A DNA stretch of 64,000 nt from Leptolyngbyaceae cyanobacterium (GTDB lineage Bacteria; Cyanobacteriota; Cyanobacteriia; Phormidesmidales; Phormidesmidaceae). The notes under the pieces were generated by a model that saw nothing but the letters and a program-made list of their open reading frames with translations, did no database searches and was not told the origin of the DNA. Numbering within the stretch: position 1 is the stretch's first letter; each line of letters begins with the position of its first letter. Below are positions 1 through 64,000 of this stretch, in pieces. A program made the position numbers and the translations under genes. The DNA lies in the NCBI GenBank assembly GCA_965263355.1, contig CBDHHL010000056.1, positions 288,001-352,000 on the forward strand. Reading direction: 5' to 3'.

Positions 1-1
1 A

Positions 2-175
2 GCTGGTGGGGTTACGGCCAAGAATGTGGCGCTTATTCAGGAAGGTAGTTTTCTGTCTACTTTTAGCCATAAAGGCCGCATGAGTCAGCTGCTGGATAAT
101 GTGCCAGTGCATTTGGTAATTAATCAGGATGTCGGGTTGATTGGGGCAGCATTGCGAGCAGGGCAAATTGCATGA
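2..175 (+). CDS. glk: Glucokinase, C-terminal end (5' truncated by the window)
   Basis: Frame 2 reads AGGVTAKN...FSHKGRMSQLLDNVPVHLVINQDVGLIGAA, the typical Glk C-terminus; stop TGA at 173-175. Confidence 0.85.
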   Translation, partial: AGGVTAKNVALIQEGSFLSTFSHKGRMSQLLDNVPVHLVINQDVGLIGAALRAGQIA

Positions 176-180
176 ATTTG

Positions 181-216
181 TTGTGTAGGGGTATTGCATG
201 CAACACCCCTACACAA
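181..216. repeat. GTAG-type REP-like palindrome
   Basis: ttgtgtagggg-tattgcatgcaaca-cccctacacaa, an inverted repeat right after the glk stop. Confidence 0.75.
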
Positions 217-256
217 CCGCTACAATAGGGGGCCAACGTACAACGACTAAGACTCT

Positions 257-1021
257 ATGGCAGGTCATAGTAAATGGGCCAATATTAAACGTCAAAAGGC
301 GCGGGTTGATGCGGTTAAGGGCAAGGTCTTTGCCAAGCTGTCGCGGGAAATTATTGTAGCGGCCAAACATGGCGGTGGTGACCCGGATGGTAATTTTCAG
401 CTGCGGACGGCGATTGATAAGGCGAAGGCGGCAGGGGTGCCGAATGATAATATTGACCGTGCGATCGCAAAAGGTACTGGCAAACTGGGCAGCGACGCCG
501 ATTTAGAATCCATTCGCTATGAAGGGTATGGCCCTGGTGGGGTGGCTGTGTTGGTGGAAGCCCTCACGGATAATCGCAATCGGACAGCAGCTGATTTACG
601 GGCGGCCTTTAGCAAAAACGGCGGTAACCTGGGGGAAACAGGCTGTGTTGGCTGGATGTTTGACCAAAAGGGTGTGGTTGTCGTTGTTGGCAATCTCGAT
701 GAAGATGCCCTATTAGAAGCAGCCCTTGAAGGGGGCGCTGAGTCCTACGAACTGACGGAGGTAGATGAAGATACTCCCGGTGCAGAAGTATTTTGTTCTC
801 CCAGTGATCTAGAGACATTAAGCGATCATCTCAAAGTAGAAAGCTACAGGGTTAAAGATATTGAACTACGCTGGGTGCCCAGTAATACAGTGGATGTAAC
901 CGATACTGACCAGGCAAAGTCTCTTCTCAAAATGATGGATGCCCTAGAAGATATCGATGATGTGCAATCGGTAACCGCAAACTTTGACATGGGTGAAGAG
1001 ATCTTAGCCGCCGTTTTTTGA
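257..1021 (+). CDS. yebC: YebC/PmpR family protein
   Basis: MAGHSKWANIK start plus YEGYGPGG and TDNRNRT motifs. Confidence 0.97.
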   Translation: MAGHSKWANIKRQKARVDAVKGKVFAKLSREIIVAAKHGGGDPDGNFQLRTAIDKAKAAGVPNDNIDRAIAKGTGKLGSDADLESIRYEGYGPGGVAVLVEALTDNRNRTAADLRAAFSKNGGNLGETGCVGWMFDQKGVVVVVGNLDEDALLEAALEGGAESYELTEVDEDTPGAEVFCSPSDLETLSDHLKVESYRVKDIELRWVPSNTVDVTDTDQAKSLLKMMDALEDIDDVQSVTANFDMGEEILAAVF

Positions 1022-1596
1022 GTAGGGCAGTTGACAGTGGGTACCATTGGCATTAGCTAGCAAGTTAGCTATTACCCACCATGCATTAACCCGCGAGCCG
1101 TTTCGTGTTTAACTTAAATTGTTAAAGATATAGTGATTTGGCCTCTCGTACTTGCTGTGACTATCTGGAAAGTGGATATCCTTAAGTGCATATATCCTTG
1201 AAGTGTGTAGAAATAGGTTAGTGAACTTCAATGTTAGAGTCTCTTCTCGGTTTAACTGTCACTAGGAATCCGCTCCTTCTTTAATTTGGCCAGCCGATAC
1301 ACAGGATAGGTTGTAGAAGAAGAAATAGACCGACAACGAATAAAGGTGCTGCCTTCTTTTCAAAAACTTATAGTTCGTCATAACGTTCTAGAAGGCTACG
1401 TTGAGCAATATAGATTACTAGAAGCATCAGGTACTACTCCTACAGACTTTGAAGCACAAATTGCATCAATAGCTCAATCTGAAGCAATTGATGGATACTT
1501 GATTTTAGAGCCTTCAAATTAGAACATTAAAACATGCGAAACTGCGAAACTTAATTAATGAGGACATTTTTTAAGTAATCTACTAGGAGATCGCCC

Positions 1597-1824
1597 ATGG
1601 AAATGCGCACAATTACAGTTCGTGTAGATACTGAAACAGCAAGTGCTTACGAAGCTTCGTCAGAAATAGACCGACGCAAAATTGATTTATTGCTCAACCT
1701 AAAATTGAGAGAGGTAATCAGAAAAATTCGGTCTTTAGAGGAAGTAATGGAAGACATGAGTCGTAAAGCTCAGGAACGAGGATTAACTCCAGAAATACTT
1801 GATTCTATTTTAGCTGAGTCGTAA
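1597..1824 (+). CDS. Putative antitoxin
   Basis: 75 aa; GGAG RBS; AQERGLTPEIL C-terminus; ends 1 nt before a PIN gene. Confidence 0.7.
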   Translation: MEMRTITVRVDTETASAYEASSEIDRRKIDLLLNLKLREVIRKIRSLEEVMEDMSRKAQERGLTPEILDSILAES

Positions 1825-1825
1825 A

Positions 1826-2230
1826 TTGCGTTGTATTTTTAATACCAACACTATAGTTAGTGCCCTTCTTTTCAAGAATTCAGTGCCAGGAAGAGCACTT
1901 TATTATGCTTTGGCGAATGGAGTTACCTTGATTTCTTCAGAAACTATCGCTGAATTGGCAGAAGTTATCAATCATCCAAAATTCGATAAATATTTAACAT
2001 TTGAGGACCGTGAAGAATTTTTGGAAGCACTCCTATTAAGAGCAGAACTCATTGAAGTCTTCGAGAATTTGAAAATCTGTAGAGATCCTAAAGATGATAA
2101 GATTTTAAATCTTGCGGCAAACGGCAAAGCTGATTACAGCATCACTGGAGATGAGGATTTGCTAGTTTTGGGAATGTATCGTGATACCCGGATACTCAAT
2201 GCGAAGAATTTTCTAGAACTGTTTCCTTAG
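1826..2230 (+). CDS. PIN-domain toxin (VapC-like)
   Basis: FNTNTIVSAL, CRDPKDDKIL and ITGDEDLL motifs; TTG start. Confidence 0.85.
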   Translation: MRCIFNTNTIVSALLFKNSVPGRALYYALANGVTLISSETIAELAEVINHPKFDKYLTFEDREEFLEALLLRAELIEVFENLKICRDPKDDKILNLAANGKADYSITGDEDLLVLGMYRDTRILNAKNFLELFP

Positions 2231-2387
2231 CTAATATTATTTATCTTTTTATCCACATAATATTGCATAGAAGCGGGCGGATTAAAATTTGGCGTTAGTC
2301 AACACAATACAGACCACAGCTCAGTTCCACGTTACACTGGCCATGCGATATGGATATGAGTAACCATAGGCAAGATAGCCCTTAATT

Positions 2388-2990
2388 GTGGTCACCATGG
2401 CAGCTAACGGGATACAACAGACAACGATTGGATGGCAATTTCGCAAATTGAGCCAAAATATCTCGGAATGGATTGAACTGAGGCTATCGGGTAATAATCA
2501 ATCCGTTGAAGATACGTCCTCATTTGAGTTACCACTATGGCTGGGTAGCCTACTGCTGTGGTTATCAATTGTAGTGGGGGTGATAGTCGTCAGCTGGTTC
2601 CTCTGGCGGCTGTTGGTGTATTACCTGGACAATCGGTCCGCACCAGTACAGCGTCATCAGGCCCTGGTTGAGAAAGAACCAGCGCCAACGCTATCGGTGG
2701 CTGAATGGTTACGTCAGGCCCATCGTTGGGAACAGGAAGGCAACTGGCCAGCGGCCTGTCGGGCTCTGTATATGGCCGCATTACAACTGTTACACGATCG
2801 GAAATGGGTGTCTCATTCGGCTAGCCGTACCGATGGTGAGTATTTGCAAACCCTGACCCAGGTTGCTCACCCACGTCCCTATCAATTATTGATTCGGACC
2901 CATGAGCGGGCTGAATTTGGCGGAGTTTTACCCACGGCTGAAAATCTAAAGCGGTGCCAACATGCCTATCGGGAGATTGAGAAAAAATGA
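2388..2990 (+). CDS. DUF4129 domain membrane protein
   Basis: One TM helix, then ACRALYMAAL...SRTDGEY; first gene of the MoxR operon. Confidence 0.8.
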   Translation: MVTMAANGIQQTTIGWQFRKLSQNISEWIELRLSGNNQSVEDTSSFELPLWLGSLLLWLSIVVGVIVVSWFLWRLLVYYLDNRSAPVQRHQALVEKEPAPTLSVAEWLRQAHRWEQEGNWPAACRALYMAALQLLHDRKWVSHSASRTDGEYLQTLTQVAHPRPYQLLIRTHERAEFGGVLPTAENLKRCQHAYREIEKK

Positions 2991-4129
2991 CAGTACGGTG
3001 GCAGAGTAATCGCTATATTTGGCTGGGCCTGATTACCCTGGCAGTGCTGTGCTTTTTTTTGGTAATTTTTGCACCTAGCAGCGGTATTAAAGTCCATGGT
3101 TCTACCTACAGTCGTGCTCCGGAAGGTTACCTGGGCTGGTATCAGTATATGCAGGCACAAGGCACGCCTGTGCAACGTTGGCAGCGTCCTCCTGAGGAGC
3201 TACTAGCAGAAAACTCTGACGATGGTCCCCATACGCTCTTGCAGATTTACTCTGGTCTGGTGTCTAGAAGCTTAGTGCTCGCTCCGGATTGGGTGGATGA
3301 CTGGTTGGCTGCTGGGAATACATTAGTAGTACTGGGTATCCATCAACCGGTTACAGAGGCTAAATTTAGGACAAGACAATCCAGTGACCAGGGAGGCGTG
3401 GTGGTAATGACCCGAAGACGTCGTACCACTCCCAATGCGGTTCAGTCCTTAGGAGACCGCTATGGGGCTGTTGTTTGGCAGCAAGAACGAGAGTCGGGGA
3501 CGGTGGTGCTGGCTACGACCCCTCACCTGGCGGCCAATGCCTATGAGGCTGTACCTGGTAATTATGCGTTCTTAGCCGAACTAGTGACTAAAACTGAGGG
3601 GACGATCTGGGTAGATGAGTTTTTGCATGGCTATAAAGCCCCGGATGTCATCCTTGAAGATGCCATTGGTACCTGGGAAGACTATTTATCTAAAACCCCT
3701 GTTATGGCTGTGTTGATTCAATTGGGGATAATGACGGGAGTTTTTATTCTGGCGCAAAATCGTCGGTTAGGAACCCGCACACTGGTAAAATCCCCGGTGG
3801 TGGATAACAGCCGGGTTTATATTGATGCGCTGGCAGCGGTGTTACATAAGGCTGGGAGTTCAACCTTTATGGTAGATGCGATCGCAAAAGCCGAACGCCT
3901 CGATCTACAAAAGGAACTAGGTCTGGGTCCAACGGAGACAGACGATGCTTCACTCCAGCAGGCCTGGACCCAAAACACCGGCCAAGGGTCAGAGATATTA
4001 ACGCCGCTGCTCAAACCCCCTCGACCCGGAAAACCAGTGTCAGACAGTCAGATGAATCAATGGCTCGCCAATTTACGACAGATTCGACAGCACATAGCCA
4101 GGTTTAAAGGTGGAAAACAACAACCATGA
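2987..4129 (+). CDS. DUF4350 domain protein
   Basis: N-terminal [21 protein letters not shown] and a C-terminal TM; ATGA overlaps at both ends. Confidence 0.8.
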
Positions 4130-5076
4130 GTGAACTGCAAACCAGCATTAAAGAGATTGGCCAAACCCTGGAAACCGTTATTGTGGGTCAGTCAGCCCTG
4201 GTCAATCAGCTACTGGTGTCTCTGTTAGCGGGGGGACATGTAATTTTAGAAGGGGTGCCTGGTACCGGTAAAACCCTGATGGTTAAAGTAATTGCCCGCT
4301 TAATTCAGGCAGACTTTTGTCGCATTCAATTAACTCCCGACATTTTACCTTCAGATATTTTAGGCACCAATGTATTTGACTTAAATACGCGGGACTTCAC
4401 CCTCAAAAAAGGTCCTATTTTTACCCAGGTGTTGCTGGCCGATGAAGTTAATCGTACCCCACCTAAAACCCAGGCAGCTCTGTTAGAGGCCATGGAAGAA
4501 CAGCAGGTCACCTTGGATGGTGTGAGACATCCGTTGCCCGATCTCTTTTGGGTAATCGCCACCCAAAACTCTCTAGAGTTTGAAGGGACCTACCCGTTGC
4601 CCGAAGCCCAGTTGGATCGTTTTCTCTTTAAGCTAATTGTCGATTATCCAGAGCCCAAAGCCGAGAAACAAATGTTGCGCAATGCCCAGGCAGGTTTCGA
4701 AGCCCGACGGTTAAACATTAAAAATTTGCAAGCCATTACCCAGGCCATCGATATTTTGAAAGCTCGCCAAGGGGTAAAAAAAATCACTGTCCAAGATCCG
4801 ATCCTGGACTATATTCTGGCCCTGGTCCAGGCCACCCGAAAGTCGGCAGATCTGTCTCTGGGAGCCTCTCCTCGGTCAGCCGTCAGTTGGCTTCAGGCGA
4901 GCAAAGCCCATGCCTGGCTAGCGGGGCAAACCTACGTCACCCCTGATAATGTTAAGGCTGTGGCCCTACCATTACTCCGTCATCGACTGATTATGGGCCC
5001 TGAAGCCCAGTTGGATGGCCTCACCCCGGATGCGGTGATTGACGGCATCCTCAACCGCATTGCTGTGCCTAGATAG
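4126..5076 (+). CDS. moxR: MoxR family AAA+ ATPase
   Basis: Walker [27 protein letters not shown]. Confidence 0.95.
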
Positions 5077-5084
5077 GGAATACC

Positions 5085-6404
5085 ATGACGCCTACCTCAC
5101 GACTGTATTGGCTGATGGCAATGGGGGGGGCTGTGGCAGCTCTACTCCAGGGCGTTTCCCAGACCACATCTCCAGCGATCATTGTGCTCTGGATGCTGGC
5201 TTTTGACGGTGTACTGCTAGGGCTGATGTTGCTGGACGGGGTGTTGGTCGGTCAGGCAAAACGGCCCACCGTAGAGCGAGAACCACTCCATCGGCTCTCC
5301 ATTGGTCGAGATAACAAGGTGACGATCACCATTGCCACTAAAGCCACCCCCGCCCAGTTACAAATCTATGATCGTTATCCTAGCCAGTTGGGGGAAATCG
5401 CTATGCCCCTGCAGGTGGACTGCGGTGCTAAGGTGCGATCGCAAGTAACTTACACAGTACACCCGCAACAGCGGGGAGAATTTCAATGGGGTGATCTAGA
5501 AATACGACAGCGAGGTCCTCTGCACCTGGCTTGGCGTAGTTGGCGCATTCCCCAGGCACAAACGGTAGCCGTCTATCCAGATTTGGTCGGTTTAGAGGCC
5601 CTGTCAGTGCAGCTAGCTATTCAGTCAACGGGCACGGTGCGGCAGCGCAAACGCATTGGCATCGGTACCGAGTTTGCAGAATTGCGAGAATATGGCATCG
5701 GCGATGATCCTCGCCTGATTGATTGGAAAGCCACGGCACGGCGTAGTACGCCCCTGGTGCGAGTATTGGAACCAGAACGTGAACAAACCTTGATTGTGTT
5801 GCTGGATCGGGGCCGGTTAATGACGGCCCGAGTTAAGGGACTGTCACGGTTTGACTGGGGGATCAATGCTACCCTTTCCCTGGCTCTGGCTGGATTATAC
5901 CGGGGTGATCGTGTCGGTATTGGCGTGTTTGATCGGCAGATGCAAACCTGGGTGCCGCCTACCGGTGGTCAGCAACACTTACAGCATTTGATCAAGACAC
6001 TGACGCCTCTACAGCCCGTTTTATTAGAATCTGACTATTTGGGGGCCGTCACCCAGGTAGCCACTCAGCAACACCGTCGAGCCCTGGTGGTGGTGATTAC
6101 TGACATTGTTGATCAGACTGCATCGGCAGAGCTGTTAACCGCCCTCACCCGTCTCAAAGCCCGCCATCTGCCATTTTGTGTCACCTTGCGAGATCCCCAG
6201 GTAGACCGCCAGGCCCATCACTTTGAAACAACTGTTTCTGCGGCCTATGAACGAGCAGTGGCCCTAGACTTATTAAATCAACGTCAAATTGCCTTTGCCC
6301 AGCTAAAGCAAAGTGGTGTATTGGTGTTGGATGCTCCTGCCGATAAAATTCGCGACCCCTTGATAGACAACTATCTACGCATTAAAGCCAGAAACCGATT
6401 ATAA
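5085..6404 (+). CDS. DUF58 (vWA-like) protein
   Basis: GTEFAELREYGIGDDPRLIDWKATAR; follows moxR. Confidence 0.9.
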   Translation: MTPTSRLYWLMAMGGAVAALLQGVSQTTSPAIIVLWMLAFDGVLLGLMLLDGVLVGQAKRPTVEREPLHRLSIGRDNKVTITIATKATPAQLQIYDRYPSQLGEIAMPLQVDCGAKVRSQVTYTVHPQQRGEFQWGDLEIRQRGPLHLAWRSWRIPQAQTVAVYPDLVGLEALSVQLAIQSTGTVRQRKRIGIGTEFAELREYGIGDDPRLIDWKATARRSTPLVRVLEPEREQTLIVLLDRGRLMTARVKGLSRFDWGINATLSLALAGLYRGDRVGIGVFDRQMQTWVPPTGGQQHLQHLIKTLTPLQPVLLESDYLGAVTQVATQQHRRALVVVITDIVDQTASAELLTALTRLKARHLPFCVTLRDPQVDRQAHHFETTVSAAYERAVALDLLNQRQIAFAQLKQSGVLVLDAPADKIRDPLIDNYLRIKARNRL

Positions 6405-6588
6405 GTGTGTTAGATTTAGCACCGTTACTTTTCTAGCAGTAGAAGCTTCCAAAAATATTACCAAGGTACATACCTCACCAGATAGAGAAACAGAAGTAAC
6501 AGATTATTCTATCTTTACGTCTTCAATCTCCAATTATTGAACATTATTGACTGGTAAATCGGTGACTAATCAAGATATATTCTCTTAT

Positions 6589-6750
6589 TTATTCAGTCCA
6601 TCTGTAGAAGTCTGTAGAAGAGATATCCTCATTCCTGTGGACTGGCCAAACTTTAATAGTCTCATCAGCGCTACCACTAAAAAGACTTTGCCCATCTAGA
6701 CTAAATGCCATTGACCAAGTGGGTTTAAGGTATCCTTTTAGCATTTGAGT
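6589..6750 (-). pseudogene. WD40 repeat remnant
   Basis: Minus strand reads MLKGYLKPTWSMAFSLDGQSLFSGSADETIKVW..., a single WD40 blade with no intact surrounding gene. Confidence 0.65.
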
Positions 6751-6818
6751 GGGGTGCTCTTCAGGGACCTACAATGGCATAGGCAACTGATTTTGGAGTT
6801 TCATCAATCTTTGGAGCA

Positions 6819-7823
6819 CTAACTTCTTCGCCCTGAGTTTGCATTGCCAATCAAACAATATCTCACTAGTCCTGCAAACAAGAGAGTCCCAACCAAATAC
6901 TTCACGGGAGAAGGTATTAACGGACTGGGGGAAAAGAACCCTTCGATAATGCCAGCAATAATCAGCATTGGGACAATGCCATAGACTAACTTAGCAGCCT
7001 GCAGTCCGTAGACCTTGAGGGCATCCAGACGACGATATTGCCCCGGTAGTAAGATAGCCCTGGCCAGAATTAACCCAGCGCCACCGGCCATAAAAATTGC
7101 GGGCAGTTCCAATGAACCATGGGGAAAGACAAAGGCCCACAGCTCATAGGCCAAATTTGTTTGGGCCACCAAGGTAGCTACAGAGCCAATCATCAGACCA
7201 TTAAACACGAGCAAATAAAGCGTAAATACACCTGGTGGAGTAAAGATAGGAATGGTCCACACAAAAAATGTAATACCGCCAACAATGGCCTTTAAGGCAA
7301 CACCAATGTTGTTGATGGTAATGGAGCTAGAGGCAATGGGTTCTTGACCTAAAATTGAAACGGTCCACAGTTCCTCAGATTCGCGGACAGACTCGACAAA
7401 ATCTGGCCCGAGCACCAGGGACATAAAGGTGGGGTCTTGCCATGAATACCACCAAGCAATTAGACCACTGATGATAAAAAGGGCAGTTGCGATCGCAATA
7501 TACCCCCAAGACTGCCGTATCACTGCTGGAAACCCGTAACAATAAAACTCCAGTACTGCCTGCCAATTTTGACGGCGAGACCCCTGATAAATCTGACCAT
7601 ATCCTCGTGATGTCAGCGCCTGTAAATCCTGCACTAGAGTTTCTCCCATCTGCTGGGTACGAGCCCGAGCCAAATCAGCCGACACCGAACGATAGAGACT
7701 GGCCAGGATCTTGATATTATCCGTGTCCAAGGACGCCAACCCATGGGTTTCCGCCTGACGTAATAATGTATCTAGCTGTTGCCAACTGGGTTCACGGCGA
7801 GCAATCCAACGTTGAATATTCAT
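6819..7823 (-). CDS. SpoIIM/DUF95 family membrane protein
   Basis: LYRSVSADLARAR, PHGSLELPAI and AGIIEGFFSP motifs. Confidence 0.9.
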   Translation of the reverse strand: MNIQRWIARREPSWQQLDTLLRQAETHGLASLDTDNIKILASLYRSVSADLARARTQQMGETLVQDLQALTSRGYGQIYQGSRRQNWQAVLEFYCYGFPAVIRQSWGYIAIATALFIISGLIAWWYSWQDPTFMSLVLGPDFVESVRESEELWTVSILGQEPIASSSITINNIGVALKAIVGGITFFVWTIPIFTPPGVFTLYLLVFNGLMIGSVATLVAQTNLAYELWAFVFPHGSLELPAIFMAGGAGLILARAILLPGQYRRLDALKVYGLQAAKLVYGIVPMLIIAGIIEGFFSPSPLIPSPVKYLVGTLLFAGLVRYCLIGNANSGRRS

Positions 7824-7924
7824 TAAATAATGTGCATTATGACCATTTTTAGAAGGTTTGACCTACCCTTAGGATAACGTTGGGAAAGATATGCTGACGA
7901 ACTTTCTGTTATTGCTTAATTCTT

Positions 7925-8770
7925 ATGACAATCAATCCTACCGGTCGTCTGCGACCTCTCAACATCGGTAACGTCGTGAGTGTTGGTATTAGTTTATACC
8001 GGACTAATTTTAAGACCTATTCTGGCCTGGCACTCAAATCCCTGCTCTGGTATCTCATACCAGTTTATGGTTGGGCCCGCAGTCTTATGATTCTGGGACA
8101 AATTGGTCGCTTAGGCTTCAAAGAAATGGTGCGTGAGCCCGAAACGGTGAAGCAGGCATTGCGACAGGTAATACCCCGTATGTGGGCATTTCTTGGTATT
8201 GCCATGCTGGTAGGGTTAATTCAGTTTGGTATCAATATCGGTCTTTCTATGGTTAGGGGAATTGTATCGCTTCCCGTATTATTTTTAGCCGGCATAGGGG
8301 ATGCCGGAGCGGCGATATCAGGGCTACTGCAGCTACTATTGCTGCTGATATTTTTGGCGATTCAAATCTGGTTTCAGGCCCGCTTTTGGCTCTATGACCT
8401 GCTGCTGGCGGTAGAAACAGACCTGGAGGCAACCCAGGCAATTTCAAGAAGTTGGAAATTGACCCAAGGGTCATCCTTTAGGGTACAGCTGGTCTTTTTA
8501 ATTACCTATGTGATTATGTTACCGCTGATTATCCTTAGCTTTATTCCTTTTCTCTTCACCATTCCCTATTTTGCTACCTTTTCACCAGAGAACCCGGATC
8601 CAACTTTCTTTTTAGTAATCCTGTTGGCAACGTTAGCATTTTTGCTATTACTCTTTGTGATTAGCATTGTTACTGTTCCTTTCTGGCAATCTGTCAAAAC
8701 TGCCCTGTATTATGACTGCCGCAGTCGTAAAGAAGGATTAGACCTAGAGCTAAGAAAACGTAAAACATAA
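7925..8770 (+). CDS. Multi-pass membrane protein of the MoxR/RDD cluster
   Basis: LRPLNIGNVV start, AISRSWKL and LYYDCRSRKEGLDL. Confidence 0.8.
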   Translation: MTINPTGRLRPLNIGNVVSVGISLYRTNFKTYSGLALKSLLWYLIPVYGWARSLMILGQIGRLGFKEMVREPETVKQALRQVIPRMWAFLGIAMLVGLIQFGINIGLSMVRGIVSLPVLFLAGIGDAGAAISGLLQLLLLLIFLAIQIWFQARFWLYDLLLAVETDLEATQAISRSWKLTQGSSFRVQLVFLITYVIMLPLIILSFIPFLFTIPYFATFSPENPDPTFFLVILLATLAFLLLLFVISIVTVPFWQSVKTALYYDCRSRKEGLDLELRKRKT

Positions 8771-9576
8771 TGAAGCTCTTTAATACAGTTAAGATTCAAA
8801 CGCCAGAAAGTGTAGAGTTAGAGTTTGTCCTGGCAGGGATTGGCAGTCGTGCCCTGGCTCTAGTAGTTGACTATGTGATTGTTCTGTTGTCACTGTCAGT
8901 GCTGTCCGTTATCGCCTCAATTTTCCGAGCCCAGTTTACTGCCATTGCTACCTGGTTGGGGGGAGATACCGACAGCGTTGAGCTATGGTTAACAGCAATT
9001 TTTATTGCGCTGAGTTTTGCGGTTTCGAGTGGTTATTTTGTTGGCTTTGAATGTTTATGGCAGGGCCAAACCCCTGGTAAGCGCTTTACTAAAATTCGGG
9101 TAATTCGGGATAATGGCCAGCCAGAAGGCCTTTTTCAAGCTAGTCTACGGGCATTGCTGAGGCCGATTGACGATAGTCTTTTTCTGGGTTTTTTTTGTAT
9201 TCTTTTGGGGCAGCAAGAAAAACGTATTGGTGACTGGTTGGCAGGAACTCTAGTGGTCCAAATAGGAGAACCAGAAAGTAAACAAAACCTGCAGGTTTCG
9301 GAAGCGGCCAAGGCGTTGTCTACCTATCTAGTAGAAGAAGCAGATATGGATCAGCTTTTGATTGATGATTTTACAATTATCCGAGAGTATCTGCAACGGC
9401 GGGCTAGCTTAGCCTCAGACGCACGCAAAACGTTGAGTGTCAAGCTAGCTCGTGATGTGCGCTCAGTATTAGCCCTAGAAAAATTACCCCGCGACAAGAT
9501 GCCCGCCGATGAATTTTTGGAAGCGGTGTATTGGGCCTATCAGCAACAGCTAGGTGAACGTCGTTCTTATCGATAG
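8770..9576 (+). CDS. RDD family protein
   Basis: TPESVEL, LAGIGSRALALVVD, GQTPGKR, RIGDWLAGTLVV. Confidence 0.92.
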   Translation: MKLFNTVKIQTPESVELEFVLAGIGSRALALVVDYVIVLLSLSVLSVIASIFRAQFTAIATWLGGDTDSVELWLTAIFIALSFAVSSGYFVGFECLWQGQTPGKRFTKIRVIRDNGQPEGLFQASLRALLRPIDDSLFLGFFCILLGQQEKRIGDWLAGTLVVQIGEPESKQNLQVSEAAKALSTYLVEEADMDQLLIDDFTIIREYLQRRASLASDARKTLSVKLARDVRSVLALEKLPRDKMPADEFLEAVYWAYQQQLGERRSYR

Positions 9577-9596
9577 TAGTTTCTGTTTGAGTTGAA

Positions 9597-10464
9597 CTCA
9601 GATCTTGCAGTTTCTTAAGTCAGTCTCATACTGCGACAGGCACCCGTCCAATGTTGACCGAGATTCCCAACTTAGCGAGAATCGGTTGAATCCGCTTAGA
9701 TTCTTGTAGAAAGCAGGCAACTACCTCTTGGGGGAATAGATCATCACGAGCATCTTGAGCGGCTTGTTGCCCATCCAAAGTGGTTTGCCCTGAGGCTAAG
9801 AAGTGCCAGTGCGTCACTAGATAACTGATTAATGAGAGAATCCACCATCGGTACATCCCCAAACGAGTACCCTGCCCAAAACAATTCCAGCCAAATTGAT
9901 GTTTGAGCGTTTTGAAACAGGCCTCTATCGCCCATCGACGTTTGCCTAATCGGACAATATAGGCCCCACTGAGAGACTCAGTGACCACCACAAAGTGTTG
10001 GTCTCGCTGTCCGGTTGTCTCATGCTTGAGCCAAAACCAAGAGACACTCACCCAGTTGTCTAGGCCCTTGAGTTGGACTCGTTGTCCTCGCTCCAAAAGG
10101 TCTAAAACAGCGCGACCATCTTCTAAACACCGGTCACAGCAAACACTTTCGACGGGTCGCTTGAATGGCTTTTCCGGTCGGCCAACCGTATCGATTGAGA
10201 AATCGACTCAACGCCGATTCTGACTTCGTTTTTCCTGACCTAGATCGAGGGCGCTGATGCTCTAAAAATAAGGCCAATAGACATTGCAAACTTGCCTTCA
10301 TATGCACACTCGGCATCAGGGCAATGAGACGATAGACTAAGTCTTGGGCGTGGTTTTCCATCCTTTGAACCGTTGGTAGACCACGTCTGTTTTCTCAGAA
10401 ATTCGGCACTTTTTACTGATTTATACGTACTACTATCTTGCGTGAGACGGGTGCAAGATCTAAG
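9597..10464 (-). mobile_element. Internally deleted IS (IS701/IS4-like DDE transposase)
   Basis: Terminal inverted repeats ctcagatcttgca (9597-9609) and tgcaagatctaag (10452-10464); transposase N-part (10134-10361) and C-part with RRWAIEACFKTLKHQFG (9626-10096) in different frames; element is only 868 bp. Confidence 0.85.
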
Positions 10465-11206
10465 TATTACATTCTTGCTTCAATATGAGTGGCCCACATC
10501 ACCAGAAAAGCTCACCATTCAATACAACTTATTTCCCCCTAACATCAAACAGGCTCAAGCTTTAGCCGCTATCACCCAGGGTGATAGTACACGCAATGTT
10601 GTCTTTACCCCTGAAAACAATACGCTAGAAATAGCAGACACCATACCCTGGCAACAACAGTTTCTTAGTTTTTTCCGACTGGGCGTAGAGCACATTTTCA
10701 CTGGTTATGATCACATCCTATTTTTAATCGCCTTGCTCTTACCAGGTGGGCGTTTATCATAATTACTCAAAATTGTGACTGCCTTTACCATCGCCCATTC
10801 TCTCACACTTACCTTAGCCGCTCTGAACATTGTCACGTTACCTACAGCCTTTGTAGAGAGTGTTATTGCCCTCTCAATTGTTTATGTCGCTATCGAAAAT
10901 CTGTGGCGTAAATAGATAAATCACCGTCCCTGGCTTACATTCGGCTTTGGCCTGATCCACGGTCTCAGATTCGCCAATATTCTGAGAGACCTTTCCTAAG
11001 GCCAAAACAACCTGCTGCTATCCTTGGCTAGCTTTAATCTGGGCATAGAAATAGGCCAGATTGTCATTGTGGCATTGGCATTCTACAGCCTGAAACGTTT
11101 ACAAAAATACCAAGGAGAACTAGTTCTACGCTATGGAATTTCGGTACTGATGATTCTTTTAGGGAGTATCTGGTTTGCAGAACGAGCCCTTGCCGTAAGC
11201 TTGTAA
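10465..11206 (+). pseudogene. HupE/UreJ family transporter pseudogene
   Basis: One frame gives GVEHIFTGYDHILFL, AFTIAHSLTL, FGFGLIHG and FNLGIEIGQ with in-frame stops at 10760, 10913 and 10997; the 5' end is replaced by the IS. Confidence 0.88.
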
Positions 11207-11219
11207 ATATAAACAATAG

Positions 11220-11615
11220 CTAAAACACCAGAGCGTCCACCTCAATCTCAATTAACATGTCCGGATTAATCAGCGCTTTGACCTCAACCATTGCCGTTGC
11301 CGGAGGATAGGCCCCCATAAATTCCTGATGGGCCTGGCCATACTCTTGCCAACAGCTAATGTCGGTCACATACATCCGGGTTCGCACAATATTTGACAGG
11401 TCAGCGCCCATGGCCTGCAATGTCTTCTGAATAATTTGAAAACATCGCTTTGCCTGAGCATAGCCGTTCCCTGGAGCAAAGGTATTACCCTCATCATCCA
11501 CAGGTGCTGTCCCTGACATAAAAATTTGGTTACCGGCTCGAATCGCTCGGCAATAACCCACCTTTGTTTCCCAAGGCGTGTCCGTAAAGTGGCGAGAAAT
11601 AGATGTGTTCTCCAT
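11220..11615 (-). CDS. Rid (YjgF/YER057c/UK114) family protein
   Basis: WETKVGYCRAIRAG, VRTRMYVTD, LIEIEVDA. Confidence 0.9.
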   Translation of the reverse strand: MENTSISRHFTDTPWETKVGYCRAIRAGNQIFMSGTAPVDDEGNTFAPGNGYAQAKRCFQIIQKTLQAMGADLSNIVRTRMYVTDISCWQEYGQAHQEFMGAYPPATAMVEVKALINPDMLIEIEVDALVF

Positions 11616-11623
11616 GGTTGTAC

Positions 11624-12400
11624 TTAGCTATACTGCTGATTCGCTGCTGCAATTACATCCAAATAGGCTTTGACCGCATTGCCCAAACCCATCATTAATG
11701 CATCTGCGGTTAGCGCGTGACCAATGGAGACCTCCAAAATATTCGGAATTTGCAAAAACTGAGGCAAATTCTCTAGATTCAAATCATGACCAGCATTAAC
11801 CCCCAAGCCACAATCCGTTGCCACCTCAGCTGAAACTGCGTAGCTCGTATGGAGAGTCTCTAGCTCATTCTTCGTTCCCTCTCGGTAGGCCGTTGCATAG
11901 GGTTCGGTGTATAGCTCAATACGAATCTCAGTAGGCCTTGCCATCACACCCAGTTTGGGGATCAGGCGAATTTGTTCCGGATCAGGATCCATAAACAAAC
12001 TTACCCTTGAGCCCAATGCTTGAATCTCCTTAATAATTGGGATTAAAGCCTCGCCGTTATTAGCAATATCCCAACCATGGTCAGAGGTAAACTGATTGGG
12101 ATCATCGGGTACCAAAGTCACCTGATTGGGTTTGACATCCCGCACGATTGCCATAAACCCAGCTTCTAACGGATTACCTTCGATATTGAATTCAATCGTC
12201 GGATGTGCTTTTAACATCTCTGCCAGGTCATACACATCGTAACGTCGGATATGGCGTTCGTCAGGACGAGGATGTACAGTAAGGCCATAGGCTCCAGCCT
12301 GAATACAGGTTTCTCCCGCTTTGACAACACTAGGAATACCAATCGTGCGGGAATTTCGAATGAGGGCGATTTTGTTGAGATTGACACTGAGGGCAGTCAT
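11624..12400 (-). CDS. pdxJ: Pyridoxine 5'-phosphate synthase
   Basis: LSVNLNKIALIRNSR, TVHPRPDERHI, NAGHDL, EVSIGHA. Confidence 0.96.
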   Translation of the reverse strand: MTALSVNLNKIALIRNSRTIGIPSVVKAGETCIQAGAYGLTVHPRPDERHIRRYDVYDLAEMLKAHPTIEFNIEGNPLEAGFMAIVRDVKPNQVTLVPDDPNQFTSDHGWDIANNGEALIPIIKEIQALGSRVSLFMDPDPEQIRLIPKLGVMARPTEIRIELYTEPYATAYREGTKNELETLHTSYAVSAEVATDCGLGVNAGHDLNLENLPQFLQIPNILEVSIGHALTADALMMGLGNAVKAYLDVIAAANQQYS

Positions 12401-12804
12401 AACTCCGATTCTGATGTTGGCGATGTAGCGTGGGTTATTGATTGTACAACATACGGACTTGCCTCAGTCACCTATGGGTATTTACCCATCACTTTTGTCT
12501 GATACACCACTGCAAACTATGGAAAATTCGGTAGTGTAAAGCAAGCGAACAATCACACAATTGGAACATAGGTATACTCTGTCAGGGGCACTAATAAAGC
12601 AGGGTTGATAGTAGAAATATACTATCCATTGTACTATGTATGACTTAACGCAGTTTAGCCTGCAAAATGCAACGGCTCTATATGGATTTCTGGGAGGTCT
12701 AAATCAAGAAACGGTTAAAACTTATCACGCAAGGCTTTTAGTCCAGGAAGTGTAGTGCCTCTGAAACATGGTTTGGGTAAGGCTTACAGGCCATTTAATT
12801 AGTT

Positions 12805-13718
12805 CACCTCCCTGAAACAGCTATTGAGCCACTGGCAAAAGACCTCCAAGATAAAGGGCATCAGATCAGTCCACAAACGGTTTGTACACTACTCGATGAA
12901 TTGGGCTATAGCTTACAAGCGAATCGCAAAACCCAAGAAGGCAAAGACCATCCAGACCGGGATGCACAATTTCAACATATTGCCGACACCGTCACAACCT
13001 TTCAAACGGGTCATCAACCCGTCATTTCGGTGGATGCTAAGAAGAAGGAACTGGTTGGCAACTATAAAAATGAGGGCCGAGACTGGCAGCCCCAGAAGAC
13101 ACCCATTCAGACGAAAGCTCATGACTTTATGGATAAGAAACTGGGCAAGGTCATCCCCTATGGGGTCTACGATATCACTCAAAATCAAGGGTGGGTGAGT
13201 GTGGGTATCGACCATAATACGGCTCAGTTTGCGGTAGGGACCATTCGTCAGTGGTGGTCTTGCATGGGACAAGCACTCTACCCAGAGGCTCAGGACCTCA
13301 TGATTACTGCTGATTGCGGCGGAAGTAATAGCTATCGAGCAAATTATGGAAATGGGAGTTGCAACAGTTAGCTAACGGATCCGACTTAACCTTACACATC
13401 TGCCATGTTCCACCAGGAACCAGTAAATGGCATAAGATTGAACACCGTTTGTTTTCTCAAATTCCTGAGAATTGGCGCAGTCAACCTCTCGTGAGTTGCG
13501 AAGTGGTGGTCAACTTAATTGCCAATACCAAGATGACGACAGGACTTAAGGTCAAGGCTATGCTTGATGAAAGGAACTATCCTACAGGCATTCAAGTGAG
13601 TGATGAGCAGTTCAATTCTATCTCGATTGAACGCAACTCTTTTCATGGTGAATGGAATTATCAAATACGTCGCTCATAACAAGAACAACTGTTCAAGTTA
13701 TTTTTGCGCAGTCCCTTA
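12805..13718 (+). mobile_element. ISAzo13-family transposase remnant
   Basis: GYSLQANRK, ISVDAKKKELVG and PPGTSKWHKIEHRLFS motifs; 1-nt frameshift near 13341; right end ttatttttgcgcagtccctta; left end missing. Confidence 0.9.
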
Positions 13719-14386
13719 CGACTTGATGCCGCTGGACAAAACTGATCCTTCTCAATTGCCCTAATGATGGCATCACGCTCCGACAGTGAGAAAGGATTGA
13801 TATCATTCAGTCCTTTCTTGGCACTTGCCTTAGGCATCTTTATTTTGATGCTATTCCCTGGAAAGGATTGTTCGTCAATCTGTTTTGAATCCACCACCCA
13901 TTCACAACAGGCAGCCAGACGAGTGATCAATCGCTTTCCCGCATCTAGCGGCAGGTTTAGCAAAATATAATTGCGAATCTCATTCGCCTTGGCCAATTCA
14001 TGTGTGGGAAACCGTTTCACATGGTTGGTATAGGGACGATAGGTTTGCCGCATAGTGTTAGGCGAACACTGGGGCCGCTTAAATTCCACGAACTGTGTCC
14101 AGAGAGTGAGTAAGTCTACCCCTTCTTCTTCTGGGATCTCTTCCACTTCTGGCTCAGATCGGTACTTGGCCAGCGTAGGGTCAAACTTCTCAAAAGCGAT
14201 GTCTGCTTCAATTAGCTTTGCCTTTGCTTCCGCAGCACGTCGATTGAGTTTTGTGTCCGGTAAACCCAGGCTCAAATAATGTCGTTTACCCCCGTGGCTA
14301 AAGACCAACTGCAGACGATCATTAGAGGTTTTGATACGTACAGTCCCTTTGGAAGCCTTTTGCTTTGTCCCAGTCGCAGCCATCAA
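13719..14386 (-). pseudogene. Tyrosine integrase, N-terminal half (arm-binding domain), truncated by the IS
   Basis: RLQLVFSHGGKRHYLSLGL...FDPTLAKY...INPFS; catalytic C-terminal half absent; the reading frame runs into the IS end. Confidence 0.85.
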
Positions 14387-14396
14387 ACCCCTCAGA

Positions 14397-14441
14397 ATTG
14401 GGGTAAATTCTTACCCCAATTTACCCCATCTTTACCCCAAT
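14397..14441. repeat. Putative integrase arm-type binding sites
   Basis: TTACCCCA three times in direct orientation (14411, 14421, 14432) and once inverted (attggggtaaa, 14397). Confidence 0.65.
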
Positions 14442-14525
14442 AATGGGTCTAAATTGGCCTAAAATGACCCAACGCACGTCCTAAAGTATGTATTTCAAGG
14501 CCATAAAAAACGAAGGACCAAAAGC

Positions 14526-14563
14526 AGAAAGGCCCTGAAATCAATTGATTTCAGGGCCTTTCT
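14526..14563 (-). terminator. Perfect 38-bp palindrome 3' of the tRNA
   Basis: agaaaggccctgaaatcaa|ttgatttcagggcctttct. Confidence 0.65.
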
Positions 14564-14569
14564 TAAAAA

Positions 14570-14641
14570 AGCGGATGATGGGACTCGAACCCACGACATT
14601 CAGCTTGGGAAGCTGACGTTCTACCACTGAACTACATCCGC
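14570..14641 (-). tRNA. trnG: tRNA-Gly(CCC)
   Basis: Reverse complement GCGGATGTAGTTCAGTGGTAGAACGTCAGCTTCCCAAGCTGAATGTCGTGGGTTCGAGTCCCATCATCCGCT forms a cloverleaf with anticodon CCC; CCA not encoded. Confidence 0.97.
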
Positions 14642-14714
14642 AGCCTTTATTGCCAGTGTTTCCAATGGCTTGAACGTAAATATAGCAGGTTTTTCACTTG
14701 ACGGCAAACAGATG

Positions 14715-14761
14715 ATTACAGACAATTACAGACGAACATTTAATGTGAATTTTAATGTGAA
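14715..14761. repeat. Paired direct repeats upstream of the second integrase
   Basis: attacagac twice and tttaatgtgaa twice immediately before the ATG. Confidence 0.6.
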
Positions 14762-15871
14762 ATGGCACCTAAGGATTGCAGCCTGCAGGCAGTAAATGAG
14801 CGGCTAAAAGCCAACGCTATTTCCGTATCTGTGCAGAAACGGGGAGCGCGTTTAATTTTACAGGCCACACTGCCTCCTAAACCGACTAGCAGTAAACGTA
14901 ACCACCATCAGCAGCAGATATCTACCGGCTTGCCAGATAATCAGCAGGGACGCCGCAAAGCTGAGGGTATGGCCATTAAGCTGGGCGGGAAGCTACTGGA
15001 CGGTACATTCACATGGGATGATTACGCTACTGCGAGGACGGAAAAGTCTAAGCAGTGTGCAGAGGTGATCAAGCGGTTTGAGAAGGACTATCGACAAAGA
15101 AATCAGCTTGAAAACCGCACCTGGCAGGAGAACTGGAATAAGATTTTTAAGCAGCTGCCGCGAACGTCAGCCTTAACGGCTGACGTTCTACAAAATGAAT
15201 GTTTAAGTAAACCTGAAAATTCGAGGACGCGTCAGCAGACTTGCCAAAGGTTGCAGGCCCTGGCAAATTTTGCATGCATTGATGTCGACCTGCTGCAGTA
15301 TCAGGGCAATTATGGGCCTAGCAAAGTAAAAGAGCGAGACCTGCCCTCTGATGAGTTAATTGCTCAGTGGAGAGAACAAATTCCTAATCAAAACTGGCAG
15401 TGGGTTTATGGAATGATGGCTGCCTATGGTATTCGCCCCCATGAGGTTTTCTTCTGTGAATTTACAGATGAAGGCTTACAGGTTCTTAAGGGGAAAACAG
15501 GTCCCCGTCTTGTTTATCAAGCCTTTTATCCAGAATGGGTGGAGCGATGGAACCTTCCCACGGTGTGCAGGCCTAAGGTAAATGCCGAAGCCTCCTATGA
15601 AAAGGGAAATCTAGGCCGAAAAATTAATACTCAGTTTCGCAGATATAAAATGCCATTCTCTCCCTATGACTTACGCCATGCTTGGGCCATTCGCTCAACA
15701 GTGTTGTTCAGGGTGCCTGAAACGGTGTCAGCTCAGTTGCTGGGCCATACGCCTGATGTTCACTTGAAAATATATCAGCGTTGGATTGATATCGCTAGAG
15801 GGAAACAAGCGATTAAACAGGTGATGAGTGAATCTAACCTGCCTGCAGCGCCTCTCGTTCCCAGCGCTTGA
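14762..15871 (+). CDS. XisA/XisC-like tyrosine recombinase
   Basis: VNERLKA...LILQATLPPKP N-terminus; YGIRPHE, KTG, YDLRHAWA and LLGHT...HLKIY catalytic set appears intact. Confidence 0.92.
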   Translation: MAPKDCSLQAVNERLKANAISVSVQKRGARLILQATLPPKPTSSKRNHHQQQISTGLPDNQQGRRKAEGMAIKLGGKLLDGTFTWDDYATARTEKSKQCAEVIKRFEKDYRQRNQLENRTWQENWNKIFKQLPRTSALTADVLQNECLSKPENSRTRQQTCQRLQALANFACIDVDLLQYQGNYGPSKVKERDLPSDELIAQWREQIPNQNWQWVYGMMAAYGIRPHEVFFCEFTDEGLQVLKGKTGPRLVYQAFYPEWVERWNLPTVCRPKVNAEASYEKGNLGRKINTQFRRYKMPFSPYDLRHAWAIRSTVLFRVPETVSAQLLGHTPDVHLKIYQRWIDIARGKQAIKQVMSESNLPAAPLVPSA

Positions 15872-16190
15872 TGATTGCTCTAACTTTGAAGAGCAATTCG
15901 CGGGAACCTTCAGGTTTAATGACTTCTTTGCCAGGTAGAAAGCCCCGACCTTCTCGGGCCGCTCTAGTCAGGTTGTCGCGGTGGGAGTAAACTGGCAACA
16001 ACTGGGCATGGATAACTTCTGAAGTGCTGTACCAGGTTTTCACAGTAGCTTTGCTCTTTAACTCCTGAAGCTCATTGGTTAAGTCTTCAATATGTTGTAA
16101 GAGCTTGTGGTTAATGGCTGTTGTGTGAGCTAGTTGTTCATTGGTGCAGTCAACAATGCCAGCTAATCGTTCAAATAGTTGTTTATCCAT
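15834..16190 (-). CDS. Hypothetical protein, possible excisionase/RDF
   Basis: Coiled coil followed by a TWYSTSEV winged-helix-like segment; convergent with and overlapping the integrase. Confidence 0.5.
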   Translation of the reverse strand: MDKQLFERLAGIVDCTNEQLAHTTAINHKLLQHIEDLTNELQELKSKATVKTWYSTSEVIHAQLLPVYSHRDNLTRAAREGRGFLPGKEVIKPEGSRELLFKVRAIIKRWEREALQAG

Positions 16191-16207
16191 TTTCTTTATT
16201 CCTATGA

Positions 16208-17640
16208 CTATTTGACGTCTTGTGAGGAATTTGTTGAATGGGATAACGAGTTAGTAAAAGTATCGGCAACAATCCATACCTTTACCGCTTCTGCAACTCC
16301 TGTTAGAAGTGATTGCAAATTCTTAACGGGCAAAGATTTGAGCTGACTGTTAGTTTCAAAGTAAGTATTGCTTAGTTCAGAGCGATCCAGATCTTTGGCA
16401 ACTCGTGCTTGTAGACGAATTTTTGTCGTGACCGCGACCTTCTAGGGCAACTATTTCGATGCCAGCATCAGGATGCTGGTCGGCTAACTGCTGAAATGAG
16501 ATCGCAGCTGCGGCTGGATCAATCCCCTGGTGATGAAAGAGATCAATTGTGCTGTAAGTATTAGCAACCTCTCGTAAATCAACATTCTGTTGATGGTATA
16601 GCCCCAGAGTTTTGATGATGGGAGCTATAAAATTTGCAAAGTCCCCTGGTGCGAAGCTCTCATCACGATTGTCGGGTTTCCGGCAAGGATCAGGGTCTTC
16701 TTTGGTCGGCAGGTGCATGTAAATGTAGTCACATAGTATGCCCTCAAGCTGTGTCTCTACAGAAATACCCCAGTCTTCAATGTAGGCTCCTGTTAAATGA
16801 GCATCACTGAGGTCAGCATTGTAAAGCTGTGAATGAACTAATTTGGCCCCAGAGAGATCGGCGTTCTGCAGATTACTGTTGCTGAGGTCCGTCCCAATAA
16901 AGCTGGCGTCTCGTAGGTCAGCACCTTGTAAGTTTAGGCCTCGCAAGTTGTAGTAGTTGAATGATTGGGATTGTCCTTGCTTAGCAATAACCAACTGTCG
17001 TACTTGATCCTGTTCCAGGTAGGTACCTTCGGCGCAGGCGTAGGTGAGTCCATGAGCATTGAACCAATGGGTACGAGCGAGGTTGACCTGCTTAAAATCA
17101 GTATTATTTAAGATTGCCTGCGTGAAATCAGCATCGTTTAAATTGGATCCTCTAAAGCTCGTTCCTTGCAAGGTGATATGTATGGCGAGCACACGAATTA
17201 AGTCATACTTTTTTTGACCAGTTTGGGCTAACCAACCTGCTCGCATACTGGTGACTAAAAAGAGAAAAGTACTAAGGAGCGTGTTACCAATGGATACCAT
17301 CATGACAATGGTGCTGCCGTTTTTCGGAATGCCTAAAGAGCTCCCTAGTAAGGCCCCAAATAACATCAAACAACTGCTCCAGAAATAGATACCTCGCTTC
17401 AAAAGAGGTATCACGATTGAGATCGCTAAGGCACTGAGCATGAGTCCAGATATAGCACCTGCGATCGCTAAAGCCTGGACTATCGCAATGCCCGCCAGCC
17501 CATCTGGTGCGAGTGCTTCCAACATGGCTGTAATGGCCACTAATCCAACAGCAATAGCACCCGTAGCGCCTAACCCATATCTCGAACCTAGCGAGAGTAC
17601 AGTTCACCACAAAACAGGTGCCTGCTGTCCGCATAGGGAT
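16208..17640 (-). pseudogene. Pentapeptide-repeat membrane protein, frameshifted
   Basis: ADL/ANL pentapeptide repeats (ORF 16377-17540); after GRGHDK a 1-nt shift continues IRLQARVAKDLDRSELS; 5' end fragmentary. Confidence 0.75.
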
Positions 17641-17739
17641 TTTTGACAAGGGACTCTCATGGTCACAGTTGTTATCGATTCGATGTGCTGCTTAACTACT
17701 ATCACGCAAAGGATATAGGCTTCCCATCTGACGGAACCA

Positions 17740-17870
17740 GTGCCAATAATCGACTAGGTCGCTTTGTTACCTTTGTTTATGGCCTTGTTTGCTATGCTAT
17801 CTTTTTTGTTACCTTTTTGTATGCCTGCGGTTTTGTCAGTAATTTTATTGTCCCTCGTTCTATAACCTCA
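17740..17870 (+). pseudogene. N-terminal fragment of an MddA/NurIM-like methyltransferase
   Basis: [31 protein letters not shown] resembles the MddA N-terminal TM segment; the rest of the gene is absent. Confidence 0.55.
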
Positions 17871-17881
17871 GGAGGTTTCGA

Positions 17882-18373
17882 ATGACCTATGTATTTATCC
17901 CCTATATCCCTGATGGTCCTGTGACGAAGGCGATTAAGAAAAAGCTCAAAAAGCTAGGGGTACGCTATAAGCTCGGCTACCTCGGTGAGCTAATGGATGA
18001 GAATTATTCTATGGCACTCAAACGTAACCATCTTGTTTATAAGGCGGAACATTTAAAGAAACTTAGGCATGTTAAGAAAAATCCACAGGTCGTCGATATT
18101 GCATTTGAAGTTTTAGAAGACATGCTCAAAGTAAAAAATGTTCAACTGCCGCTGCTAAATGAGGGCAAGGTTCCGTACTACCCGAATTACAGTCAGATTG
18201 CACTGTATACCTTGCTCAATGCATTCATTATGACTGTGGCAATTATTGCGATTGTGGTTTACTTACAGCAATTAATCGCATTGATGACAACGCTCATCGT
18301 CATCGTATCTATCATCGGAGCAGTTGTGTTTATTTATATATTGACCAAGAGCGTCATACATGTAGATCTTTAA
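17882..18373 (+). CDS. Hypothetical membrane protein
   Basis: AGGAGG RBS, basic N-terminus, two C-terminal TM helices. Confidence 0.6.
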
Positions 18374-18860
18374 TCAGGCCCAGGCCAGGAGAAATGTATC
18401 ATCAGGATTTGAGCTGAACTGGCCGTGGGTGGCAAGGTGCACGATGGGGGCAGGCTCATCACGGACTAAATACTGTAATGAGGTACCGGTAAAGCTCTGG
18501 TTTAGACGTTTTTGACTCGACAGCTGACTCTGAATGATAGTAAGTTCAGTTTCTACATTTTCCAGGGGAGCAAATCCCTGATGGGCAGGAAAATTAGATC
18601 GAGTTTCTGAAAGCCCAAAGGCTAGCGCTTTAAGGCTTGTTTTTGATAAAGGCTGAGAGCTGGGCAAGGTGAGACGAGGACTGAGGGCAACTGCATATTT
18701 TTCAATTAAAAACTGTTGTCCATCGTGGAGAATAGCCGTGGGTACATTGCACAGGACACCGTCCGAGACAAACACCAGGATGTCAATGACTTGTGCGACT
18801 AACTCAGGTTCGATGGGGCGAATCAACCAATCATAGACTTGTTGCGACTGGTTCAAATAG
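18374..18860 (-). pseudogene. CHAT domain fragment
   Basis: SQQVYDWLIRPIE, LHDGQQFLIEKYA and IVHLATHGQFSS; stops before the catalytic Cys region. Confidence 0.85.
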
Positions 18861-19189
18861 TAAGATATGAAACAATGTACTCCCCCTAGATGCTCCACCT
18901 TCGATGAGCAATTGCCCGGTGCTGATGTCATTTCTAGAACACATCTATCAGGACAGAACCATGTCGACCTTGTGATATCGGCTATTTGCTGACGTAGACT
19001 TCCCCGTTGCTCCTGGGTTGCAAGGTTACTGCGATGCTTGAGTTCGGGGTTGAGGGTTTTGGAGTCTTGGAGTCATTGTTGTAATTGCGATCGCGCCAGT
19101 TGAAACCTGTAGATTCCTCTACGGAAAAACGACCATTCTAGACGTAGACAAGGTTTAATACATCAAAATCAATCTTGTCATAATACGTT

Positions 19190-19387
19190 AAGAATAGGTT
19201 CGTAAATTATCGTGAAGGAGCACTAGGGTAGTGCAAAACTAAAAATTAGAAATAACAACATGGATCTTGGAGTCGGAGAGATTGTTGAACAGGGTATTAA
19301 CAAAAAGTACGAAGAATACGTAAATTATCGTGAAGGAGAAGTGCAAAACTAAAAATTAGAAATAACAACTGATCGGAGAGAGTTGTT
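19190..19387. repeat. Imperfect tandem duplication
   Basis: cgtaaattatcgtgaaggag and agtgcaaaactaaaaattagaaataacaac occur at 19201/19230 and again at 19319/19340. Confidence 0.9.
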
Positions 19388-19983
19388 CTATACCCTGATG
19401 CATGCAAAAATGGTAATACAAACCATAGGGGAGCCTTTTCATCTAGGGTTACCCTGGCTGTTGCATGCATCCCGGCCAACGGAATCATATTGAGACTGCT
19501 GGCAGACCACTTATAGCCACTACTAGTATTCGGATCCGGCGTAAGCTCTATCAATACCTCAATTGCAGCAGGCGCAGTCGGGTCTTCTAACTGGCGTACA
19601 CCATCCAAGGTCATCACCATCGGTAGCGATACCTGACTGACTTTGCCCTCAATACCACCGGCAGCTTGCTTATTACCTTCCACGTCGGGGATCAGCAGCA
19701 CATCCATACCAGGTTCAATCTGGGCTAGCTCTCCACTGGGGAAATGGGCTACGCCAACCAGTTCACCGGACTCGCCCTCAGCATAGGCTAAAATTGCATG
19801 GCTACTAGTCGTCACAGGAATTCGGCCTTCACAAGCCCAGATAATAGCTGCCCCTAAAAGACCACCAACGGTAGCCAATGGTAACCAGCTACGAGGGGAT
19901 ACGATCTGCATAAGCTGATCAAGCTGCTCTGGGGAAGATAGTCGCTCCAAAGCTTCCTGACGAAAGATATTGCTGTCGCCCAT
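19297..19983 (-). CDS. Short NHLM/NHLP bacteriocin secretion adaptor (HlyD-like)
   Basis: IFRQEALERLSSPEQLDQLMQIVSPRSWLPL, TSSGYKWS and APLWFVLPFL; coiled-coil hairpin absent; C-tail reads into the duplication. Confidence 0.8.
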   Translation of the reverse strand: MGDSNIFRQEALERLSSPEQLDQLMQIVSPRSWLPLATVGGLLGAAIIWACEGRIPVTTSSHAILAYAEGESGELVGVAHFPSGELAQIEPGMDVLLIPDVEGNKQAAGGIEGKVSQVSLPMVMTLDGVRQLEDPTAPAAIEVLIELTPDPNTSSGYKWSASSLNMIPLAGMHATARVTLDEKAPLWFVLPFLHASGYRTTLSDQLLFLIFSFALLLHDNLRILRTFC

Positions 19984-20314
19984 GCTTAACTCTACCTCAA
20001 ATGGTTTGACTAAGGTTTTTAATTGATGACATATATTGCTTATGCCCTTATAGCAGAAAGCCTATATAGATAAGGATATACTCAGGTGATTTTAATCATT
20101 GAAGGAATATTTACAGGAATTCATTACATTTAAGTTTTGATCCCTTAACAAAACTGTAGAGACCTGTTGGAAATCCACCTGAACATTAAAAGTTTATGAG
20201 AAACCCATAAAAACTTTTCCATTTTCAGAGATGCTCGATATGATTGAGTAGTCCTACGTTGCACATTCGACAACTGGACGGGATTTTCGTTGTTTCTACA
20301 TTGAGGTAACTTCC

Positions 20315-20491
20315 ATGGAAGAGCAGAACAAGAACGTTACTGACGAGCAATTGTCTGATGATCAACTAAAAGATGTTGCAGGCGGTAACAAGATTCAAGA
20401 GCAGCGTCTAGAGCACCTAGATAACCAGACCAAGAGCGTTAAGGACATTCAGGCAGAGCGCTTAGACCAGCTTGACGAGCGCACTAAGTAG
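20315..20491 (+). CDS. Double-glycine leader precursor peptide (58 aa, absent from the ORF track)
   Basis: GAGGT RBS; MEEQNKNVTDEQLSDDQLKDVAGG-NKIQEQRLEHLDNQTKSVKDIQAERLDQLDERTK*. Confidence 0.85.
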   Translation: MEEQNKNVTDEQLSDDQLKDVAGGNKIQEQRLEHLDNQTKSVKDIQAERLDQLDERTK

Positions 20492-20622
20492 ATTTAGCTA
20501 GGTCTAGCTGCAGCTCGCAGGTTCTGAGCTATCTGAGCTAGATTTTGGAAAATAGTGGTCCTGTTGCTCCGTTGGAGATCATCAGGGCCATTTTTCATTG
20601 GTAATGACTCTAGGCTTTTTGT

Positions 20623-21078
20623 CTATGGGCTTGCTTGCTTCTCAAAATATTGTTGATGTTCTTCAGACGCTAACCAATATGCAGATGCAGCCACAATTTC
20701 GGTCACGATTGATTTGCTGTATTGGCCAGCAGTAATCTGTTTAGACTGATGCGCTAAACGTCGTTGTTCATCATTGTGATAAAAAATCACGGAGCGATAT
20801 TGTTCGCCACGGTCAGCTCCCTGTCGATTAAGACTGGTAGGGTCATGAATCTGCCAGAAGGTATCTAATAGGGTCTGATAGCTAATTTTTGCTGAATCGT
20901 ATTCTATTTGAGCCACTTCAGCATGCCCAGTGATACGAGAAAGGACATCTAGATAACACGGATTCTCAAAATGTCCACCCATGTAACCAACGGATGTTTT
21001 GGTCACACCAGATAGTTGACGAAATGCCTGTTCTGTTCCCCAAAAACAACCTGCTCCAAAGGTGGCAATCTCAATCAT
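20623..21078 (-). CDS. msrA: Peptide-methionine (S)-S-oxide reductase
   Basis: GAGCFWG, TGHAEV, HDPT, GEQYRS, EEHQQY. Confidence 0.96.
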   Translation of the reverse strand: MIEIATFGAGCFWGTEQAFRQLSGVTKTSVGYMGGHFENPCYLDVLSRITGHAEVAQIEYDSAKISYQTLLDTFWQIHDPTSLNRQGADRGEQYRSVIFYHNDEQRRLAHQSKQITAGQYSKSIVTEIVAASAYWLASEEHQQYFEKQASP

Positions 21079-21260
21079 TTCGGTAATCTCCGAACACCGA
21101 TTTCTACTGACTAAGCGCGATGATTAATCATCGGTCTCTTTAGTAGTGTAACGGTCGATGTAACTAAAGTGATTGTTCAACCTTTAGGCAGCAGTATCCC
21201 TGTAAGGGCAGGATATCTTGGTAGATTATTGCCTAGCCGGCGTTGGTGACAAGACATTGT

Positions 21261-23849
21261 TTATTCAAACTGGGGGGGGAGTTCTTGGGGGGATACTCTA
21301 CCTGGCCTACTGGGAACGGGTATCCTGACGGCCCCACTATTGGCTCCATCTGCGCTAGCAGCAGCATCTCCAGTAGCATTGGCGGCACCGTCTGCATCCC
21401 CAGCTGCCGCATCTCCCGTGTTAACAACAATTGTTGGACTCTCTGGTGTCGGATCGTAGGTGGTAATTGTAATCGAGCGGGTTAATTGCTCTCCAGCTAC
21501 ATTGATCACCTGTAGGGAGACCTGCATTGCCCCAGGCTCTGGACTCAGAGGCACAGGCAATACCCCTTCTACAGGTACATTACCTGGAGCTGGCATTAAC
21601 ATCACCTGGGTCCCTGGATTATTTTCTACTTCCCAGGCTAGTTCCAGGTTAATTAGCGGTTGTCCCTGATCAACAGGTACCAGATAATTGGGTTGGGCCG
21701 GTTCTCCATTCAGGGTAAAGGTTAATAAACGGGGGGGACGGGGTTGAATCTGGGTGGGTTCACTGGTGAGTAAAATCGGTTTCTCAGGCGATTCTCCTTT
21801 TGGTATTGCCATTAGATCAAAGGTATAGGTACCCGCCTGACGCAACCCCGTGGGCACGTTCCGACAAATTAGCTGGGTTTCCAATAGGCAGAAATTAGTG
21901 AGTTCTGACGGCAAGCCAGCCTGAAAATCAAATGAAAACAGGGGTGTGACCACAGTGCCCTCCGCATCTCGTCCAACCAGGTGAAGCGTTTTTAGTTGTT
22001 CTGGATGGTCAACTTTCCAGTTGACTCTGGCAACATAGGGATCTTTTTCTAGTAGCACTGGAATAAATGCTGGTGGAGAGTCTGCGGCTGGCTCATTGGA
22101 GTCTGCTGCTTTTGTTGGTTTTTTATCTGTTGTTTGGGTTGTCTTATCAGTTGCCTCGCTCGGTTGCTTTTTTGGGGGTGGCGGTGCTTCTGAATAAAAC
22201 CCTAAGGTGGGAGTCAGTTCTAAAATGGTGGGCAGGGGAGCAGGAACAATTGTGACAGGTAAAGCCGTTGCCTTTGTTGATATGGCATTACGACCCGGCT
22301 TTGGAATTAGGGAAAGCGTAAATGTATAATCCCCTGAGCGTCTGGCATCGGTGCGGATATTGCGGCAGGTGAGTTGTTTTTTTCGGATTATACACAGGGA
22401 TTCTAAATTAGCTGGCAACCCCTTAGTAAAATCATACGTTAAGGGTCCACTGGCTAGTTCTCCTTCCGCTGATAGGCCGACAATTTCTAACCGTTGTATG
22501 CGTTGAGGATTGGTAATCTCAAAGCCAACATGGATGGTGTCGCCTTGGGCAGCGCTATAGGCTGTATCTTCTGGTGAAAATCGCAAAATATTAGCAGGTG
22601 CTGGTGGGCGAATAAACAAATACCAGGCTAACCAGACGAGCCCGATAAATGAACCCAGTAACAATAAAATAACTGGCAGAATTTGCCACCAGGGTCGGGC
22701 TTCCCACATTAAAAGCCCCTGCATCGGTATATCGGGCAGTGGTTTTTTCTCGGCGTCGATTGTTGTGACTTCAAAGTTAATCACGCGCCCACCCCCAAAT
22801 AGTGGACGCCGCCAGGGATTTTTAGGCTGAACAGAAATCTGGCTGAGTAGGGTTTGTTGCGGTGCTAACGTCAGGGACTGGGGCTGAATCTGATAGTCGC
22901 AAAGATTGCCGTCTTCCAGACCTAAAATTTTAAACTCTAGCGTTCTGGGGGTATTGCCCTGGTTGCTGGCTTGGATACTATATAGCCCTGACTGTTGCTG
23001 TACGCGACTTACCAGGGTACGAAAGCGAGTATCAAGCTGATAAACTGGGTCAACTGTGATGTATAGAACATCTAACAGCTTTAGGTCTGGATTGTTTTCA
23101 GATTTTAGCTGCAGCGTCGCCAGCATAGTGGCTGCCAGGGCATCTGATGGTGGTGTAATCGTCAATAAAATGATGCCTTCCATACCTGGGTTGAGATCCA
23201 GATAAGGTTCTGTGATGGCCAGACCTGGCAGTTGAAATCCTTGGGGATAGTTAATGGTAACCCAATCATCTGATAAGTCAGTACACCTTAGTCGAAACCG
23301 ATCAACTCGGTCAGCTCTGTTGTAAACATATATTTGAAACTGGAGTGGATTGCCAGGTAGGGTTTTAACCGGCTTAGTAGTGCTAGAAACCGGTTCTACG
23401 GCAAATGTTGGATCGTTTACCCTGGCAATGGTGTGGGCTGGTGGTAACACCTGCAGGGTTTGCTCATATCGCTGGGGCGGACTGTCGGGGTAATGGTTAG
23501 GAGCATCTACTATCAGTCGATAGCGATAGGCTCCTGATAGAGCTGAGGCTGGTACCTGAAAGCAAAAGGTGACTTCTTCCCCTTGCCCTGGATCTAGTGC
23601 CAGACGGGTTTGTGTCGTCTGGCACCAGTCATGAATAACCGTTGGTAGGTCGTCCAGGTAAACGTCAATAATGGCACTCTGATTTCCCTTATTGTTAATC
23701 GTGACGCTGATGTCTAAACGCTCTCCTGAGAGTACAGAATCTTCTCCGGAGGAAGAAAGGATGATCCCAATGGGCTGAGATAGGGTGATCTCAGTCGGTT
23801 CCATGGCTACATCGGGTAGCGATCGCATGGGCAAAGAGAAATGGGTCAT
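21261..23849 (-). CDS. CIS-associated single-pass membrane protein (candidate membrane anchor)
   Basis: Ig-like N-terminal domains, TM WWQILPVILLLLGSFIGLVWLAWYLFI and two repeated Cys-pair domains; last gene of the baseplate operon. Confidence 0.7.
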   Translation of the reverse strand: MTHFSLPMRSLPDVAMEPTEITLSQPIGIILSSSGEDSVLSGERLDISVTINNKGNQSAIIDVYLDDLPTVIHDWCQTTQTRLALDPGQGEEVTFCFQVPASALSGAYRYRLIVDAPNHYPDSPPQRYEQTLQVLPPAHTIARVNDPTFAVEPVSSTTKPVKTLPGNPLQFQIYVYNRADRVDRFRLRCTDLSDDWVTINYPQGFQLPGLAITEPYLDLNPGMEGIILLTITPPSDALAATMLATLQLKSENNPDLKLLDVLYITVDPVYQLDTRFRTLVSRVQQQSGLYSIQASNQGNTPRTLEFKILGLEDGNLCDYQIQPQSLTLAPQQTLLSQISVQPKNPWRRPLFGGGRVINFEVTTIDAEKKPLPDIPMQGLLMWEARPWWQILPVILLLLGSFIGLVWLAWYLFIRPPAPANILRFSPEDTAYSAAQGDTIHVGFEITNPQRIQRLEIVGLSAEGELASGPLTYDFTKGLPANLESLCIIRKKQLTCRNIRTDARRSGDYTFTLSLIPKPGRNAISTKATALPVTIVPAPLPTILELTPTLGFYSEAPPPPKKQPSEATDKTTQTTDKKPTKAADSNEPAADSPPAFIPVLLEKDPYVARVNWKVDHPEQLKTLHLVGRDAEGTVVTPLFSFDFQAGLPSELTNFCLLETQLICRNVPTGLRQAGTYTFDLMAIPKGESPEKPILLTSEPTQIQPRPPRLLTFTLNGEPAQPNYLVPVDQGQPLINLELAWEVENNPGTQVMLMPAPGNVPVEGVLPVPLSPEPGAMQVSLQVINVAGEQLTRSITITTYDPTPESPTIVVNTGDAAAGDADGAANATGDAAASADGANSGAVRIPVPSRPGRVSPQELPPQFE

Positions 23850-23902
23850 AGTTACCTAAGGGAGCAGAGGAAACAGCGTAGGGGTGGGCATTGCCCACCA
23901 CC

Positions 23903-26125
23903 CTATGGGCAAAACTTATTATTGGCTTTGGTGTGATGCAGTTTGACGCGCCGATGATCACTGCCGCTGACAACTAACAAGGTTTGATTCTGTTGCTGGA
24001 TATCGACACTGTTAACGGGTTTGCCAAAATGGGCCAATTTCTTCTTATCCATAACCTGGCCTATCTGGTTGAGGTACCAGAGCATAACTCGACCATCATC
24101 ACCACCACTAGCCAGGTAACAGGCGTCTTTACTCAGGGCTACGGTATTTACAGGCTCGCCCTTGTGACCGTCTGTCCATTGATCGCTCACCTGGCAAACG
24201 GTGACGTTATGCAGGCACTTATCCAGATTCCATAGGGTAATGCGCCCTTGATTATCTGCTGTCGCTAAGCGGGTTGAGGTCGTATCTGCCGTATCTAAAC
24301 TGGAAATATAGTGGTTGGGCTCACCTGCAGGATAGGACAAAAAGTGTTGCCGATCCGTGGTCACATTCCATAAAACTAAGTGATTAAATCGTCCGCCAAT
24401 CGCTAGCAGATGAGATTGGTGGTTATCGGCTGGGTCAGTATCTGTAATCGGTGCGATCGCTTGAATAGCAAAATTAAAGTGCTGCTCTTGGGCAGGAGCC
24501 ATACCTTGACCTAAGTCAGCTAGATCATCGATGGCCCAGCGTAGTACCGTTCCACTCCCATGGGCGCTAAAAAGACTTTGGGAATCGTAGCTAAATTGAA
24601 GGTCAAATACTCGATCATCTCGATGGAATACTAATGTTTTTGGCGGTGATTTGGATAAAAAGTCCCAGAGTTGAATTTCCCCATTCTCTAAACCCGCTGC
24701 CAATAAATCATTGTTTCGGGGGCGGTAACGAACGACGCGAACGGATTTACCAGTGTGGGTCAGTCGTTCGATGTCTTTGAAGTGGGGTGAGACTTGCCAG
24801 CGATAGAGGGTATGGTCATCAGCTCCACTAATAACGGTATTGGCCTGACCATCGAACTGCACGCTGTTGACAGCGTCACGGTGACCATAGGGCCAATTGA
24901 GGGCTGCTATTGTAGCTAGACTGAGGCTAATGCCTCCTAGACACTGTAGCCAGAAAGGGATTTTAGGGGTGGCCAATAGTTCAACGGTTTGGCTCGTTGG
25001 TCGTATTTCTGTTTGTTGTAGCTGGGGGCGTAGCTTAAACTGTTGTCGTCGCTGCCAGCCCCACCAGGGCGCTCTAGGGGAAAGGGTTAAGGCCATCTGG
25101 GCGCTGTCATCTGCTGGCAACTCCACCTGGGCTGGACTCAGCTGTAGCATGTGGGATGTGGTCATTGCCGGTGCGGGTGGACGGTGGCGTAGCATGGCCC
25201 AAATTTTTTGGTACCAAGATATATCAATCCGCATTAAGCTGATCGCAACGGACTGAGAGACATTACTCTGATTGTTGAGAGTAAGGACATAGCGACTTGA
25301 CGGATTATCTCTTTTCTTTCTTGAAGAGGTCCCTGAAGGGGGCTCTGAAGAAGCTCCTGAAGACGTATCTGCAGATTGAGGTTGATCTAATTCACATGAA
25401 AATTCAACCCAGCCTGTTGGCAATACTGTCAGGGTGCCTTGCTGTTGTACAACGGGTGCCTCAGTTTGGTTAACTTCAATATAGAATGGATAGACTTTTG
25501 CTTCACTGGCAGCTGGCAGTTGACAGATAAACAAACTATAAGCACTGCCTTGGGACGCTACCTGCAAGCGACGTTCGTGACCATCGGTAAGCCATGCTTT
25601 GGGTAGACCTTTGAGGCTAACTCGCATGTACGCTGTGTTACGGTTAGCGTTAAAAAGCTGAAAAGGAATCTCGAACAAGTCCCCTGGTGCGGCCTGGAAA
25701 TCAGTTGTGGGCATCTGTAGCGAGGGAGATAGTACCCCAGATCCAGCTACAACAAGATTAACCAGCTGTCGATCTTCTTGATCTAGCTCTAGACAAGTGA
25801 CATTAACATTGAGGTTCATTTTGCCGGTAAAACCACCGGGGATGGGGGGAGTTTCTAAAATATTCACCACAAAGTTGACTTGATCACCCGCCGGAATCTT
25901 GGCCGATATGTCTGGGGTTAACCGATACCAATCGGGGGTGGCCTGGCGATCGAGTCCTGATGCTGATAGTTCCAGGGCAAAGGTGGCAAACCGATCGCTA
26001 AGATTGTTGACCATGACTTCAAACTGGTCATTGCCCGTTCCTAGGTGGACCGTATGGGTAGAAAGTTGGGTAAGAATCTGTTTGGGCATGGTCAGAGGAT
26101 GGGTGTTAATGACGGGGTTAACCAT
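23903..26125 (-). CDS. CIS crown-like protein with C-terminal WD40 propeller
   Basis: Ig-like N-terminus, a hydrophobic segment and WD40 repeats (GHRDAVNSVQF, GHKGEPVNTVAL...LASGGDDGRVMLW). Confidence 0.75.
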   Translation of the reverse strand: MVNPVINTHPLTMPKQILTQLSTHTVHLGTGNDQFEVMVNNLSDRFATFALELSASGLDRQATPDWYRLTPDISAKIPAGDQVNFVVNILETPPIPGGFTGKMNLNVNVTCLELDQEDRQLVNLVVAGSGVLSPSLQMPTTDFQAAPGDLFEIPFQLFNANRNTAYMRVSLKGLPKAWLTDGHERRLQVASQGSAYSLFICQLPAASEAKVYPFYIEVNQTEAPVVQQQGTLTVLPTGWVEFSCELDQPQSADTSSGASSEPPSGTSSRKKRDNPSSRYVLTLNNQSNVSQSVAISLMRIDISWYQKIWAMLRHRPPAPAMTTSHMLQLSPAQVELPADDSAQMALTLSPRAPWWGWQRRQQFKLRPQLQQTEIRPTSQTVELLATPKIPFWLQCLGGISLSLATIAALNWPYGHRDAVNSVQFDGQANTVISGADDHTLYRWQVSPHFKDIERLTHTGKSVRVVRYRPRNNDLLAAGLENGEIQLWDFLSKSPPKTLVFHRDDRVFDLQFSYDSQSLFSAHGSGTVLRWAIDDLADLGQGMAPAQEQHFNFAIQAIAPITDTDPADNHQSHLLAIGGRFNHLVLWNVTTDRQHFLSYPAGEPNHYISSLDTADTTSTRLATADNQGRITLWNLDKCLHNVTVCQVSDQWTDGHKGEPVNTVALSKDACYLASGGDDGRVMLWYLNQIGQVMDKKKLAHFGKPVNSVDIQQQNQTLLVVSGSDHRRVKLHHTKANNKFCP

Positions 26126-27330
26126 TGATGCATACGACGACGGCGGGCAGCAAAAGTTAAGAGGTTAATACCAAATTCCTGGGCGCTACGGATGTCCTCG
26201 CGGGAAAGATACAGGTCTTTGCTAATGCCCCAGGCTTGAGGCAGGGGACCCACCAGTAATAACAGTCCACCCCAGCCATAAAGCCCAACCGGTTGGCCGT
26301 GGATGGTGGGCCATTGGCTAAAACTAAAGGGGTGCGATCGCACTTCCTGATCTATCGCTTTAAGGCTTAAGCCTTCATTGGTCAAAAACGTTAGCAATGG
26401 CTCAGTTAATTGAGCGACAGCTTCATCAATACAGTCTTCAATTTTAGCAATTTCTTGTTGGGCCGATGTGTGTAGCGATGTATTGGCCCCTTGAGTCGCT
26501 AAGGCACTCCGTAACTCAGATTCAACCCGATATAGCTCACCTAGTTGGTCCGCTATTGCTTCCACCAAGATCACCCCACCTTGCTGAAGATACTGAGCAA
26601 TTTGGCGCTGATCGGGACGCGGCAGGTCACAAAAATCGTCATAGGAGAGATAGGTCAAGTCACTCTCTAGCACCTGTGTTGTGATGTGGCCATATAAAGC
26701 TGGATAGAGACCTGGCAGACTAGAAAATAGGGCTTTAAAGTGAGAAATAATCGGGCCATGGTGAGACCAGGCTGCGACACTGGCTGTCAGTTGAGGACGG
26801 GGTTTCACCCATTGGCGATGCCGTAAATCGAGCTGATTAATGGTAGGGGCAAACACATCCTCTGGAGAGACTATCTCCACATCTCCCACCCCCAGACGTA
26901 CCCGGCATAGTTCTACCTCATTCGCCTCTGCGGGGACATCTTTTTCAATAATCTGAAAGGCTTCCTGAACAATCTCGGATTGAGATGATCGTTCTGAATG
27001 CTTCAGCACGATATAAATCGTTGTCTCAGCAGTGGGTTGAGCTGAAAGGTAACAGTTTTCCACATTGGATACCACAATGGGATTCCCCTGGGCATCAATC
27101 GCTAAACCAGGCTGAATAGCCAGCCAACGCGGTTGTCGATACTTGCTAGGAGCTTCCTCTGGAATGGGAGCAATGCTCACCCCTAACCCACTGACAATGC
27201 CACCTTGGTGTAGGGCTTCATAGTGAATAGTTTGTCGTTGTTGGTGATAGCCATGGGCAATTTGCCAATGGTCGGCGGTAATCAGCATACCGTCGTTAAC
27301 CTGAATTCGCTGGAGAGGAGTAGGGTTCAT
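26092..27330 (-). CDS. CIS baseplate-associated DUF4159-type protein
   Basis: RIQVNDGMLITADHW...GIVSGL...PGLAIDAQG N-domain and YLQQGGVIL...EFGINLL C-domain; likely start is MNPTP at 27330. Confidence 0.75.
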   Translation of the reverse strand: MNPTPLQRIQVNDGMLITADHWQIAHGYHQQRQTIHYEALHQGGIVSGLGVSIAPIPEEAPSKYRQPRWLAIQPGLAIDAQGNPIVVSNVENCYLSAQPTAETTIYIVLKHSERSSQSEIVQEAFQIIEKDVPAEANEVELCRVRLGVGDVEIVSPEDVFAPTINQLDLRHRQWVKPRPQLTASVAAWSHHGPIISHFKALFSSLPGLYPALYGHITTQVLESDLTYLSYDDFCDLPRPDQRQIAQYLQQGGVILVEAIADQLGELYRVESELRSALATQGANTSLHTSAQQEIAKIEDCIDEAVAQLTEPLLTFLTNEGLSLKAIDQEVRSHPFSFSQWPTIHGQPVGLYGWGGLLLLVGPLPQAWGISKDLYLSREDIRSAQEFGINLLTFAARRRRMHQWLTPSLTPIL

Positions 27331-27337
27331 CGGGATA

Positions 27338-27370
27338 GAGGGGGAGAGGGGGAGAGGGGGAGAGGGGGGG
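27338..27370 (+). repeat. G-rich octamer tandem repeat (GAGGGGGA)n
   Basis: gagggggagagggggagagggggagagggggggtag. Confidence 0.9.
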
Positions 27371-27451
27371 TAGCGGCGAAAAGCCGTGTAATGCTTGGCA
27401 AACTCATGCCCTACCCACCATTCAACGATCAATGGTCAATTAAGGAGATTA

Positions 27452-28468
27452 TTATTGCGGCGTGATGGTCAGGTCGTAGGTACAGAACGCAGGTTTTTCC
27501 TGTTCGATGATGGTACGAATGAGGGGTTCATCCAGGGGGTAGTCCAAGGGAGGACGCAGATGAACGCTGAAGTGGTACGGGAGATTGCCACTGAGAATGG
27601 TGGATTCTCCTAGAACAGTTTTTCCCAATACACAGCCCTGGCTAAAGTTCTCATGGATACCGATGGCTCGTTGAGATTCATCAGCGGCATGGTCATCTAG
27701 GGGTAAACCACTGGCCAGATGGAGGTAAAATCGCAAACCACGTCGAGTGCCACGCCATCGGTAAATCTCCATGGCATAGCGGATCAGGGCACGTTGTTGA
27801 GCTAAACTGAGCGGCCCTTGAAACGACCAGCCGACCCAATGGGCCAGGAACGGTAGCATGGCCTGGGGGGCGGTGAGTGGATCGAGGTAGGCCCACTGAT
27901 GATCGAGAATATCAACGGTAGGCTCAAAGGTGGTTTCAAAGATTTTGAGAAACCGACCAACAAAATCAACATTGCGATAGATGTCAGGGAGAAAGTCGAG
28001 ATAAAGACTCGGAGGTCTGACCAGCACCTGAAAAGGACTAATCTGTTCCTGACTATCCCCTCGCGATGTGGTGGCAGTGACGGTCAACTGGCCCGTGTAA
28101 TCTAGCTTCAGGGGAAGTTGTTCGGGGGAGAGCGGCTGTTCAAAGAAGTCGGCTGCGATCGCAAAATATAGCACCGCTTCCATTTGATGACGACCGGGTA
28201 GACTAGACCCTTCCGTACGCAGTTGCCACCAATCGGAGGGGAGATCTCCGGTGACCGAGAAGTCAAGCTGAATCGGGTGATTAGAACGATTTTTGATCCG
28301 CACCACCAGCTCACTCAACTCCCCTGGCTGGAGACACAGTTTAGTGGTTAACGTCTGGGGAATTAATGCCTGACGAGAGAAGACTATGGCTGACTCGACG
28401 GCAGCTTCTGGTACCTGGAGAGGCAGCAGTTCAAGACTCATCATTTGTCCCGCTTGCACCTGTGACAT
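27452..28468 (-). CDS. CIS baseplate wedge protein (P2 gpI-like)
   Basis: YLDFLPDIY, RFLKIFE, LPFLAHWVGW, IYRWRGTRRGL, IIEQEKPA. Confidence 0.9.
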   Translation of the reverse strand: MSQVQAGQMMSLELLPLQVPEAAVESAIVFSRQALIPQTLTTKLCLQPGELSELVVRIKNRSNHPIQLDFSVTGDLPSDWWQLRTEGSSLPGRHQMEAVLYFAIAADFFEQPLSPEQLPLKLDYTGQLTVTATTSRGDSQEQISPFQVLVRPPSLYLDFLPDIYRNVDFVGRFLKIFETTFEPTVDILDHQWAYLDPLTAPQAMLPFLAHWVGWSFQGPLSLAQQRALIRYAMEIYRWRGTRRGLRFYLHLASGLPLDDHAADESQRAIGIHENFSQGCVLGKTVLGESTILSGNLPYHFSVHLRPPLDYPLDEPLIRTIIEQEKPAFCTYDLTITPQ

Positions 28469-28479
28469 CGCCCCCTCCT

Positions 28480-30654
28480 CTAATTAATCAAACTAATGAT
28501 GTGGCCTGAACGTAGCTGCGTATCTGCCCAAGAACAGACCAAGCCTAATGGCCCTGGCTTAACCACATTGTCAGGGGCAAGCTGACGGACCCAGCCATTT
28601 TCCTGTCGGCGTAGCTCATAGAGCATAACGGCCCCGAGATAACGCACGCCGGTTATGCCCTGCAACAAGGTGATAATGTCTGATGGATGGACTGCTGTAC
28701 CAAAGGGCCACCCCCGCCCATTACGCCCCCCCGTAAGCGGATTTAAAAACCGATAGAGAGCTACTTGCAAATCATGGAGAATAACCTGTTGAGCTTCAGG
28801 GGCACCGTAGGCCGAATCAATGGCGACTTCTGTTTTTACAGTTACCCCTACATACTCAGGGGACTGGAGCTTAACCTGTACCCCCAGGGGGCGACGCTCG
28901 TCTAGATACTGGGTAACCTGTTGAGTCAGCTGCTGAGTCAGGTCGAAGGCGTCAGGTGCGATCCCCATAGCCGTATCGATGTTAGTGATATTGGCCTGGG
29001 GCACTAACATAACGTTGACTACCCCCGGTTGACTATTGATTTGTTGCGGACAAATGCTGCGGGCCACAGTGCCCTGACTGGCTTCAATGGCAAGGGTTTC
29101 GAAGTCTTCTGGGGTCACTGCTCGATCGCGGGTGCGCAACAATCGGGGTACCCGCAATACGGCATTATCCAGGGATTCAGCATCGGCTCCGTGGTAGGCG
29201 GCTCCATGGTTAATCACTGAAGCGACATAGGGAACCGCTGATTTAATCACCCGCAACGTATGGGGCTGTACATTTCCTTGCTGTCCCCCCCCGGTGCGAT
29301 AAGCCCGCATGGTGATTATGGCCCCCCTAGGAGGAACGGCTCCATACTGTCGTTCTAGCAACTGTGGGGTGGTGGTGAGTACGGTGGTGCCGTGGGATTG
29401 TTGTTGCGATCGCACCCTTGTGGCTGTCCTCAGTTGCCCAGGCTCTCGAATTAACGGCCCAAACTGCACCAGACCGGTCAGTGAATCGACCGTATAATGG
29501 CAATCCTCCGGGCCAGAATCCGCAAAATCAGTTACCTCTTGCCAGTCTTGCTGCACACCGTTGGGGAGAATGACCGATAAAATTTCAGTCTCATCACGGG
29601 GCAACACAGGACGATTTTGCAGTTGAAAACTTTGTCCTGGCTGGCCATCACTTTCACCCAATAATTCATCTTGAACCAGGGTGCATTGACTGGCATCGAC
29701 GGTGCCCCCAATGGAACGAGCTGAAACACTCAGTAACCGAGGCGAGCTGCTATAGGCAGGTACTCCCAGGTCAGGAGTTGTACAAACACAGCGGAGCCAA
29801 CGGCCTCGATAGCTAGCAAAATCAGTCACCGGCAATTGTTGAGGTAGGTGTAGCACCACCTCTCCCTGTTGAACATCGCTGGTGCTGCCGGTGTTATAAA
29901 AGCTAAACCCACTGGTCTCGTCATCACTTTCCTGCATCAGCACCGGCACCCAAGTTTGACCATTCCAGGCTTCCCATTGACGAGGCGGAGTTTCAGGCCG
30001 AATTCCTGTTGGTGTGGCTGTTTCACCCTGAAAGTTAAGGGCAATAACATTGCCCTCCAGGGACTGGTCTGGATCAAGCACCAGATAAAAGCTGTTACCG
30101 GGACGAGGGGTGGGATTAAAAATGCTCTGCTCACTCCCTGTCCAGTGACCATTAGCATTACGGCGCCAGCGGGTAGATAAGCGATCTTGTAAAACATTCG
30201 GAATACGCTCAGCCGTATCTGCGGTCAGCAGATGATTGATCAGTGGAATACCAATGGTCAGGGGGCGATCAGTACTAAAGACAATGGCCTCTTCTGTCTC
30301 AGTACGCTCAGTTGCCACCTCTACGGCCATGGGAATTTGGTAAGGCTCTGGTAAACTGGCCGCCAGATAAAACGTAATGGCGGTATGGGCGGGGGCCGGC
30401 GGCTGTAAACGAATCCCCAACAGCTCTAGAAAAGCGACATAATTACGACGGGGAACCTGGTTAAACCGCATCATCATTTGATCGGTGAGCCAGCCAAATA
30501 GCTCCACCATGGTGATGCCCGGATCACTGGGATTGTGATTAGTCCACTCTGGACAGTATCGCGGCACGCGCAATAGACATTCTTCGACCAGGTCCTTAAA
30601 GGTGCGGTCGTCTAAGTTTGAATTAGGTAGCTGGGGGAGAAAATCAAATTCCAT
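28480..30654 (-). CDS. CIS baseplate J-like protein
   Basis: LDDRTFKDLV, PEWTNHNPSDPGIT, YRTGGG, RAVTPEDFE. Confidence 0.95.
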   Translation of the reverse strand: MEFDFLPQLPNSNLDDRTFKDLVEECLLRVPRYCPEWTNHNPSDPGITMVELFGWLTDQMMMRFNQVPRRNYVAFLELLGIRLQPPAPAHTAITFYLAASLPEPYQIPMAVEVATERTETEEAIVFSTDRPLTIGIPLINHLLTADTAERIPNVLQDRLSTRWRRNANGHWTGSEQSIFNPTPRPGNSFYLVLDPDQSLEGNVIALNFQGETATPTGIRPETPPRQWEAWNGQTWVPVLMQESDDETSGFSFYNTGSTSDVQQGEVVLHLPQQLPVTDFASYRGRWLRCVCTTPDLGVPAYSSSPRLLSVSARSIGGTVDASQCTLVQDELLGESDGQPGQSFQLQNRPVLPRDETEILSVILPNGVQQDWQEVTDFADSGPEDCHYTVDSLTGLVQFGPLIREPGQLRTATRVRSQQQSHGTTVLTTTPQLLERQYGAVPPRGAIITMRAYRTGGGQQGNVQPHTLRVIKSAVPYVASVINHGAAYHGADAESLDNAVLRVPRLLRTRDRAVTPEDFETLAIEASQGTVARSICPQQINSQPGVVNVMLVPQANITNIDTAMGIAPDAFDLTQQLTQQVTQYLDERRPLGVQVKLQSPEYVGVTVKTEVAIDSAYGAPEAQQVILHDLQVALYRFLNPLTGGRNGRGWPFGTAVHPSDIITLLQGITGVRYLGAVMLYELRRQENGWVRQLAPDNVVKPGPLGLVCSWADTQLRSGHIISLIN

Positions 30655-30662
30655 GGTGGTCC

Positions 30663-31085
30663 CTACTCATCAGATGGGGTGAGATAAAATGGATAGACCA
30701 AACTCCGACGATGGTGACTTTCCCGGATGCGGTAGTTAACCGTGATGTTAAGACTGGCAGGATCAGGCAAGGGGGTAGCAGTCACTGATTCAACATCAAC
30801 CCGAGGCTCCCACTTATGGATGGCTTCACGGGCATAGATCTGGGCTAACAGTAGCGTGTCATCATTAAGGGGGGCAAATACCAGCTCATGCAGGCGAGAA
30901 CCAAAGTCTGGTCGATAAACTCTCTCTCCAAGTCGAGTGCTCAGAATGAGCACAATCGATTCCTCAAGATTGCGATAATCGTTGCTAAACTGCAGACCTC
31001 CCTGCAGGGTTAACCGCATCGGGAACCCCCAACCTTGTCCTAAAGTCTCTTTAGTAGTTACCAATATGCTTGCTTTTGTTGTCAA
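30663..31085 (-). CDS. GPW/gp25 family baseplate protein
   Basis: LGQGWGFP, TRLGERVYRPDFGS, WEPRV, LVYPFY. Confidence 0.95.
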   Translation of the reverse strand: MTTKASILVTTKETLGQGWGFPMRLTLQGGLQFSNDYRNLEESIVLILSTRLGERVYRPDFGSRLHELVFAPLNDDTLLLAQIYAREAIHKWEPRVDVESVTATPLPDPASLNITVNYRIRESHHRRSLVYPFYLTPSDE

Positions 31086-31224
31086 CTTTTTTTGTTATGT
31101 TAGCGAGTCCAGGTTGAGAAAACTTCCGTAATTCTGACGATTTGCATAAGCTGGGTGTTTGGAGTAAAACGGTAAGCACAGATGAAGTTCATTTGATGCA
31201 ATTTACTTGAGAGATTATTTAATT

Positions 31225-31434
31225 ATGGCTAGAGAACAAGTCGCTAAGCTTTTTCGTGAGGCTCAAGCAAATCCAGCCCTACGTGACTCTCTGAGTGCAG
31301 CTCCCAGTCCAGAGTTGTTTGTAGCAATGGCCAATCAAAAAGGATTCTCATTTACCATTAAAGAATGGCAAGAAATGACAAATTTCTCTGTGGAAGAACT
31401 CGAATGTGAACTCTCTGAAATTCCTGGAATTTAA
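31225..31434 (+). CDS. Nif11-like leader peptide protein with no core
   Basis: MAREQVAKLFREAQANPALR...FVAMANQKGFSFT...ELSEIPGI*. Confidence 0.8.
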   Translation: MAREQVAKLFREAQANPALRDSLSAAPSPELFVAMANQKGFSFTIKEWQEMTNFSVEELECELSEIPGI

Positions 31435-31496
31435 GAGTTTGAGCTACATTGACCCAGCTGTGTCCCTTGATTTTTTGACTTTTCGCTCTATCGCAT

Positions 31497-31530
31497 CTTA
31501 GAAGGCAGTTTGGATGTCCTGCCTTCTAAG
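31497..31530. terminator. Hairpin between convergent genes
   Basis: cttagaaggcag...ctgccttctaag, a 12-bp stem followed by a T-rich tract. Confidence 0.7.
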
Positions 31531-31636
31531 GTATTTTTATTTAAGAGGTGTTTTGACGTCTTATCCAAAATCCTGGTTATCTGCATCCGATATCGCAAGG
31601 CACCCACAAGGGACTGCCCCTACAAAATTGTTCACT

Positions 31637-33589
31637 TTAAACCCAGCCCTTGACCTCTGCATCGGTCAAGGGCCGTTCTAGTTTAAGGTATTCTCGTTTA
31701 GCTGCCTGTAGTAGATGGTTCATCCTTACCGGTTGATTCGCATCAGCGGCTATAAAAGCAGCATTGAGTGCAATGTTACGAATGTTGCCACCGGTAATGC
31801 TGAGCTTTGCCAAACGCTCATAGACTAAGTCTTCCGTAGGGGTATTGGCAGGAAATACCCGTCGCCAAATTTCGGCTCGCTGCTTAGCGTCAGGAAAGGG
31901 AAATTGGACAACAAATCGTAACCGCCGGAGAAAGGCTTGGTCGATAGAGTTTTTGAGATTTGTGGTTAAAATAGCCAGTCCTCGATAAGATTCCATTCGC
32001 TGTAGGAGATAACTGACTTCCATATTGGCATAGCGATCTTTCGAGTCATTGACATCGCTACGTTTACCAAATAAAGCATCGGCTTCGTCAAACAGTAGAA
32101 TGACGCCTCCCCCTTCAGCTGCGTCAAAAATACGTCGCAGATTCTTCTCAGTTTCGCCGATGTATTTACTCACCACCGTACTTAAATCAATGCGATACAG
32201 ATCCAGATTGAGGTCTTGGGAAATAACTTCAGCCGCCGTTGTCTTACCTGTGCCGCTAGCGCCAGAAAAGAGGGCGCTGATACCTAATCCGCGACTACTT
32301 CTACCCCCAAACCCCCAATCTTCGTAAACCTGTGCACGGTAGGCGACATGGCTAGACAATTCTTGAATAATCTGTTGTTCTTTGTCGGGTAATACCAGAC
32401 TATCCCACGTAGCACGGGCTTCAATGCGTTGGGCCAATTCGTCCAAACGGGGGCGGGCCTGGGTTCGACAAAGATGCCAGAGGGGGGCAGGGGTATCGAG
32501 TGTCTGCCCCTGTAGACAAACTGTATGGATAGCGCTGGGGCTCAGGTTAAACTGAGACACCAGCGCGTTGATAGATGGCTGCCAAGTCTGGGCCCTATGG
32601 CCTAAGCCCGACTGCCAAAGTTGACGCTGTTCTGATGATGTCGGATGATTTACTTCCAGGGTGACAAGGGGACGCTGGCGCTGACGACGACGGTCTCGGC
32701 TAGTGATAATTATAGGCAGGGGAGTGGTGTCGATAAAGGTAGCGATCGCACTTCGTCGTTCCTTATTTTCAGCCTCTGAATCGTCACAATTTAACAACAC
32801 CGCCATCCGACTCAAGCGATATTCACGTTCACATAGCGTTTGTACTGTTTTTAGCTGTTGCCAGTCGGTGGGTAATGCCTCAGCAGACAGCTCCTGCAGT
32901 TCCAGACCTAGATGCTGGCAGGTTTCAGCTGCCACTGTTCTCAGACTGGTGCCATCAACACCGATGAGTTGAATAGCTGGTAGGAGACTACCCGACAACG
33001 CCTGAGTCCAGGCCTGTTTAATCTGGTCAATTAAATGGTGATAAGACGGTACCAACAGACCTGGTGAAGCCACCGTACGCATCAGTGCTTGTAAGCGCTG
33101 GTCCAGATACTGAACGCCTGTCAGATAGTGTAAAATTCGTTCGTTAATCCGTAGAGGGCTGGTCACTAAAGCATTCCCTCCGCCAACATCGAGCAGTTGA
33201 TAATGGCGAAGGACGGCACTGGGCGTTAAGGCTTCCCAACTGACGTCCTCAAACAGGCTTAAGGCTAATCCAAACGTAGGATAGGCACTACCGCTTGCCG
33301 TTTGGCACAGTTTGGGCCACTGCCCATCCAGCTCCATCCCTAGACATAGCAGGAGAATATTCTTCTCAAAGTGGGTGAGCCCAAAACAGCGGGTTAAGAG
33401 TTCTAGGGCAAATGGCTGACCGTTATAGTTGTTTTCTAACGTAGTTGGGGTAGACAGGATTGGAGAAGATTCAGTGCCGCTCTGTTTTTCTAATTTCTGA
33501 TGGATCTGAGCCAATGCGTGACTAAGATATTGTTGATTGGCACTGTGCCAATTCTGACTAGAGTTAGAAGGTGCCAGTGCAGCCGTCAT
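31637..33589 (-). CDS. CIS AAA+ ATPase (Afp15/Pvc15-like)
   Basis: GASGTGKT, VVSKYIGETEKNL, LFDEADALFGKR, YANMEVSYLLQRME; likely start MTAAL at 33589. Confidence 0.95.
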   Translation of the reverse strand: MTAALAPSNSSQNWHSANQQYLSHALAQIHQKLEKQSGTESSPILSTPTTLENNYNGQPFALELLTRCFGLTHFEKNILLLCLGMELDGQWPKLCQTASGSAYPTFGLALSLFEDVSWEALTPSAVLRHYQLLDVGGGNALVTSPLRINERILHYLTGVQYLDQRLQALMRTVASPGLLVPSYHHLIDQIKQAWTQALSGSLLPAIQLIGVDGTSLRTVAAETCQHLGLELQELSAEALPTDWQQLKTVQTLCEREYRLSRMAVLLNCDDSEAENKERRSAIATFIDTTPLPIIITSRDRRRQRQRPLVTLEVNHPTSSEQRQLWQSGLGHRAQTWQPSINALVSQFNLSPSAIHTVCLQGQTLDTPAPLWHLCRTQARPRLDELAQRIEARATWDSLVLPDKEQQIIQELSSHVAYRAQVYEDWGFGGRSSRGLGISALFSGASGTGKTTAAEVISQDLNLDLYRIDLSTVVSKYIGETEKNLRRIFDAAEGGGVILLFDEADALFGKRSDVNDSKDRYANMEVSYLLQRMESYRGLAILTTNLKNSIDQAFLRRLRFVVQFPFPDAKQRAEIWRRVFPANTPTEDLVYERLAKLSITGGNIRNIALNAAFIAADANQPVRMNHLLQAAKREYLKLERPLTDAEVKGWV

Positions 33590-33593
33590 GATG

Positions 33594-33857
33594 TTAATCT
33601 CCAGCTTGTAGCAAGTCTTGCAAATATTGAATTGCTTCAGTCGGAGATAATAGTACAAATTCTCCATCGCGGAGTAATTCATACTGTCCACCCCGATAGC
33701 CGTGGGCGGCAATTAACTTTTTCTCAACCGCTTGTGTGGCTAAGTTATGGAGTTGGTTAACGCTAATCGCTTCGAGTTCTAAATTCATTTTATGCTTTAA
33801 AGTCTCAAAATCAGGTTCGGCTGGTTGGTTACCATTAGGTTCGGAAATGTCACTCAT
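33594..33857 (-). CDS. Hypothetical protein in the CIS cap-ATPase operon
   Basis: 87-aa ORF spaced 6 nt and 4 nt from its neighbours. Confidence 0.7.
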   Translation of the reverse strand: MSDISEPNGNQPAEPDFETLKHKMNLELEAISVNQLHNLATQAVEKKLIAAHGYRGGQYELLRDGEFVLLSPTEAIQYLQDLLQAGD

Positions 33858-33863
33858 GACAAT

Positions 33864-35141
33864 TTACTTAATTACGACTTTGGGGCTATTAAACCAGTTA
33901 AAGGTGCTGCTGTTTGAATCAGTATCAACACCCAGTAGGCTATCAGCCCCATCAACCTGTAGACGAACAAGATAATCGCCAGGTTTCACGTCGTTAATGG
34001 GAATTGTCAGGTTGTCAGTATCCGCTTCGCGGGGCAGTGGTTTAAATAGATAGGTGGCTGGTGTGGTTGTGGACCATTCATTGAGGGCAAGAATTATATG
34101 CTGCTGAGCCCCCACGGGTAAATAGGTAGAGATATATAGATTACCTGTGCGTGGATCATCGTCAATTCCATCTAAATCACCGACCTTGATTGATGTTAAG
34201 GTGGGCCGCAGCACAAAAGGGAGAGCATTAGAACTTATAAGTACAGATTGATTAGTAGACGTTGCAGACTGTTGCAATTGTTGTTTAGTGCCATAGTGAA
34301 TCACCTGTACGGATTGAATGCCTGCCCGCAGGGCCGACCGTGGAGCATCCACAAGCGATAGACTAATTTCAGTATCCGTGATTGATTGGGGCGTAATTGC
34401 AGTATTGCCGACTTTAACCTGGGTATGTTGCCCCCGTAACAACCTGCCTAAAATTCGCAGAGATGTTTTTTCATCAATGGGGGACAGGGGCCCTGATTGG
34501 GCAGTTACTTTCTCAATCACTGGCTGATGGAGAAATGGAACCATGTCACCAAAGTGTCGTTCTCTCACGGGTAGGGCCTTCTGCGCTGAAATTTCACCAT
34601 CAATCACAATGGCCATTACCTTATAAACCAGGGATAACGAATACGGAGCCTGAAAAAATGTGGACCAGATTTTAGATAGCTCATCCGTATCCATGGTCAC
34701 TGGATTAATGGTAATTTGTTGCGTTTGAGTTGTTAAATCTGAGTTACCTAAAAAAGTTGCATCGACAATGGCTGCCTCAATCATATCGGCGGTGAGAACA
34801 GTTTTGTCACTCAAGGTACGGACTACACTACCCAATAATCGCTGAGGTTCTAGTTCTGTATCGTTGCCATAGGCACTTAACATATAATAAAGGTCCAGGG
34901 AAGAGTGTCGTCGAATCGAGCCTTTTTTAGAGCGAAATGTGGCCGTATCGCCATTGCGCAGCGCATTATTGTGGGCGACCTGATACAGGAATAGATTAAT
35001 CCCCGCCTCCGGCGTGCTGCTGCCAATGCTGTTGGGCTTTAGAGTCGTGACTCGAGCCCCCTCCACATCATACTGAATCGCTCCCTGAAGCAGCCGCTGT
35101 AAGGTGGCGGTGACGGTTGCGATCGCAAGATGATTACTCAT
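33864..35141 (-). CDS. DUF4255 / Pvc16-like tail terminator (cap) with C-terminal Ig-like domains
   Basis: MSNHLAIATVTATL, INLFLYQV, LDLYYMLSAY, ELSKIWS; IPT-like C-terminus. Confidence 0.9.
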   Translation of the reverse strand: MSNHLAIATVTATLQRLLQGAIQYDVEGARVTTLKPNSIGSSTPEAGINLFLYQVAHNNALRNGDTATFRSKKGSIRRHSSLDLYYMLSAYGNDTELEPQRLLGSVVRTLSDKTVLTADMIEAAIVDATFLGNSDLTTQTQQITINPVTMDTDELSKIWSTFFQAPYSLSLVYKVMAIVIDGEISAQKALPVRERHFGDMVPFLHQPVIEKVTAQSGPLSPIDEKTSLRILGRLLRGQHTQVKVGNTAITPQSITDTEISLSLVDAPRSALRAGIQSVQVIHYGTKQQLQQSATSTNQSVLISSNALPFVLRPTLTSIKVGDLDGIDDDPRTGNLYISTYLPVGAQQHIILALNEWSTTTPATYLFKPLPREADTDNLTIPINDVKPGDYLVRLQVDGADSLLGVDTDSNSSTFNWFNSPKVVIK

Positions 35142-35228
35142 TCAGCCAGTTTATGAAACAACACTTCTGCTCTAGAGGTACCCACTTTATGCGTTGAATT
35201 CAACATAGTTTGATAAATCATCAGACAG

Positions 35229-35274
35229 CAGCGGTATTCTTAAATAGATGACAGCGATGTTCTTAAATAGATAA
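35229..35274. repeat. 23-bp tandem direct repeat in the CIS divergent promoter region
   Basis: cagcggtattcttaaatagatga / cagcgatgttcttaaatagataa. Confidence 0.8.
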
Positions 35275-35741
35275 CGGGTATCAGCACAAAGCGAGACGAT
35301 TTCCCAAGGGAAAAATTCGGAATTCAGTCTTAGTTTGGATTTCCCGGCTTAAGTTAGATAACCTATCAACCCATCAGTAATTTCTGAGAATCCTCAACGT
35401 AATAATAAAAACCAATATACGTAATTTGAATTTTATTGATATTACATAATGATTCTGGGGAAAACAAGATTTCAGGAGGAGTCAATCCACTCACCATGTT
35501 GTTGCTGATTAAATCTTTTCATGCCTACAACTGTAGTCTTTCCGTAGAGGAGGCAACCGGTTAAACTTTGGGCATGGTTCGGAAAATGAATTTGTCTGTT
35601 ATGACTGCTATCAGAGCTTAACAGCCTACATCTTAATCGGTAACACTCATATGTTTATTATTCTGTTAACTGTGAAGATAATCTTCTCTCCGCAGCACAG
35701 AACACGATACTACAGCTTAAACTGGATGGAGAATAACTAGT

Positions 35742-37454
35742 ATGGCCTTAGACTACTTTGCGCCAGGGGTCTACGTCGAAGAGGTAGACCGAGGTAGTCG
35801 CCCAATTGAGGGCGTCAGCATGAGCGTTGCCGGATTTATCGGTTTCACCGAAGACGTACGAGGAGATGCTGAACTATTTGAACCCATGATGATTACTAAT
35901 TGGGCTCAATACTTAGAGTTTTTTGGCAAATCAGGCTCCGATGGATTTACCGATTTTGGGGCCTATCTCCCCTTTGCTGTGCAAGGTTGGTTTTTAAATG
36001 GTGGTGGTCGCTGTTGGGTAGTCAGTGTTGGCACTAAGCTACCGGGTTCGCCCAAACCTGCTGCTTCTGAAAATGCCACCAAACTGATTACCTCCAGTGG
36101 AAAACCTTCTCTTTCCTTCTATCTAAAGGCATCTGAATCTGAAGAAGAGGGCACCTTAGCGCTGCCATCCAGTGCTGGCCGATTAACGGTCAGTGTTATT
36201 GATGGAGCACCAAAGCCGTTGCCAGAGGATGCCGATGAGGATGCGGAAACCCCCATCAATAACGGTGAATATTTCACAGTGGTGGTCAGAAATGGAGATG
36301 AGGTTCTAGAACAGTATGATCACCTAACCATGAATCCAGAGGTGTTGTCTGAGGTAGCAGACTACGCCGTCACAATGTTAGAAGCCTCTGAATATGTGGT
36401 AATTGAAAATATCTCACAGTCTGGTCAGGCCCTCTCTCGTCGTCCTGCAAACGGTTCCTATGAGATTGCACCACCTCCCTATGTTGGTGAACCCGATCGA
36501 TTTAACCGCGATCTCCAAGGCAACCGCGACGATCGGACAGGCATTCAAGGTCTCTACGAGATTGACGAAGTGTCTATGATCGCCTGCCCAGACCTGTTAT
36601 TGGCCTATGAGAAAGGTCTAATCGATCTCGATCAGGTCCATGGTGTCATGGAAATGATGCTTAGCATGTGTGAGAATTCATTCCCCGGACCGGCGTATCG
36701 GATGGCAATTCTCGATCCACCGCCGGTAAAACCCGGTAAAAGCATGGACCCCGTGGAACCCAGTCGTCAGCGTCCAGCCGATGCTGCCAAATGGTTAACC
36801 ACGTTTAATCGTCGCTCTATGTTTGGGGCTACTTATTATCCTTGGATCAAAGTTGCTGACCCTCGCAACGGCGGTCGTCCCAAACTCGTTCCCCCGTCTG
36901 GCCACATGATGGGGATCTGGTGCCGTACTGATGAGTCTCGCGGTGTGTTTAAGGCCCCTGCCAACGAAACCCCTCGGGGTGTCATCGGCCTAGCGTACGA
37001 GACGAATATGCGTGAGCAAGAGTTGCTTAACCCCCTAGGCGTAAACTGTATCCGTAACTTCTCTAGCTACAACCGTGGCTTGAAGGTTTGGGGCGCTCGT
37101 ACCCTGGTTGAGCCCGACAATGTGCAGTGGCGTTACATTAGTGTACGACGACTACTGAGCTATATTGAGAAGTCCATTGAAATTGGTACTCAGTGGGTTG
37201 TCTTTGAGCCCAATGATCCTGATCTTTGGGCCAGAGTTAGCCGCACCGTCAGTAATTTTCTGGAGCGACTATGGCGGGATGGAGCCTTGTTTGGTACATC
37301 ACCTTCAGAAGCTTTCTACGTAAAATGTGATGGCGAACTAAATACCCACGACACCATTATGTTAGGTCGCTTGTATGTTGAAGTAGGTGTTTGTCCTGTA
37401 CGTCCGGCAGAATTTGTTATCTTCCGTATCAGTCAGTGGGCACCTAATCAGTAG
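35742..37454 (+). CDS. Contractile tail sheath protein
   Basis: APGVYVEEV, YYPWI, PPSGH, GVFKAPAN, WVVFEPND, PVRPAEFVIFRI. Confidence 0.97.
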   Translation: MALDYFAPGVYVEEVDRGSRPIEGVSMSVAGFIGFTEDVRGDAELFEPMMITNWAQYLEFFGKSGSDGFTDFGAYLPFAVQGWFLNGGGRCWVVSVGTKLPGSPKPAASENATKLITSSGKPSLSFYLKASESEEEGTLALPSSAGRLTVSVIDGAPKPLPEDADEDAETPINNGEYFTVVVRNGDEVLEQYDHLTMNPEVLSEVADYAVTMLEASEYVVIENISQSGQALSRRPANGSYEIAPPPYVGEPDRFNRDLQGNRDDRTGIQGLYEIDEVSMIACPDLLLAYEKGLIDLDQVHGVMEMMLSMCENSFPGPAYRMAILDPPPVKPGKSMDPVEPSRQRPADAAKWLTTFNRRSMFGATYYPWIKVADPRNGGRPKLVPPSGHMMGIWCRTDESRGVFKAPANETPRGVIGLAYETNMREQELLNPLGVNCIRNFSSYNRGLKVWGARTLVEPDNVQWRYISVRRLLSYIEKSIEIGTQWVVFEPNDPDLWARVSRTVSNFLERLWRDGALFGTSPSEAFYVKCDGELNTHDTIMLGRLYVEVGVCPVRPAEFVIFRISQWAPNQ

Positions 37455-37642
37455 AGGCGTTCTGTGGAACGCCTCTACGTAATCCCCTCCTCGGAGGGGT
37501 GCCTGAAAGGCGGGGTGGGCTCGACTGCTAGCGCTAACGGCTAACCCACCCCGGAGCCCCTCCCAGGAGGGGATGAGTTTTGGTCTACGTTTCTGGAATT
37601 CCTCTCAAGAGGAGAAGATTTTTGGTCTACGTTTTTAGAATT
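37451..37642. repeat. Composite repeat region between sheath and tube genes
   Basis: GTAGAGGCGTTC-TGTG-GAACGCCTCTAC hairpin; an element bounded by cccctcc..ggagggg hairpins; ~42-bp tandem duplication containing ttttggtctacgttt. Confidence 0.75.
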
Positions 37643-37658
37643 TTAAGGAGATGACGCG

Positions 37659-38156
37659 ATGGCTGATCTAATTAAGCCTATTGCCCCGAGTAGTTTTTAC
37701 CTGGAATTTGCCGGCGTGTGTGAAGGAGAACAGTCTGTTTTTAAAAGTGTTAATATTCCTGATTATGCGCCTAAAGTTCAGGGTGGACAACAGGCTATTG
37801 GCACCACCAAGGGTGGCAAAACTATGTGGCAAGTAAACTCAGCCGGTTTTGAAGGCCTGTTTAGCTTTGACTGTATCTGCATTGCTAGTGGCGATGGTGA
37901 CAGTACTAGCAAAAAACTCTATGAATGGTTTGAAAATTGTTTGCCAGCTTCAAATGGTGGCAAAAGCAGCTGGGGTGACAACAAAAAAGAAGGTAGCATC
38001 ACAGCCTACGACACCGATGGCAATGAGATTGCCAAGTGGCAATTTGTTGAAGCCTGGCCGTCCAAGTATAAGTGTGCCGACCTCGATGTAACAGCAGATG
38101 CTTACATTGAAGAGACATACACCATTACCTGCGAAAAGTTTAATCGCACCATGTAG
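37659..38156 (+). CDS. Tail tube protein (T4 gp19-like) 1
   Basis: LYEWF, GSITAYD, WQFVEAWPSKY, EETYTITCE. Confidence 0.9.
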   Translation: MADLIKPIAPSSFYLEFAGVCEGEQSVFKSVNIPDYAPKVQGGQQAIGTTKGGKTMWQVNSAGFEGLFSFDCICIASGDGDSTSKKLYEWFENCLPASNGGKSSWGDNKKEGSITAYDTDGNEIAKWQFVEAWPSKYKCADLDVTADAYIEETYTITCEKFNRTM

Positions 38157-38201
38157 TTTAACCCTTAGTTCAGTTAAGAGAACAATCAAGAGAACATAGC
38201 C

Positions 38202-38684
38202 ATGGTTCAATATTTAACCAATTCAAAATTCTACTTCGAAATTGATGGAGTGACAGGGCTATCCGTCAAAACCTGCACTGGTCCTGAGATTGAGCTAGAG
38301 GTGGCTGGTGGAGATGCAGCCATTGGTGTGACTAAAAATGCCATTACTCAAACCCAATCAACCATTGGTGGCGTGAAATATAACAGCACCATTACCCTTA
38401 CCTATGTGGCTGGTAATGAATCTGATCACCAAAAGTTGTCAGAATGGTATAACGATTGTCATCCAGACACCTTTTCAGGTGGTGGTTCTAAGGCAATGGA
38501 TAGCCGCAAAACGGGTTCCTTAGTGATCTATAATCCCAATGGTAGTGAGGCCATGCGCTATAACTTTATTGACCTGTTTCCAGGGACTAAAAAACAGATT
38601 GGTAGCTTGGCCGTTGACAGTGGTGGCAACCTTGCTGAAGATACGCTAGAGCTGTTTTTCACCCAGGTTGTGCGAGCAACCTAA
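38202..38684 (+). CDS. Tail tube protein (gp19-like) 2, divergent
   Basis: SKFYFEIDG, RKTGSLVIY, RYNFIDLFP, EDTLEL. Confidence 0.82.
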   Translation: MVQYLTNSKFYFEIDGVTGLSVKTCTGPEIELEVAGGDAAIGVTKNAITQTQSTIGGVKYNSTITLTYVAGNESDHQKLSEWYNDCHPDTFSGGGSKAMDSRKTGSLVIYNPNGSEAMRYNFIDLFPGTKKQIGSLAVDSGGNLAEDTLELFFTQVVRAT

Positions 38685-38692
38685 CCTAAGCC

Positions 38693-39220
38693 ATGATATT
38701 TCCTGAGATTTTAACCAAGGCTCGGTTTTATCTGGAACTCAGGTTGGATGGCAGTATTGATCTGATCGATGGTTACTTCATGGAGTGCTCTGGCTTCCAG
38801 CGATCGCAAGAGGTGATTGAGGTCTGTGAAGTAACCCCCCAGGTTTGGGGGCAGCAGGGACGTAGCCACGGCCACATTATCCGTTCTAAGATTCCGGGCA
38901 ACAGCTCTTTTACCAACATTACCCTCAAGCGAGGGTTAACGGTCTCCACGGCCTTTTGGGATTGGATGGATACCATTGGTGAAGGTAACTGGGCTGATCA
39001 GCGACGTAATGGCGCTCTGTGTATTTATGGACAATCGGGATTAGAACAGTTTCGATTTGAGTTCGCTGGAGCTTGGCCCGTTAGCTATAAGATTTCTGAT
39101 CTAGATGTGAAAGGGGCTGAGCATAATGTGGAAGAAGTTGAGATTGCAGTGGAATCTCTGAAGCGGGTTTCTGACAGCTGGATGCTTGGGGCGGCAGCGC
39201 TGGGCATGGCAATGAGTTAG
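38693..39220 (+). CDS. Tail tube protein (gp19-like) 3
   Basis: FMECSGF, KIPG, NITLKRGL, FWDW, AWPVSY. Confidence 0.92.
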   Translation: MIFPEILTKARFYLELRLDGSIDLIDGYFMECSGFQRSQEVIEVCEVTPQVWGQQGRSHGHIIRSKIPGNSSFTNITLKRGLTVSTAFWDWMDTIGEGNWADQRRNGALCIYGQSGLEQFRFEFAGAWPVSYKISDLDVKGAEHNVEEVEIAVESLKRVSDSWMLGAAALGMAMS

Positions 39221-39242
39221 TTGCTTTTTGATAAATAGAACA

Positions 39243-39677
39243 ATGACGGCTATTCAACTCAGTAATAATCTAGGCTTAGCACCGCCAAAAGTGACGCCTT
39301 CTATTCAACCCATCGATCCATCTTTGCCTAAATCTGTTGCAGATGTGGGTCCCCGCTTTGACCAGCAGGTTAATGCACCGTCTAGCCTGCAAACTCAGTT
39401 TGTTTTTGAGTTGCCGATAGGCTATCTAGACAATGCTGGGCAGCTCCATCGTCGAGGTGTGATGAGACTTGCACGCACCGCTGATGAGATTGAGCCGATG
39501 TCAGATATTCGGGTGCAGGCAAATGTTGCTTATGCCACAGTCATTATTCTGTCTCGGGTGATCTTGTCCCTAGGGAAGCTGCCTGATGTGAGTCCCATTG
39601 TGATTGAAGGGCTGTTTGCGGGGGACCTAAACTATCTACAAAACTTTTACAGAAAGATTAATGGTTTGACGGAGTAG
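39243..39677 (+). CDS. Tail assembly chaperone-like protein
   Basis: FELPIGYLD..GQLHRRGVMRLA, ILSRVI and DLNYLQNFYRKIN, typical of CIS loci. Confidence 0.8.
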   Translation: MTAIQLSNNLGLAPPKVTPSIQPIDPSLPKSVADVGPRFDQQVNAPSSLQTQFVFELPIGYLDNAGQLHRRGVMRLARTADEIEPMSDIRVQANVAYATVIILSRVILSLGKLPDVSPIVIEGLFAGDLNYLQNFYRKINGLTE

Positions 39678-39683
39678 ACACTT

Positions 39684-39947
39684 ATGACACAGTTGGATCC
39701 GTTAGCTGGGGCTGAGCAGGCGACGTTTTTGCCGCCCAGTGGAGTTGTTTCGAATCCAGCAGGATTTGTTGCTCCTGCAATTATGCAGAGTAATCATACG
39801 TTGGAGGTCAAGAAAATGATGGCTCAGATGGCTATGAAACTAGCCCATAATCCAACGGCAATGCAGCAGTTTTGCGATCGCATCCACCAACTGCTCCGTG
39901 ACGATATTCAAGCACGGCAAGAGCGTTCTTGGGGGAGACGTCACTAG
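39684..39947 (+). CDS. Small CIS protein
   Basis: 87 aa, in operon; C-terminal helix CDRIHQLLRDDIQARQER. Confidence 0.7.
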   Translation: MTQLDPLAGAEQATFLPPSGVVSNPAGFVAPAIMQSNHTLEVKKMMAQMAMKLAHNPTAMQQFCDRIHQLLRDDIQARQERSWGRRH

Positions 39948-40543
39948 TGTTTAGTGAACTATTAGCGGCTAATCAGCTAGCCACATCTGTTGGCGGCGAT
40001 CTATTTGGTGACAGTCGGTCGGCAGCATCCAATGCGGCTGACTATGTCACCAGTAACCGGTTTTATGTTGAGATTGAGAGTCAAATCACCGCCTGCTTTA
40101 CTGAATGTGGTGGGTTAGGGGTAACCATCAAAAAAGAAACCGTGCCAGAGGGTGGTCTCAACGACCAGCAACGGATTTTATTAGGAACACCTGAATTTTC
40201 TGACGTTACCCTTAAACGGGGTATTAGCGGTAATCAAGTGTTTTGGGATTGGCTAAATGCGTTGTTTCAACCGCGCACATCAGGCACTGGTCTCAAACAA
40301 CATCGCCGCAACATTAACATTTTAATTTTCAACCAGGCTGGGCAAACCCAACAGTGTTGGACGTTGATTGGAGCTGTTCCCGTAGGGTGGCAGGCCCCTT
40401 CTCTACAGGCAGACGGTAATGCAGTTGCCATTGAAGAACTAACATTGGCTTACGAAGGCTTAAATGTGACCTTTGGCAGTGGCGGCGGTGGTGCCACCAT
40501 GCTGACAGGGCGTTCTGATACTGGCTACTTTGAGAGTAAGTAA
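39929..40543 (+). CDS. Tail tube protein (gp19-like) 4
   Basis: RFYVEI, FTECGGL, EGGLN, VTLKRG, AVPVGW, IEELTLAYEG; exact start uncertain. Confidence 0.9.
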   Translation: MGETSLVFSELLAANQLATSVGGDLFGDSRSAASNAADYVTSNRFYVEIESQITACFTECGGLGVTIKKETVPEGGLNDQQRILLGTPEFSDVTLKRGISGNQVFWDWLNALFQPRTSGTGLKQHRRNINILIFNQAGQTQQCWTLIGAVPVGWQAPSLQADGNAVAIEELTLAYEGLNVTFGSGGGGATMLTGRSDTGYFESK

Positions 40544-40546
40544 CTG

Positions 40547-43500
40547 ATGACAAAACAGCTGGGGCATACGTCTCCATTAGGGGCAGTTCACAACCTGGGC
40601 CATGGGGTACAGCACCGGTCGTTGGGGCCGTCATCATTAGCGATCTTAGATCTCAAAACGTTTTATCCCCATGGGTTTCCTAACGTTGCCTCTGAAAGCA
40701 CAAGTGCTTCAGAGAGTACAGTCGCTCGTAGTATAGATACGTCAGCCTCTTCTCAACAAGCTTCAACACCCAGCGTTAAGGAGTCTAAGTCTGCAACTGG
40801 TTCTGCAGGTCTAGGCTCATTTTTTCGTCGCAGTCTGCAGCGTTACTTTTCGCCAGGGTCAAGAGACCGTTCTGATGCTATCTCCCCTGCCTCCACTCAT
40901 CAGCCTGTTTCACAACAAGCCTCTCCAAACACAACATCCATACCAAACTTACAAGCAACTCCTGAAATAACGGTAACTACTAGTGACTCAATAGTAACTC
41001 CCACATCAGCAAGTGTTTCAACAGATAGTAATTCCTCTCATCAAGAGGTAAAACCCCCAACATCAGCTCAGCAACCGCCTACTGGGCTAAATTCAATCGA
41101 TATTAACCAATCTATTCAGAGTCTGCAAGAACAGTCTCCGATTCAACGAACTTCGGATAACTCAACCGGCTTAGGGTCCCATGACTCCAGTCAAACTGAT
41201 ATAGCGCAACAGTCTGCACGTAATCTGGCAGCCCCCCCCTTAAATACTCCCAATGCTATTCCGTCTACCTCTAATCAGGCTGACCTAATTCAAAGAAGAA
41301 TTGAGCCATCTCAATTATCAGACTCAAACTCTGCTGCAAGCTTAGGGAAGCCTACAGAAAGTATTCAGATATCGGCTAATAAAAGTCTTTCTGACACTGG
41401 ATCTATACAACATTCGAGCGATATTCAATCAGTTGTCAATTCGACTGCAGCAGTGCAACGGACAACTGATTCACTTCAGTCTCTTGAATCGTTGGCTGAA
41501 TCACCTCAAGTAGATCTCGTTCAGACTAACACGAATGAGCCGACAAACAATATTCATCCCGTTCCCAGCTCAGAAGAATCAGTTCAACGGGCAGCAGACT
41601 CTACTGATTTAACTTCATCAGTTCCCCATGAATCACATCAGATAAACACGGCTCAAGCTAATCAATTTAGTCAAAAAAATAGACCTCAGCCATCGGCGGA
41701 TTCTCTTTCTGAAACCGAGGGCATTCAACAATCGAGTAATAGTCAAACCGCTTTTAACTCAGGAGATATCGTTCAAAGAGCAGCTGAGTTACCCCAATCA
41801 ACAAGCTTATCTAGTGACGTAGGCCAACCACAAACACCTCAGTCTGTTGAACTTGATCAAACACATAGAGCACCGACTTCTAATAGAGAAAACGTCGTTC
41901 AAAGGACGGCTGAGTTAACCCAACCAACCAACACATCTAATAAGGTAGGCCAAACCGAAACGCCTCAGTCTGTTGAATTTTCTCAAATAGATACAATTCA
42001 GGTATCGACTAATCCCTTTTCTGACACTGAGACGCCTCAAAATTTGGGCAATGTTCAACCAATTACTTACTCAGTAGACACGGTTCAACGAGTTTCTGAT
42101 GATATATCTGAAAGAATTGAGGCAAATAGCCCATCCTACCCTGACACGACATCAACAACGAATACTCACGGCACCCTTCAACGAGTAACAAATGTCACAG
42201 ATGACTCACAAATCATCGAACCTGATAATGCGCCGTCTGTTCAACAATTACCCTCTGAACTAGCGACAACCGATATTATCGATACTGATGTCTCAGGCCC
42301 GAGTCAATCTCCGTTTAGCCCGCCTGAGTCCATTCAACGGGTAACCGAGGTCCCTCAGCGAGCAAACTCAGGTTCTGACGAAGTTAGGTCAGCCAATACA
42401 GCTCAACTATTACCTGATGGTTCTAACGCGAATAAGCCTACAAACAATATCCACCCCATTCCCAGCTCAGGAGAAGCAGTTCAACGGGCAGCAGACTTTA
42501 CTGATTTAACCCCGTCAATTTCCCATGAAGCACATCAGATAGGCACGACTCAGAGCAATCAATTTAGTCAAACAAATAGACCTCAGCCATCAGCCAATTC
42601 TTTTTCTGAAACTGAGGGTATTCAACAATCGAGTGAGGGTGAAACTGCTTTTAACTCAGAAAATATTGTTCAAAGAACAGCTGAGGTACCCCAATCAACA
42701 AACAGGTCTAATCAAGTAAGCGAAACAGAAACACCTCAGGCTATTGAATTTACTCAAAAAAACACACCTCAACAATCCGCCAATTCCCTTGCTAAAACTG
42801 AGGGCATTCAAAAGTCAAGTGAGGTTCAAACTGCCTTTGACCCAGGCAAAATTATTCAGAGGACAGCTGAGGTACCCCAGTCAACGAGTATATCTAATAA
42901 AGTAGGCCAGCCAGAAACACCTCAGGCTGTTGACTTTGCTCAAACAGATATGCCTCAGGTATCGACTAATCCGTTTTTTGAAAGTGAGATTCTTCAAAAA
43001 TCGAACAATGATCAACCGATTACTCACTCAGTAGACGCGGTTCAACGAGTTGCTGATATATCTGGAAAAATTGAGGCCAATAGCACATCTTCCCCTGACA
43101 CGACATCAACAACAAATACTCAAAGCACTCTTCAACGAGTAACAGATGTCATAGGCAGTTCACAAATCATCACCCCTGATAATGCGTCGTCAGTTCAACA
43201 ATTCCCCTCCGAATTAGCCACAACCGATATTCCCCGTACTGATATCTCAGCCCCAAGTCAATCTTCATTTAGCCCGGCTGAGTCCATTCAACGGGTAACC
43301 GAAGTCTCGCAGCTATCAAACTCAGGTTCTGACGAATCCAGGGCAGCTAATACAGCTCAATTATTACCTGATTTTTCTACCGCGAATGAGCCTACAACCA
43401 ATCTTCAACCCATTTCCAGCTCAGAAGAATCAGTTCAACGGACAACTTACTTTACTGACTTAACGTCATCAGTGCCCTATGGAGCATATCAGATAGACAC

Positions 43501-46500
43501 AGCTCAGGCTAGTCAATTTAGTCAAACAAATATACCTCAGTCATCAGCAAATTCTTTTTCTGAACCTGAGGATATTCAACAACCGAGTGATGGTCAAACC
43601 GTTTTTAACTCAGGAGAAATTATTCAAAGGACGGCTGAATCAACTCAGTCAACACCTGAGGATATTCAACAATCGAGTGATGGTCAAACCGTTTTCAACT
43701 CAGGAGAAATTATTCAAAGGACGGCTGAATTAACCCAGTCAACAAGTACGTCTAATGAAATAGGCCAAACAGACACACCTCAGGCTAATCAATTTGCTCA
43801 AACAAATACAGCTCAGCGATCCGCTAACTCCCGTGCCAAAACTGAAGGTATTCAACAATCGCGTGATGGTCAAACAACGTCTAACGTAGAAAACGTCGTT
43901 CAAAGGACAGCTGAGTTAACCCAGCTAACAAACACGTCTAATGAAATAGGCCACACAGACACACCTCAATTATCGACTAATCCTTTTTCTGAAAGTAAGC
44001 CCCTTCAAAATCCTAACAATGTTCAGCCGATTACTCACTCAATAGACGCGGTTCAACGAGTACCCGATACTCACAGCACTCTCCAACGAGTAACGGATGT
44101 CACAGATAATCCAAAAATTATTGAACCTGATAATGCGCCGTCAGTTCAACAATTATCGTCCGAATTAGCTACAACCGATATTACCCATACTGATGTCTTA
44201 GCCCCGAGTCAATTTAGTCAAACAACTATACCTCAGCCATCAGCAAATTCTCTTTCCAAAACTGAGGAAATTCAAAAGTCAAGCGATGGTCAAACCGATT
44301 TTAACTCAGGAGATATCGTTCAAAGGACGGTTGAATTAACCCAATCAACAAGCACGTTTAATGAAGTAAACCAACCAGAACTACTTCAAGCTAGTCAATT
44401 TGCTCAAACAAATATAGTTCAGCAATCCGCCAACTCTCTTGCTAAAACTGAGAATATTCAAAAATCGAGTGGGGTTCAAACGACGTCTAACGTAGAAAAC
44501 GCCGTTCAAAGGATAGCTGAGTTACCCCAGCCAACAAACACGTCTAACGCAGTAGATAAAACTGAAACGCCTCAGTCTGTTGAATTTGATCTCACACACA
44601 CAGCTCAATCATTAACTAATTCTGTTTCTGAAAGTGGACCTCTTCAAAAATCGAACAATGTTCAACCGATTACTCACTCAGTAAACACGGTTCAACGAGT
44701 TGCTAATGTGTCTGAAGTAATTGAAGCTGATAGTCCCTCCTACGCTGACGCGACATCAACAACGAATACTCATAGTCCGCTTCAACGAGTAACGGATGTC
44801 ACAGATAATCCACAACCCATAGAATCCGATAATGCTCTGTCAGCTCAACAATTATCCTCCGACTTAACCACAACTGATATTCCCCACACTCAAACTGATA
44901 CGCTAATCTCCCGCACTTCGAATCAACCAATCATTACTCATCCGTCCCATGATAATGTCTTAAACGCTTCGTTAACCGATGTCTCATTTCCGAGTCAGTC
45001 TCCGTTTAACCTATCTGAGTCAATTCAACGTGACGTCGACGCCTCTCAGCTATCAAACTCAGGTTCTGACGAATCTAGGGCAGCTAAGACAGTTCAACCA
45101 TTATCTGATTTTTCTACCGCGAATGAGCCCACAACCGATATTCAATCCGTTTTTAGCTCAGGGGAATCAGTTCAACGGGCAACAGACTTTACTGATTTAA
45201 CTCCGTCAATTTCTCATGAGTCTTATCAGATAGGCACGACTCAGACTAATCAATTTAGTCAAACAACTATACCTCAGCCATCAGAAAATTCTCTTTCTGG
45301 AACTAAGAGCATTCAAAAGTCGATTGACGATCAAACCGCTTTTAACTCAGGAGATATCGTTCAAAGGATAGCTGAGTTACCCCAATCAACGAGCACATCT
45401 AATAAAGTAAGCCAAATAGACGCACCTCAGTCTGTTGACTTTACTCAAACAAATACAACTCCGCTCCCCGTTAGCTCCCCTGCTAAAACTAAGAAAATTC
45501 AGAAGTCAAGTGAGGTTCAAACTGCCCCTGACTCAGGTGAAATCATTCAGAGGACAGCTGAGTTACCCCAGCCAACGAGCACATCTAATAGAGTAGGTCA
45601 ACCAGAAACGCCTCAGTCTGCTGAATTTACTCAAACACACATACCTCAGTTATCGACTAATCCTGTTTCTGAGAGTGAAACTCTTCAAAGTTCGAACAAT
45701 GTTCAACCGATTACTCACTCAAGAGACAGGGTTCAACGAGTCACTGATGTGTCTGGAGCCGTTAAGGCGGATAGCCCATCTTACACTGACACGACATCAA
45801 CAACGAATACTCATAGCACGCTTCAACGAGTAACAGATGTCACAGATAATCCACAAATTATTGAATCCGATAACGCTCCGCCAGAACAACAATTACCTTC
45901 TAACTCAGCCACAAACGATATTCCCCGTACTGATGTCTTAGTCCCGAATCAAACGCCATTTAAACCACCTGAGTCAATTCAACGGGTAACTGCAACCTCT
46001 CAGCTATCAAACTCAGGTTCTGACGAATTTGGGGCAGCTAATGCCGCTCAACTATCGCCTGATGGTCCTACCGAAGAAGCAGTGCAACGGGTAGCAAACT
46101 TAACTGACTTAGTTTCACCAGTTTCCTATGAGTCTTATCAAATAGGCACGACTCAGGCTAATCAATTTACTCAAACAAACATACCTCAGCCATCAGCGAA
46201 TTCTCTTTCTAAAGCTGAGGATATTCAAAAGTCGAGTCAAGGGCAAGTTTCCTCTACCTCAGGAGAAATCGTGCAAAGGATGGCTGAGTCCATCCAGTCA
46301 ACAAATACGTCTGATGAATTAGACCAAACAGAACTACCTCAGATTCCTGAATCGATACAAACACACACAACTCAGTTATCGACTAACTCTGTTTCTGAAA
46401 GTTATCTTCAATCAGCCACTCACTCAGTAGAGATCGTTCAAAAGACAGCTGAGTTAACCCAATCAACGAATATACCCAATAAAGTAAGCCAACCAGAAAC

Positions 46501-48037
46501 GTCTCAGTCTGTTGAATTTTCCCAAACAGATATCGCAGATGAGCCACAAATCATTGAACCTGATAACCACATTCCGTCAGCTCAGCAATTACCCTCCAAA
46601 TTAGCCACAACCGATGTTCCTTATAACGATGTCTTAGTCCCAATTCAATCTCAGTTTAGCCCGACCGAGTCCATTCAATGGGTAACCGAAGCCTCTCAGC
46701 TATCGAATTCAGGTTCTGATCAATTTGGGGCAGCTAATGCCCCTCAACTATTACCTGATGGTTCTAACGCGAATGAGTCTACAAACAACATTCACCCCAT
46801 TCCCAGCGCAGACGAATCAGTTCAACGGGCAGCAGACTTTACTGATTTAACTCCGTCAATTTCTCATGAGTCCTATCAGATAGATACAACTCAGGCTAAT
46901 CAATTTAGTCAAACAAATATACCTCAGCCATCAGCGAATTCTTTTTCTGAAACTAAGATTATTCAAACATCGAGTGAGGTTCAATCCACCTTTAACCCAG
47001 TAGACATTGTTCAAAATGCTTCTAACTCAGCTGAGCTAGTTCAATCGACAGCCGAGTCAACAACATCAATCTCAATTGAGACCGATCAGCCAACTACATT
47101 AGTTTCCAACCAGCCAGATATCGTTCGGCTTAACAATGTGGCTGAGAGCGAGGCTATACAAAAATTAAGTGATAGCCAATCTGTTTCTGGCCCAACACAC
47201 TTAGCAAGACCAGTACAACGTTCATCGGATTCAACTCATACGGACATATTAGGCCTTTCCATCAGCAAACCGCTGCCGAGGGTACTCAGATCGCTAAGTG
47301 TGTTGAAACCATTACCCTCATTGCAGGGCAAGGGCTTAAAACTCGGTGAGCAAGTAGCTTCAGAATCCACCCCCTCACAACCAACCATTCAACGTCAAGA
47401 ATCCGACCACATTCCAAAAGCATGGTCTAATCTAGAATCATTAGTTGCAGGTCTAACGGGTAGCAACTCACAGAGCGTATCGACGTCTGAGAAATCCACA
47501 AGCATTGATTCAGATACTGTTACACCACCGTCAGATACCAGTTCGGTCAACATTCAACGCCAGCCTTCTGACGTTAATAATGACTCTGCACGGTTGTCAA
47601 ACAGTTCTAGCTCGACCACCCAGTCTAATTTAGAAGACTTAACTACCCATTTGCCAAACAATTCATTCGAGCATGACTCTACAACGTCACAACCGGCTCC
47701 AGAGTCCAATCATTCTCAGCAATCCACTCAACGCTCCCCTGTCTCGAAGGCACCGCCAACTCCCCAGCAAGCATCTCACACTGTCAAAGTTGCTAAACCA
47801 GCTACAGTCACAGTTCAACGCCAGGTAGCAAGCTCAGTATCCACAACAAAACCAACGATCATTCAAGCTTGTAAAGACACCTCACCTAGCACTGATTCTG
47901 CTGAGGCTGATGAACAAACAGATGACAATCATAACTATAGTCAGTATCTAGAGCTATTAGCCCAGGAAGTCTATAGCCTCTTACGACAGCGACTCTCTCT
48001 GGAACAAGAACGACGAGGGTCTAAATACCCTAGATAG
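40547..48037 (+). CDS. Giant S/T/Q/P-rich repeat protein, candidate tape measure or lumenal protein
   Basis: 2496 aa; about 40 [VIL]QR motifs by manual count; C-terminal LELLAQEVYSLLRQRLSLEQERRG; lies between tube and tube-initiator genes. Confidence 0.75.
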   Translation: MTKQLGHTSPLGAVHNLGHGVQHRSLGPSSLAILDLKTFYPHGFPNVASESTSASESTVARSIDTSASSQQASTPSVKESKSATGSAGLGSFFRRSLQRYFSPGSRDRSDAISPASTHQPVSQQASPNTTSIPNLQATPEITVTTSDSIVTPTSASVSTDSNSSHQEVKPPTSAQQPPTGLNSIDINQSIQSLQEQSPIQRTSDNSTGLGSHDSSQTDIAQQSARNLAAPPLNTPNAIPSTSNQADLIQRRIEPSQLSDSNSAASLGKPTESIQISANKSLSDTGSIQHSSDIQSVVNSTAAVQRTTDSLQSLESLAESPQVDLVQTNTNEPTNNIHPVPSSEESVQRAADSTDLTSSVPHESHQINTAQANQFSQKNRPQPSADSLSETEGIQQSSNSQTAFNSGDIVQRAAELPQSTSLSSDVGQPQTPQSVELDQTHRAPTSNRENVVQRTAELTQPTNTSNKVGQTETPQSVEFSQIDTIQVSTNPFSDTETPQNLGNVQPITYSVDTVQRVSDDISERIEANSPSYPDTTSTTNTHGTLQRVTNVTDDSQIIEPDNAPSVQQLPSELATTDIIDTDVSGPSQSPFSPPESIQRVTEVPQRANSGSDEVRSANTAQLLPDGSNANKPTNNIHPIPSSGEAVQRAADFTDLTPSISHEAHQIGTTQSNQFSQTNRPQPSANSFSETEGIQQSSEGETAFNSENIVQRTAEVPQSTNRSNQVSETETPQAIEFTQKNTPQQSANSLAKTEGIQKSSEVQTAFDPGKIIQRTAEVPQSTSISNKVGQPETPQAVDFAQTDMPQVSTNPFFESEILQKSNNDQPITHSVDAVQRVADISGKIEANSTSSPDTTSTTNTQSTLQRVTDVIGSSQIITPDNASSVQQFPSELATTDIPRTDISAPSQSSFSPAESIQRVTEVSQLSNSGSDESRAANTAQLLPDFSTANEPTTNLQPISSSEESVQRTTYFTDLTSSVPYGAYQIDTAQASQFSQTNIPQSSANSFSEPEDIQQPSDGQTVFNSGEIIQRTAESTQSTPEDIQQSSDGQTVFNSGEIIQRTAELTQSTSTSNEIGQTDTPQANQFAQTNTAQRSANSRAKTEGIQQSRDGQTTSNVENVVQRTAELTQLTNTSNEIGHTDTPQLSTNPFSESKPLQNPNNVQPITHSIDAVQRVPDTHSTLQRVTDVTDNPKIIEPDNAPSVQQLSSELATTDITHTDVLAPSQFSQTTIPQPSANSLSKTEEIQKSSDGQTDFNSGDIVQRTVELTQSTSTFNEVNQPELLQASQFAQTNIVQQSANSLAKTENIQKSSGVQTTSNVENAVQRIAELPQPTNTSNAVDKTETPQSVEFDLTHTAQSLTNSVSESGPLQKSNNVQPITHSVNTVQRVANVSEVIEADSPSYADATSTTNTHSPLQRVTDVTDNPQPIESDNALSAQQLSSDLTTTDIPHTQTDTLISRTSNQPIITHPSHDNVLNASLTDVSFPSQSPFNLSESIQRDVDASQLSNSGSDESRAAKTVQPLSDFSTANEPTTDIQSVFSSGESVQRATDFTDLTPSISHESYQIGTTQTNQFSQTTIPQPSENSLSGTKSIQKSIDDQTAFNSGDIVQRIAELPQSTSTSNKVSQIDAPQSVDFTQTNTTPLPVSSPAKTKKIQKSSEVQTAPDSGEIIQRTAELPQPTSTSNRVGQPETPQSAEFTQTHIPQLSTNPVSESETLQSSNNVQPITHSRDRVQRVTDVSGAVKADSPSYTDTTSTTNTHSTLQRVTDVTDNPQIIESDNAPPEQQLPSNSATNDIPRTDVLVPNQTPFKPPESIQRVTATSQLSNSGSDEFGAANAAQLSPDGPTEEAVQRVANLTDLVSPVSYESYQIGTTQANQFTQTNIPQPSANSLSKAEDIQKSSQGQVSSTSGEIVQRMAESIQSTNTSDELDQTELPQIPESIQTHTTQLSTNSVSESYLQSATHSVEIVQKTAELTQSTNIPNKVSQPETSQSVEFSQTDIADEPQIIEPDNHIPSAQQLPSKLATTDVPYNDVLVPIQSQFSPTESIQWVTEASQLSNSGSDQFGAANAPQLLPDGSNANESTNNIHPIPSADESVQRAADFTDLTPSISHESYQIDTTQANQFSQTNIPQPSANSFSETKIIQTSSEVQSTFNPVDIVQNASNSAELVQSTAESTTSISIETDQPTTLVSNQPDIVRLNNVAESEAIQKLSDSQSVSGPTHLARPVQRSSDSTHTDILGLSISKPLPRVLRSLSVLKPLPSLQGKGLKLGEQVASESTPSQPTIQRQESDHIPKAWSNLESLVAGLTGSNSQSVSTSEKSTSIDSDTVTPPSDTSSVNIQRQPSDVNNDSARLSNSSSSTTQSNLEDLTTHLPNNSFEHDSTTSQPAPESNHSQQSTQRSPVSKAPPTPQQASHTVKVAKPATVTVQRQVASSVSTTKPTIIQACKDTSPSTDSAEADEQTDDNHNYSQYLELLAQEVYSLLRQRLSLEQERRGSKYPR

Positions 48038-48090
48038 CCTTAATTAAATTCTAAAAAAACTGTCAGTCCAACGAATTATCCAATAGATCC

Positions 48091-48576
48091 ATGAGCACAT
48101 TTGTTAAAGCTAAACTTATTGCCCAAGGAGGCGGTAGCAACATCGAGTTTATGTTTAACCCAACTGAGTTGAGTTTTAGTCGAAAGATGAATCTCAACTC
48201 CTGTGGTGGAGCCCGAACAGATGATGGTGTTCCAAAGGTTAGCTTTGGGTCACCAGAACCTTACAGTATCACCGTTGGTGGCTTGGTTTTTGACACGTAC
48301 GAAACGGGCGAGAATGTTCTCGATAAGCATATCGAATATTTTCGACAGGCCGTCGAGTTTTTAGATAGCCAAGAACGTCCACCCATGTATATCTTTACCT
48401 GGGGCAAGCAAGAATACTTACGGTGCTTTGTACAGTCACTTTCCTATAAGCTCACCATGTTTTTGCCGGATGGTACACCTGTGCGAGCAACGGTAGATAT
48501 CACCTTGCAAGAAATCGGTGAGACCAGCGGTTCGGGTAATACAGGGACGCCCAGTCGAGGAAGTAGTAGTCGATAG
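48091..48576 (+). CDS. CIS tube initiator (Afp7-like N-domain, no LysM)
   Basis: FMFNPTEL, LVFDTYE, RPP..FTWG, TMFLPDGTPVRA. Confidence 0.9.
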   Translation: MSTFVKAKLIAQGGGSNIEFMFNPTELSFSRKMNLNSCGGARTDDGVPKVSFGSPEPYSITVGGLVFDTYETGENVLDKHIEYFRQAVEFLDSQERPPMYIFTWGKQEYLRCFVQSLSYKLTMFLPDGTPVRATVDITLQEIGETSGSGNTGTPSRGSSSR

Positions 48577-48742
48577 CTAGAAGAGTAGGAGCTGGCCTTG
48601 TATTTACACCATAATTTGGGTGTAAACATGGCGTAAAAATACGGAAAAGTAATTTTTCTAATTTCCATAACCTGGTAATTACCGCCATGTTTTCAAACAC
48701 CATACTGATTAAAATCAAGTTTGATTTGTAAGAAGTTTCTTT

Positions 48743-50752
48743 ATGGCTGCCACCAAGTTTGTCGCGACGCCTACCCTGAAGATCGACGGCAAAGCTGCCT
48801 CTAGTGAATTAATAGAGGATATTTTACAGATAGTGGTGGAAGAAAGCTTACATCTGCCAGGCATGTTTACTCTAGTAATTCAAAATGATTACTATGCTGG
48901 CGAAGAGAATCATCAAGTTTGGAAGCACGAGAAGCTATTTGAGATTGGTAAATCGATAGAAATTGGCTTCGCAGCCAGTACAACTGAGTCAGATGAGTTT
49001 GATGAAGAAAATAAAGGTAATGTGATTAAGGGTGATATCACAGCGATTGAAACTCATTTTACCAGTGAAGCCCAGGCTCCAATTATCATTCGCGGTTATG
49101 ATGCCTCCCATCGATTACACCGAGGCCGTCATAGTCGCTCATTTCAAAATAAAACTGATGCCGATATTGTTAAATCTATTGCCTCAGAGGTGGGTATTTC
49201 CATCGGTAAAGTAGATTCGACCGGTGGCCCCTATGGTTATGGAGATATTGGGGGGTCTAGTGGTTATGTGTTTCAACAAAACCAGACCAATATGGAGTTT
49301 TTGCGAGAACGAGCTGCTCGCCATGGCTTTGAACTCTTTGTTCAAGATGGCAAGCTTAACTTTCGTCAACCAACCAAAGACAGCACCCTGTCTCTAGAGT
49401 GGCTACAGGATATCCACAGCTTTCGGGTGCGGGTGAGTAGTGCCGATCAGGTGAAAAGTGTAGAGGTGCGTGGCTGGGACTATAGTCGCAAAGAGGTTAT
49501 TGCCGAAACAATTAGCAAAGCGAAACAAGTTCTGACCGATACGGATAATGGCGATGGCAGTAAGACCGTCAGTGTTTTTGACGGTAAGCCAAAAACACCG
49601 ACCCTGGTGATGGTGGACCAACCAATTTCCCAGGCGAAAGAGGCCCAAGCCATGGCACAGGCTCTTTATGACGAAGTGGGTGGCGAGTTTGTTCAAGCAG
49701 ACGCCCGCAGTGAGGGAGACCCGTCTATCCGTCCGGGACGGGTGGTGAAGCTAACGGGTATGGGTAGCTATAGCGGCAGCTACTATGTCACTGAAACTCG
49801 CCATGTATTGCATGAGCGCATCTATAGAACTGAATTTTCGGTGCGGGGACTGCGCGGGGGCGATTTACTGCAAACATTAGAGAGTAAGAATACTTTGCAG
49901 CCAGGACAAACCCTAATGGTAGGGATTGTTGCTGATAATCAAGATCCGAAAGGTTGGGGGCGGGTGCGGGTAAAACTGCCCACCTTAACGGAAGAGCACA
50001 TGAGTAATTGGGCACGGGTAGTATCCGTAGGGGCAGGACCAACCCGAGGTGTGGACTGGCTGCCTGAAATTAATGATGAAGTACTGGTGGCCTTTGAACA
50101 TGGAGATATTCATCGGCCTTATATTTTAGGTGGGGTATGGAATGGTAAGGATGCTCCACCGGAAAAAATAGAGGAGACAATCGTCAATGGCAAGGTGCGT
50201 TTGAGAACATTGAAGACTCGGTTGGGCCATACGCTGCAATTTGTGGAAGAAGACAAGGGGGATAGTAAGAAGGGGGTTTATTTAACAACCGTCGATAAGC
50301 ATCAGCTGCATCTGAATGATACTGAAAAGTATGCGGAGCTAAAGACTAAGGATGGTCATCAACTGATGTTGGATGACAAAAATAAGAAGATTGATCTAAA
50401 AACTAAGGGTGGTCATCAGATCTCGATGGATGACAGTGGGAAAAAGGTGGATATTATTTCTACTGGCAGTTTGAATGCGAAATCAGGGAAAAGCGGCAAA
50501 AGCGAGAAAATTAATATTAATGGTGGTGAGATCACGCTGACAGGGACAACAAAAATTACGCTGAAAGTGGGCAGTAGCCAAATTGTTTTGAGTAATGCCG
50601 GCGTGAATATTTCGGGAACACAGGTGAATGTGAAGGCCAATGCCACGGCAAAAATGGAAGGCGCAATGGTGGATGTAAAGGGACAGGCGACGGTAAATGT
50701 GCAGTGTTCGGGGATGACAAAAGTAGCGGGAAGCTTGTTAAAGCTAAATTAA
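48743..50752 (+). CDS. vgrG: VgrG-like hub/spike protein
   Basis: gp27-like N-terminus (QTNMEFLRERA), OB-fold DPKGWGRVRV...LPEINDEVLVAFEHGD and beta-helix repeats. Confidence 0.95.
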   Translation: MAATKFVATPTLKIDGKAASSELIEDILQIVVEESLHLPGMFTLVIQNDYYAGEENHQVWKHEKLFEIGKSIEIGFAASTTESDEFDEENKGNVIKGDITAIETHFTSEAQAPIIIRGYDASHRLHRGRHSRSFQNKTDADIVKSIASEVGISIGKVDSTGGPYGYGDIGGSSGYVFQQNQTNMEFLRERAARHGFELFVQDGKLNFRQPTKDSTLSLEWLQDIHSFRVRVSSADQVKSVEVRGWDYSRKEVIAETISKAKQVLTDTDNGDGSKTVSVFDGKPKTPTLVMVDQPISQAKEAQAMAQALYDEVGGEFVQADARSEGDPSIRPGRVVKLTGMGSYSGSYYVTETRHVLHERIYRTEFSVRGLRGGDLLQTLESKNTLQPGQTLMVGIVADNQDPKGWGRVRVKLPTLTEEHMSNWARVVSVGAGPTRGVDWLPEINDEVLVAFEHGDIHRPYILGGVWNGKDAPPEKIEETIVNGKVRLRTLKTRLGHTLQFVEEDKGDSKKGVYLTTVDKHQLHLNDTEKYAELKTKDGHQLMLDDKNKKIDLKTKGGHQISMDDSGKKVDIISTGSLNAKSGKSGKSEKININGGEITLTGTTKITLKVGSSQIVLSNAGVNISGTQVNVKANATAKMEGAMVDVKGQATVNVQCSGMTKVAGSLLKLN

Positions 50753-50764
50753 CGGAGATAAATC

Positions 50765-51157
50765 ATGGGAATGCAAGTTGTCGCTGGGGCCATGCTTAAA
50801 TGTCCTTTTGGTGTTGCCCCCAGTGTCTTAAACGTTTTACCAAAAGGCCCACCCGTTATGGCATCTGGTCCCCTAGCTGCCACCATTATGGACTATGCGC
50901 CCGTCGTCAATATTCCGCCGTTTGGCATGTGTAGTTCTTTAGCAAATCCCACCGTTGCCAGTGCTACGGCGGCGGCCTTAGGGGTACTTACCCCCATGCC
51001 CTGTTTACCGGTTATTCCAGCCCCCTGGGCACCCGGTTCACCCACTGTACACATTAACAACTTTCCAGCGCTTAATAACAGTTCAAAATGTATGTGTACT
51101 TGGGGCGGTGTGATCACAATTGTTAACCCTGGTCAGTTTACGGTTCAGATTCCATAA
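50765..51157 (+). CDS. DUF4280 PAAR-like spike tip
   Basis: GAMLKCPFG, NIPPFGMCSS, PCLP..PW, CTWGGVI. Confidence 0.92.
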   Translation: MGMQVVAGAMLKCPFGVAPSVLNVLPKGPPVMASGPLAATIMDYAPVVNIPPFGMCSSLANPTVASATAAALGVLTPMPCLPVIPAPWAPGSPTVHINNFPALNNSSKCMCTWGGVITIVNPGQFTVQIP

Positions 51158-51235
51158 CTAATTTTCCTGCTAATACCCATCACTAACGGGGCACTCTCAA
51201 TGAGTAACAACTCTCGTTAATCTTATGGGTCCATA

Positions 51236-52039
51236 ATGACCAATGCTTTCCCAAACACTCCTCAGAAACAACTCAAGCTTCCAGGCATTTTGGGGGGATT
51301 AGGCCCTTTGGCCCATATTGAGTTTGAACAACGCTTGCTACACCATAGCTCGCGTCGGGGTGCACAGTGCGATCAGGATCATCCTAATTGGATAGTTCTC
51401 AGTGCTGCGTCAACCCCAGATCGAACTCAAAGTTTACTGAGAGAAGGACCAGACTGTGTCCCCAACTTGATACGTGGTGCGTGCCAGCTAGAGGCCATGG
51501 GAGCTGACTTCTTGATAGTGCCTTGTAACACTGCCCACGGGTTTTACCATACGGTACAGACCCAACTAGGCATTCCCTGGCTGCATATGATGGATACAAC
51601 AGCAGCTTATATTGCCCGTTATTTTCCCAATGTGCGGCAGTTGGGAGTGTTGGCAACGGATGGAACGTTGCGATCGCAACTCTACACCCCCAGTCTCGCC
51701 CAATATGGCATCTCTCCGATTTCACCCCCCTTGAAATCGCCTATTCAGCATCGCGTTATGCAAGCCATTTACTCGCCAGACTGGGGCATTAAAGCCACGG
51801 GTGCCTGGGTTTCAGACATTGCCCTGATTGAACTTATCGTCGCGTCTCGCTGGTTAGCCGCCCAAGGCGCAGAGCTGATCATCGCCGGATGTACCGAAAT
51901 ATCCATCGGGTTAACCAAACTTAGTCAGCTACCCATTAACTGGGTCGACCCCCTTGATGTCATGGCCAATCTTACCCTTGACCTTGTTTACGGTATTACT
52001 CCAGTTCAACCTGTTGTGTCAGCCAAACGCTTCCCATGA
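51236..52039 (+). CDS. PLP-independent Asp/Glu-family amino acid racemase
   Basis: GILGGLGPLA, PDRT, and both catalytic Cys motifs VPCNTAH and AGCTEI. Confidence 0.92.
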   Translation: MTNAFPNTPQKQLKLPGILGGLGPLAHIEFEQRLLHHSSRRGAQCDQDHPNWIVLSAASTPDRTQSLLREGPDCVPNLIRGACQLEAMGADFLIVPCNTAHGFYHTVQTQLGIPWLHMMDTTAAYIARYFPNVRQLGVLATDGTLRSQLYTPSLAQYGISPISPPLKSPIQHRVMQAIYSPDWGIKATGAWVSDIALIELIVASRWLAAQGAELIIAGCTEISIGLTKLSQLPINWVDPLDVMANLTLDLVYGITPVQPVVSAKRFP

Positions 52040-53139
52040 TTGATATATCATCCCGACGACGACTTCAATGGATGTCGCGCTTTGTTATTTTAAGCCTTTT
52101 GGTTGGCCTGTTTCAGCTGACTGTTGCAGTTACCCCGACCCTGGCTAGTACATTGAGTACCCTGCAATTAGGCAGTGAGGGAGAGGCGGTTGAACAGCTA
52201 CAAACACAGTTACAAACGCTGGGATACTTGGACTCAGAGATTAATGGGGTTTATAACCACTCTACCCAACTCGCTGTTCAAGCCTTTCAAAGGGACCGTA
52301 ATATGTTGTGGGCCGATGGCATAGCTGGTGAGGAAACTCAGCGTCAGCTTGCGGGTCAAGGAGAGGATTTATACATTTCCCGTACAGAAATGTCCGCTGA
52401 TATTGAGCGTATTCTCAATCGAGGTAAATTAATTGTTGCTTTACTGGGGGCTGACAATGCTCCCTTCTTTATGGGAGATAATCCACCAGCGGGATTAGAC
52501 ATCAAAATTTCACAGGGATTGGCTGATGCCTTGGGGGTGGATTTAGAATTTAACCGTTCGGCAGATACGTTTAATGATGTCGTTGACCAAGTATACCAGC
52601 TGAAGGCCGATATTGCCATTTCTAAACTAAGTCGCACCCTAAGCCGAGCAAAACGAGTACAATTCTCTCGGCCTTATGTCACCATGCGTCAGGGGTTGTT
52701 GGTAAATCGGGTGCAGTTAGCTGAACAAACTGAAGGAAATCAGGTGATTGAAGCCATTCGTAACTTTAGCGGCAACGTCGGTGTGATTCAAGGCTCATCC
52801 TACGTTGGTTTTATCAAACAAAAATTTCCTAAAGCGACCATTAAAGAATATCCTACCTGGGATGACATTGTAGACGCTGTTATTAACGGTGATATTCAGG
52901 CAGCCTACCGCGATGAACTCGAAGTTAAAAAGATTATTTATAAAAATCCTGACGCTGCCCTCAGGTTACAAACAATCGCCTTAAATGACACCCAAGATCA
53001 AATTGCGATGGCTCTACCCTGGGATAGTCGTCATTTACGAGACTTTGTTAATCAGTATTTAGAAACCTTTAGTTTCGACTATACAGCTGATGCAGTTCTA
53101 GAAGAATATGCCGATTATTTGCAGCTGAAAAAAGAATAA
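52036..53139 (+). CDS. Peptidoglycan-binding domain fused to a family 3 amino-acid solute-binding protein
   Basis: Signal peptide; LQLGSEGEAVEQLQ...AVQAFQ...DGIAGEET; GLDIKIS, LSRTLSRAKRVQFSRPY. Confidence 0.88.
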   Translation: MIDISSRRRLQWMSRFVILSLLVGLFQLTVAVTPTLASTLSTLQLGSEGEAVEQLQTQLQTLGYLDSEINGVYNHSTQLAVQAFQRDRNMLWADGIAGEETQRQLAGQGEDLYISRTEMSADIERILNRGKLIVALLGADNAPFFMGDNPPAGLDIKISQGLADALGVDLEFNRSADTFNDVVDQVYQLKADIAISKLSRTLSRAKRVQFSRPYVTMRQGLLVNRVQLAEQTEGNQVIEAIRNFSGNVGVIQGSSYVGFIKQKFPKATIKEYPTWDDIVDAVINGDIQAAYRDELEVKKIIYKNPDAALRLQTIALNDTQDQIAMALPWDSRHLRDFVNQYLETFSFDYTADAVLEEYADYLQLKKE

Positions 53140-53210
53140 CCACACGCCTTTTTAGGGGGCACGGCAGTGCGCGCCTAGGATTTCATTACTTATATTCCTC
53201 TAAAGTCGTT

Positions 53211-54539
53211 ATGACAATTAATTCAGCAACCAAACAACAGCAGCTTTGGTCAAATACTCTCTCCCTTAAATGGTTACGCAGTCCCTGGGCAATTCTAATT
53301 AGTGTTGCTCTGGCTATTTATATAGGCACAGTTCATCAAGAGTTTGCCATTCTATTAGCACCCCTAGGAAACTTTTATTTAGGGTTGCTCAAGATGTGTG
53401 TGCTGCCCATCCTGTTAGCCGCTATTACCACCAGCATTGGTCGATTGATGCAGAGCAGTAATGCCGCCCAGTATATCAAACGTATCCTGGTGATTTTTCC
53501 CCTAGGGCTGTTAGCGGCCAGTGGCTTGACCGTTATGCTTGCAGCTATTTTGGGGCCTGGACGTAATTTATCCACAAAAACATTAGAGTCTTTAGGGGTG
53601 CTGGTTAATGACTCTGGCATTGATTTAGAAATGTCTTTGACAGGGCCGATTCCTGAAGAATCCTCCAAGGGTATGGCATCTTTTCTGATTAATCTAGTCC
53701 CCGAAAATATTTTTAGTGCCCTGAGTCAAGGAGAAACCTTAAAGGTACTCATTTTTTCCATTATTGTGGGCATGTCGCTGGGGTTGATTCGCGATCGCGT
53801 CACCGAACCTTGCTTTGATATTTTAGAAGCAGTTTATAAAACATTTAATCAATTGATCAACTGGCTGACCATGGTCCTACCGATTGGCCTCTTTAGTCTT
53901 TTGGCGTATCAACTTTCCCAACAGGGACTGGATGTGATGCTATCGATGATTAATTTTGTCATCGCCGCCCTAATTACCTTTGTAGTGATATATGTGCTAA
54001 GCCTGTTGGTCGTCTGGCAACAATCCAAAATGCCGTTTATTAAGGTTCTGGCAGCTCTACGCGAACCAACCATCTTAGCGTTAGCTACATCCAGTAGTCT
54101 GGCTTGTCTCCCATCCGCCATTAGCCAGTTAACTGAAGCCCTAAATTTTAGTCGTCAAACGGCAAATCTGGTTACACCGCTTGCAATTACCCTTTGTCGA
54201 TTTGGCTCAGTGATTTACTTTGCCCTAGGTTCAGTATTTGTGATGCAGCTATATGACAAGCCCATTGATTTAGGTAACGTCATGATTGTAATTATTGGGG
54301 CCATTTTTGCTGGGATGGCGTCAGCAGGTGTGACCGGCATTCTCACCCTAACTATGCTCGGTATTGTATTGGAACCATTGCAGCTACCGCTAGAGGCCGT
54401 CTTGGTGCTATTTGTCGCCATTGACCCAATTATGGATCCGTTTCGTACCCTGGGGATTGTCCATACTGGCATTGCAGCAACTGCTATAATCGCTGATAAA
54501 TCCAGCGGAAACAGTATTATAACCGGTCTTGATGCCTAA
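53211..54539 (+). CDS. Dicarboxylate/amino acid:cation symporter (DAACS)
   Basis: LLKMCVLP, LVPENIF, ALATSSSLACLP, AIDPIMDPFRT. Confidence 0.92.
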   Translation: MTINSATKQQQLWSNTLSLKWLRSPWAILISVALAIYIGTVHQEFAILLAPLGNFYLGLLKMCVLPILLAAITTSIGRLMQSSNAAQYIKRILVIFPLGLLAASGLTVMLAAILGPGRNLSTKTLESLGVLVNDSGIDLEMSLTGPIPEESSKGMASFLINLVPENIFSALSQGETLKVLIFSIIVGMSLGLIRDRVTEPCFDILEAVYKTFNQLINWLTMVLPIGLFSLLAYQLSQQGLDVMLSMINFVIAALITFVVIYVLSLLVVWQQSKMPFIKVLAALREPTILALATSSSLACLPSAISQLTEALNFSRQTANLVTPLAITLCRFGSVIYFALGSVFVMQLYDKPIDLGNVMIVIIGAIFAGMASAGVTGILTLTMLGIVLEPLQLPLEAVLVLFVAIDPIMDPFRTLGIVHTGIAATAIIADKSSGNSIITGLDA

Positions 54540-55978
54540 CGACTCCTATAGGTATGACGTACTTGCTTAGCATGTCTCAACAACATTTCTAGTTTTTGAC
54601 GATCGCCACCGGTACTCTCACCATTTTGATCAATTTCTGTCTTTAATAATTTTACTTGCTCAGACAAGCTCTGTTGGCGACTCATGACCACAATGGCCAT
54701 GGCATTAAACAATTTAGCCAGTTTGCTAAACTCATCCGGTCGCGCAATCACATGGGCTAATGTGCGAGGATCAAACCGATTATGTTTGATCTCATCAGCT
54801 GCTTGATTAAGCTTATTGATCGGACGAATAATATGCAGAGCTGCCGCCAAAGCTAATAACGAAGCAATTGCAGTGATACCAACACCAATAATCAGAGTAT
54901 GTCGGGCTGTTTCCCGAATTTTTGCCATATAGTCATTTTGAGGAATCGTCAAACCAACTATCCAATCAAGCCCTAAATCGTTTATATGGCGAATATAAAC
55001 ATGTTGTTTCTCGCCATCTAGCTCAAACTTAAACGAGTAATGCTCCTCCATCTGGCTAAGATCGTCAATATTTTCTAGCAGATGATTAACGGTTTCTCGT
55101 ATTAATTTATTTTGGCTGTTGGTTGCTGCTAGCCGCAGTTTCTCGTCCCCCTGTACAATAAACGGTTTTTCATTAGCAGAAACTGCAATCACATCTCCAG
55201 AGGTCTCAATGATAAATGCTTTACCATTGGGACTCACAAACAAATCTTTGAGAAAGTCACTGAGTTCAAAGAGATAAACATCTATGCCAAATACGCCTTG
55301 CAAGTTACCAGAACGATCAAAAATAGGGGTGGCACGAGTCAATGTTAGATCAGCTCTAGACTTAGCAATATAAACCTGACTCCAAACAGGGACTCTGTTG
55401 AACGCGGCTTCTTTATACCAAGTCCTAATGCGAGGGTCATAGTCAGTTACCTTGAGCTGCTTAGTTAGCTGAGTTCCATTTTTCACTTCATAGGCAATGC
55501 GCTGAAAGTTCGTGGCTTTATCCACAAAGTCCATACGGTTCACATTATTGAAATGTTCGCTATAGACAAATTCTCCTAACTCGTTTCCGTAGTAAAGGTT
55601 ATTTGTTAAATTCTCTGACTGGGTAAATGTCCATAGGGTTTGACCCAATTCACGAATATCTTCAATGTTCAAGTTACCACTGGCAACTTCTGCCTCAATT
55701 ACAGACGAAATTAAAGATGGTTTGGTCAAATAACTGTCGACCTGTTTTTCAATATTAGCCGCAACCTCTGCACTGATTTTGCCCACTAGCTCATCAACAG
55801 CTTTCTGCCCATTGCGAAAGGCTAACCAACTGGTCAAAAGAATACCGGACACTAAGGGTGTAACTACACACAGGGGTAAACTCCAGCGAATAGAGACTAG
55901 CTGTTTAGTTGTGTTTAATCCAGTCGTTATGCCAGTGGATAAAGAACTCTTAAATCGTGATATCATCAGCGTTCTCAA
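54536..55978 (-). CDS. Cache-HAMP membrane sensor with no output domain
   Basis: Two TM helices, YDPRIRTWY dCache motif, HAMP (IIRPINKL...DEFSKLAKLFNAMA) and a short coiled-coil tail. Confidence 0.85.
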   Translation of the reverse strand: MRTLMISRFKSSLSTGITTGLNTTKQLVSIRWSLPLCVVTPLVSGILLTSWLAFRNGQKAVDELVGKISAEVAANIEKQVDSYLTKPSLISSVIEAEVASGNLNIEDIRELGQTLWTFTQSENLTNNLYYGNELGEFVYSEHFNNVNRMDFVDKATNFQRIAYEVKNGTQLTKQLKVTDYDPRIRTWYKEAAFNRVPVWSQVYIAKSRADLTLTRATPIFDRSGNLQGVFGIDVYLFELSDFLKDLFVSPNGKAFIIETSGDVIAVSANEKPFIVQGDEKLRLAATNSQNKLIRETVNHLLENIDDLSQMEEHYSFKFELDGEKQHVYIRHINDLGLDWIVGLTIPQNDYMAKIRETARHTLIIGVGITAIASLLALAAALHIIRPINKLNQAADEIKHNRFDPRTLAHVIARPDEFSKLAKLFNAMAIVVMSRQQSLSEQVKLLKTEIDQNGESTGGDRQKLEMLLRHAKQVRHTYRSR

Positions 55979-56069
55979 TAGAGGTTCAGGCTAAATCGAA
56001 AATCCCCTATTAAGATGCCCGTAAGCCTCCTCAAATCAACATAATTTGCTGACGTACTTAATGGAGTGC

Positions 56070-56789
56070 CTACTTCTCAAGGGAGAGAGAGTAGCAAAAA
56101 CGATCGGCTCGCGAAATTGTTTCTCCGTGTAAGATGGGTGCCCGACCACTCGTGTATGCAGTATATCGATACACAATTAGAGGCTGACCAAGGGGAGCTT
56201 CTAAATAACCACTCATTTCATAATCAGCATGGGTACATTCAATCACCGCATCAATCTGCTCAATTACTACACCATTTGCTTCAAGGGTAGGAAACGTCAT
56301 TTGCTGTTTCAACTGAGTACTAAATTGCTGTCCAAGTTCTGACACAATATAGCTGATATCAACTGCTCCAATGACACCATCCATCTGTAACAGTTTCTTT
56401 TGCAAATAAACTGTTGATTTGTTGGGCAGCTGTAAGAACGTCTGAACAGTGTTAGGAGGACGAATTTTTCTAAAAGTAAGATTTTCGAACGTAAACTGGA
56501 TCCCTTTACGGGTTAGATCTTGTTCTAAAAAAACTAGTGGACTAACCAATGAGTAGGCTACCTTTTGCCTTGGCGTAACAAAAACTCCTCGCCCCTGCTG
56601 CGCTTTTACTAGCCCCTGATTAACCAAATTAGCAATGGCTCGCCTGACGGTAATACGACTGACATTAAAGGACTCCATTAGCTGGTGCTCACTCGGTAAC
56701 TTTTCACCAGGCAAATAGCTACCTGCCTCAATCTGCTGACGAAGCTTTTCTGAAATAGTGATGTGTAGGGGAATCGATGTCGATGACAT
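56070..56789 (-). CDS. GntR (HutC/UTRA subfamily) regulator
   Basis: LPSEHQLMESFNVSRITVRRAI...QGRGVFV; UTRA-like C-terminus. Confidence 0.93.
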   Translation of the reverse strand: MSSTSIPLHITISEKLRQQIEAGSYLPGEKLPSEHQLMESFNVSRITVRRAIANLVNQGLVKAQQGRGVFVTPRQKVAYSLVSPLVFLEQDLTRKGIQFTFENLTFRKIRPPNTVQTFLQLPNKSTVYLQKKLLQMDGVIGAVDISYIVSELGQQFSTQLKQQMTFPTLEANGVVIEQIDAVIECTHADYEMSGYLEAPLGQPLIVYRYTAYTSGRAPILHGETISRADRFCYSLSLEK

Positions 56790-56831
56790 GTGGGACTAAC
56801 TATGTCAGGATTTGCTGAAATAGCACCTAGG

Positions 56832-56879
56832 CTTGTTATACCAGCTATGGTGTGCTAATTTTTACTTGTTATGACAAGT
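56832..56879. promoter_or_regulatory. Putative GntR operator pair
   Basis: Palindrome acttgt-tatg-acaagt (56864-56879) and a weaker copy cttgttataccag (56832-56844) between divergent genes. Confidence 0.7.
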
Positions 56880-56938
56880 GCTGCAATAGGTCCGAAACTT
56901 CAGACCTTGCAGACGCTGGATCCATTAGGGTTTAAAAG

Positions 56939-57868
56939 ATGTTAACTGACTCGGTTCAATCCCCTAAAGCATCGGTATCAGAACCTCATAAAATCTTAGC
57001 TATTTGTGAGCTTAAGGCATTAAATACACGTACTAATCTAAACGGTTACATTAGATTAGGCTTGCATGTGGCTGTGCTTGGGGTTAGTGGCTACCTGTGG
57101 GGCAGCCTATCTGGCTGGCTAAAGGTACCCACCCTGCTTATTTATGGGATTGGCCTAGCCTTGATGTTTTGCCCAACCCACGAATGTGTTCACCGCACTG
57201 CATTTGCTGATTCTAAGGTTAATGATGGCGTAGGTTGGTTTACTGGTTTGCTATCGTTTTATAACAGTACGTTTTATCGGTACTACCACAAATGGCACCA
57301 TCGCTACACACAGATTGCGGGTAAAGATCCTGAATTAGATGATCCCAGGCCAGAAAGTTTAGGACAGTATCTGTGGCTATTGAGCGGTATTCCCTGGTGG
57401 CGAGGCAAGTTTAAAGGTCATCTAAAGGTCGCTTTTGGACACCTAGAAGACTGTTACTTTTTGCCACAAAGTTCCCATGCAGACATTATACAATCCACTC
57501 GTTTGCAGTTGGGGACATATGTTGTCATGGGTATGATTTCATCAGCCCTAGGCCATCCCTGGTTTATTGTTATCTATTGGTTGTTACCGCTAGCAATAGG
57601 GCAACCCTTTCTCAGGTTTGTTCTCATTGCAGAGCATACAGGTTGTACGGAGGATGATAATCCTTTGACGAATACGCGGACAACATTAACCCTGTGGCCG
57701 CTACGTCTACTGATGTGGAATATGCCGTACCATGCTGAACACCATCTTTATCCGTCGATTCCCTTTCATGCCTTGCCGGAGGCTCACCAGAGTCTGAAAG
57801 ACTATTTTTCTTGGGTTGATGCAGGGTATGTGCAGGTAAATCGTGATATTGTTGCGAGACTTGGATAA
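56939..57868 (+). CDS. Fatty acid desaturase / MocD-like di-iron oxygenase
   Basis: His boxes HECVH, HKWHH, EH and HAEHH. Confidence 0.9.
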   Translation: MLTDSVQSPKASVSEPHKILAICELKALNTRTNLNGYIRLGLHVAVLGVSGYLWGSLSGWLKVPTLLIYGIGLALMFCPTHECVHRTAFADSKVNDGVGWFTGLLSFYNSTFYRYYHKWHHRYTQIAGKDPELDDPRPESLGQYLWLLSGIPWWRGKFKGHLKVAFGHLEDCYFLPQSSHADIIQSTRLQLGTYVVMGMISSALGHPWFIVIYWLLPLAIGQPFLRFVLIAEHTGCTEDDNPLTNTRTTLTLWPLRLLMWNMPYHAEHHLYPSIPFHALPEAHQSLKDYFSWVDAGYVQVNRDIVARLG

Positions 57869-57892
57869 CTCATCTTTCTGTAGGTAACAACA

Positions 57893-58897
57893 ATGTCATC
57901 CCCTAAGAGTTTTGTTTTGAAGAATTTTTCTCTGCAGTGTGGTGTGATGTTGCCCGAGGCAACGGTTGTGTATCAGACCTACGGAGAACTCAATTCTGAG
58001 CGTAATAATGGGGTGCTGTATCCTACGTCTTACGGAGCGCAGCACTCGGATGTGGACTGGTTAGTGCGCCTGGGTGGAATTTTAGATCCAACAGATTGGT
58101 TTGTGATTATGCCAAATATGTTTGGCAATGGGCTTTCCACATCGCCAAGTAACTGTGAGGCGGTTAAGGAAGCAGGCGTTTACTTCACCCATTACGACAA
58201 TGTTCGGGCGCAGGCAGCGTTGTTGGACTGTTTGGGTATTGAGCAGTTGGCTTTGGTGTACGGCTGGTCCATGGGAGCACAGCAAGGATATCACTGGGGA
58301 GTGCTTTATCCTGAACGGGTACAGCGGATTGCGGCATTGTGTGGTACAGCTAAGACAACTGACCATAATCGGGTTTTTCTATATAGTTTAAGGGCGGCAT
58401 TACAGGGTGATCCGGCCTGGAATGGTGAGCGGTTTGAGGGTATACCAGAAACGGGCTTTCATACGTTTACGCAGATTTATGCGAGTTGGGCGGCATCACA
58501 GCCGTATTATCGAGCTAAGCCTTATTTGGCGTGGGGATATGATTCTTTAGAAGATTATTTGCTGCGTAGCTGGGAGGCGGGGTATCGGCGGCGGGATCCC
58601 CATAATTTGCTGGCGATGATTGAGACGTGGCTGCACTGTGATGTGGGGAATAATCCGGTCTACACAGGTGATTATGTTAAGGCGATGGGGGCGATCTCAG
58701 CGAAGACATTGGTGATGCCTGCTAGTACAGATCTGTACTTTACGCCGGAGGACTGTGAGGTTGAGGCAAAGTTGATTCCTCATAGCACATATACCGTGAT
58801 TCCTTCAATTTGGGGCCATCGAGCGGGTAATCCTTACCAGAATCCTGAGGACGAGGCATTTATTAAGCAGGCAGTTGCGCAGTTGCTGAATAGTTAG
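57893..58897 (+). CDS. Alpha/beta hydrolase (homoserine acetyltransferase-like)
   Basis: YQTYGELN, GWSMGAQQ nucleophile elbow, DLYF, WGH. Confidence 0.88.
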   Translation: MSSPKSFVLKNFSLQCGVMLPEATVVYQTYGELNSERNNGVLYPTSYGAQHSDVDWLVRLGGILDPTDWFVIMPNMFGNGLSTSPSNCEAVKEAGVYFTHYDNVRAQAALLDCLGIEQLALVYGWSMGAQQGYHWGVLYPERVQRIAALCGTAKTTDHNRVFLYSLRAALQGDPAWNGERFEGIPETGFHTFTQIYASWAASQPYYRAKPYLAWGYDSLEDYLLRSWEAGYRRRDPHNLLAMIETWLHCDVGNNPVYTGDYVKAMGAISAKTLVMPASTDLYFTPEDCEVEAKLIPHSTYTVIPSIWGHRAGNPYQNPEDEAFIKQAVAQLLNS

Positions 58898-59204
58898 ATG
58901 GATGTTCGACTTAAGTTTTTCTAGCTGGTTTAGGTGCTGAGGTTTGAAAACTATGCCATGGTGGTTTTCTCAAGATTTAGTCACTGTTAGCAACAGCAAT
59001 AGAAGAACTCAGTTTAAATTTTTGTTGCATTGCTGCTGCGATGCCAAATGTTAACCGATATCACAGTGAATCAATAGGTCAAGTGTTGTACGATACAAAA
59101 ATCAAGTCAGTAGTAGCATCTGTAGGATTTTGATTGCATTTTGAATAAGTTCTCAAACTCTAGCGCTATTTAACGGTAATTGATGCCCCATCAGGAGATG
59201 TATT

Positions 59205-59366
59205 ATGCTACCTGCTTTACCGATTTTAGTGTTTGGTACATTATTTATCATGTGGAGTCGTACTAGTCTGGCTCCTGTGAAAGAATTGCCGCCAAAAGAT
59301 AACAGTGCTGATGGCAATGATAATAAAATTATTGTCAAAGTTGTTGCTGCTGACGAAGCTGCATAA
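59205..59366 (+). CDS. Small single-pass membrane protein (53 aa, absent from the ORF track)
   Basis: AGGAG RBS; MLPALPILVFGTLFIMWSRTSLAPVKELPPKDNSADGNDNKIIVKVVAADEAA*. Confidence 0.6.
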   Translation: MLPALPILVFGTLFIMWSRTSLAPVKELPPKDNSADGNDNKIIVKVVAADEAA

Positions 59367-59566
59367 ATGATGAAGCAACGGTAAGAAAAGTCTGTAGATG
59401 ATGTGCCTGTTGGTAGGGGCTGCACCTTGTGTCTGCCCCAATATCAACTGAGGGATTGAATATGGTGGTGTTTGGGTAAAAGAGCATTGAGAAAGTCTAC
59501 CAGCAATGATTTGTTGGCTTTGCTGCCAAATACTTGAACGAACAAAAACCATGTCTCCTGACGGGT

Positions 59567-60694
59567 TTAGTTTGAAGGTTCAAACCTAAAGGGAGGCAGA
59601 ATCAACGTTTCTCCATTGGGTGAACTAATTGCTACTGTAAACTGTTCATCTAAGGTGCCAAATGCTTGGGTATACAAATAGGTAGTCATTGCATCATGGC
59701 TAACATCGCGTCTGGACAATACAGTATTCTCATCACTCACCTGCAGTTCTGTACCCACCGGCAACCGTTGATCATCCACTGGCCCCAACAACATAAATAA
59801 GCTCCATTCCTTCGTATCAGGCAATGCCCAAACCAGGCTATACACCTGACAGGTCATGTCACCCACTGTTACAGGCCCATAAGCTCCAGTTGCGTCGGTA
59901 GGAATCTCCACACCTCGATTGTTTAGCCCTTCAACAATTTTAGACAGTTTCTCGATGGGGGTATCAGTCTTTCCCATAGTCCGAAACCCATAACTTGGAC
60001 TCAACACCGGAACCAATTGCCAGGTCAGCTCATCCGCCACCGCATCCAACTGTCCCTGCAGCCATTTGCCTGTATTAATCACACGCGCCGCTGCTGATTT
60101 AATTGAGCTAGCAATAGTTTTTCCATCCTCCACTACAGTTGGTATAATCGCCTCTGGCTGTAAACAGCTCAGATATAACAACAACTTTTCAGGAGATACC
60201 GTAAACTGACTAACCGGCACTCCATAATTCTTAGCTTCCGGCTGTAAGTTTTGTTCAATATATTTTTTTAGCTGATCATGGCGTAGCCCTGCCGCCACAA
60301 GCACCTGATCGACTTCCTCATGGACCTCCACCAACACATACAAGTGAGCTTTATCCTGACCCTGCACCGCCGTTGCCGGAATCATCATCGGGTCATCTTG
60401 AAGTACCCCCATGGGCAAAATGCATAGTCGGAAATCTCCCACCTGGAGATTAGCATTGATGCCCGGTGCAATATCCTGAGCATAGGTAATTGGCAACTGA
60501 TTATTACTTTGGTTTAACCATTGTTCAAAACCAGCAATGGCTAAGGCCCTTAAAAAACTATGCCATTGTTCATCTGTGTCGGTGATATCGCGACAAACGC
60601 TCTGAGCCCATTGGGTAGACCTATCAGTTAACATAATCGTTTCTGTTGCTACAGGGATAAAGTCGTCGAAAGGCTGTGACAGTGGAGTAATCAT
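59567..60694 (-). CDS. DUF1822 family protein
   Basis: AHLYVLVEVHEE, LLYLSCL, INTGKWL, YLYTQAFG; likely start MITPL at 60694. Confidence 0.8.
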   Translation of the reverse strand: MITPLSQPFDDFIPVATETIMLTDRSTQWAQSVCRDITDTDEQWHSFLRALAIAGFEQWLNQSNNQLPITYAQDIAPGINANLQVGDFRLCILPMGVLQDDPMMIPATAVQGQDKAHLYVLVEVHEEVDQVLVAAGLRHDQLKKYIEQNLQPEAKNYGVPVSQFTVSPEKLLLYLSCLQPEAIIPTVVEDGKTIASSIKSAAARVINTGKWLQGQLDAVADELTWQLVPVLSPSYGFRTMGKTDTPIEKLSKIVEGLNNRGVEIPTDATGAYGPVTVGDMTCQVYSLVWALPDTKEWSLFMLLGPVDDQRLPVGTELQVSDENTVLSRRDVSHDAMTTYLYTQAFGTLDEQFTVAISSPNGETLILPPFRFEPSN

Positions 60695-60743
60695 GATGTA
60701 AAACTTAGCCGAAACAATACAGAGATAGGAGCATGGGTCGCGC

Positions 60744-62084
60744 CTAATCAGGTGGCATGGGCATGGGGGGCACAACTGCACAGAGTCGGCGGGCAAAAAC
60801 ACTATTTGCTGTGCGATTTCTCGGTATCTTTGCTTCTGACTCGGCTTCTTCCATCACCGTTTCCGTTTCTGCCCTCAAAATCTTACCTAACTCGCTCGCA
60901 ATGGCCTCTAGTTCATTAGCTGTGAGATGTTCCAGAGCTTTATCTTCTACCTTTTTCTTTAATTGATTTAACCAGTAGATACATATCTCAGTGCGAAACA
61001 TTTTAAGCTTTAGCAAACGGGTCACCTTAACCTGTCCCCCTTTCAAATTAAGGATTTTAGCAATCTCTCCCATGGAATGTCCCTCACAGTGAAACAATTC
61101 CAGTGCCTGACGGTAGACCCGCCCCTGGGCCAGTTTGCGCGTTTGGTATTGGGCCGTGTAATTCTCGACTGTCGCTTGAATCGCCTCACTAAGAGTATCG
61201 AGAAAATCCTGACGGTACTTTACTAAGAATGCGCTTTGGGTTTCTTCCATATCATCGGGTATGGGGGCTACTGGCTCAGTATATTCATTGGCATCTATCG
61301 ATTGACTAGGGGGCGGGCCGCCCCGCGCAGCAATACGGGACTGACGCAGCTTTTCTGCCAAATCATAGAGCTGGGAGAGAACCACATTAGGAGGCTGACT
61401 GGGGGCAATGCGCTGCAATTGCTCATCGGTGGGAGTGGTGCAACGCTGCCCTCGGCTGGCTTGCTGATTAATGCGGTCCATTCGATAGACCCGATGATAG
61501 GCCTTGAGTAACCGTTCAGCAATAGCCAATTCTGACTGGCTTAGATGAGGTAAAAACCTGGGCAGCTGATACAGCTTTGTATCATTCAAAATGGCCCAAG
61601 CTGTAACCCGATAAAGCCCATGCTCAAGCAAAAATTGATTAAGGTCCGGATGGGTTTTGGACAGACGCCCCGCCCAGGTAGTGAGGGCAGAACGCTTTGG
61701 ATCGTAGCTGGCCAAAATTTCCATGGCAAATGACTGATAGGTAGCGGGTAATGCACCATCATCGTTAAGTACCATTGGCCACAGCTCAGATGCCTGGAAG
61801 CCATAGCTAGTGCCAAAGCTTTGGGCCAGCTGGGTACAGGTGTAGATAATGCAATGGGACAGCCAACAGCGTAAACATAGCTGAGCCATGGGAGCATTGT
61901 CCGGATCTGTTTGGTAAATGCGCCATAGACTATCTTGACAGGTACGATCTGATATCTTGTTAGCTGCAATATCATCCTCAAAGTGAGCTTTAAACCACTG
62001 TTGAGCCTGGGGGTAATTTTGATGCCGTAATTGGCCCGCTGCAGTCAGGACAATCATTTGCCAATAGCGAGAGGGGGTTGCCAT
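60744..62084 (-). CDS. Sigma-factor-like protein paired with DUF1822
   Basis: LCLRCWLSH and WAILND motifs plus a C-terminal HTH (SMGEIAKILNL...VTRLL). Confidence 0.65.
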   Translation of the reverse strand: MATPSRYWQMIVLTAAGQLRHQNYPQAQQWFKAHFEDDIAANKISDRTCQDSLWRIYQTDPDNAPMAQLCLRCWLSHCIIYTCTQLAQSFGTSYGFQASELWPMVLNDDGALPATYQSFAMEILASYDPKRSALTTWAGRLSKTHPDLNQFLLEHGLYRVTAWAILNDTKLYQLPRFLPHLSQSELAIAERLLKAYHRVYRMDRINQQASRGQRCTTPTDEQLQRIAPSQPPNVVLSQLYDLAEKLRQSRIAARGGPPPSQSIDANEYTEPVAPIPDDMEETQSAFLVKYRQDFLDTLSEAIQATVENYTAQYQTRKLAQGRVYRQALELFHCEGHSMGEIAKILNLKGGQVKVTRLLKLKMFRTEICIYWLNQLKKKVEDKALEHLTANELEAIASELGKILRAETETVMEEAESEAKIPRNRTANSVFARRLCAVVPPMPMPPD

Positions 62085-62358
62085 GATGGTTGGATGCGAA
62101 CAGTGCCCTGGGGGATAGTCTAGGAAATAATATCCTCATAGGCTAGGGGCCTTAACCTGTCATCAATGGGTAGCACTGAACTATGGAGACTTATTCACTC
62201 TAAAGATCGCTAATCTTCTATCAAAATGAATATATTTCAATATCACAGGTAGAGAATATAAAAAAACCCTGCCTGAAGAGCAAGGGCTAACATACCTGAA
62301 TTGTGTATGGCTCAACTGTCGAAATAACTTTGATGAAATAATTCCGATGCAGATATGA

Positions 62359-63111
62359 TTAACTTTCCGAAGAGGAACTTATGACGGGAAGTTGAGCGCA
62401 AGATGACAAACCTAATAACCCAAGCACTATTACGCCTACTATGATGGATGGCTCAGGAACACTGGGGATAGCATTAGGAGCAGATGCAATACTAACGTTG
62501 TCAATGCCAGCATTAAAAAAGAACTGATTATCGACTTGCCGGAATGCTAACCGCACAGATTCACCAGCCCAAGGCGTTAGGTCAAACGTTAAACTGTTCC
62601 AGTCTGTCGCTGGGGCGGCGTCAGCGACAGGGGGTAAAATGTTGGCCAATACACCTGTAGATGAATCAAGGCCAAACCAATCGTCAAAACCGGTCGAGAC
62701 CAAGTCCACTCTCAAATGCTGGTTAGGAGCACCCGTATAGCTTAAATTGCCTGCATCAAAAAAGGTAGCGGCCCAGTCTTGGGCATACCAATCAAATGAC
62801 AACAAATGTGTTGCACCGGCTTCTAACGAAATATCTTGAAACAGTACCTGGGATGTGGGATCGTTTTGAGTAGTGTGGGCATAGCCTGAACCTTCACTGG
62901 GAGCTAAAATTGGCTGCCCGCCGATGGCGGCAGTTCCTCCATTTGTGTGCAACCAATTGCCACTGGCTCCTGGCTGATTGATAACGGTCCATCCGTCTAG
63001 GTCTGTATTAAAGCCACCATTGGTAATAGTGGCAGCTGTGGCTTTAAGAGTCAGCCCTAAGCTGCTTAAGAAAGCCACAGAGCCTAATACGGTCGCGAAT
63101 AAACGGGGCAT
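62359..63111 (-). CDS. PEP-CTERM exoprotein
   Basis: Signal peptide (KATA-A), ITNGGF jelly-roll domain and VPEPS plus TM; likely start MPRL. Confidence 0.85.
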   Translation of the reverse strand: MPRLFATVLGSVAFLSSLGLTLKATAATITNGGFNTDLDGWTVINQPGASGNWLHTNGGTAAIGGQPILAPSEGSGYAHTTQNDPTSQVLFQDISLEAGATHLLSFDWYAQDWAATFFDAGNLSYTGAPNQHLRVDLVSTGFDDWFGLDSSTGVLANILPPVADAAPATDWNSLTFDLTPWAGESVRLAFRQVDNQFFFNAGIDNVSIASAPNAIPSVPEPSIIVGVIVLGLLGLSSCAQLPVISSSSES

Positions 63112-63278
63112 AAATTTATCCTCATAGAGGGTTGTTGTTACGGGTATTTCTCGATACATATAGCTTATTCAGAAGATCATAGGCATCAGAGACTCTATTC
63201 AAAATTCTGACTTCTGTAGGCTCAATTACTCAAGATTATTTGACTTAACTATTACCTCACTGCTGGCTGAAACAACTT

Positions 63279-64000
63279 TCAATTTACGATTTCAATTGCG
63301 GTTGAAAATGCTGCTAACACACCTGTATCCCAAGCGCTTCGATCCCTACTGGTTGCTGTACTAACCGTTTGAATGGTGGCATCGTCCCCCCGTGATAGAC
63401 TATCCAAATCTCCCAGCAAATCATCTAACACCTCCAGAGCTTCATCACCGCGTGTACCAAATAAACCCCGGTTGTTTCCACCCAGCCCACGGCTTCGGGC
63501 AATGGATTGTAATCCCTTCAAAGTATTTCTCAATGGCTGTGTGCTCACCATTGTCAAAATTTCTAAAAAGCCTGTACCACTTACCTTAAATTTAATCCCA
63601 TCTTCCGGTCGAGGTACTATTAATGAGCTATTTTCATTAATCCGTGCCGCATCTTCTGGTAAGTCCCAATCACCAGGATAAAGGATAATTAAATTTCCTT
63701 GGCTATCGATGGCGACACAGCTCAGGTATAAGGCGCGGTTAGGATCGTGATTATCTATCCGAATTAAGATGCTTTCGTTGGTCTTAAATGCAGGGATATC
63801 TACTGATACCCGATTAAAGTCAGCGATCGCTGTGGCTGTTGTAATTGGGACCTTAACCTCTGGTTGTTCTGATGTAAAGATTTCACCAGAAATCTCTAAC
63901 CGAGAAGGTCCAGATGCTAACCCGCGTAAGATTTTTTCAGCCAGGAACAACTTGAGTTTTGATTGTAACCGTTCCACTGCCGCAGTCACAGACTCATTGA
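63279..64000 (-). CDS. DUF4384-containing protein, C-terminal part (probably caspase family; start lies outside the window)
   Basis: LYLSCVAIDSQGNLIILYP, SLIVPRP, GFLEIL. Confidence 0.65.
   Translation of the reverse strand, partial: NESVTAAVERLQSKLKLFLAEKILRGLASGPSRLEISGEIFTSEQPEVKVPITTATAIADFNRVSVDIPAFKTNESILIRIDNHDPNRALYLSCVAIDSQGNLIILYPGDWDLPEDAARINENSSLIVPRPEDGIKFKVSGTGFLEILTMVSTQPLRNTLKGLQSIARSRGLGGNNRGLFGTRGDEALEVLDDLLGDLDSLSRGDDATIQTVSTATSRDRSAWDTGVLAAFSTAIEIVN

Follow-up and report, generated by a model that had tools for sequence, protein, structure and literature searches.

What does an open reading frame of 2496 codons, low in complexity and full of repeats, do in the middle of a phage-tail-like apparatus? 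The question is raised by a 64,000-nucleotide stretch of DNA from a Leptolyngbyaceae cyanobacterium (the window in what follows), in which a Pfam scan of 49 proteins detects a contractile injection system (CIS). Its genes follow one another in the order sheath, three tubes, a 149-aa gene, an 87-aa gene, a Cis5-like tube, the giant gene, Cis7, VgrG and DUF4280 (PF14107), the product of which we take to have a PAAR-like role. Apart from the giant gene, the CIS genes of the window are the following:

26092 to 35141, reverse strand: divergent CIS genes for a Pvc16 cap, an AAA ATPase, gp25, baseplate J (TIGR02243), a P2-I-like wedge and a Cis13-like protein (profile matches; the Cis13-like match, at 44 bits, is below its 370-bit cut-off)
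35742 to 37454, forward strand: sheath (PF17482, PF04984)
37659 to 39220, forward strand: three gp19 tube paralogs (PF06841)
39228 to 39677, forward strand: tail assembly chaperone-like protein of 149 aa (phrog_508, E 0.001; L001 ortholog, E 1.7e-11)
39684 to 39947, forward strand: 87-aa protein with a paralogous helix at its end, CDRIHQLLRDD...QER (motif present before Cis5 in 30 of 42 loci)
39929 to 40543, forward strand: tube initiator, Cis5/Cis1b-like, gp19 (PF06841 and PDB matches; role assigned by position)
48091 to 48576, forward strand: Cis7-like tube initiator (PF19266)
48743 to 50752, forward strand: VgrG-like hub and spike in a single ORF (best PDB match 9GTR, 178 bits; tCIS All3320, 92 bits)
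50765 to 51157, forward strand: DUF4280 PAAR-like tip (PF14107)

Judged from the gene content of the window alone, the system fits the subtype IId type of lineage II. This subtype is characterised, in the passages covered of PMC6899500, by a single fused Afp8 and a single Afp11, without Afp14 or Afp6; among the 49 proteins of the window there are one fused VgrG and one TIGR02243 baseplate protein, and neither Afp14 nor DUF5908. The cytoplasmic IId systems of S. coelicolor (CISSc), Roseiflexus and Deinococcus likewise have a single fused VgrG and a single TIGR02243 protein and lack Afp14 and DUF5908, and the VgrG of the window was best matched to the S. coelicolor spike (9GTR). The window differs from these systems in its four gp19 paralogs, its DUF4280 tip, its Cis13-like gene and its small helix paralog. 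Its nearest Cis7 relatives, among the best 80 of 234, are those of Adonisia turfae (95%) and Leptolyngbya sp. PCC 7375 (94%).

Some further features of the locus can be recorded here. The four gp19 tube paralogs are spread across positions 37659-40543, and chaperone-like genes number one here and two in loci L001 and L112. A 42-bp tandem duplication (37559-37642) lies between the sheath and the first tube gene. After the Cis13-like gene come 862-aa Ig-like and 740-aa WD40 proteins (21261-26125, reverse strand), possible accessory or cargo proteins, while directly after the tip gene (51236-54539) we find an Asp/Glu racemase, a PG-binding solute-binding protein and a dicarboxylate symporter. The helix paralog of the 87-aa gene (39684-39947) is also present in two Deinococcus loci and could join a mixed trimer.

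The giant gene itself lies between the Cis5-like gene and Cis7, all of its features being on the forward strand:

40547 to 48037, forward strand: giant low-complexity protein, candidate disordered tape measure (composition and repeats; no Pfam or NCBIfam family)
40547 to 40684, forward strand: conserved N-terminal segment in which PLG recurs, with an SLxILD..F motif (by-eye reading of 21 N-termini)
41582 to 47008, forward strand: nested repeat region, modules A to F, predicted disordered (repeat analysis; AlphaFold2 single-sequence model of one unit)
43564 to 43744, forward strand: recent in-frame tandem duplication of 90 bp (86 of 90 bases identical)
47924 to 48013, forward strand: C-terminal amphipathic helix, residues 2460-2489, predicted hub anchor (pLDDT 82-94; alignments A2 and A4)

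An earlier note, made from the sequence alone, had described this 7.5-kb frame as open, and it is uninterrupted over its 2496 codons. The protein is rich in S (16%), T (12%) and Q (11%), P and N are also abundant, aromatics make up 3%, and the net charge is -151. The roughly 40 [VIL]QR motifs claimed for it are exactly 40 on counting (22 VQR, 12 IQR and 6 LQR) against 1.4 expected from composition, and 12 other proteins of the window hold 5 over 6880 residues. Six module types, A to F (63, 62, 62, 30, 52 and 49 aa), add up to a super-repeat of 318 aa and are arranged in the order ACCDEF-ABCDEF-A-BC-E-BCDEF-ABCDEF-A(degenerate)-A, with six A-type starts and five to six cycles, two of them complete. 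This agrees with the super-repeat of about 318 aa, occurring roughly six times with in-frame gains and losses, that had been proposed, and the 90-bp duplication expected near 43563-43740 was found as listed above. DNA identity between module copies of equal length is 71-85%, and in-frame offsets separate 1663 of the 1670 repeated 11-mers. Between module copies, the motif codons have a pN of 0.034 and a pS of 0.18, and the spacers a pN of 0.197 and a pS of 0.281 (dN/dS 0.65 overall, 1.15 in module F). The motif codons are under purifying selection and the spacers are barely constrained, as had been suggested by the observation that QR is kept while the spacers drift, and the giant ORF with its motifs is a real, selected feature.

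The spacer ratios, together with the fact that no single contig spans the gene, are what could be said for an assembly artefact or a neutral repeat expansion, an explanation that we consider extremely improbable. The copies are merely 71-85% alike, the repeats stay in frame, and orthologs of similar length exist in many genomes, which already disfavours it; on the same grounds we set aside misassembly of the repeats, one of the outcomes that the earlier note had named as fatal to its own proposal. Contigs from two samples of one study cover 30 of 30 bins of the gene, the longest of them reaching less than the whole gene, and in the two samples 21 of 22 and 26 of 27 contigs are at least 99% alike; this agreement is weak support, since the samples may include the window's own source. 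Runs X4 and X5 cover small shares (9/30 and 11/30 bins) and no conclusion rests on either. The orthologs of 1900-2520 aa present in many other genomes give stronger assembly support than the contigs do.

When the whole 2496-aa protein was compared with Pfam and NCBIfam, no family was matched. AlphaFold2 single-sequence models were obtained for one 318-aa repeat unit (pLDDT 43.9, with 295 of 318 residues below 50) and for the last 405 residues (coil, pLDDT about 44, except the helix at 2460-2489), in total 723 of 2496 residues modelled without an alignment, a setting in which low confidence is not proof of disorder. The giant protein is thus predicted to be disordered save for its C-terminal helix, and its composition agrees with this; an alpha-helical middle region such as that of Afp14/Cis14 is absent from the models of these 723 residues. 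The helix, which the earlier note overlooked along with the cross-phylum family to be described below, is the most conserved part of the giant protein, and its hallmark is LAxE(I/V)YxxLRxRLxxExER.G. PDB sequence searches with the last 99 aa and with alignments A2 and A4 gave nothing significant and matched no solved structure, Pfam searches of 42 helix members gave chance matches alone (E 0.02 or worse), and PHROGs did not match the last 48 aa. A complex model of two copies of the hub with three copies of the helix scored 0.53, the best of three controls reaching 0.00; this is a weak prediction and gives no interface. Of 157 solved pairs 116 attain such a mark, and of 215 mismatched pairs 2, with 18 of the solved pairs and both mismatches at 0.60 or lower. 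Contact agreement in these runs was at least 48% and partner pLDDT at least 57. The score may reflect likeness to solved plug-hub structures.

How widespread is such a gene? Our cyanobacterial survey covered the best 80 of 234 Cis7 relatives, the gene before Cis7 being read by eye, and the helix ends this gene in 70 of these 80 loci; the other ten comprise one degenerate gene, one truncated gene, one at a contig edge and seven loci with an unrelated gene. In seven Nostocales loci (L044-L046, L048-L051) an unrelated 163-aa gene precedes Cis7 and the locus seems split. Complete slot proteins, counted after exclusion of proteins that run off a contig end or lack a Cis5 nearby and of L004-L006 and L085, number 43, including that of the window and three from plasmid loci; they are 232-3245 aa long with a median of 2042, and six are of 232-325 aa. 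Among the 14 closest complete orthologs (window included) 12 are of 1903-2520 aa, and alignment identity in the five of them compared is just 21-29%. The modules of the window occur about once in P0002 and L008 and are absent from 12 other orthologs (L007, which has an assembly gap, was left out). The 318-aa super-repeat is private to the lineage of the window, and among its closest relatives length is kept while sequence is replaced. The earlier proposal of a recombination-tunable protein holds as far as in-frame gains and losses go; with the super-repeat private to one lineage and total length conserved among relatives, the repeat history resembles turnover with length held constant more than it does tuning.

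The helix also occurs beyond these loci. In a second cyanobacterial CIS type it ends the gene after Cis5 (475-821 aa), forms of 136-325 aa also exist, and the slot genes of Deinococcus, Paenibacillus, Paraburkholderia and haloarchaea have it at their end as well. Four Streptomyces plasmid loci have, after chaperone genes, a P/A/G-rich ORF of 1009-1381 aa with a similar terminal helix, this likeness being judged by eye, as L134 alone of the four was scored by profile A4 (7.2 bits). The long gene comes directly after a chaperone gene and a small gene of DUF6760 type in 4 of 4 Streptomyces plasmid loci of this type; in two loci of another type (L006, L137) the slot is taken by a 70-aa gene. In Halogeometricum borinquense DSM 11551 the ORF is of 2192 aa and is annotated as 182 aa, and in four public records, two from Streptomyces and those of Halogeometricum and Haloferax, the slot ORF lacks an annotation or has one for its last 178-255 aa alone (L134:9261-13406, L136:9974-13681, L127:8398-14976, L132:1851-8819). 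An eCIS-core (DUF4157) domain is present in the Deinococcus orthologs; in the window protein, Pfam and NCBIfam detect no eCIS-core, effector or toxic C-terminal domain. The ESM Atlas holds unnamed clusters alone, commonest in Cyanobacteriota and Chloroflexota, a Cis7 scan of viral contigs gave no match, and the text passages covered by our search of the open literature name neither the family nor the motif. Searches with NF053767 and NF053768 turned up another lineage-II CIS type in place of the Anabaena tCIS.

Individual members show some peculiarities. A tandem double terminal helix is found in some slot proteins (L113:3514-3924; P0023, P0026, P0027). The 3245-aa ortholog (L039:231-9968) matches PG_binding_1 with a summed E of 2.7e-26 and no single stretch passing, perhaps a repeat artefact. 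The D. grandis ORF (L133:970-4749, 1259 aa) begins with tube-like sequence, by fusion, deletion or assembly error, and was removed from the length range. Several cyanobacterial genomes, G001, G002 and G005 among them, have two to four helix matches, pointing to more than one locus, with differing slot lengths. In three Deinococcus loci (L128, L129, L005) a 1600-aa FHA Ser/Thr kinase gene lies directly before Cis7.

The [VIL]QR motif is distributed unevenly over the family. At least 10 copies are present in 25 of 43 cyanobacterial orthologs and at most 2 in 17 of 43, L039 and L042 have 58-60 [VIL]QP in place of QR, and IQP or IQA is used in Nostocales orthologs. The Streptomyces orthologs contain 20 (L134, against 0.5 expected), 9, 7 and 0 (L135), and the Deinococcus-type proteins 0-4; motif flanks are unconserved and spacing is irregular, with quartiles of 47/63/92 aa. 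The shared core is thus a hydrophobic residue followed by Gln, selected in many lineages against very different backgrounds, yet dispensable in some. The idea that QR is a universal binding or cleavage motif does not survive this comparison, and our guess is that hydrophobic-Gln-X is a repeated weak docking site. Proline at such a position blocks most proteases, and a role as a cut site fits the proline variants poorly. It could still be argued that [VIL]QR sites, and not residues, are what is counted, with every site holding one tube ring or the ATPase, or else marking a cut by which peptides are set free, given the purifying selection on motif codons, the recurrence of the motif in P/A/G-rich Streptomyces orthologs and its abundance in the 25 cyanobacterial ones. 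We regard this as improbable in view of the 17 orthologs that nearly lack the motif, the [VIL]QP proteins, the irregular spacing, the absence of the motif from L135 and the low counts in Deinococcus-type proteins although the particles are 365 nm long.

Gene position offers another line of evidence. Phage tape measures lie after their chaperones and before the tube initiator and hub genes, and the giant gene likewise follows the tail assembly chaperone-like gene and precedes the Cis7 tube initiator and the VgrG hub. Because of this slot, the chaperone gene, the conserved C-terminal helix and a match of lengths at the level of clades (see below), we think that the giant protein is probably a disordered tape measure whose terminal helix anchors it in the spike hub. 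The tape measure or lumenal scaffold of the earlier note thus gains four supports and keeps the status of a candidate. By sequence, the protein appears to belong to neither the Afp14 nor the Cis6 family, and Pfam and NCBIfam reveal no homology of the window protein to Afp14 (CIS_TMP). Like Afp14/Alg14 (Cis14) and phage tape measures it is long, variable in length and preceded by a chaperone gene; their C-terminal end is at the baseplate, as is predicted here, and nm per residue would be similar at clade level. It differs from them in being predicted disordered and acidic, not alpha-helical, in having no sequence match and in preceding Cis7 and VgrG. Binding of phage tape measures to the baseplate via the C-terminus is described in the part covered of bioRxiv 2026.05.27.728243. 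Two large CIS-associated proteins linked to tape measures, Tme of S. davawensis and Sle1 of S. lividans, were compared by description only: they have transmembrane helices, coiled coils and a toxic domain at the C-terminus, whereas the window protein has no such domain and ends in the family helix. In passages on Tme it is about 70% disordered (PMC11126660) and, as a cargo protein, carries DUF4157.

The same slot, between Cis5 and Cis7, is exactly that of Cis6. DUF5908, which corresponds to Cis6/Alg6/Pvc6 (PDB 7B5H, E 1e-16; 7AEF; 9QGM), is found there in four loci out of eight, those read on the correct strand, and Cis6/Alg6/Pvc6 are trimeric helices in the hub cavity, required for assembly, according to parts of PMC8894135, PMC12546770 and PMC8894136. 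The terminal helix might then do the job of Cis6 and nucleate baseplate assembly, the arm being a lumenal filler, cargo scaffold or tether and length being set otherwise. The plugs (Cis6/Alg6/Pvc6/Afp6; DUF5908, PF19265) share with the giant protein the slot, an amphipathic C-terminal helix ending near an ER pair and, as a weak prediction for the latter, hub binding; a weak hhalign alignment places LAQEVYSLL in register with CVEQVLKIL (probability 17%, E 0.0015), and the short forms of 136-325 aa, the DUF4157 of the Deinococcus members and the Cis6 loop that extends into the lumen, as a passage of PMC8894136 has it, point the same way. The hhalign comparisons of terminal helix and plug are not significant (2.4% and 17%), PF19265 matches none of 42 helix members, and plugs are of 50-67 aa with an N-terminal strand (MPxEIxEL), whereas the helix of the window is preceded by a 2450-aa arm. 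A plug alone would leave the conservation of length within clades amid sequence turnover, the match with particle length and the chaperone gene unexplained, and the window protein has no effector domain detectable by Pfam or NCBIfam; we consider this alternative unlikely, but worth keeping in sight.

A tape measure is precisely what these systems are reported to lack. Lineage II is described in the passages covered of PMC6899500, the founding survey, as lacking Afp14 and mostly Afp6 but having conserved unknown genes, and the survey asks whether such genes replace the tape measure. CISSc particles are uniformly 268 nm with no tape measure known (passages of PMC12237407), and its absence is stated for Streptomyces (S. 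lividans included) and haloarchaeal (H. borinquense) systems in parts of PMC10066040, PMC12237407, PMC10286715 and PMC11566945. The Streptomyces slot proteins (1009-1381 aa, four loci) set against 268 nm give 0.19-0.27 nm/aa, and eight named Deinococcus proteins (1506-1831 aa) against the 365+/-39 nm of D. aquatilis give 0.20-0.24 nm/aa, strains being unmatched in both; four unnamed Deinococcus matches span 1473-2002 aa. For H. borinquense DSM 11551, 2192 aa against about 550 nm extended give about 0.25 nm/aa, a strain-matched value with a borrowed contraction ratio: the contracted sheath, 220+/-16 nm in the passages covered, one legend calling sheath lengths heterogeneous, was scaled by the Roseiflexus ratio 86.7/217, if that ratio holds. 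Known CIS tape measures have, in the part of the literature covered, a slope of 0.2156 nm/residue, and Alg14 0.229. The slot proteins of three clades would thus give about 0.22-0.25 nm/residue, near known CIS tape measures, a match of three points that may be due to chance. If the giant protein is a tape measure, the particle of the window is predicted to be unusually long, 540-620 nm at 0.216-0.25 nm/aa, and the six short orthologs (232-325 aa) would imply particles of 50-80 nm. An equal rise per residue lacks a clear physical reason, since the chain is predicted to be coil and known rulers are helical.

Several observations count against a tape measure. Known CIS tape measures are mostly alpha-helical (passages of bioRxiv 2026.05.27.728243), which speaks against a ruler of coil, and the CISSc model contains neither a plug nor a ruler chain (part of PMC12237407). 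In the passages covered, the CISSc lumen empties on deletion of sco4256-58, so that it is explained by other cargo, and the tubes of H. borinquense have no lumen density. The DUF4157 of Deinococcus would be a mark of cargo, and the wide cyanobacterial range (232-3245 aa) also counts against. SCO4249, which we infer from gene order to occupy the giant-gene slot, is represented by one peptide in crude CISSc preparations, again in the passages covered. That the solved CISSc, as partly covered, shows no matching density, and that the composition is that of an intrinsically disordered protein, would also suit an appendage or condensate scaffold outside the lumen, tethered by the helix and positioning or bundling particles in the cell. 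Such a role seems very improbable for a gene that keeps one place among the core genes for tube and hub in two domains of life, and the weak hub-binding prediction argues against it as well.

In the tape-measure reading, which we prefer, the conserved C-terminal helix would sit in the VgrG hub cavity as a trimer, to which the 87-aa paralog may contribute, and the long, predicted disordered chain would run up the tube lumen and set the extent of tube and sheath polymerisation, at about 0.22-0.25 nm per residue. More speculatively, the hydrophobic-Gln-X motifs could be repeated weak docking sites for the chaperone or the tube subunits, and module recombination could alter length with the frame kept.

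Beyond the window, lineage-II CIS of bacteria and archaea may share an overlooked family of rulers, disordered tape measures with a hub-plugging terminal helix, although we would stop just short of calling this probable. If this is true, the fixed particle lengths seen in Streptomyces, Deinococcus and Halogeometricum have an explanation, the Cis6 plug may be all that is left of an ancestral tape measure, namely its tip, and cyanobacterial injectors are predicted to range from about 60 to more than 700 nm, retuned via in-frame repeat recombination. A candidate can now be named for the tape measure reported missing, in a slot whose ORF gene callers often miss, and the question of length is testable in S. 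coelicolor through a few in-frame edits. The nested super-repeat is a local embellishment, and what matters more is the family that crosses phyla, with a prediction of length that can be tested. A non-helical ruler would revise ideas on the measurement of tail length, and particle length sets the cargo capacity of engineered injectors.
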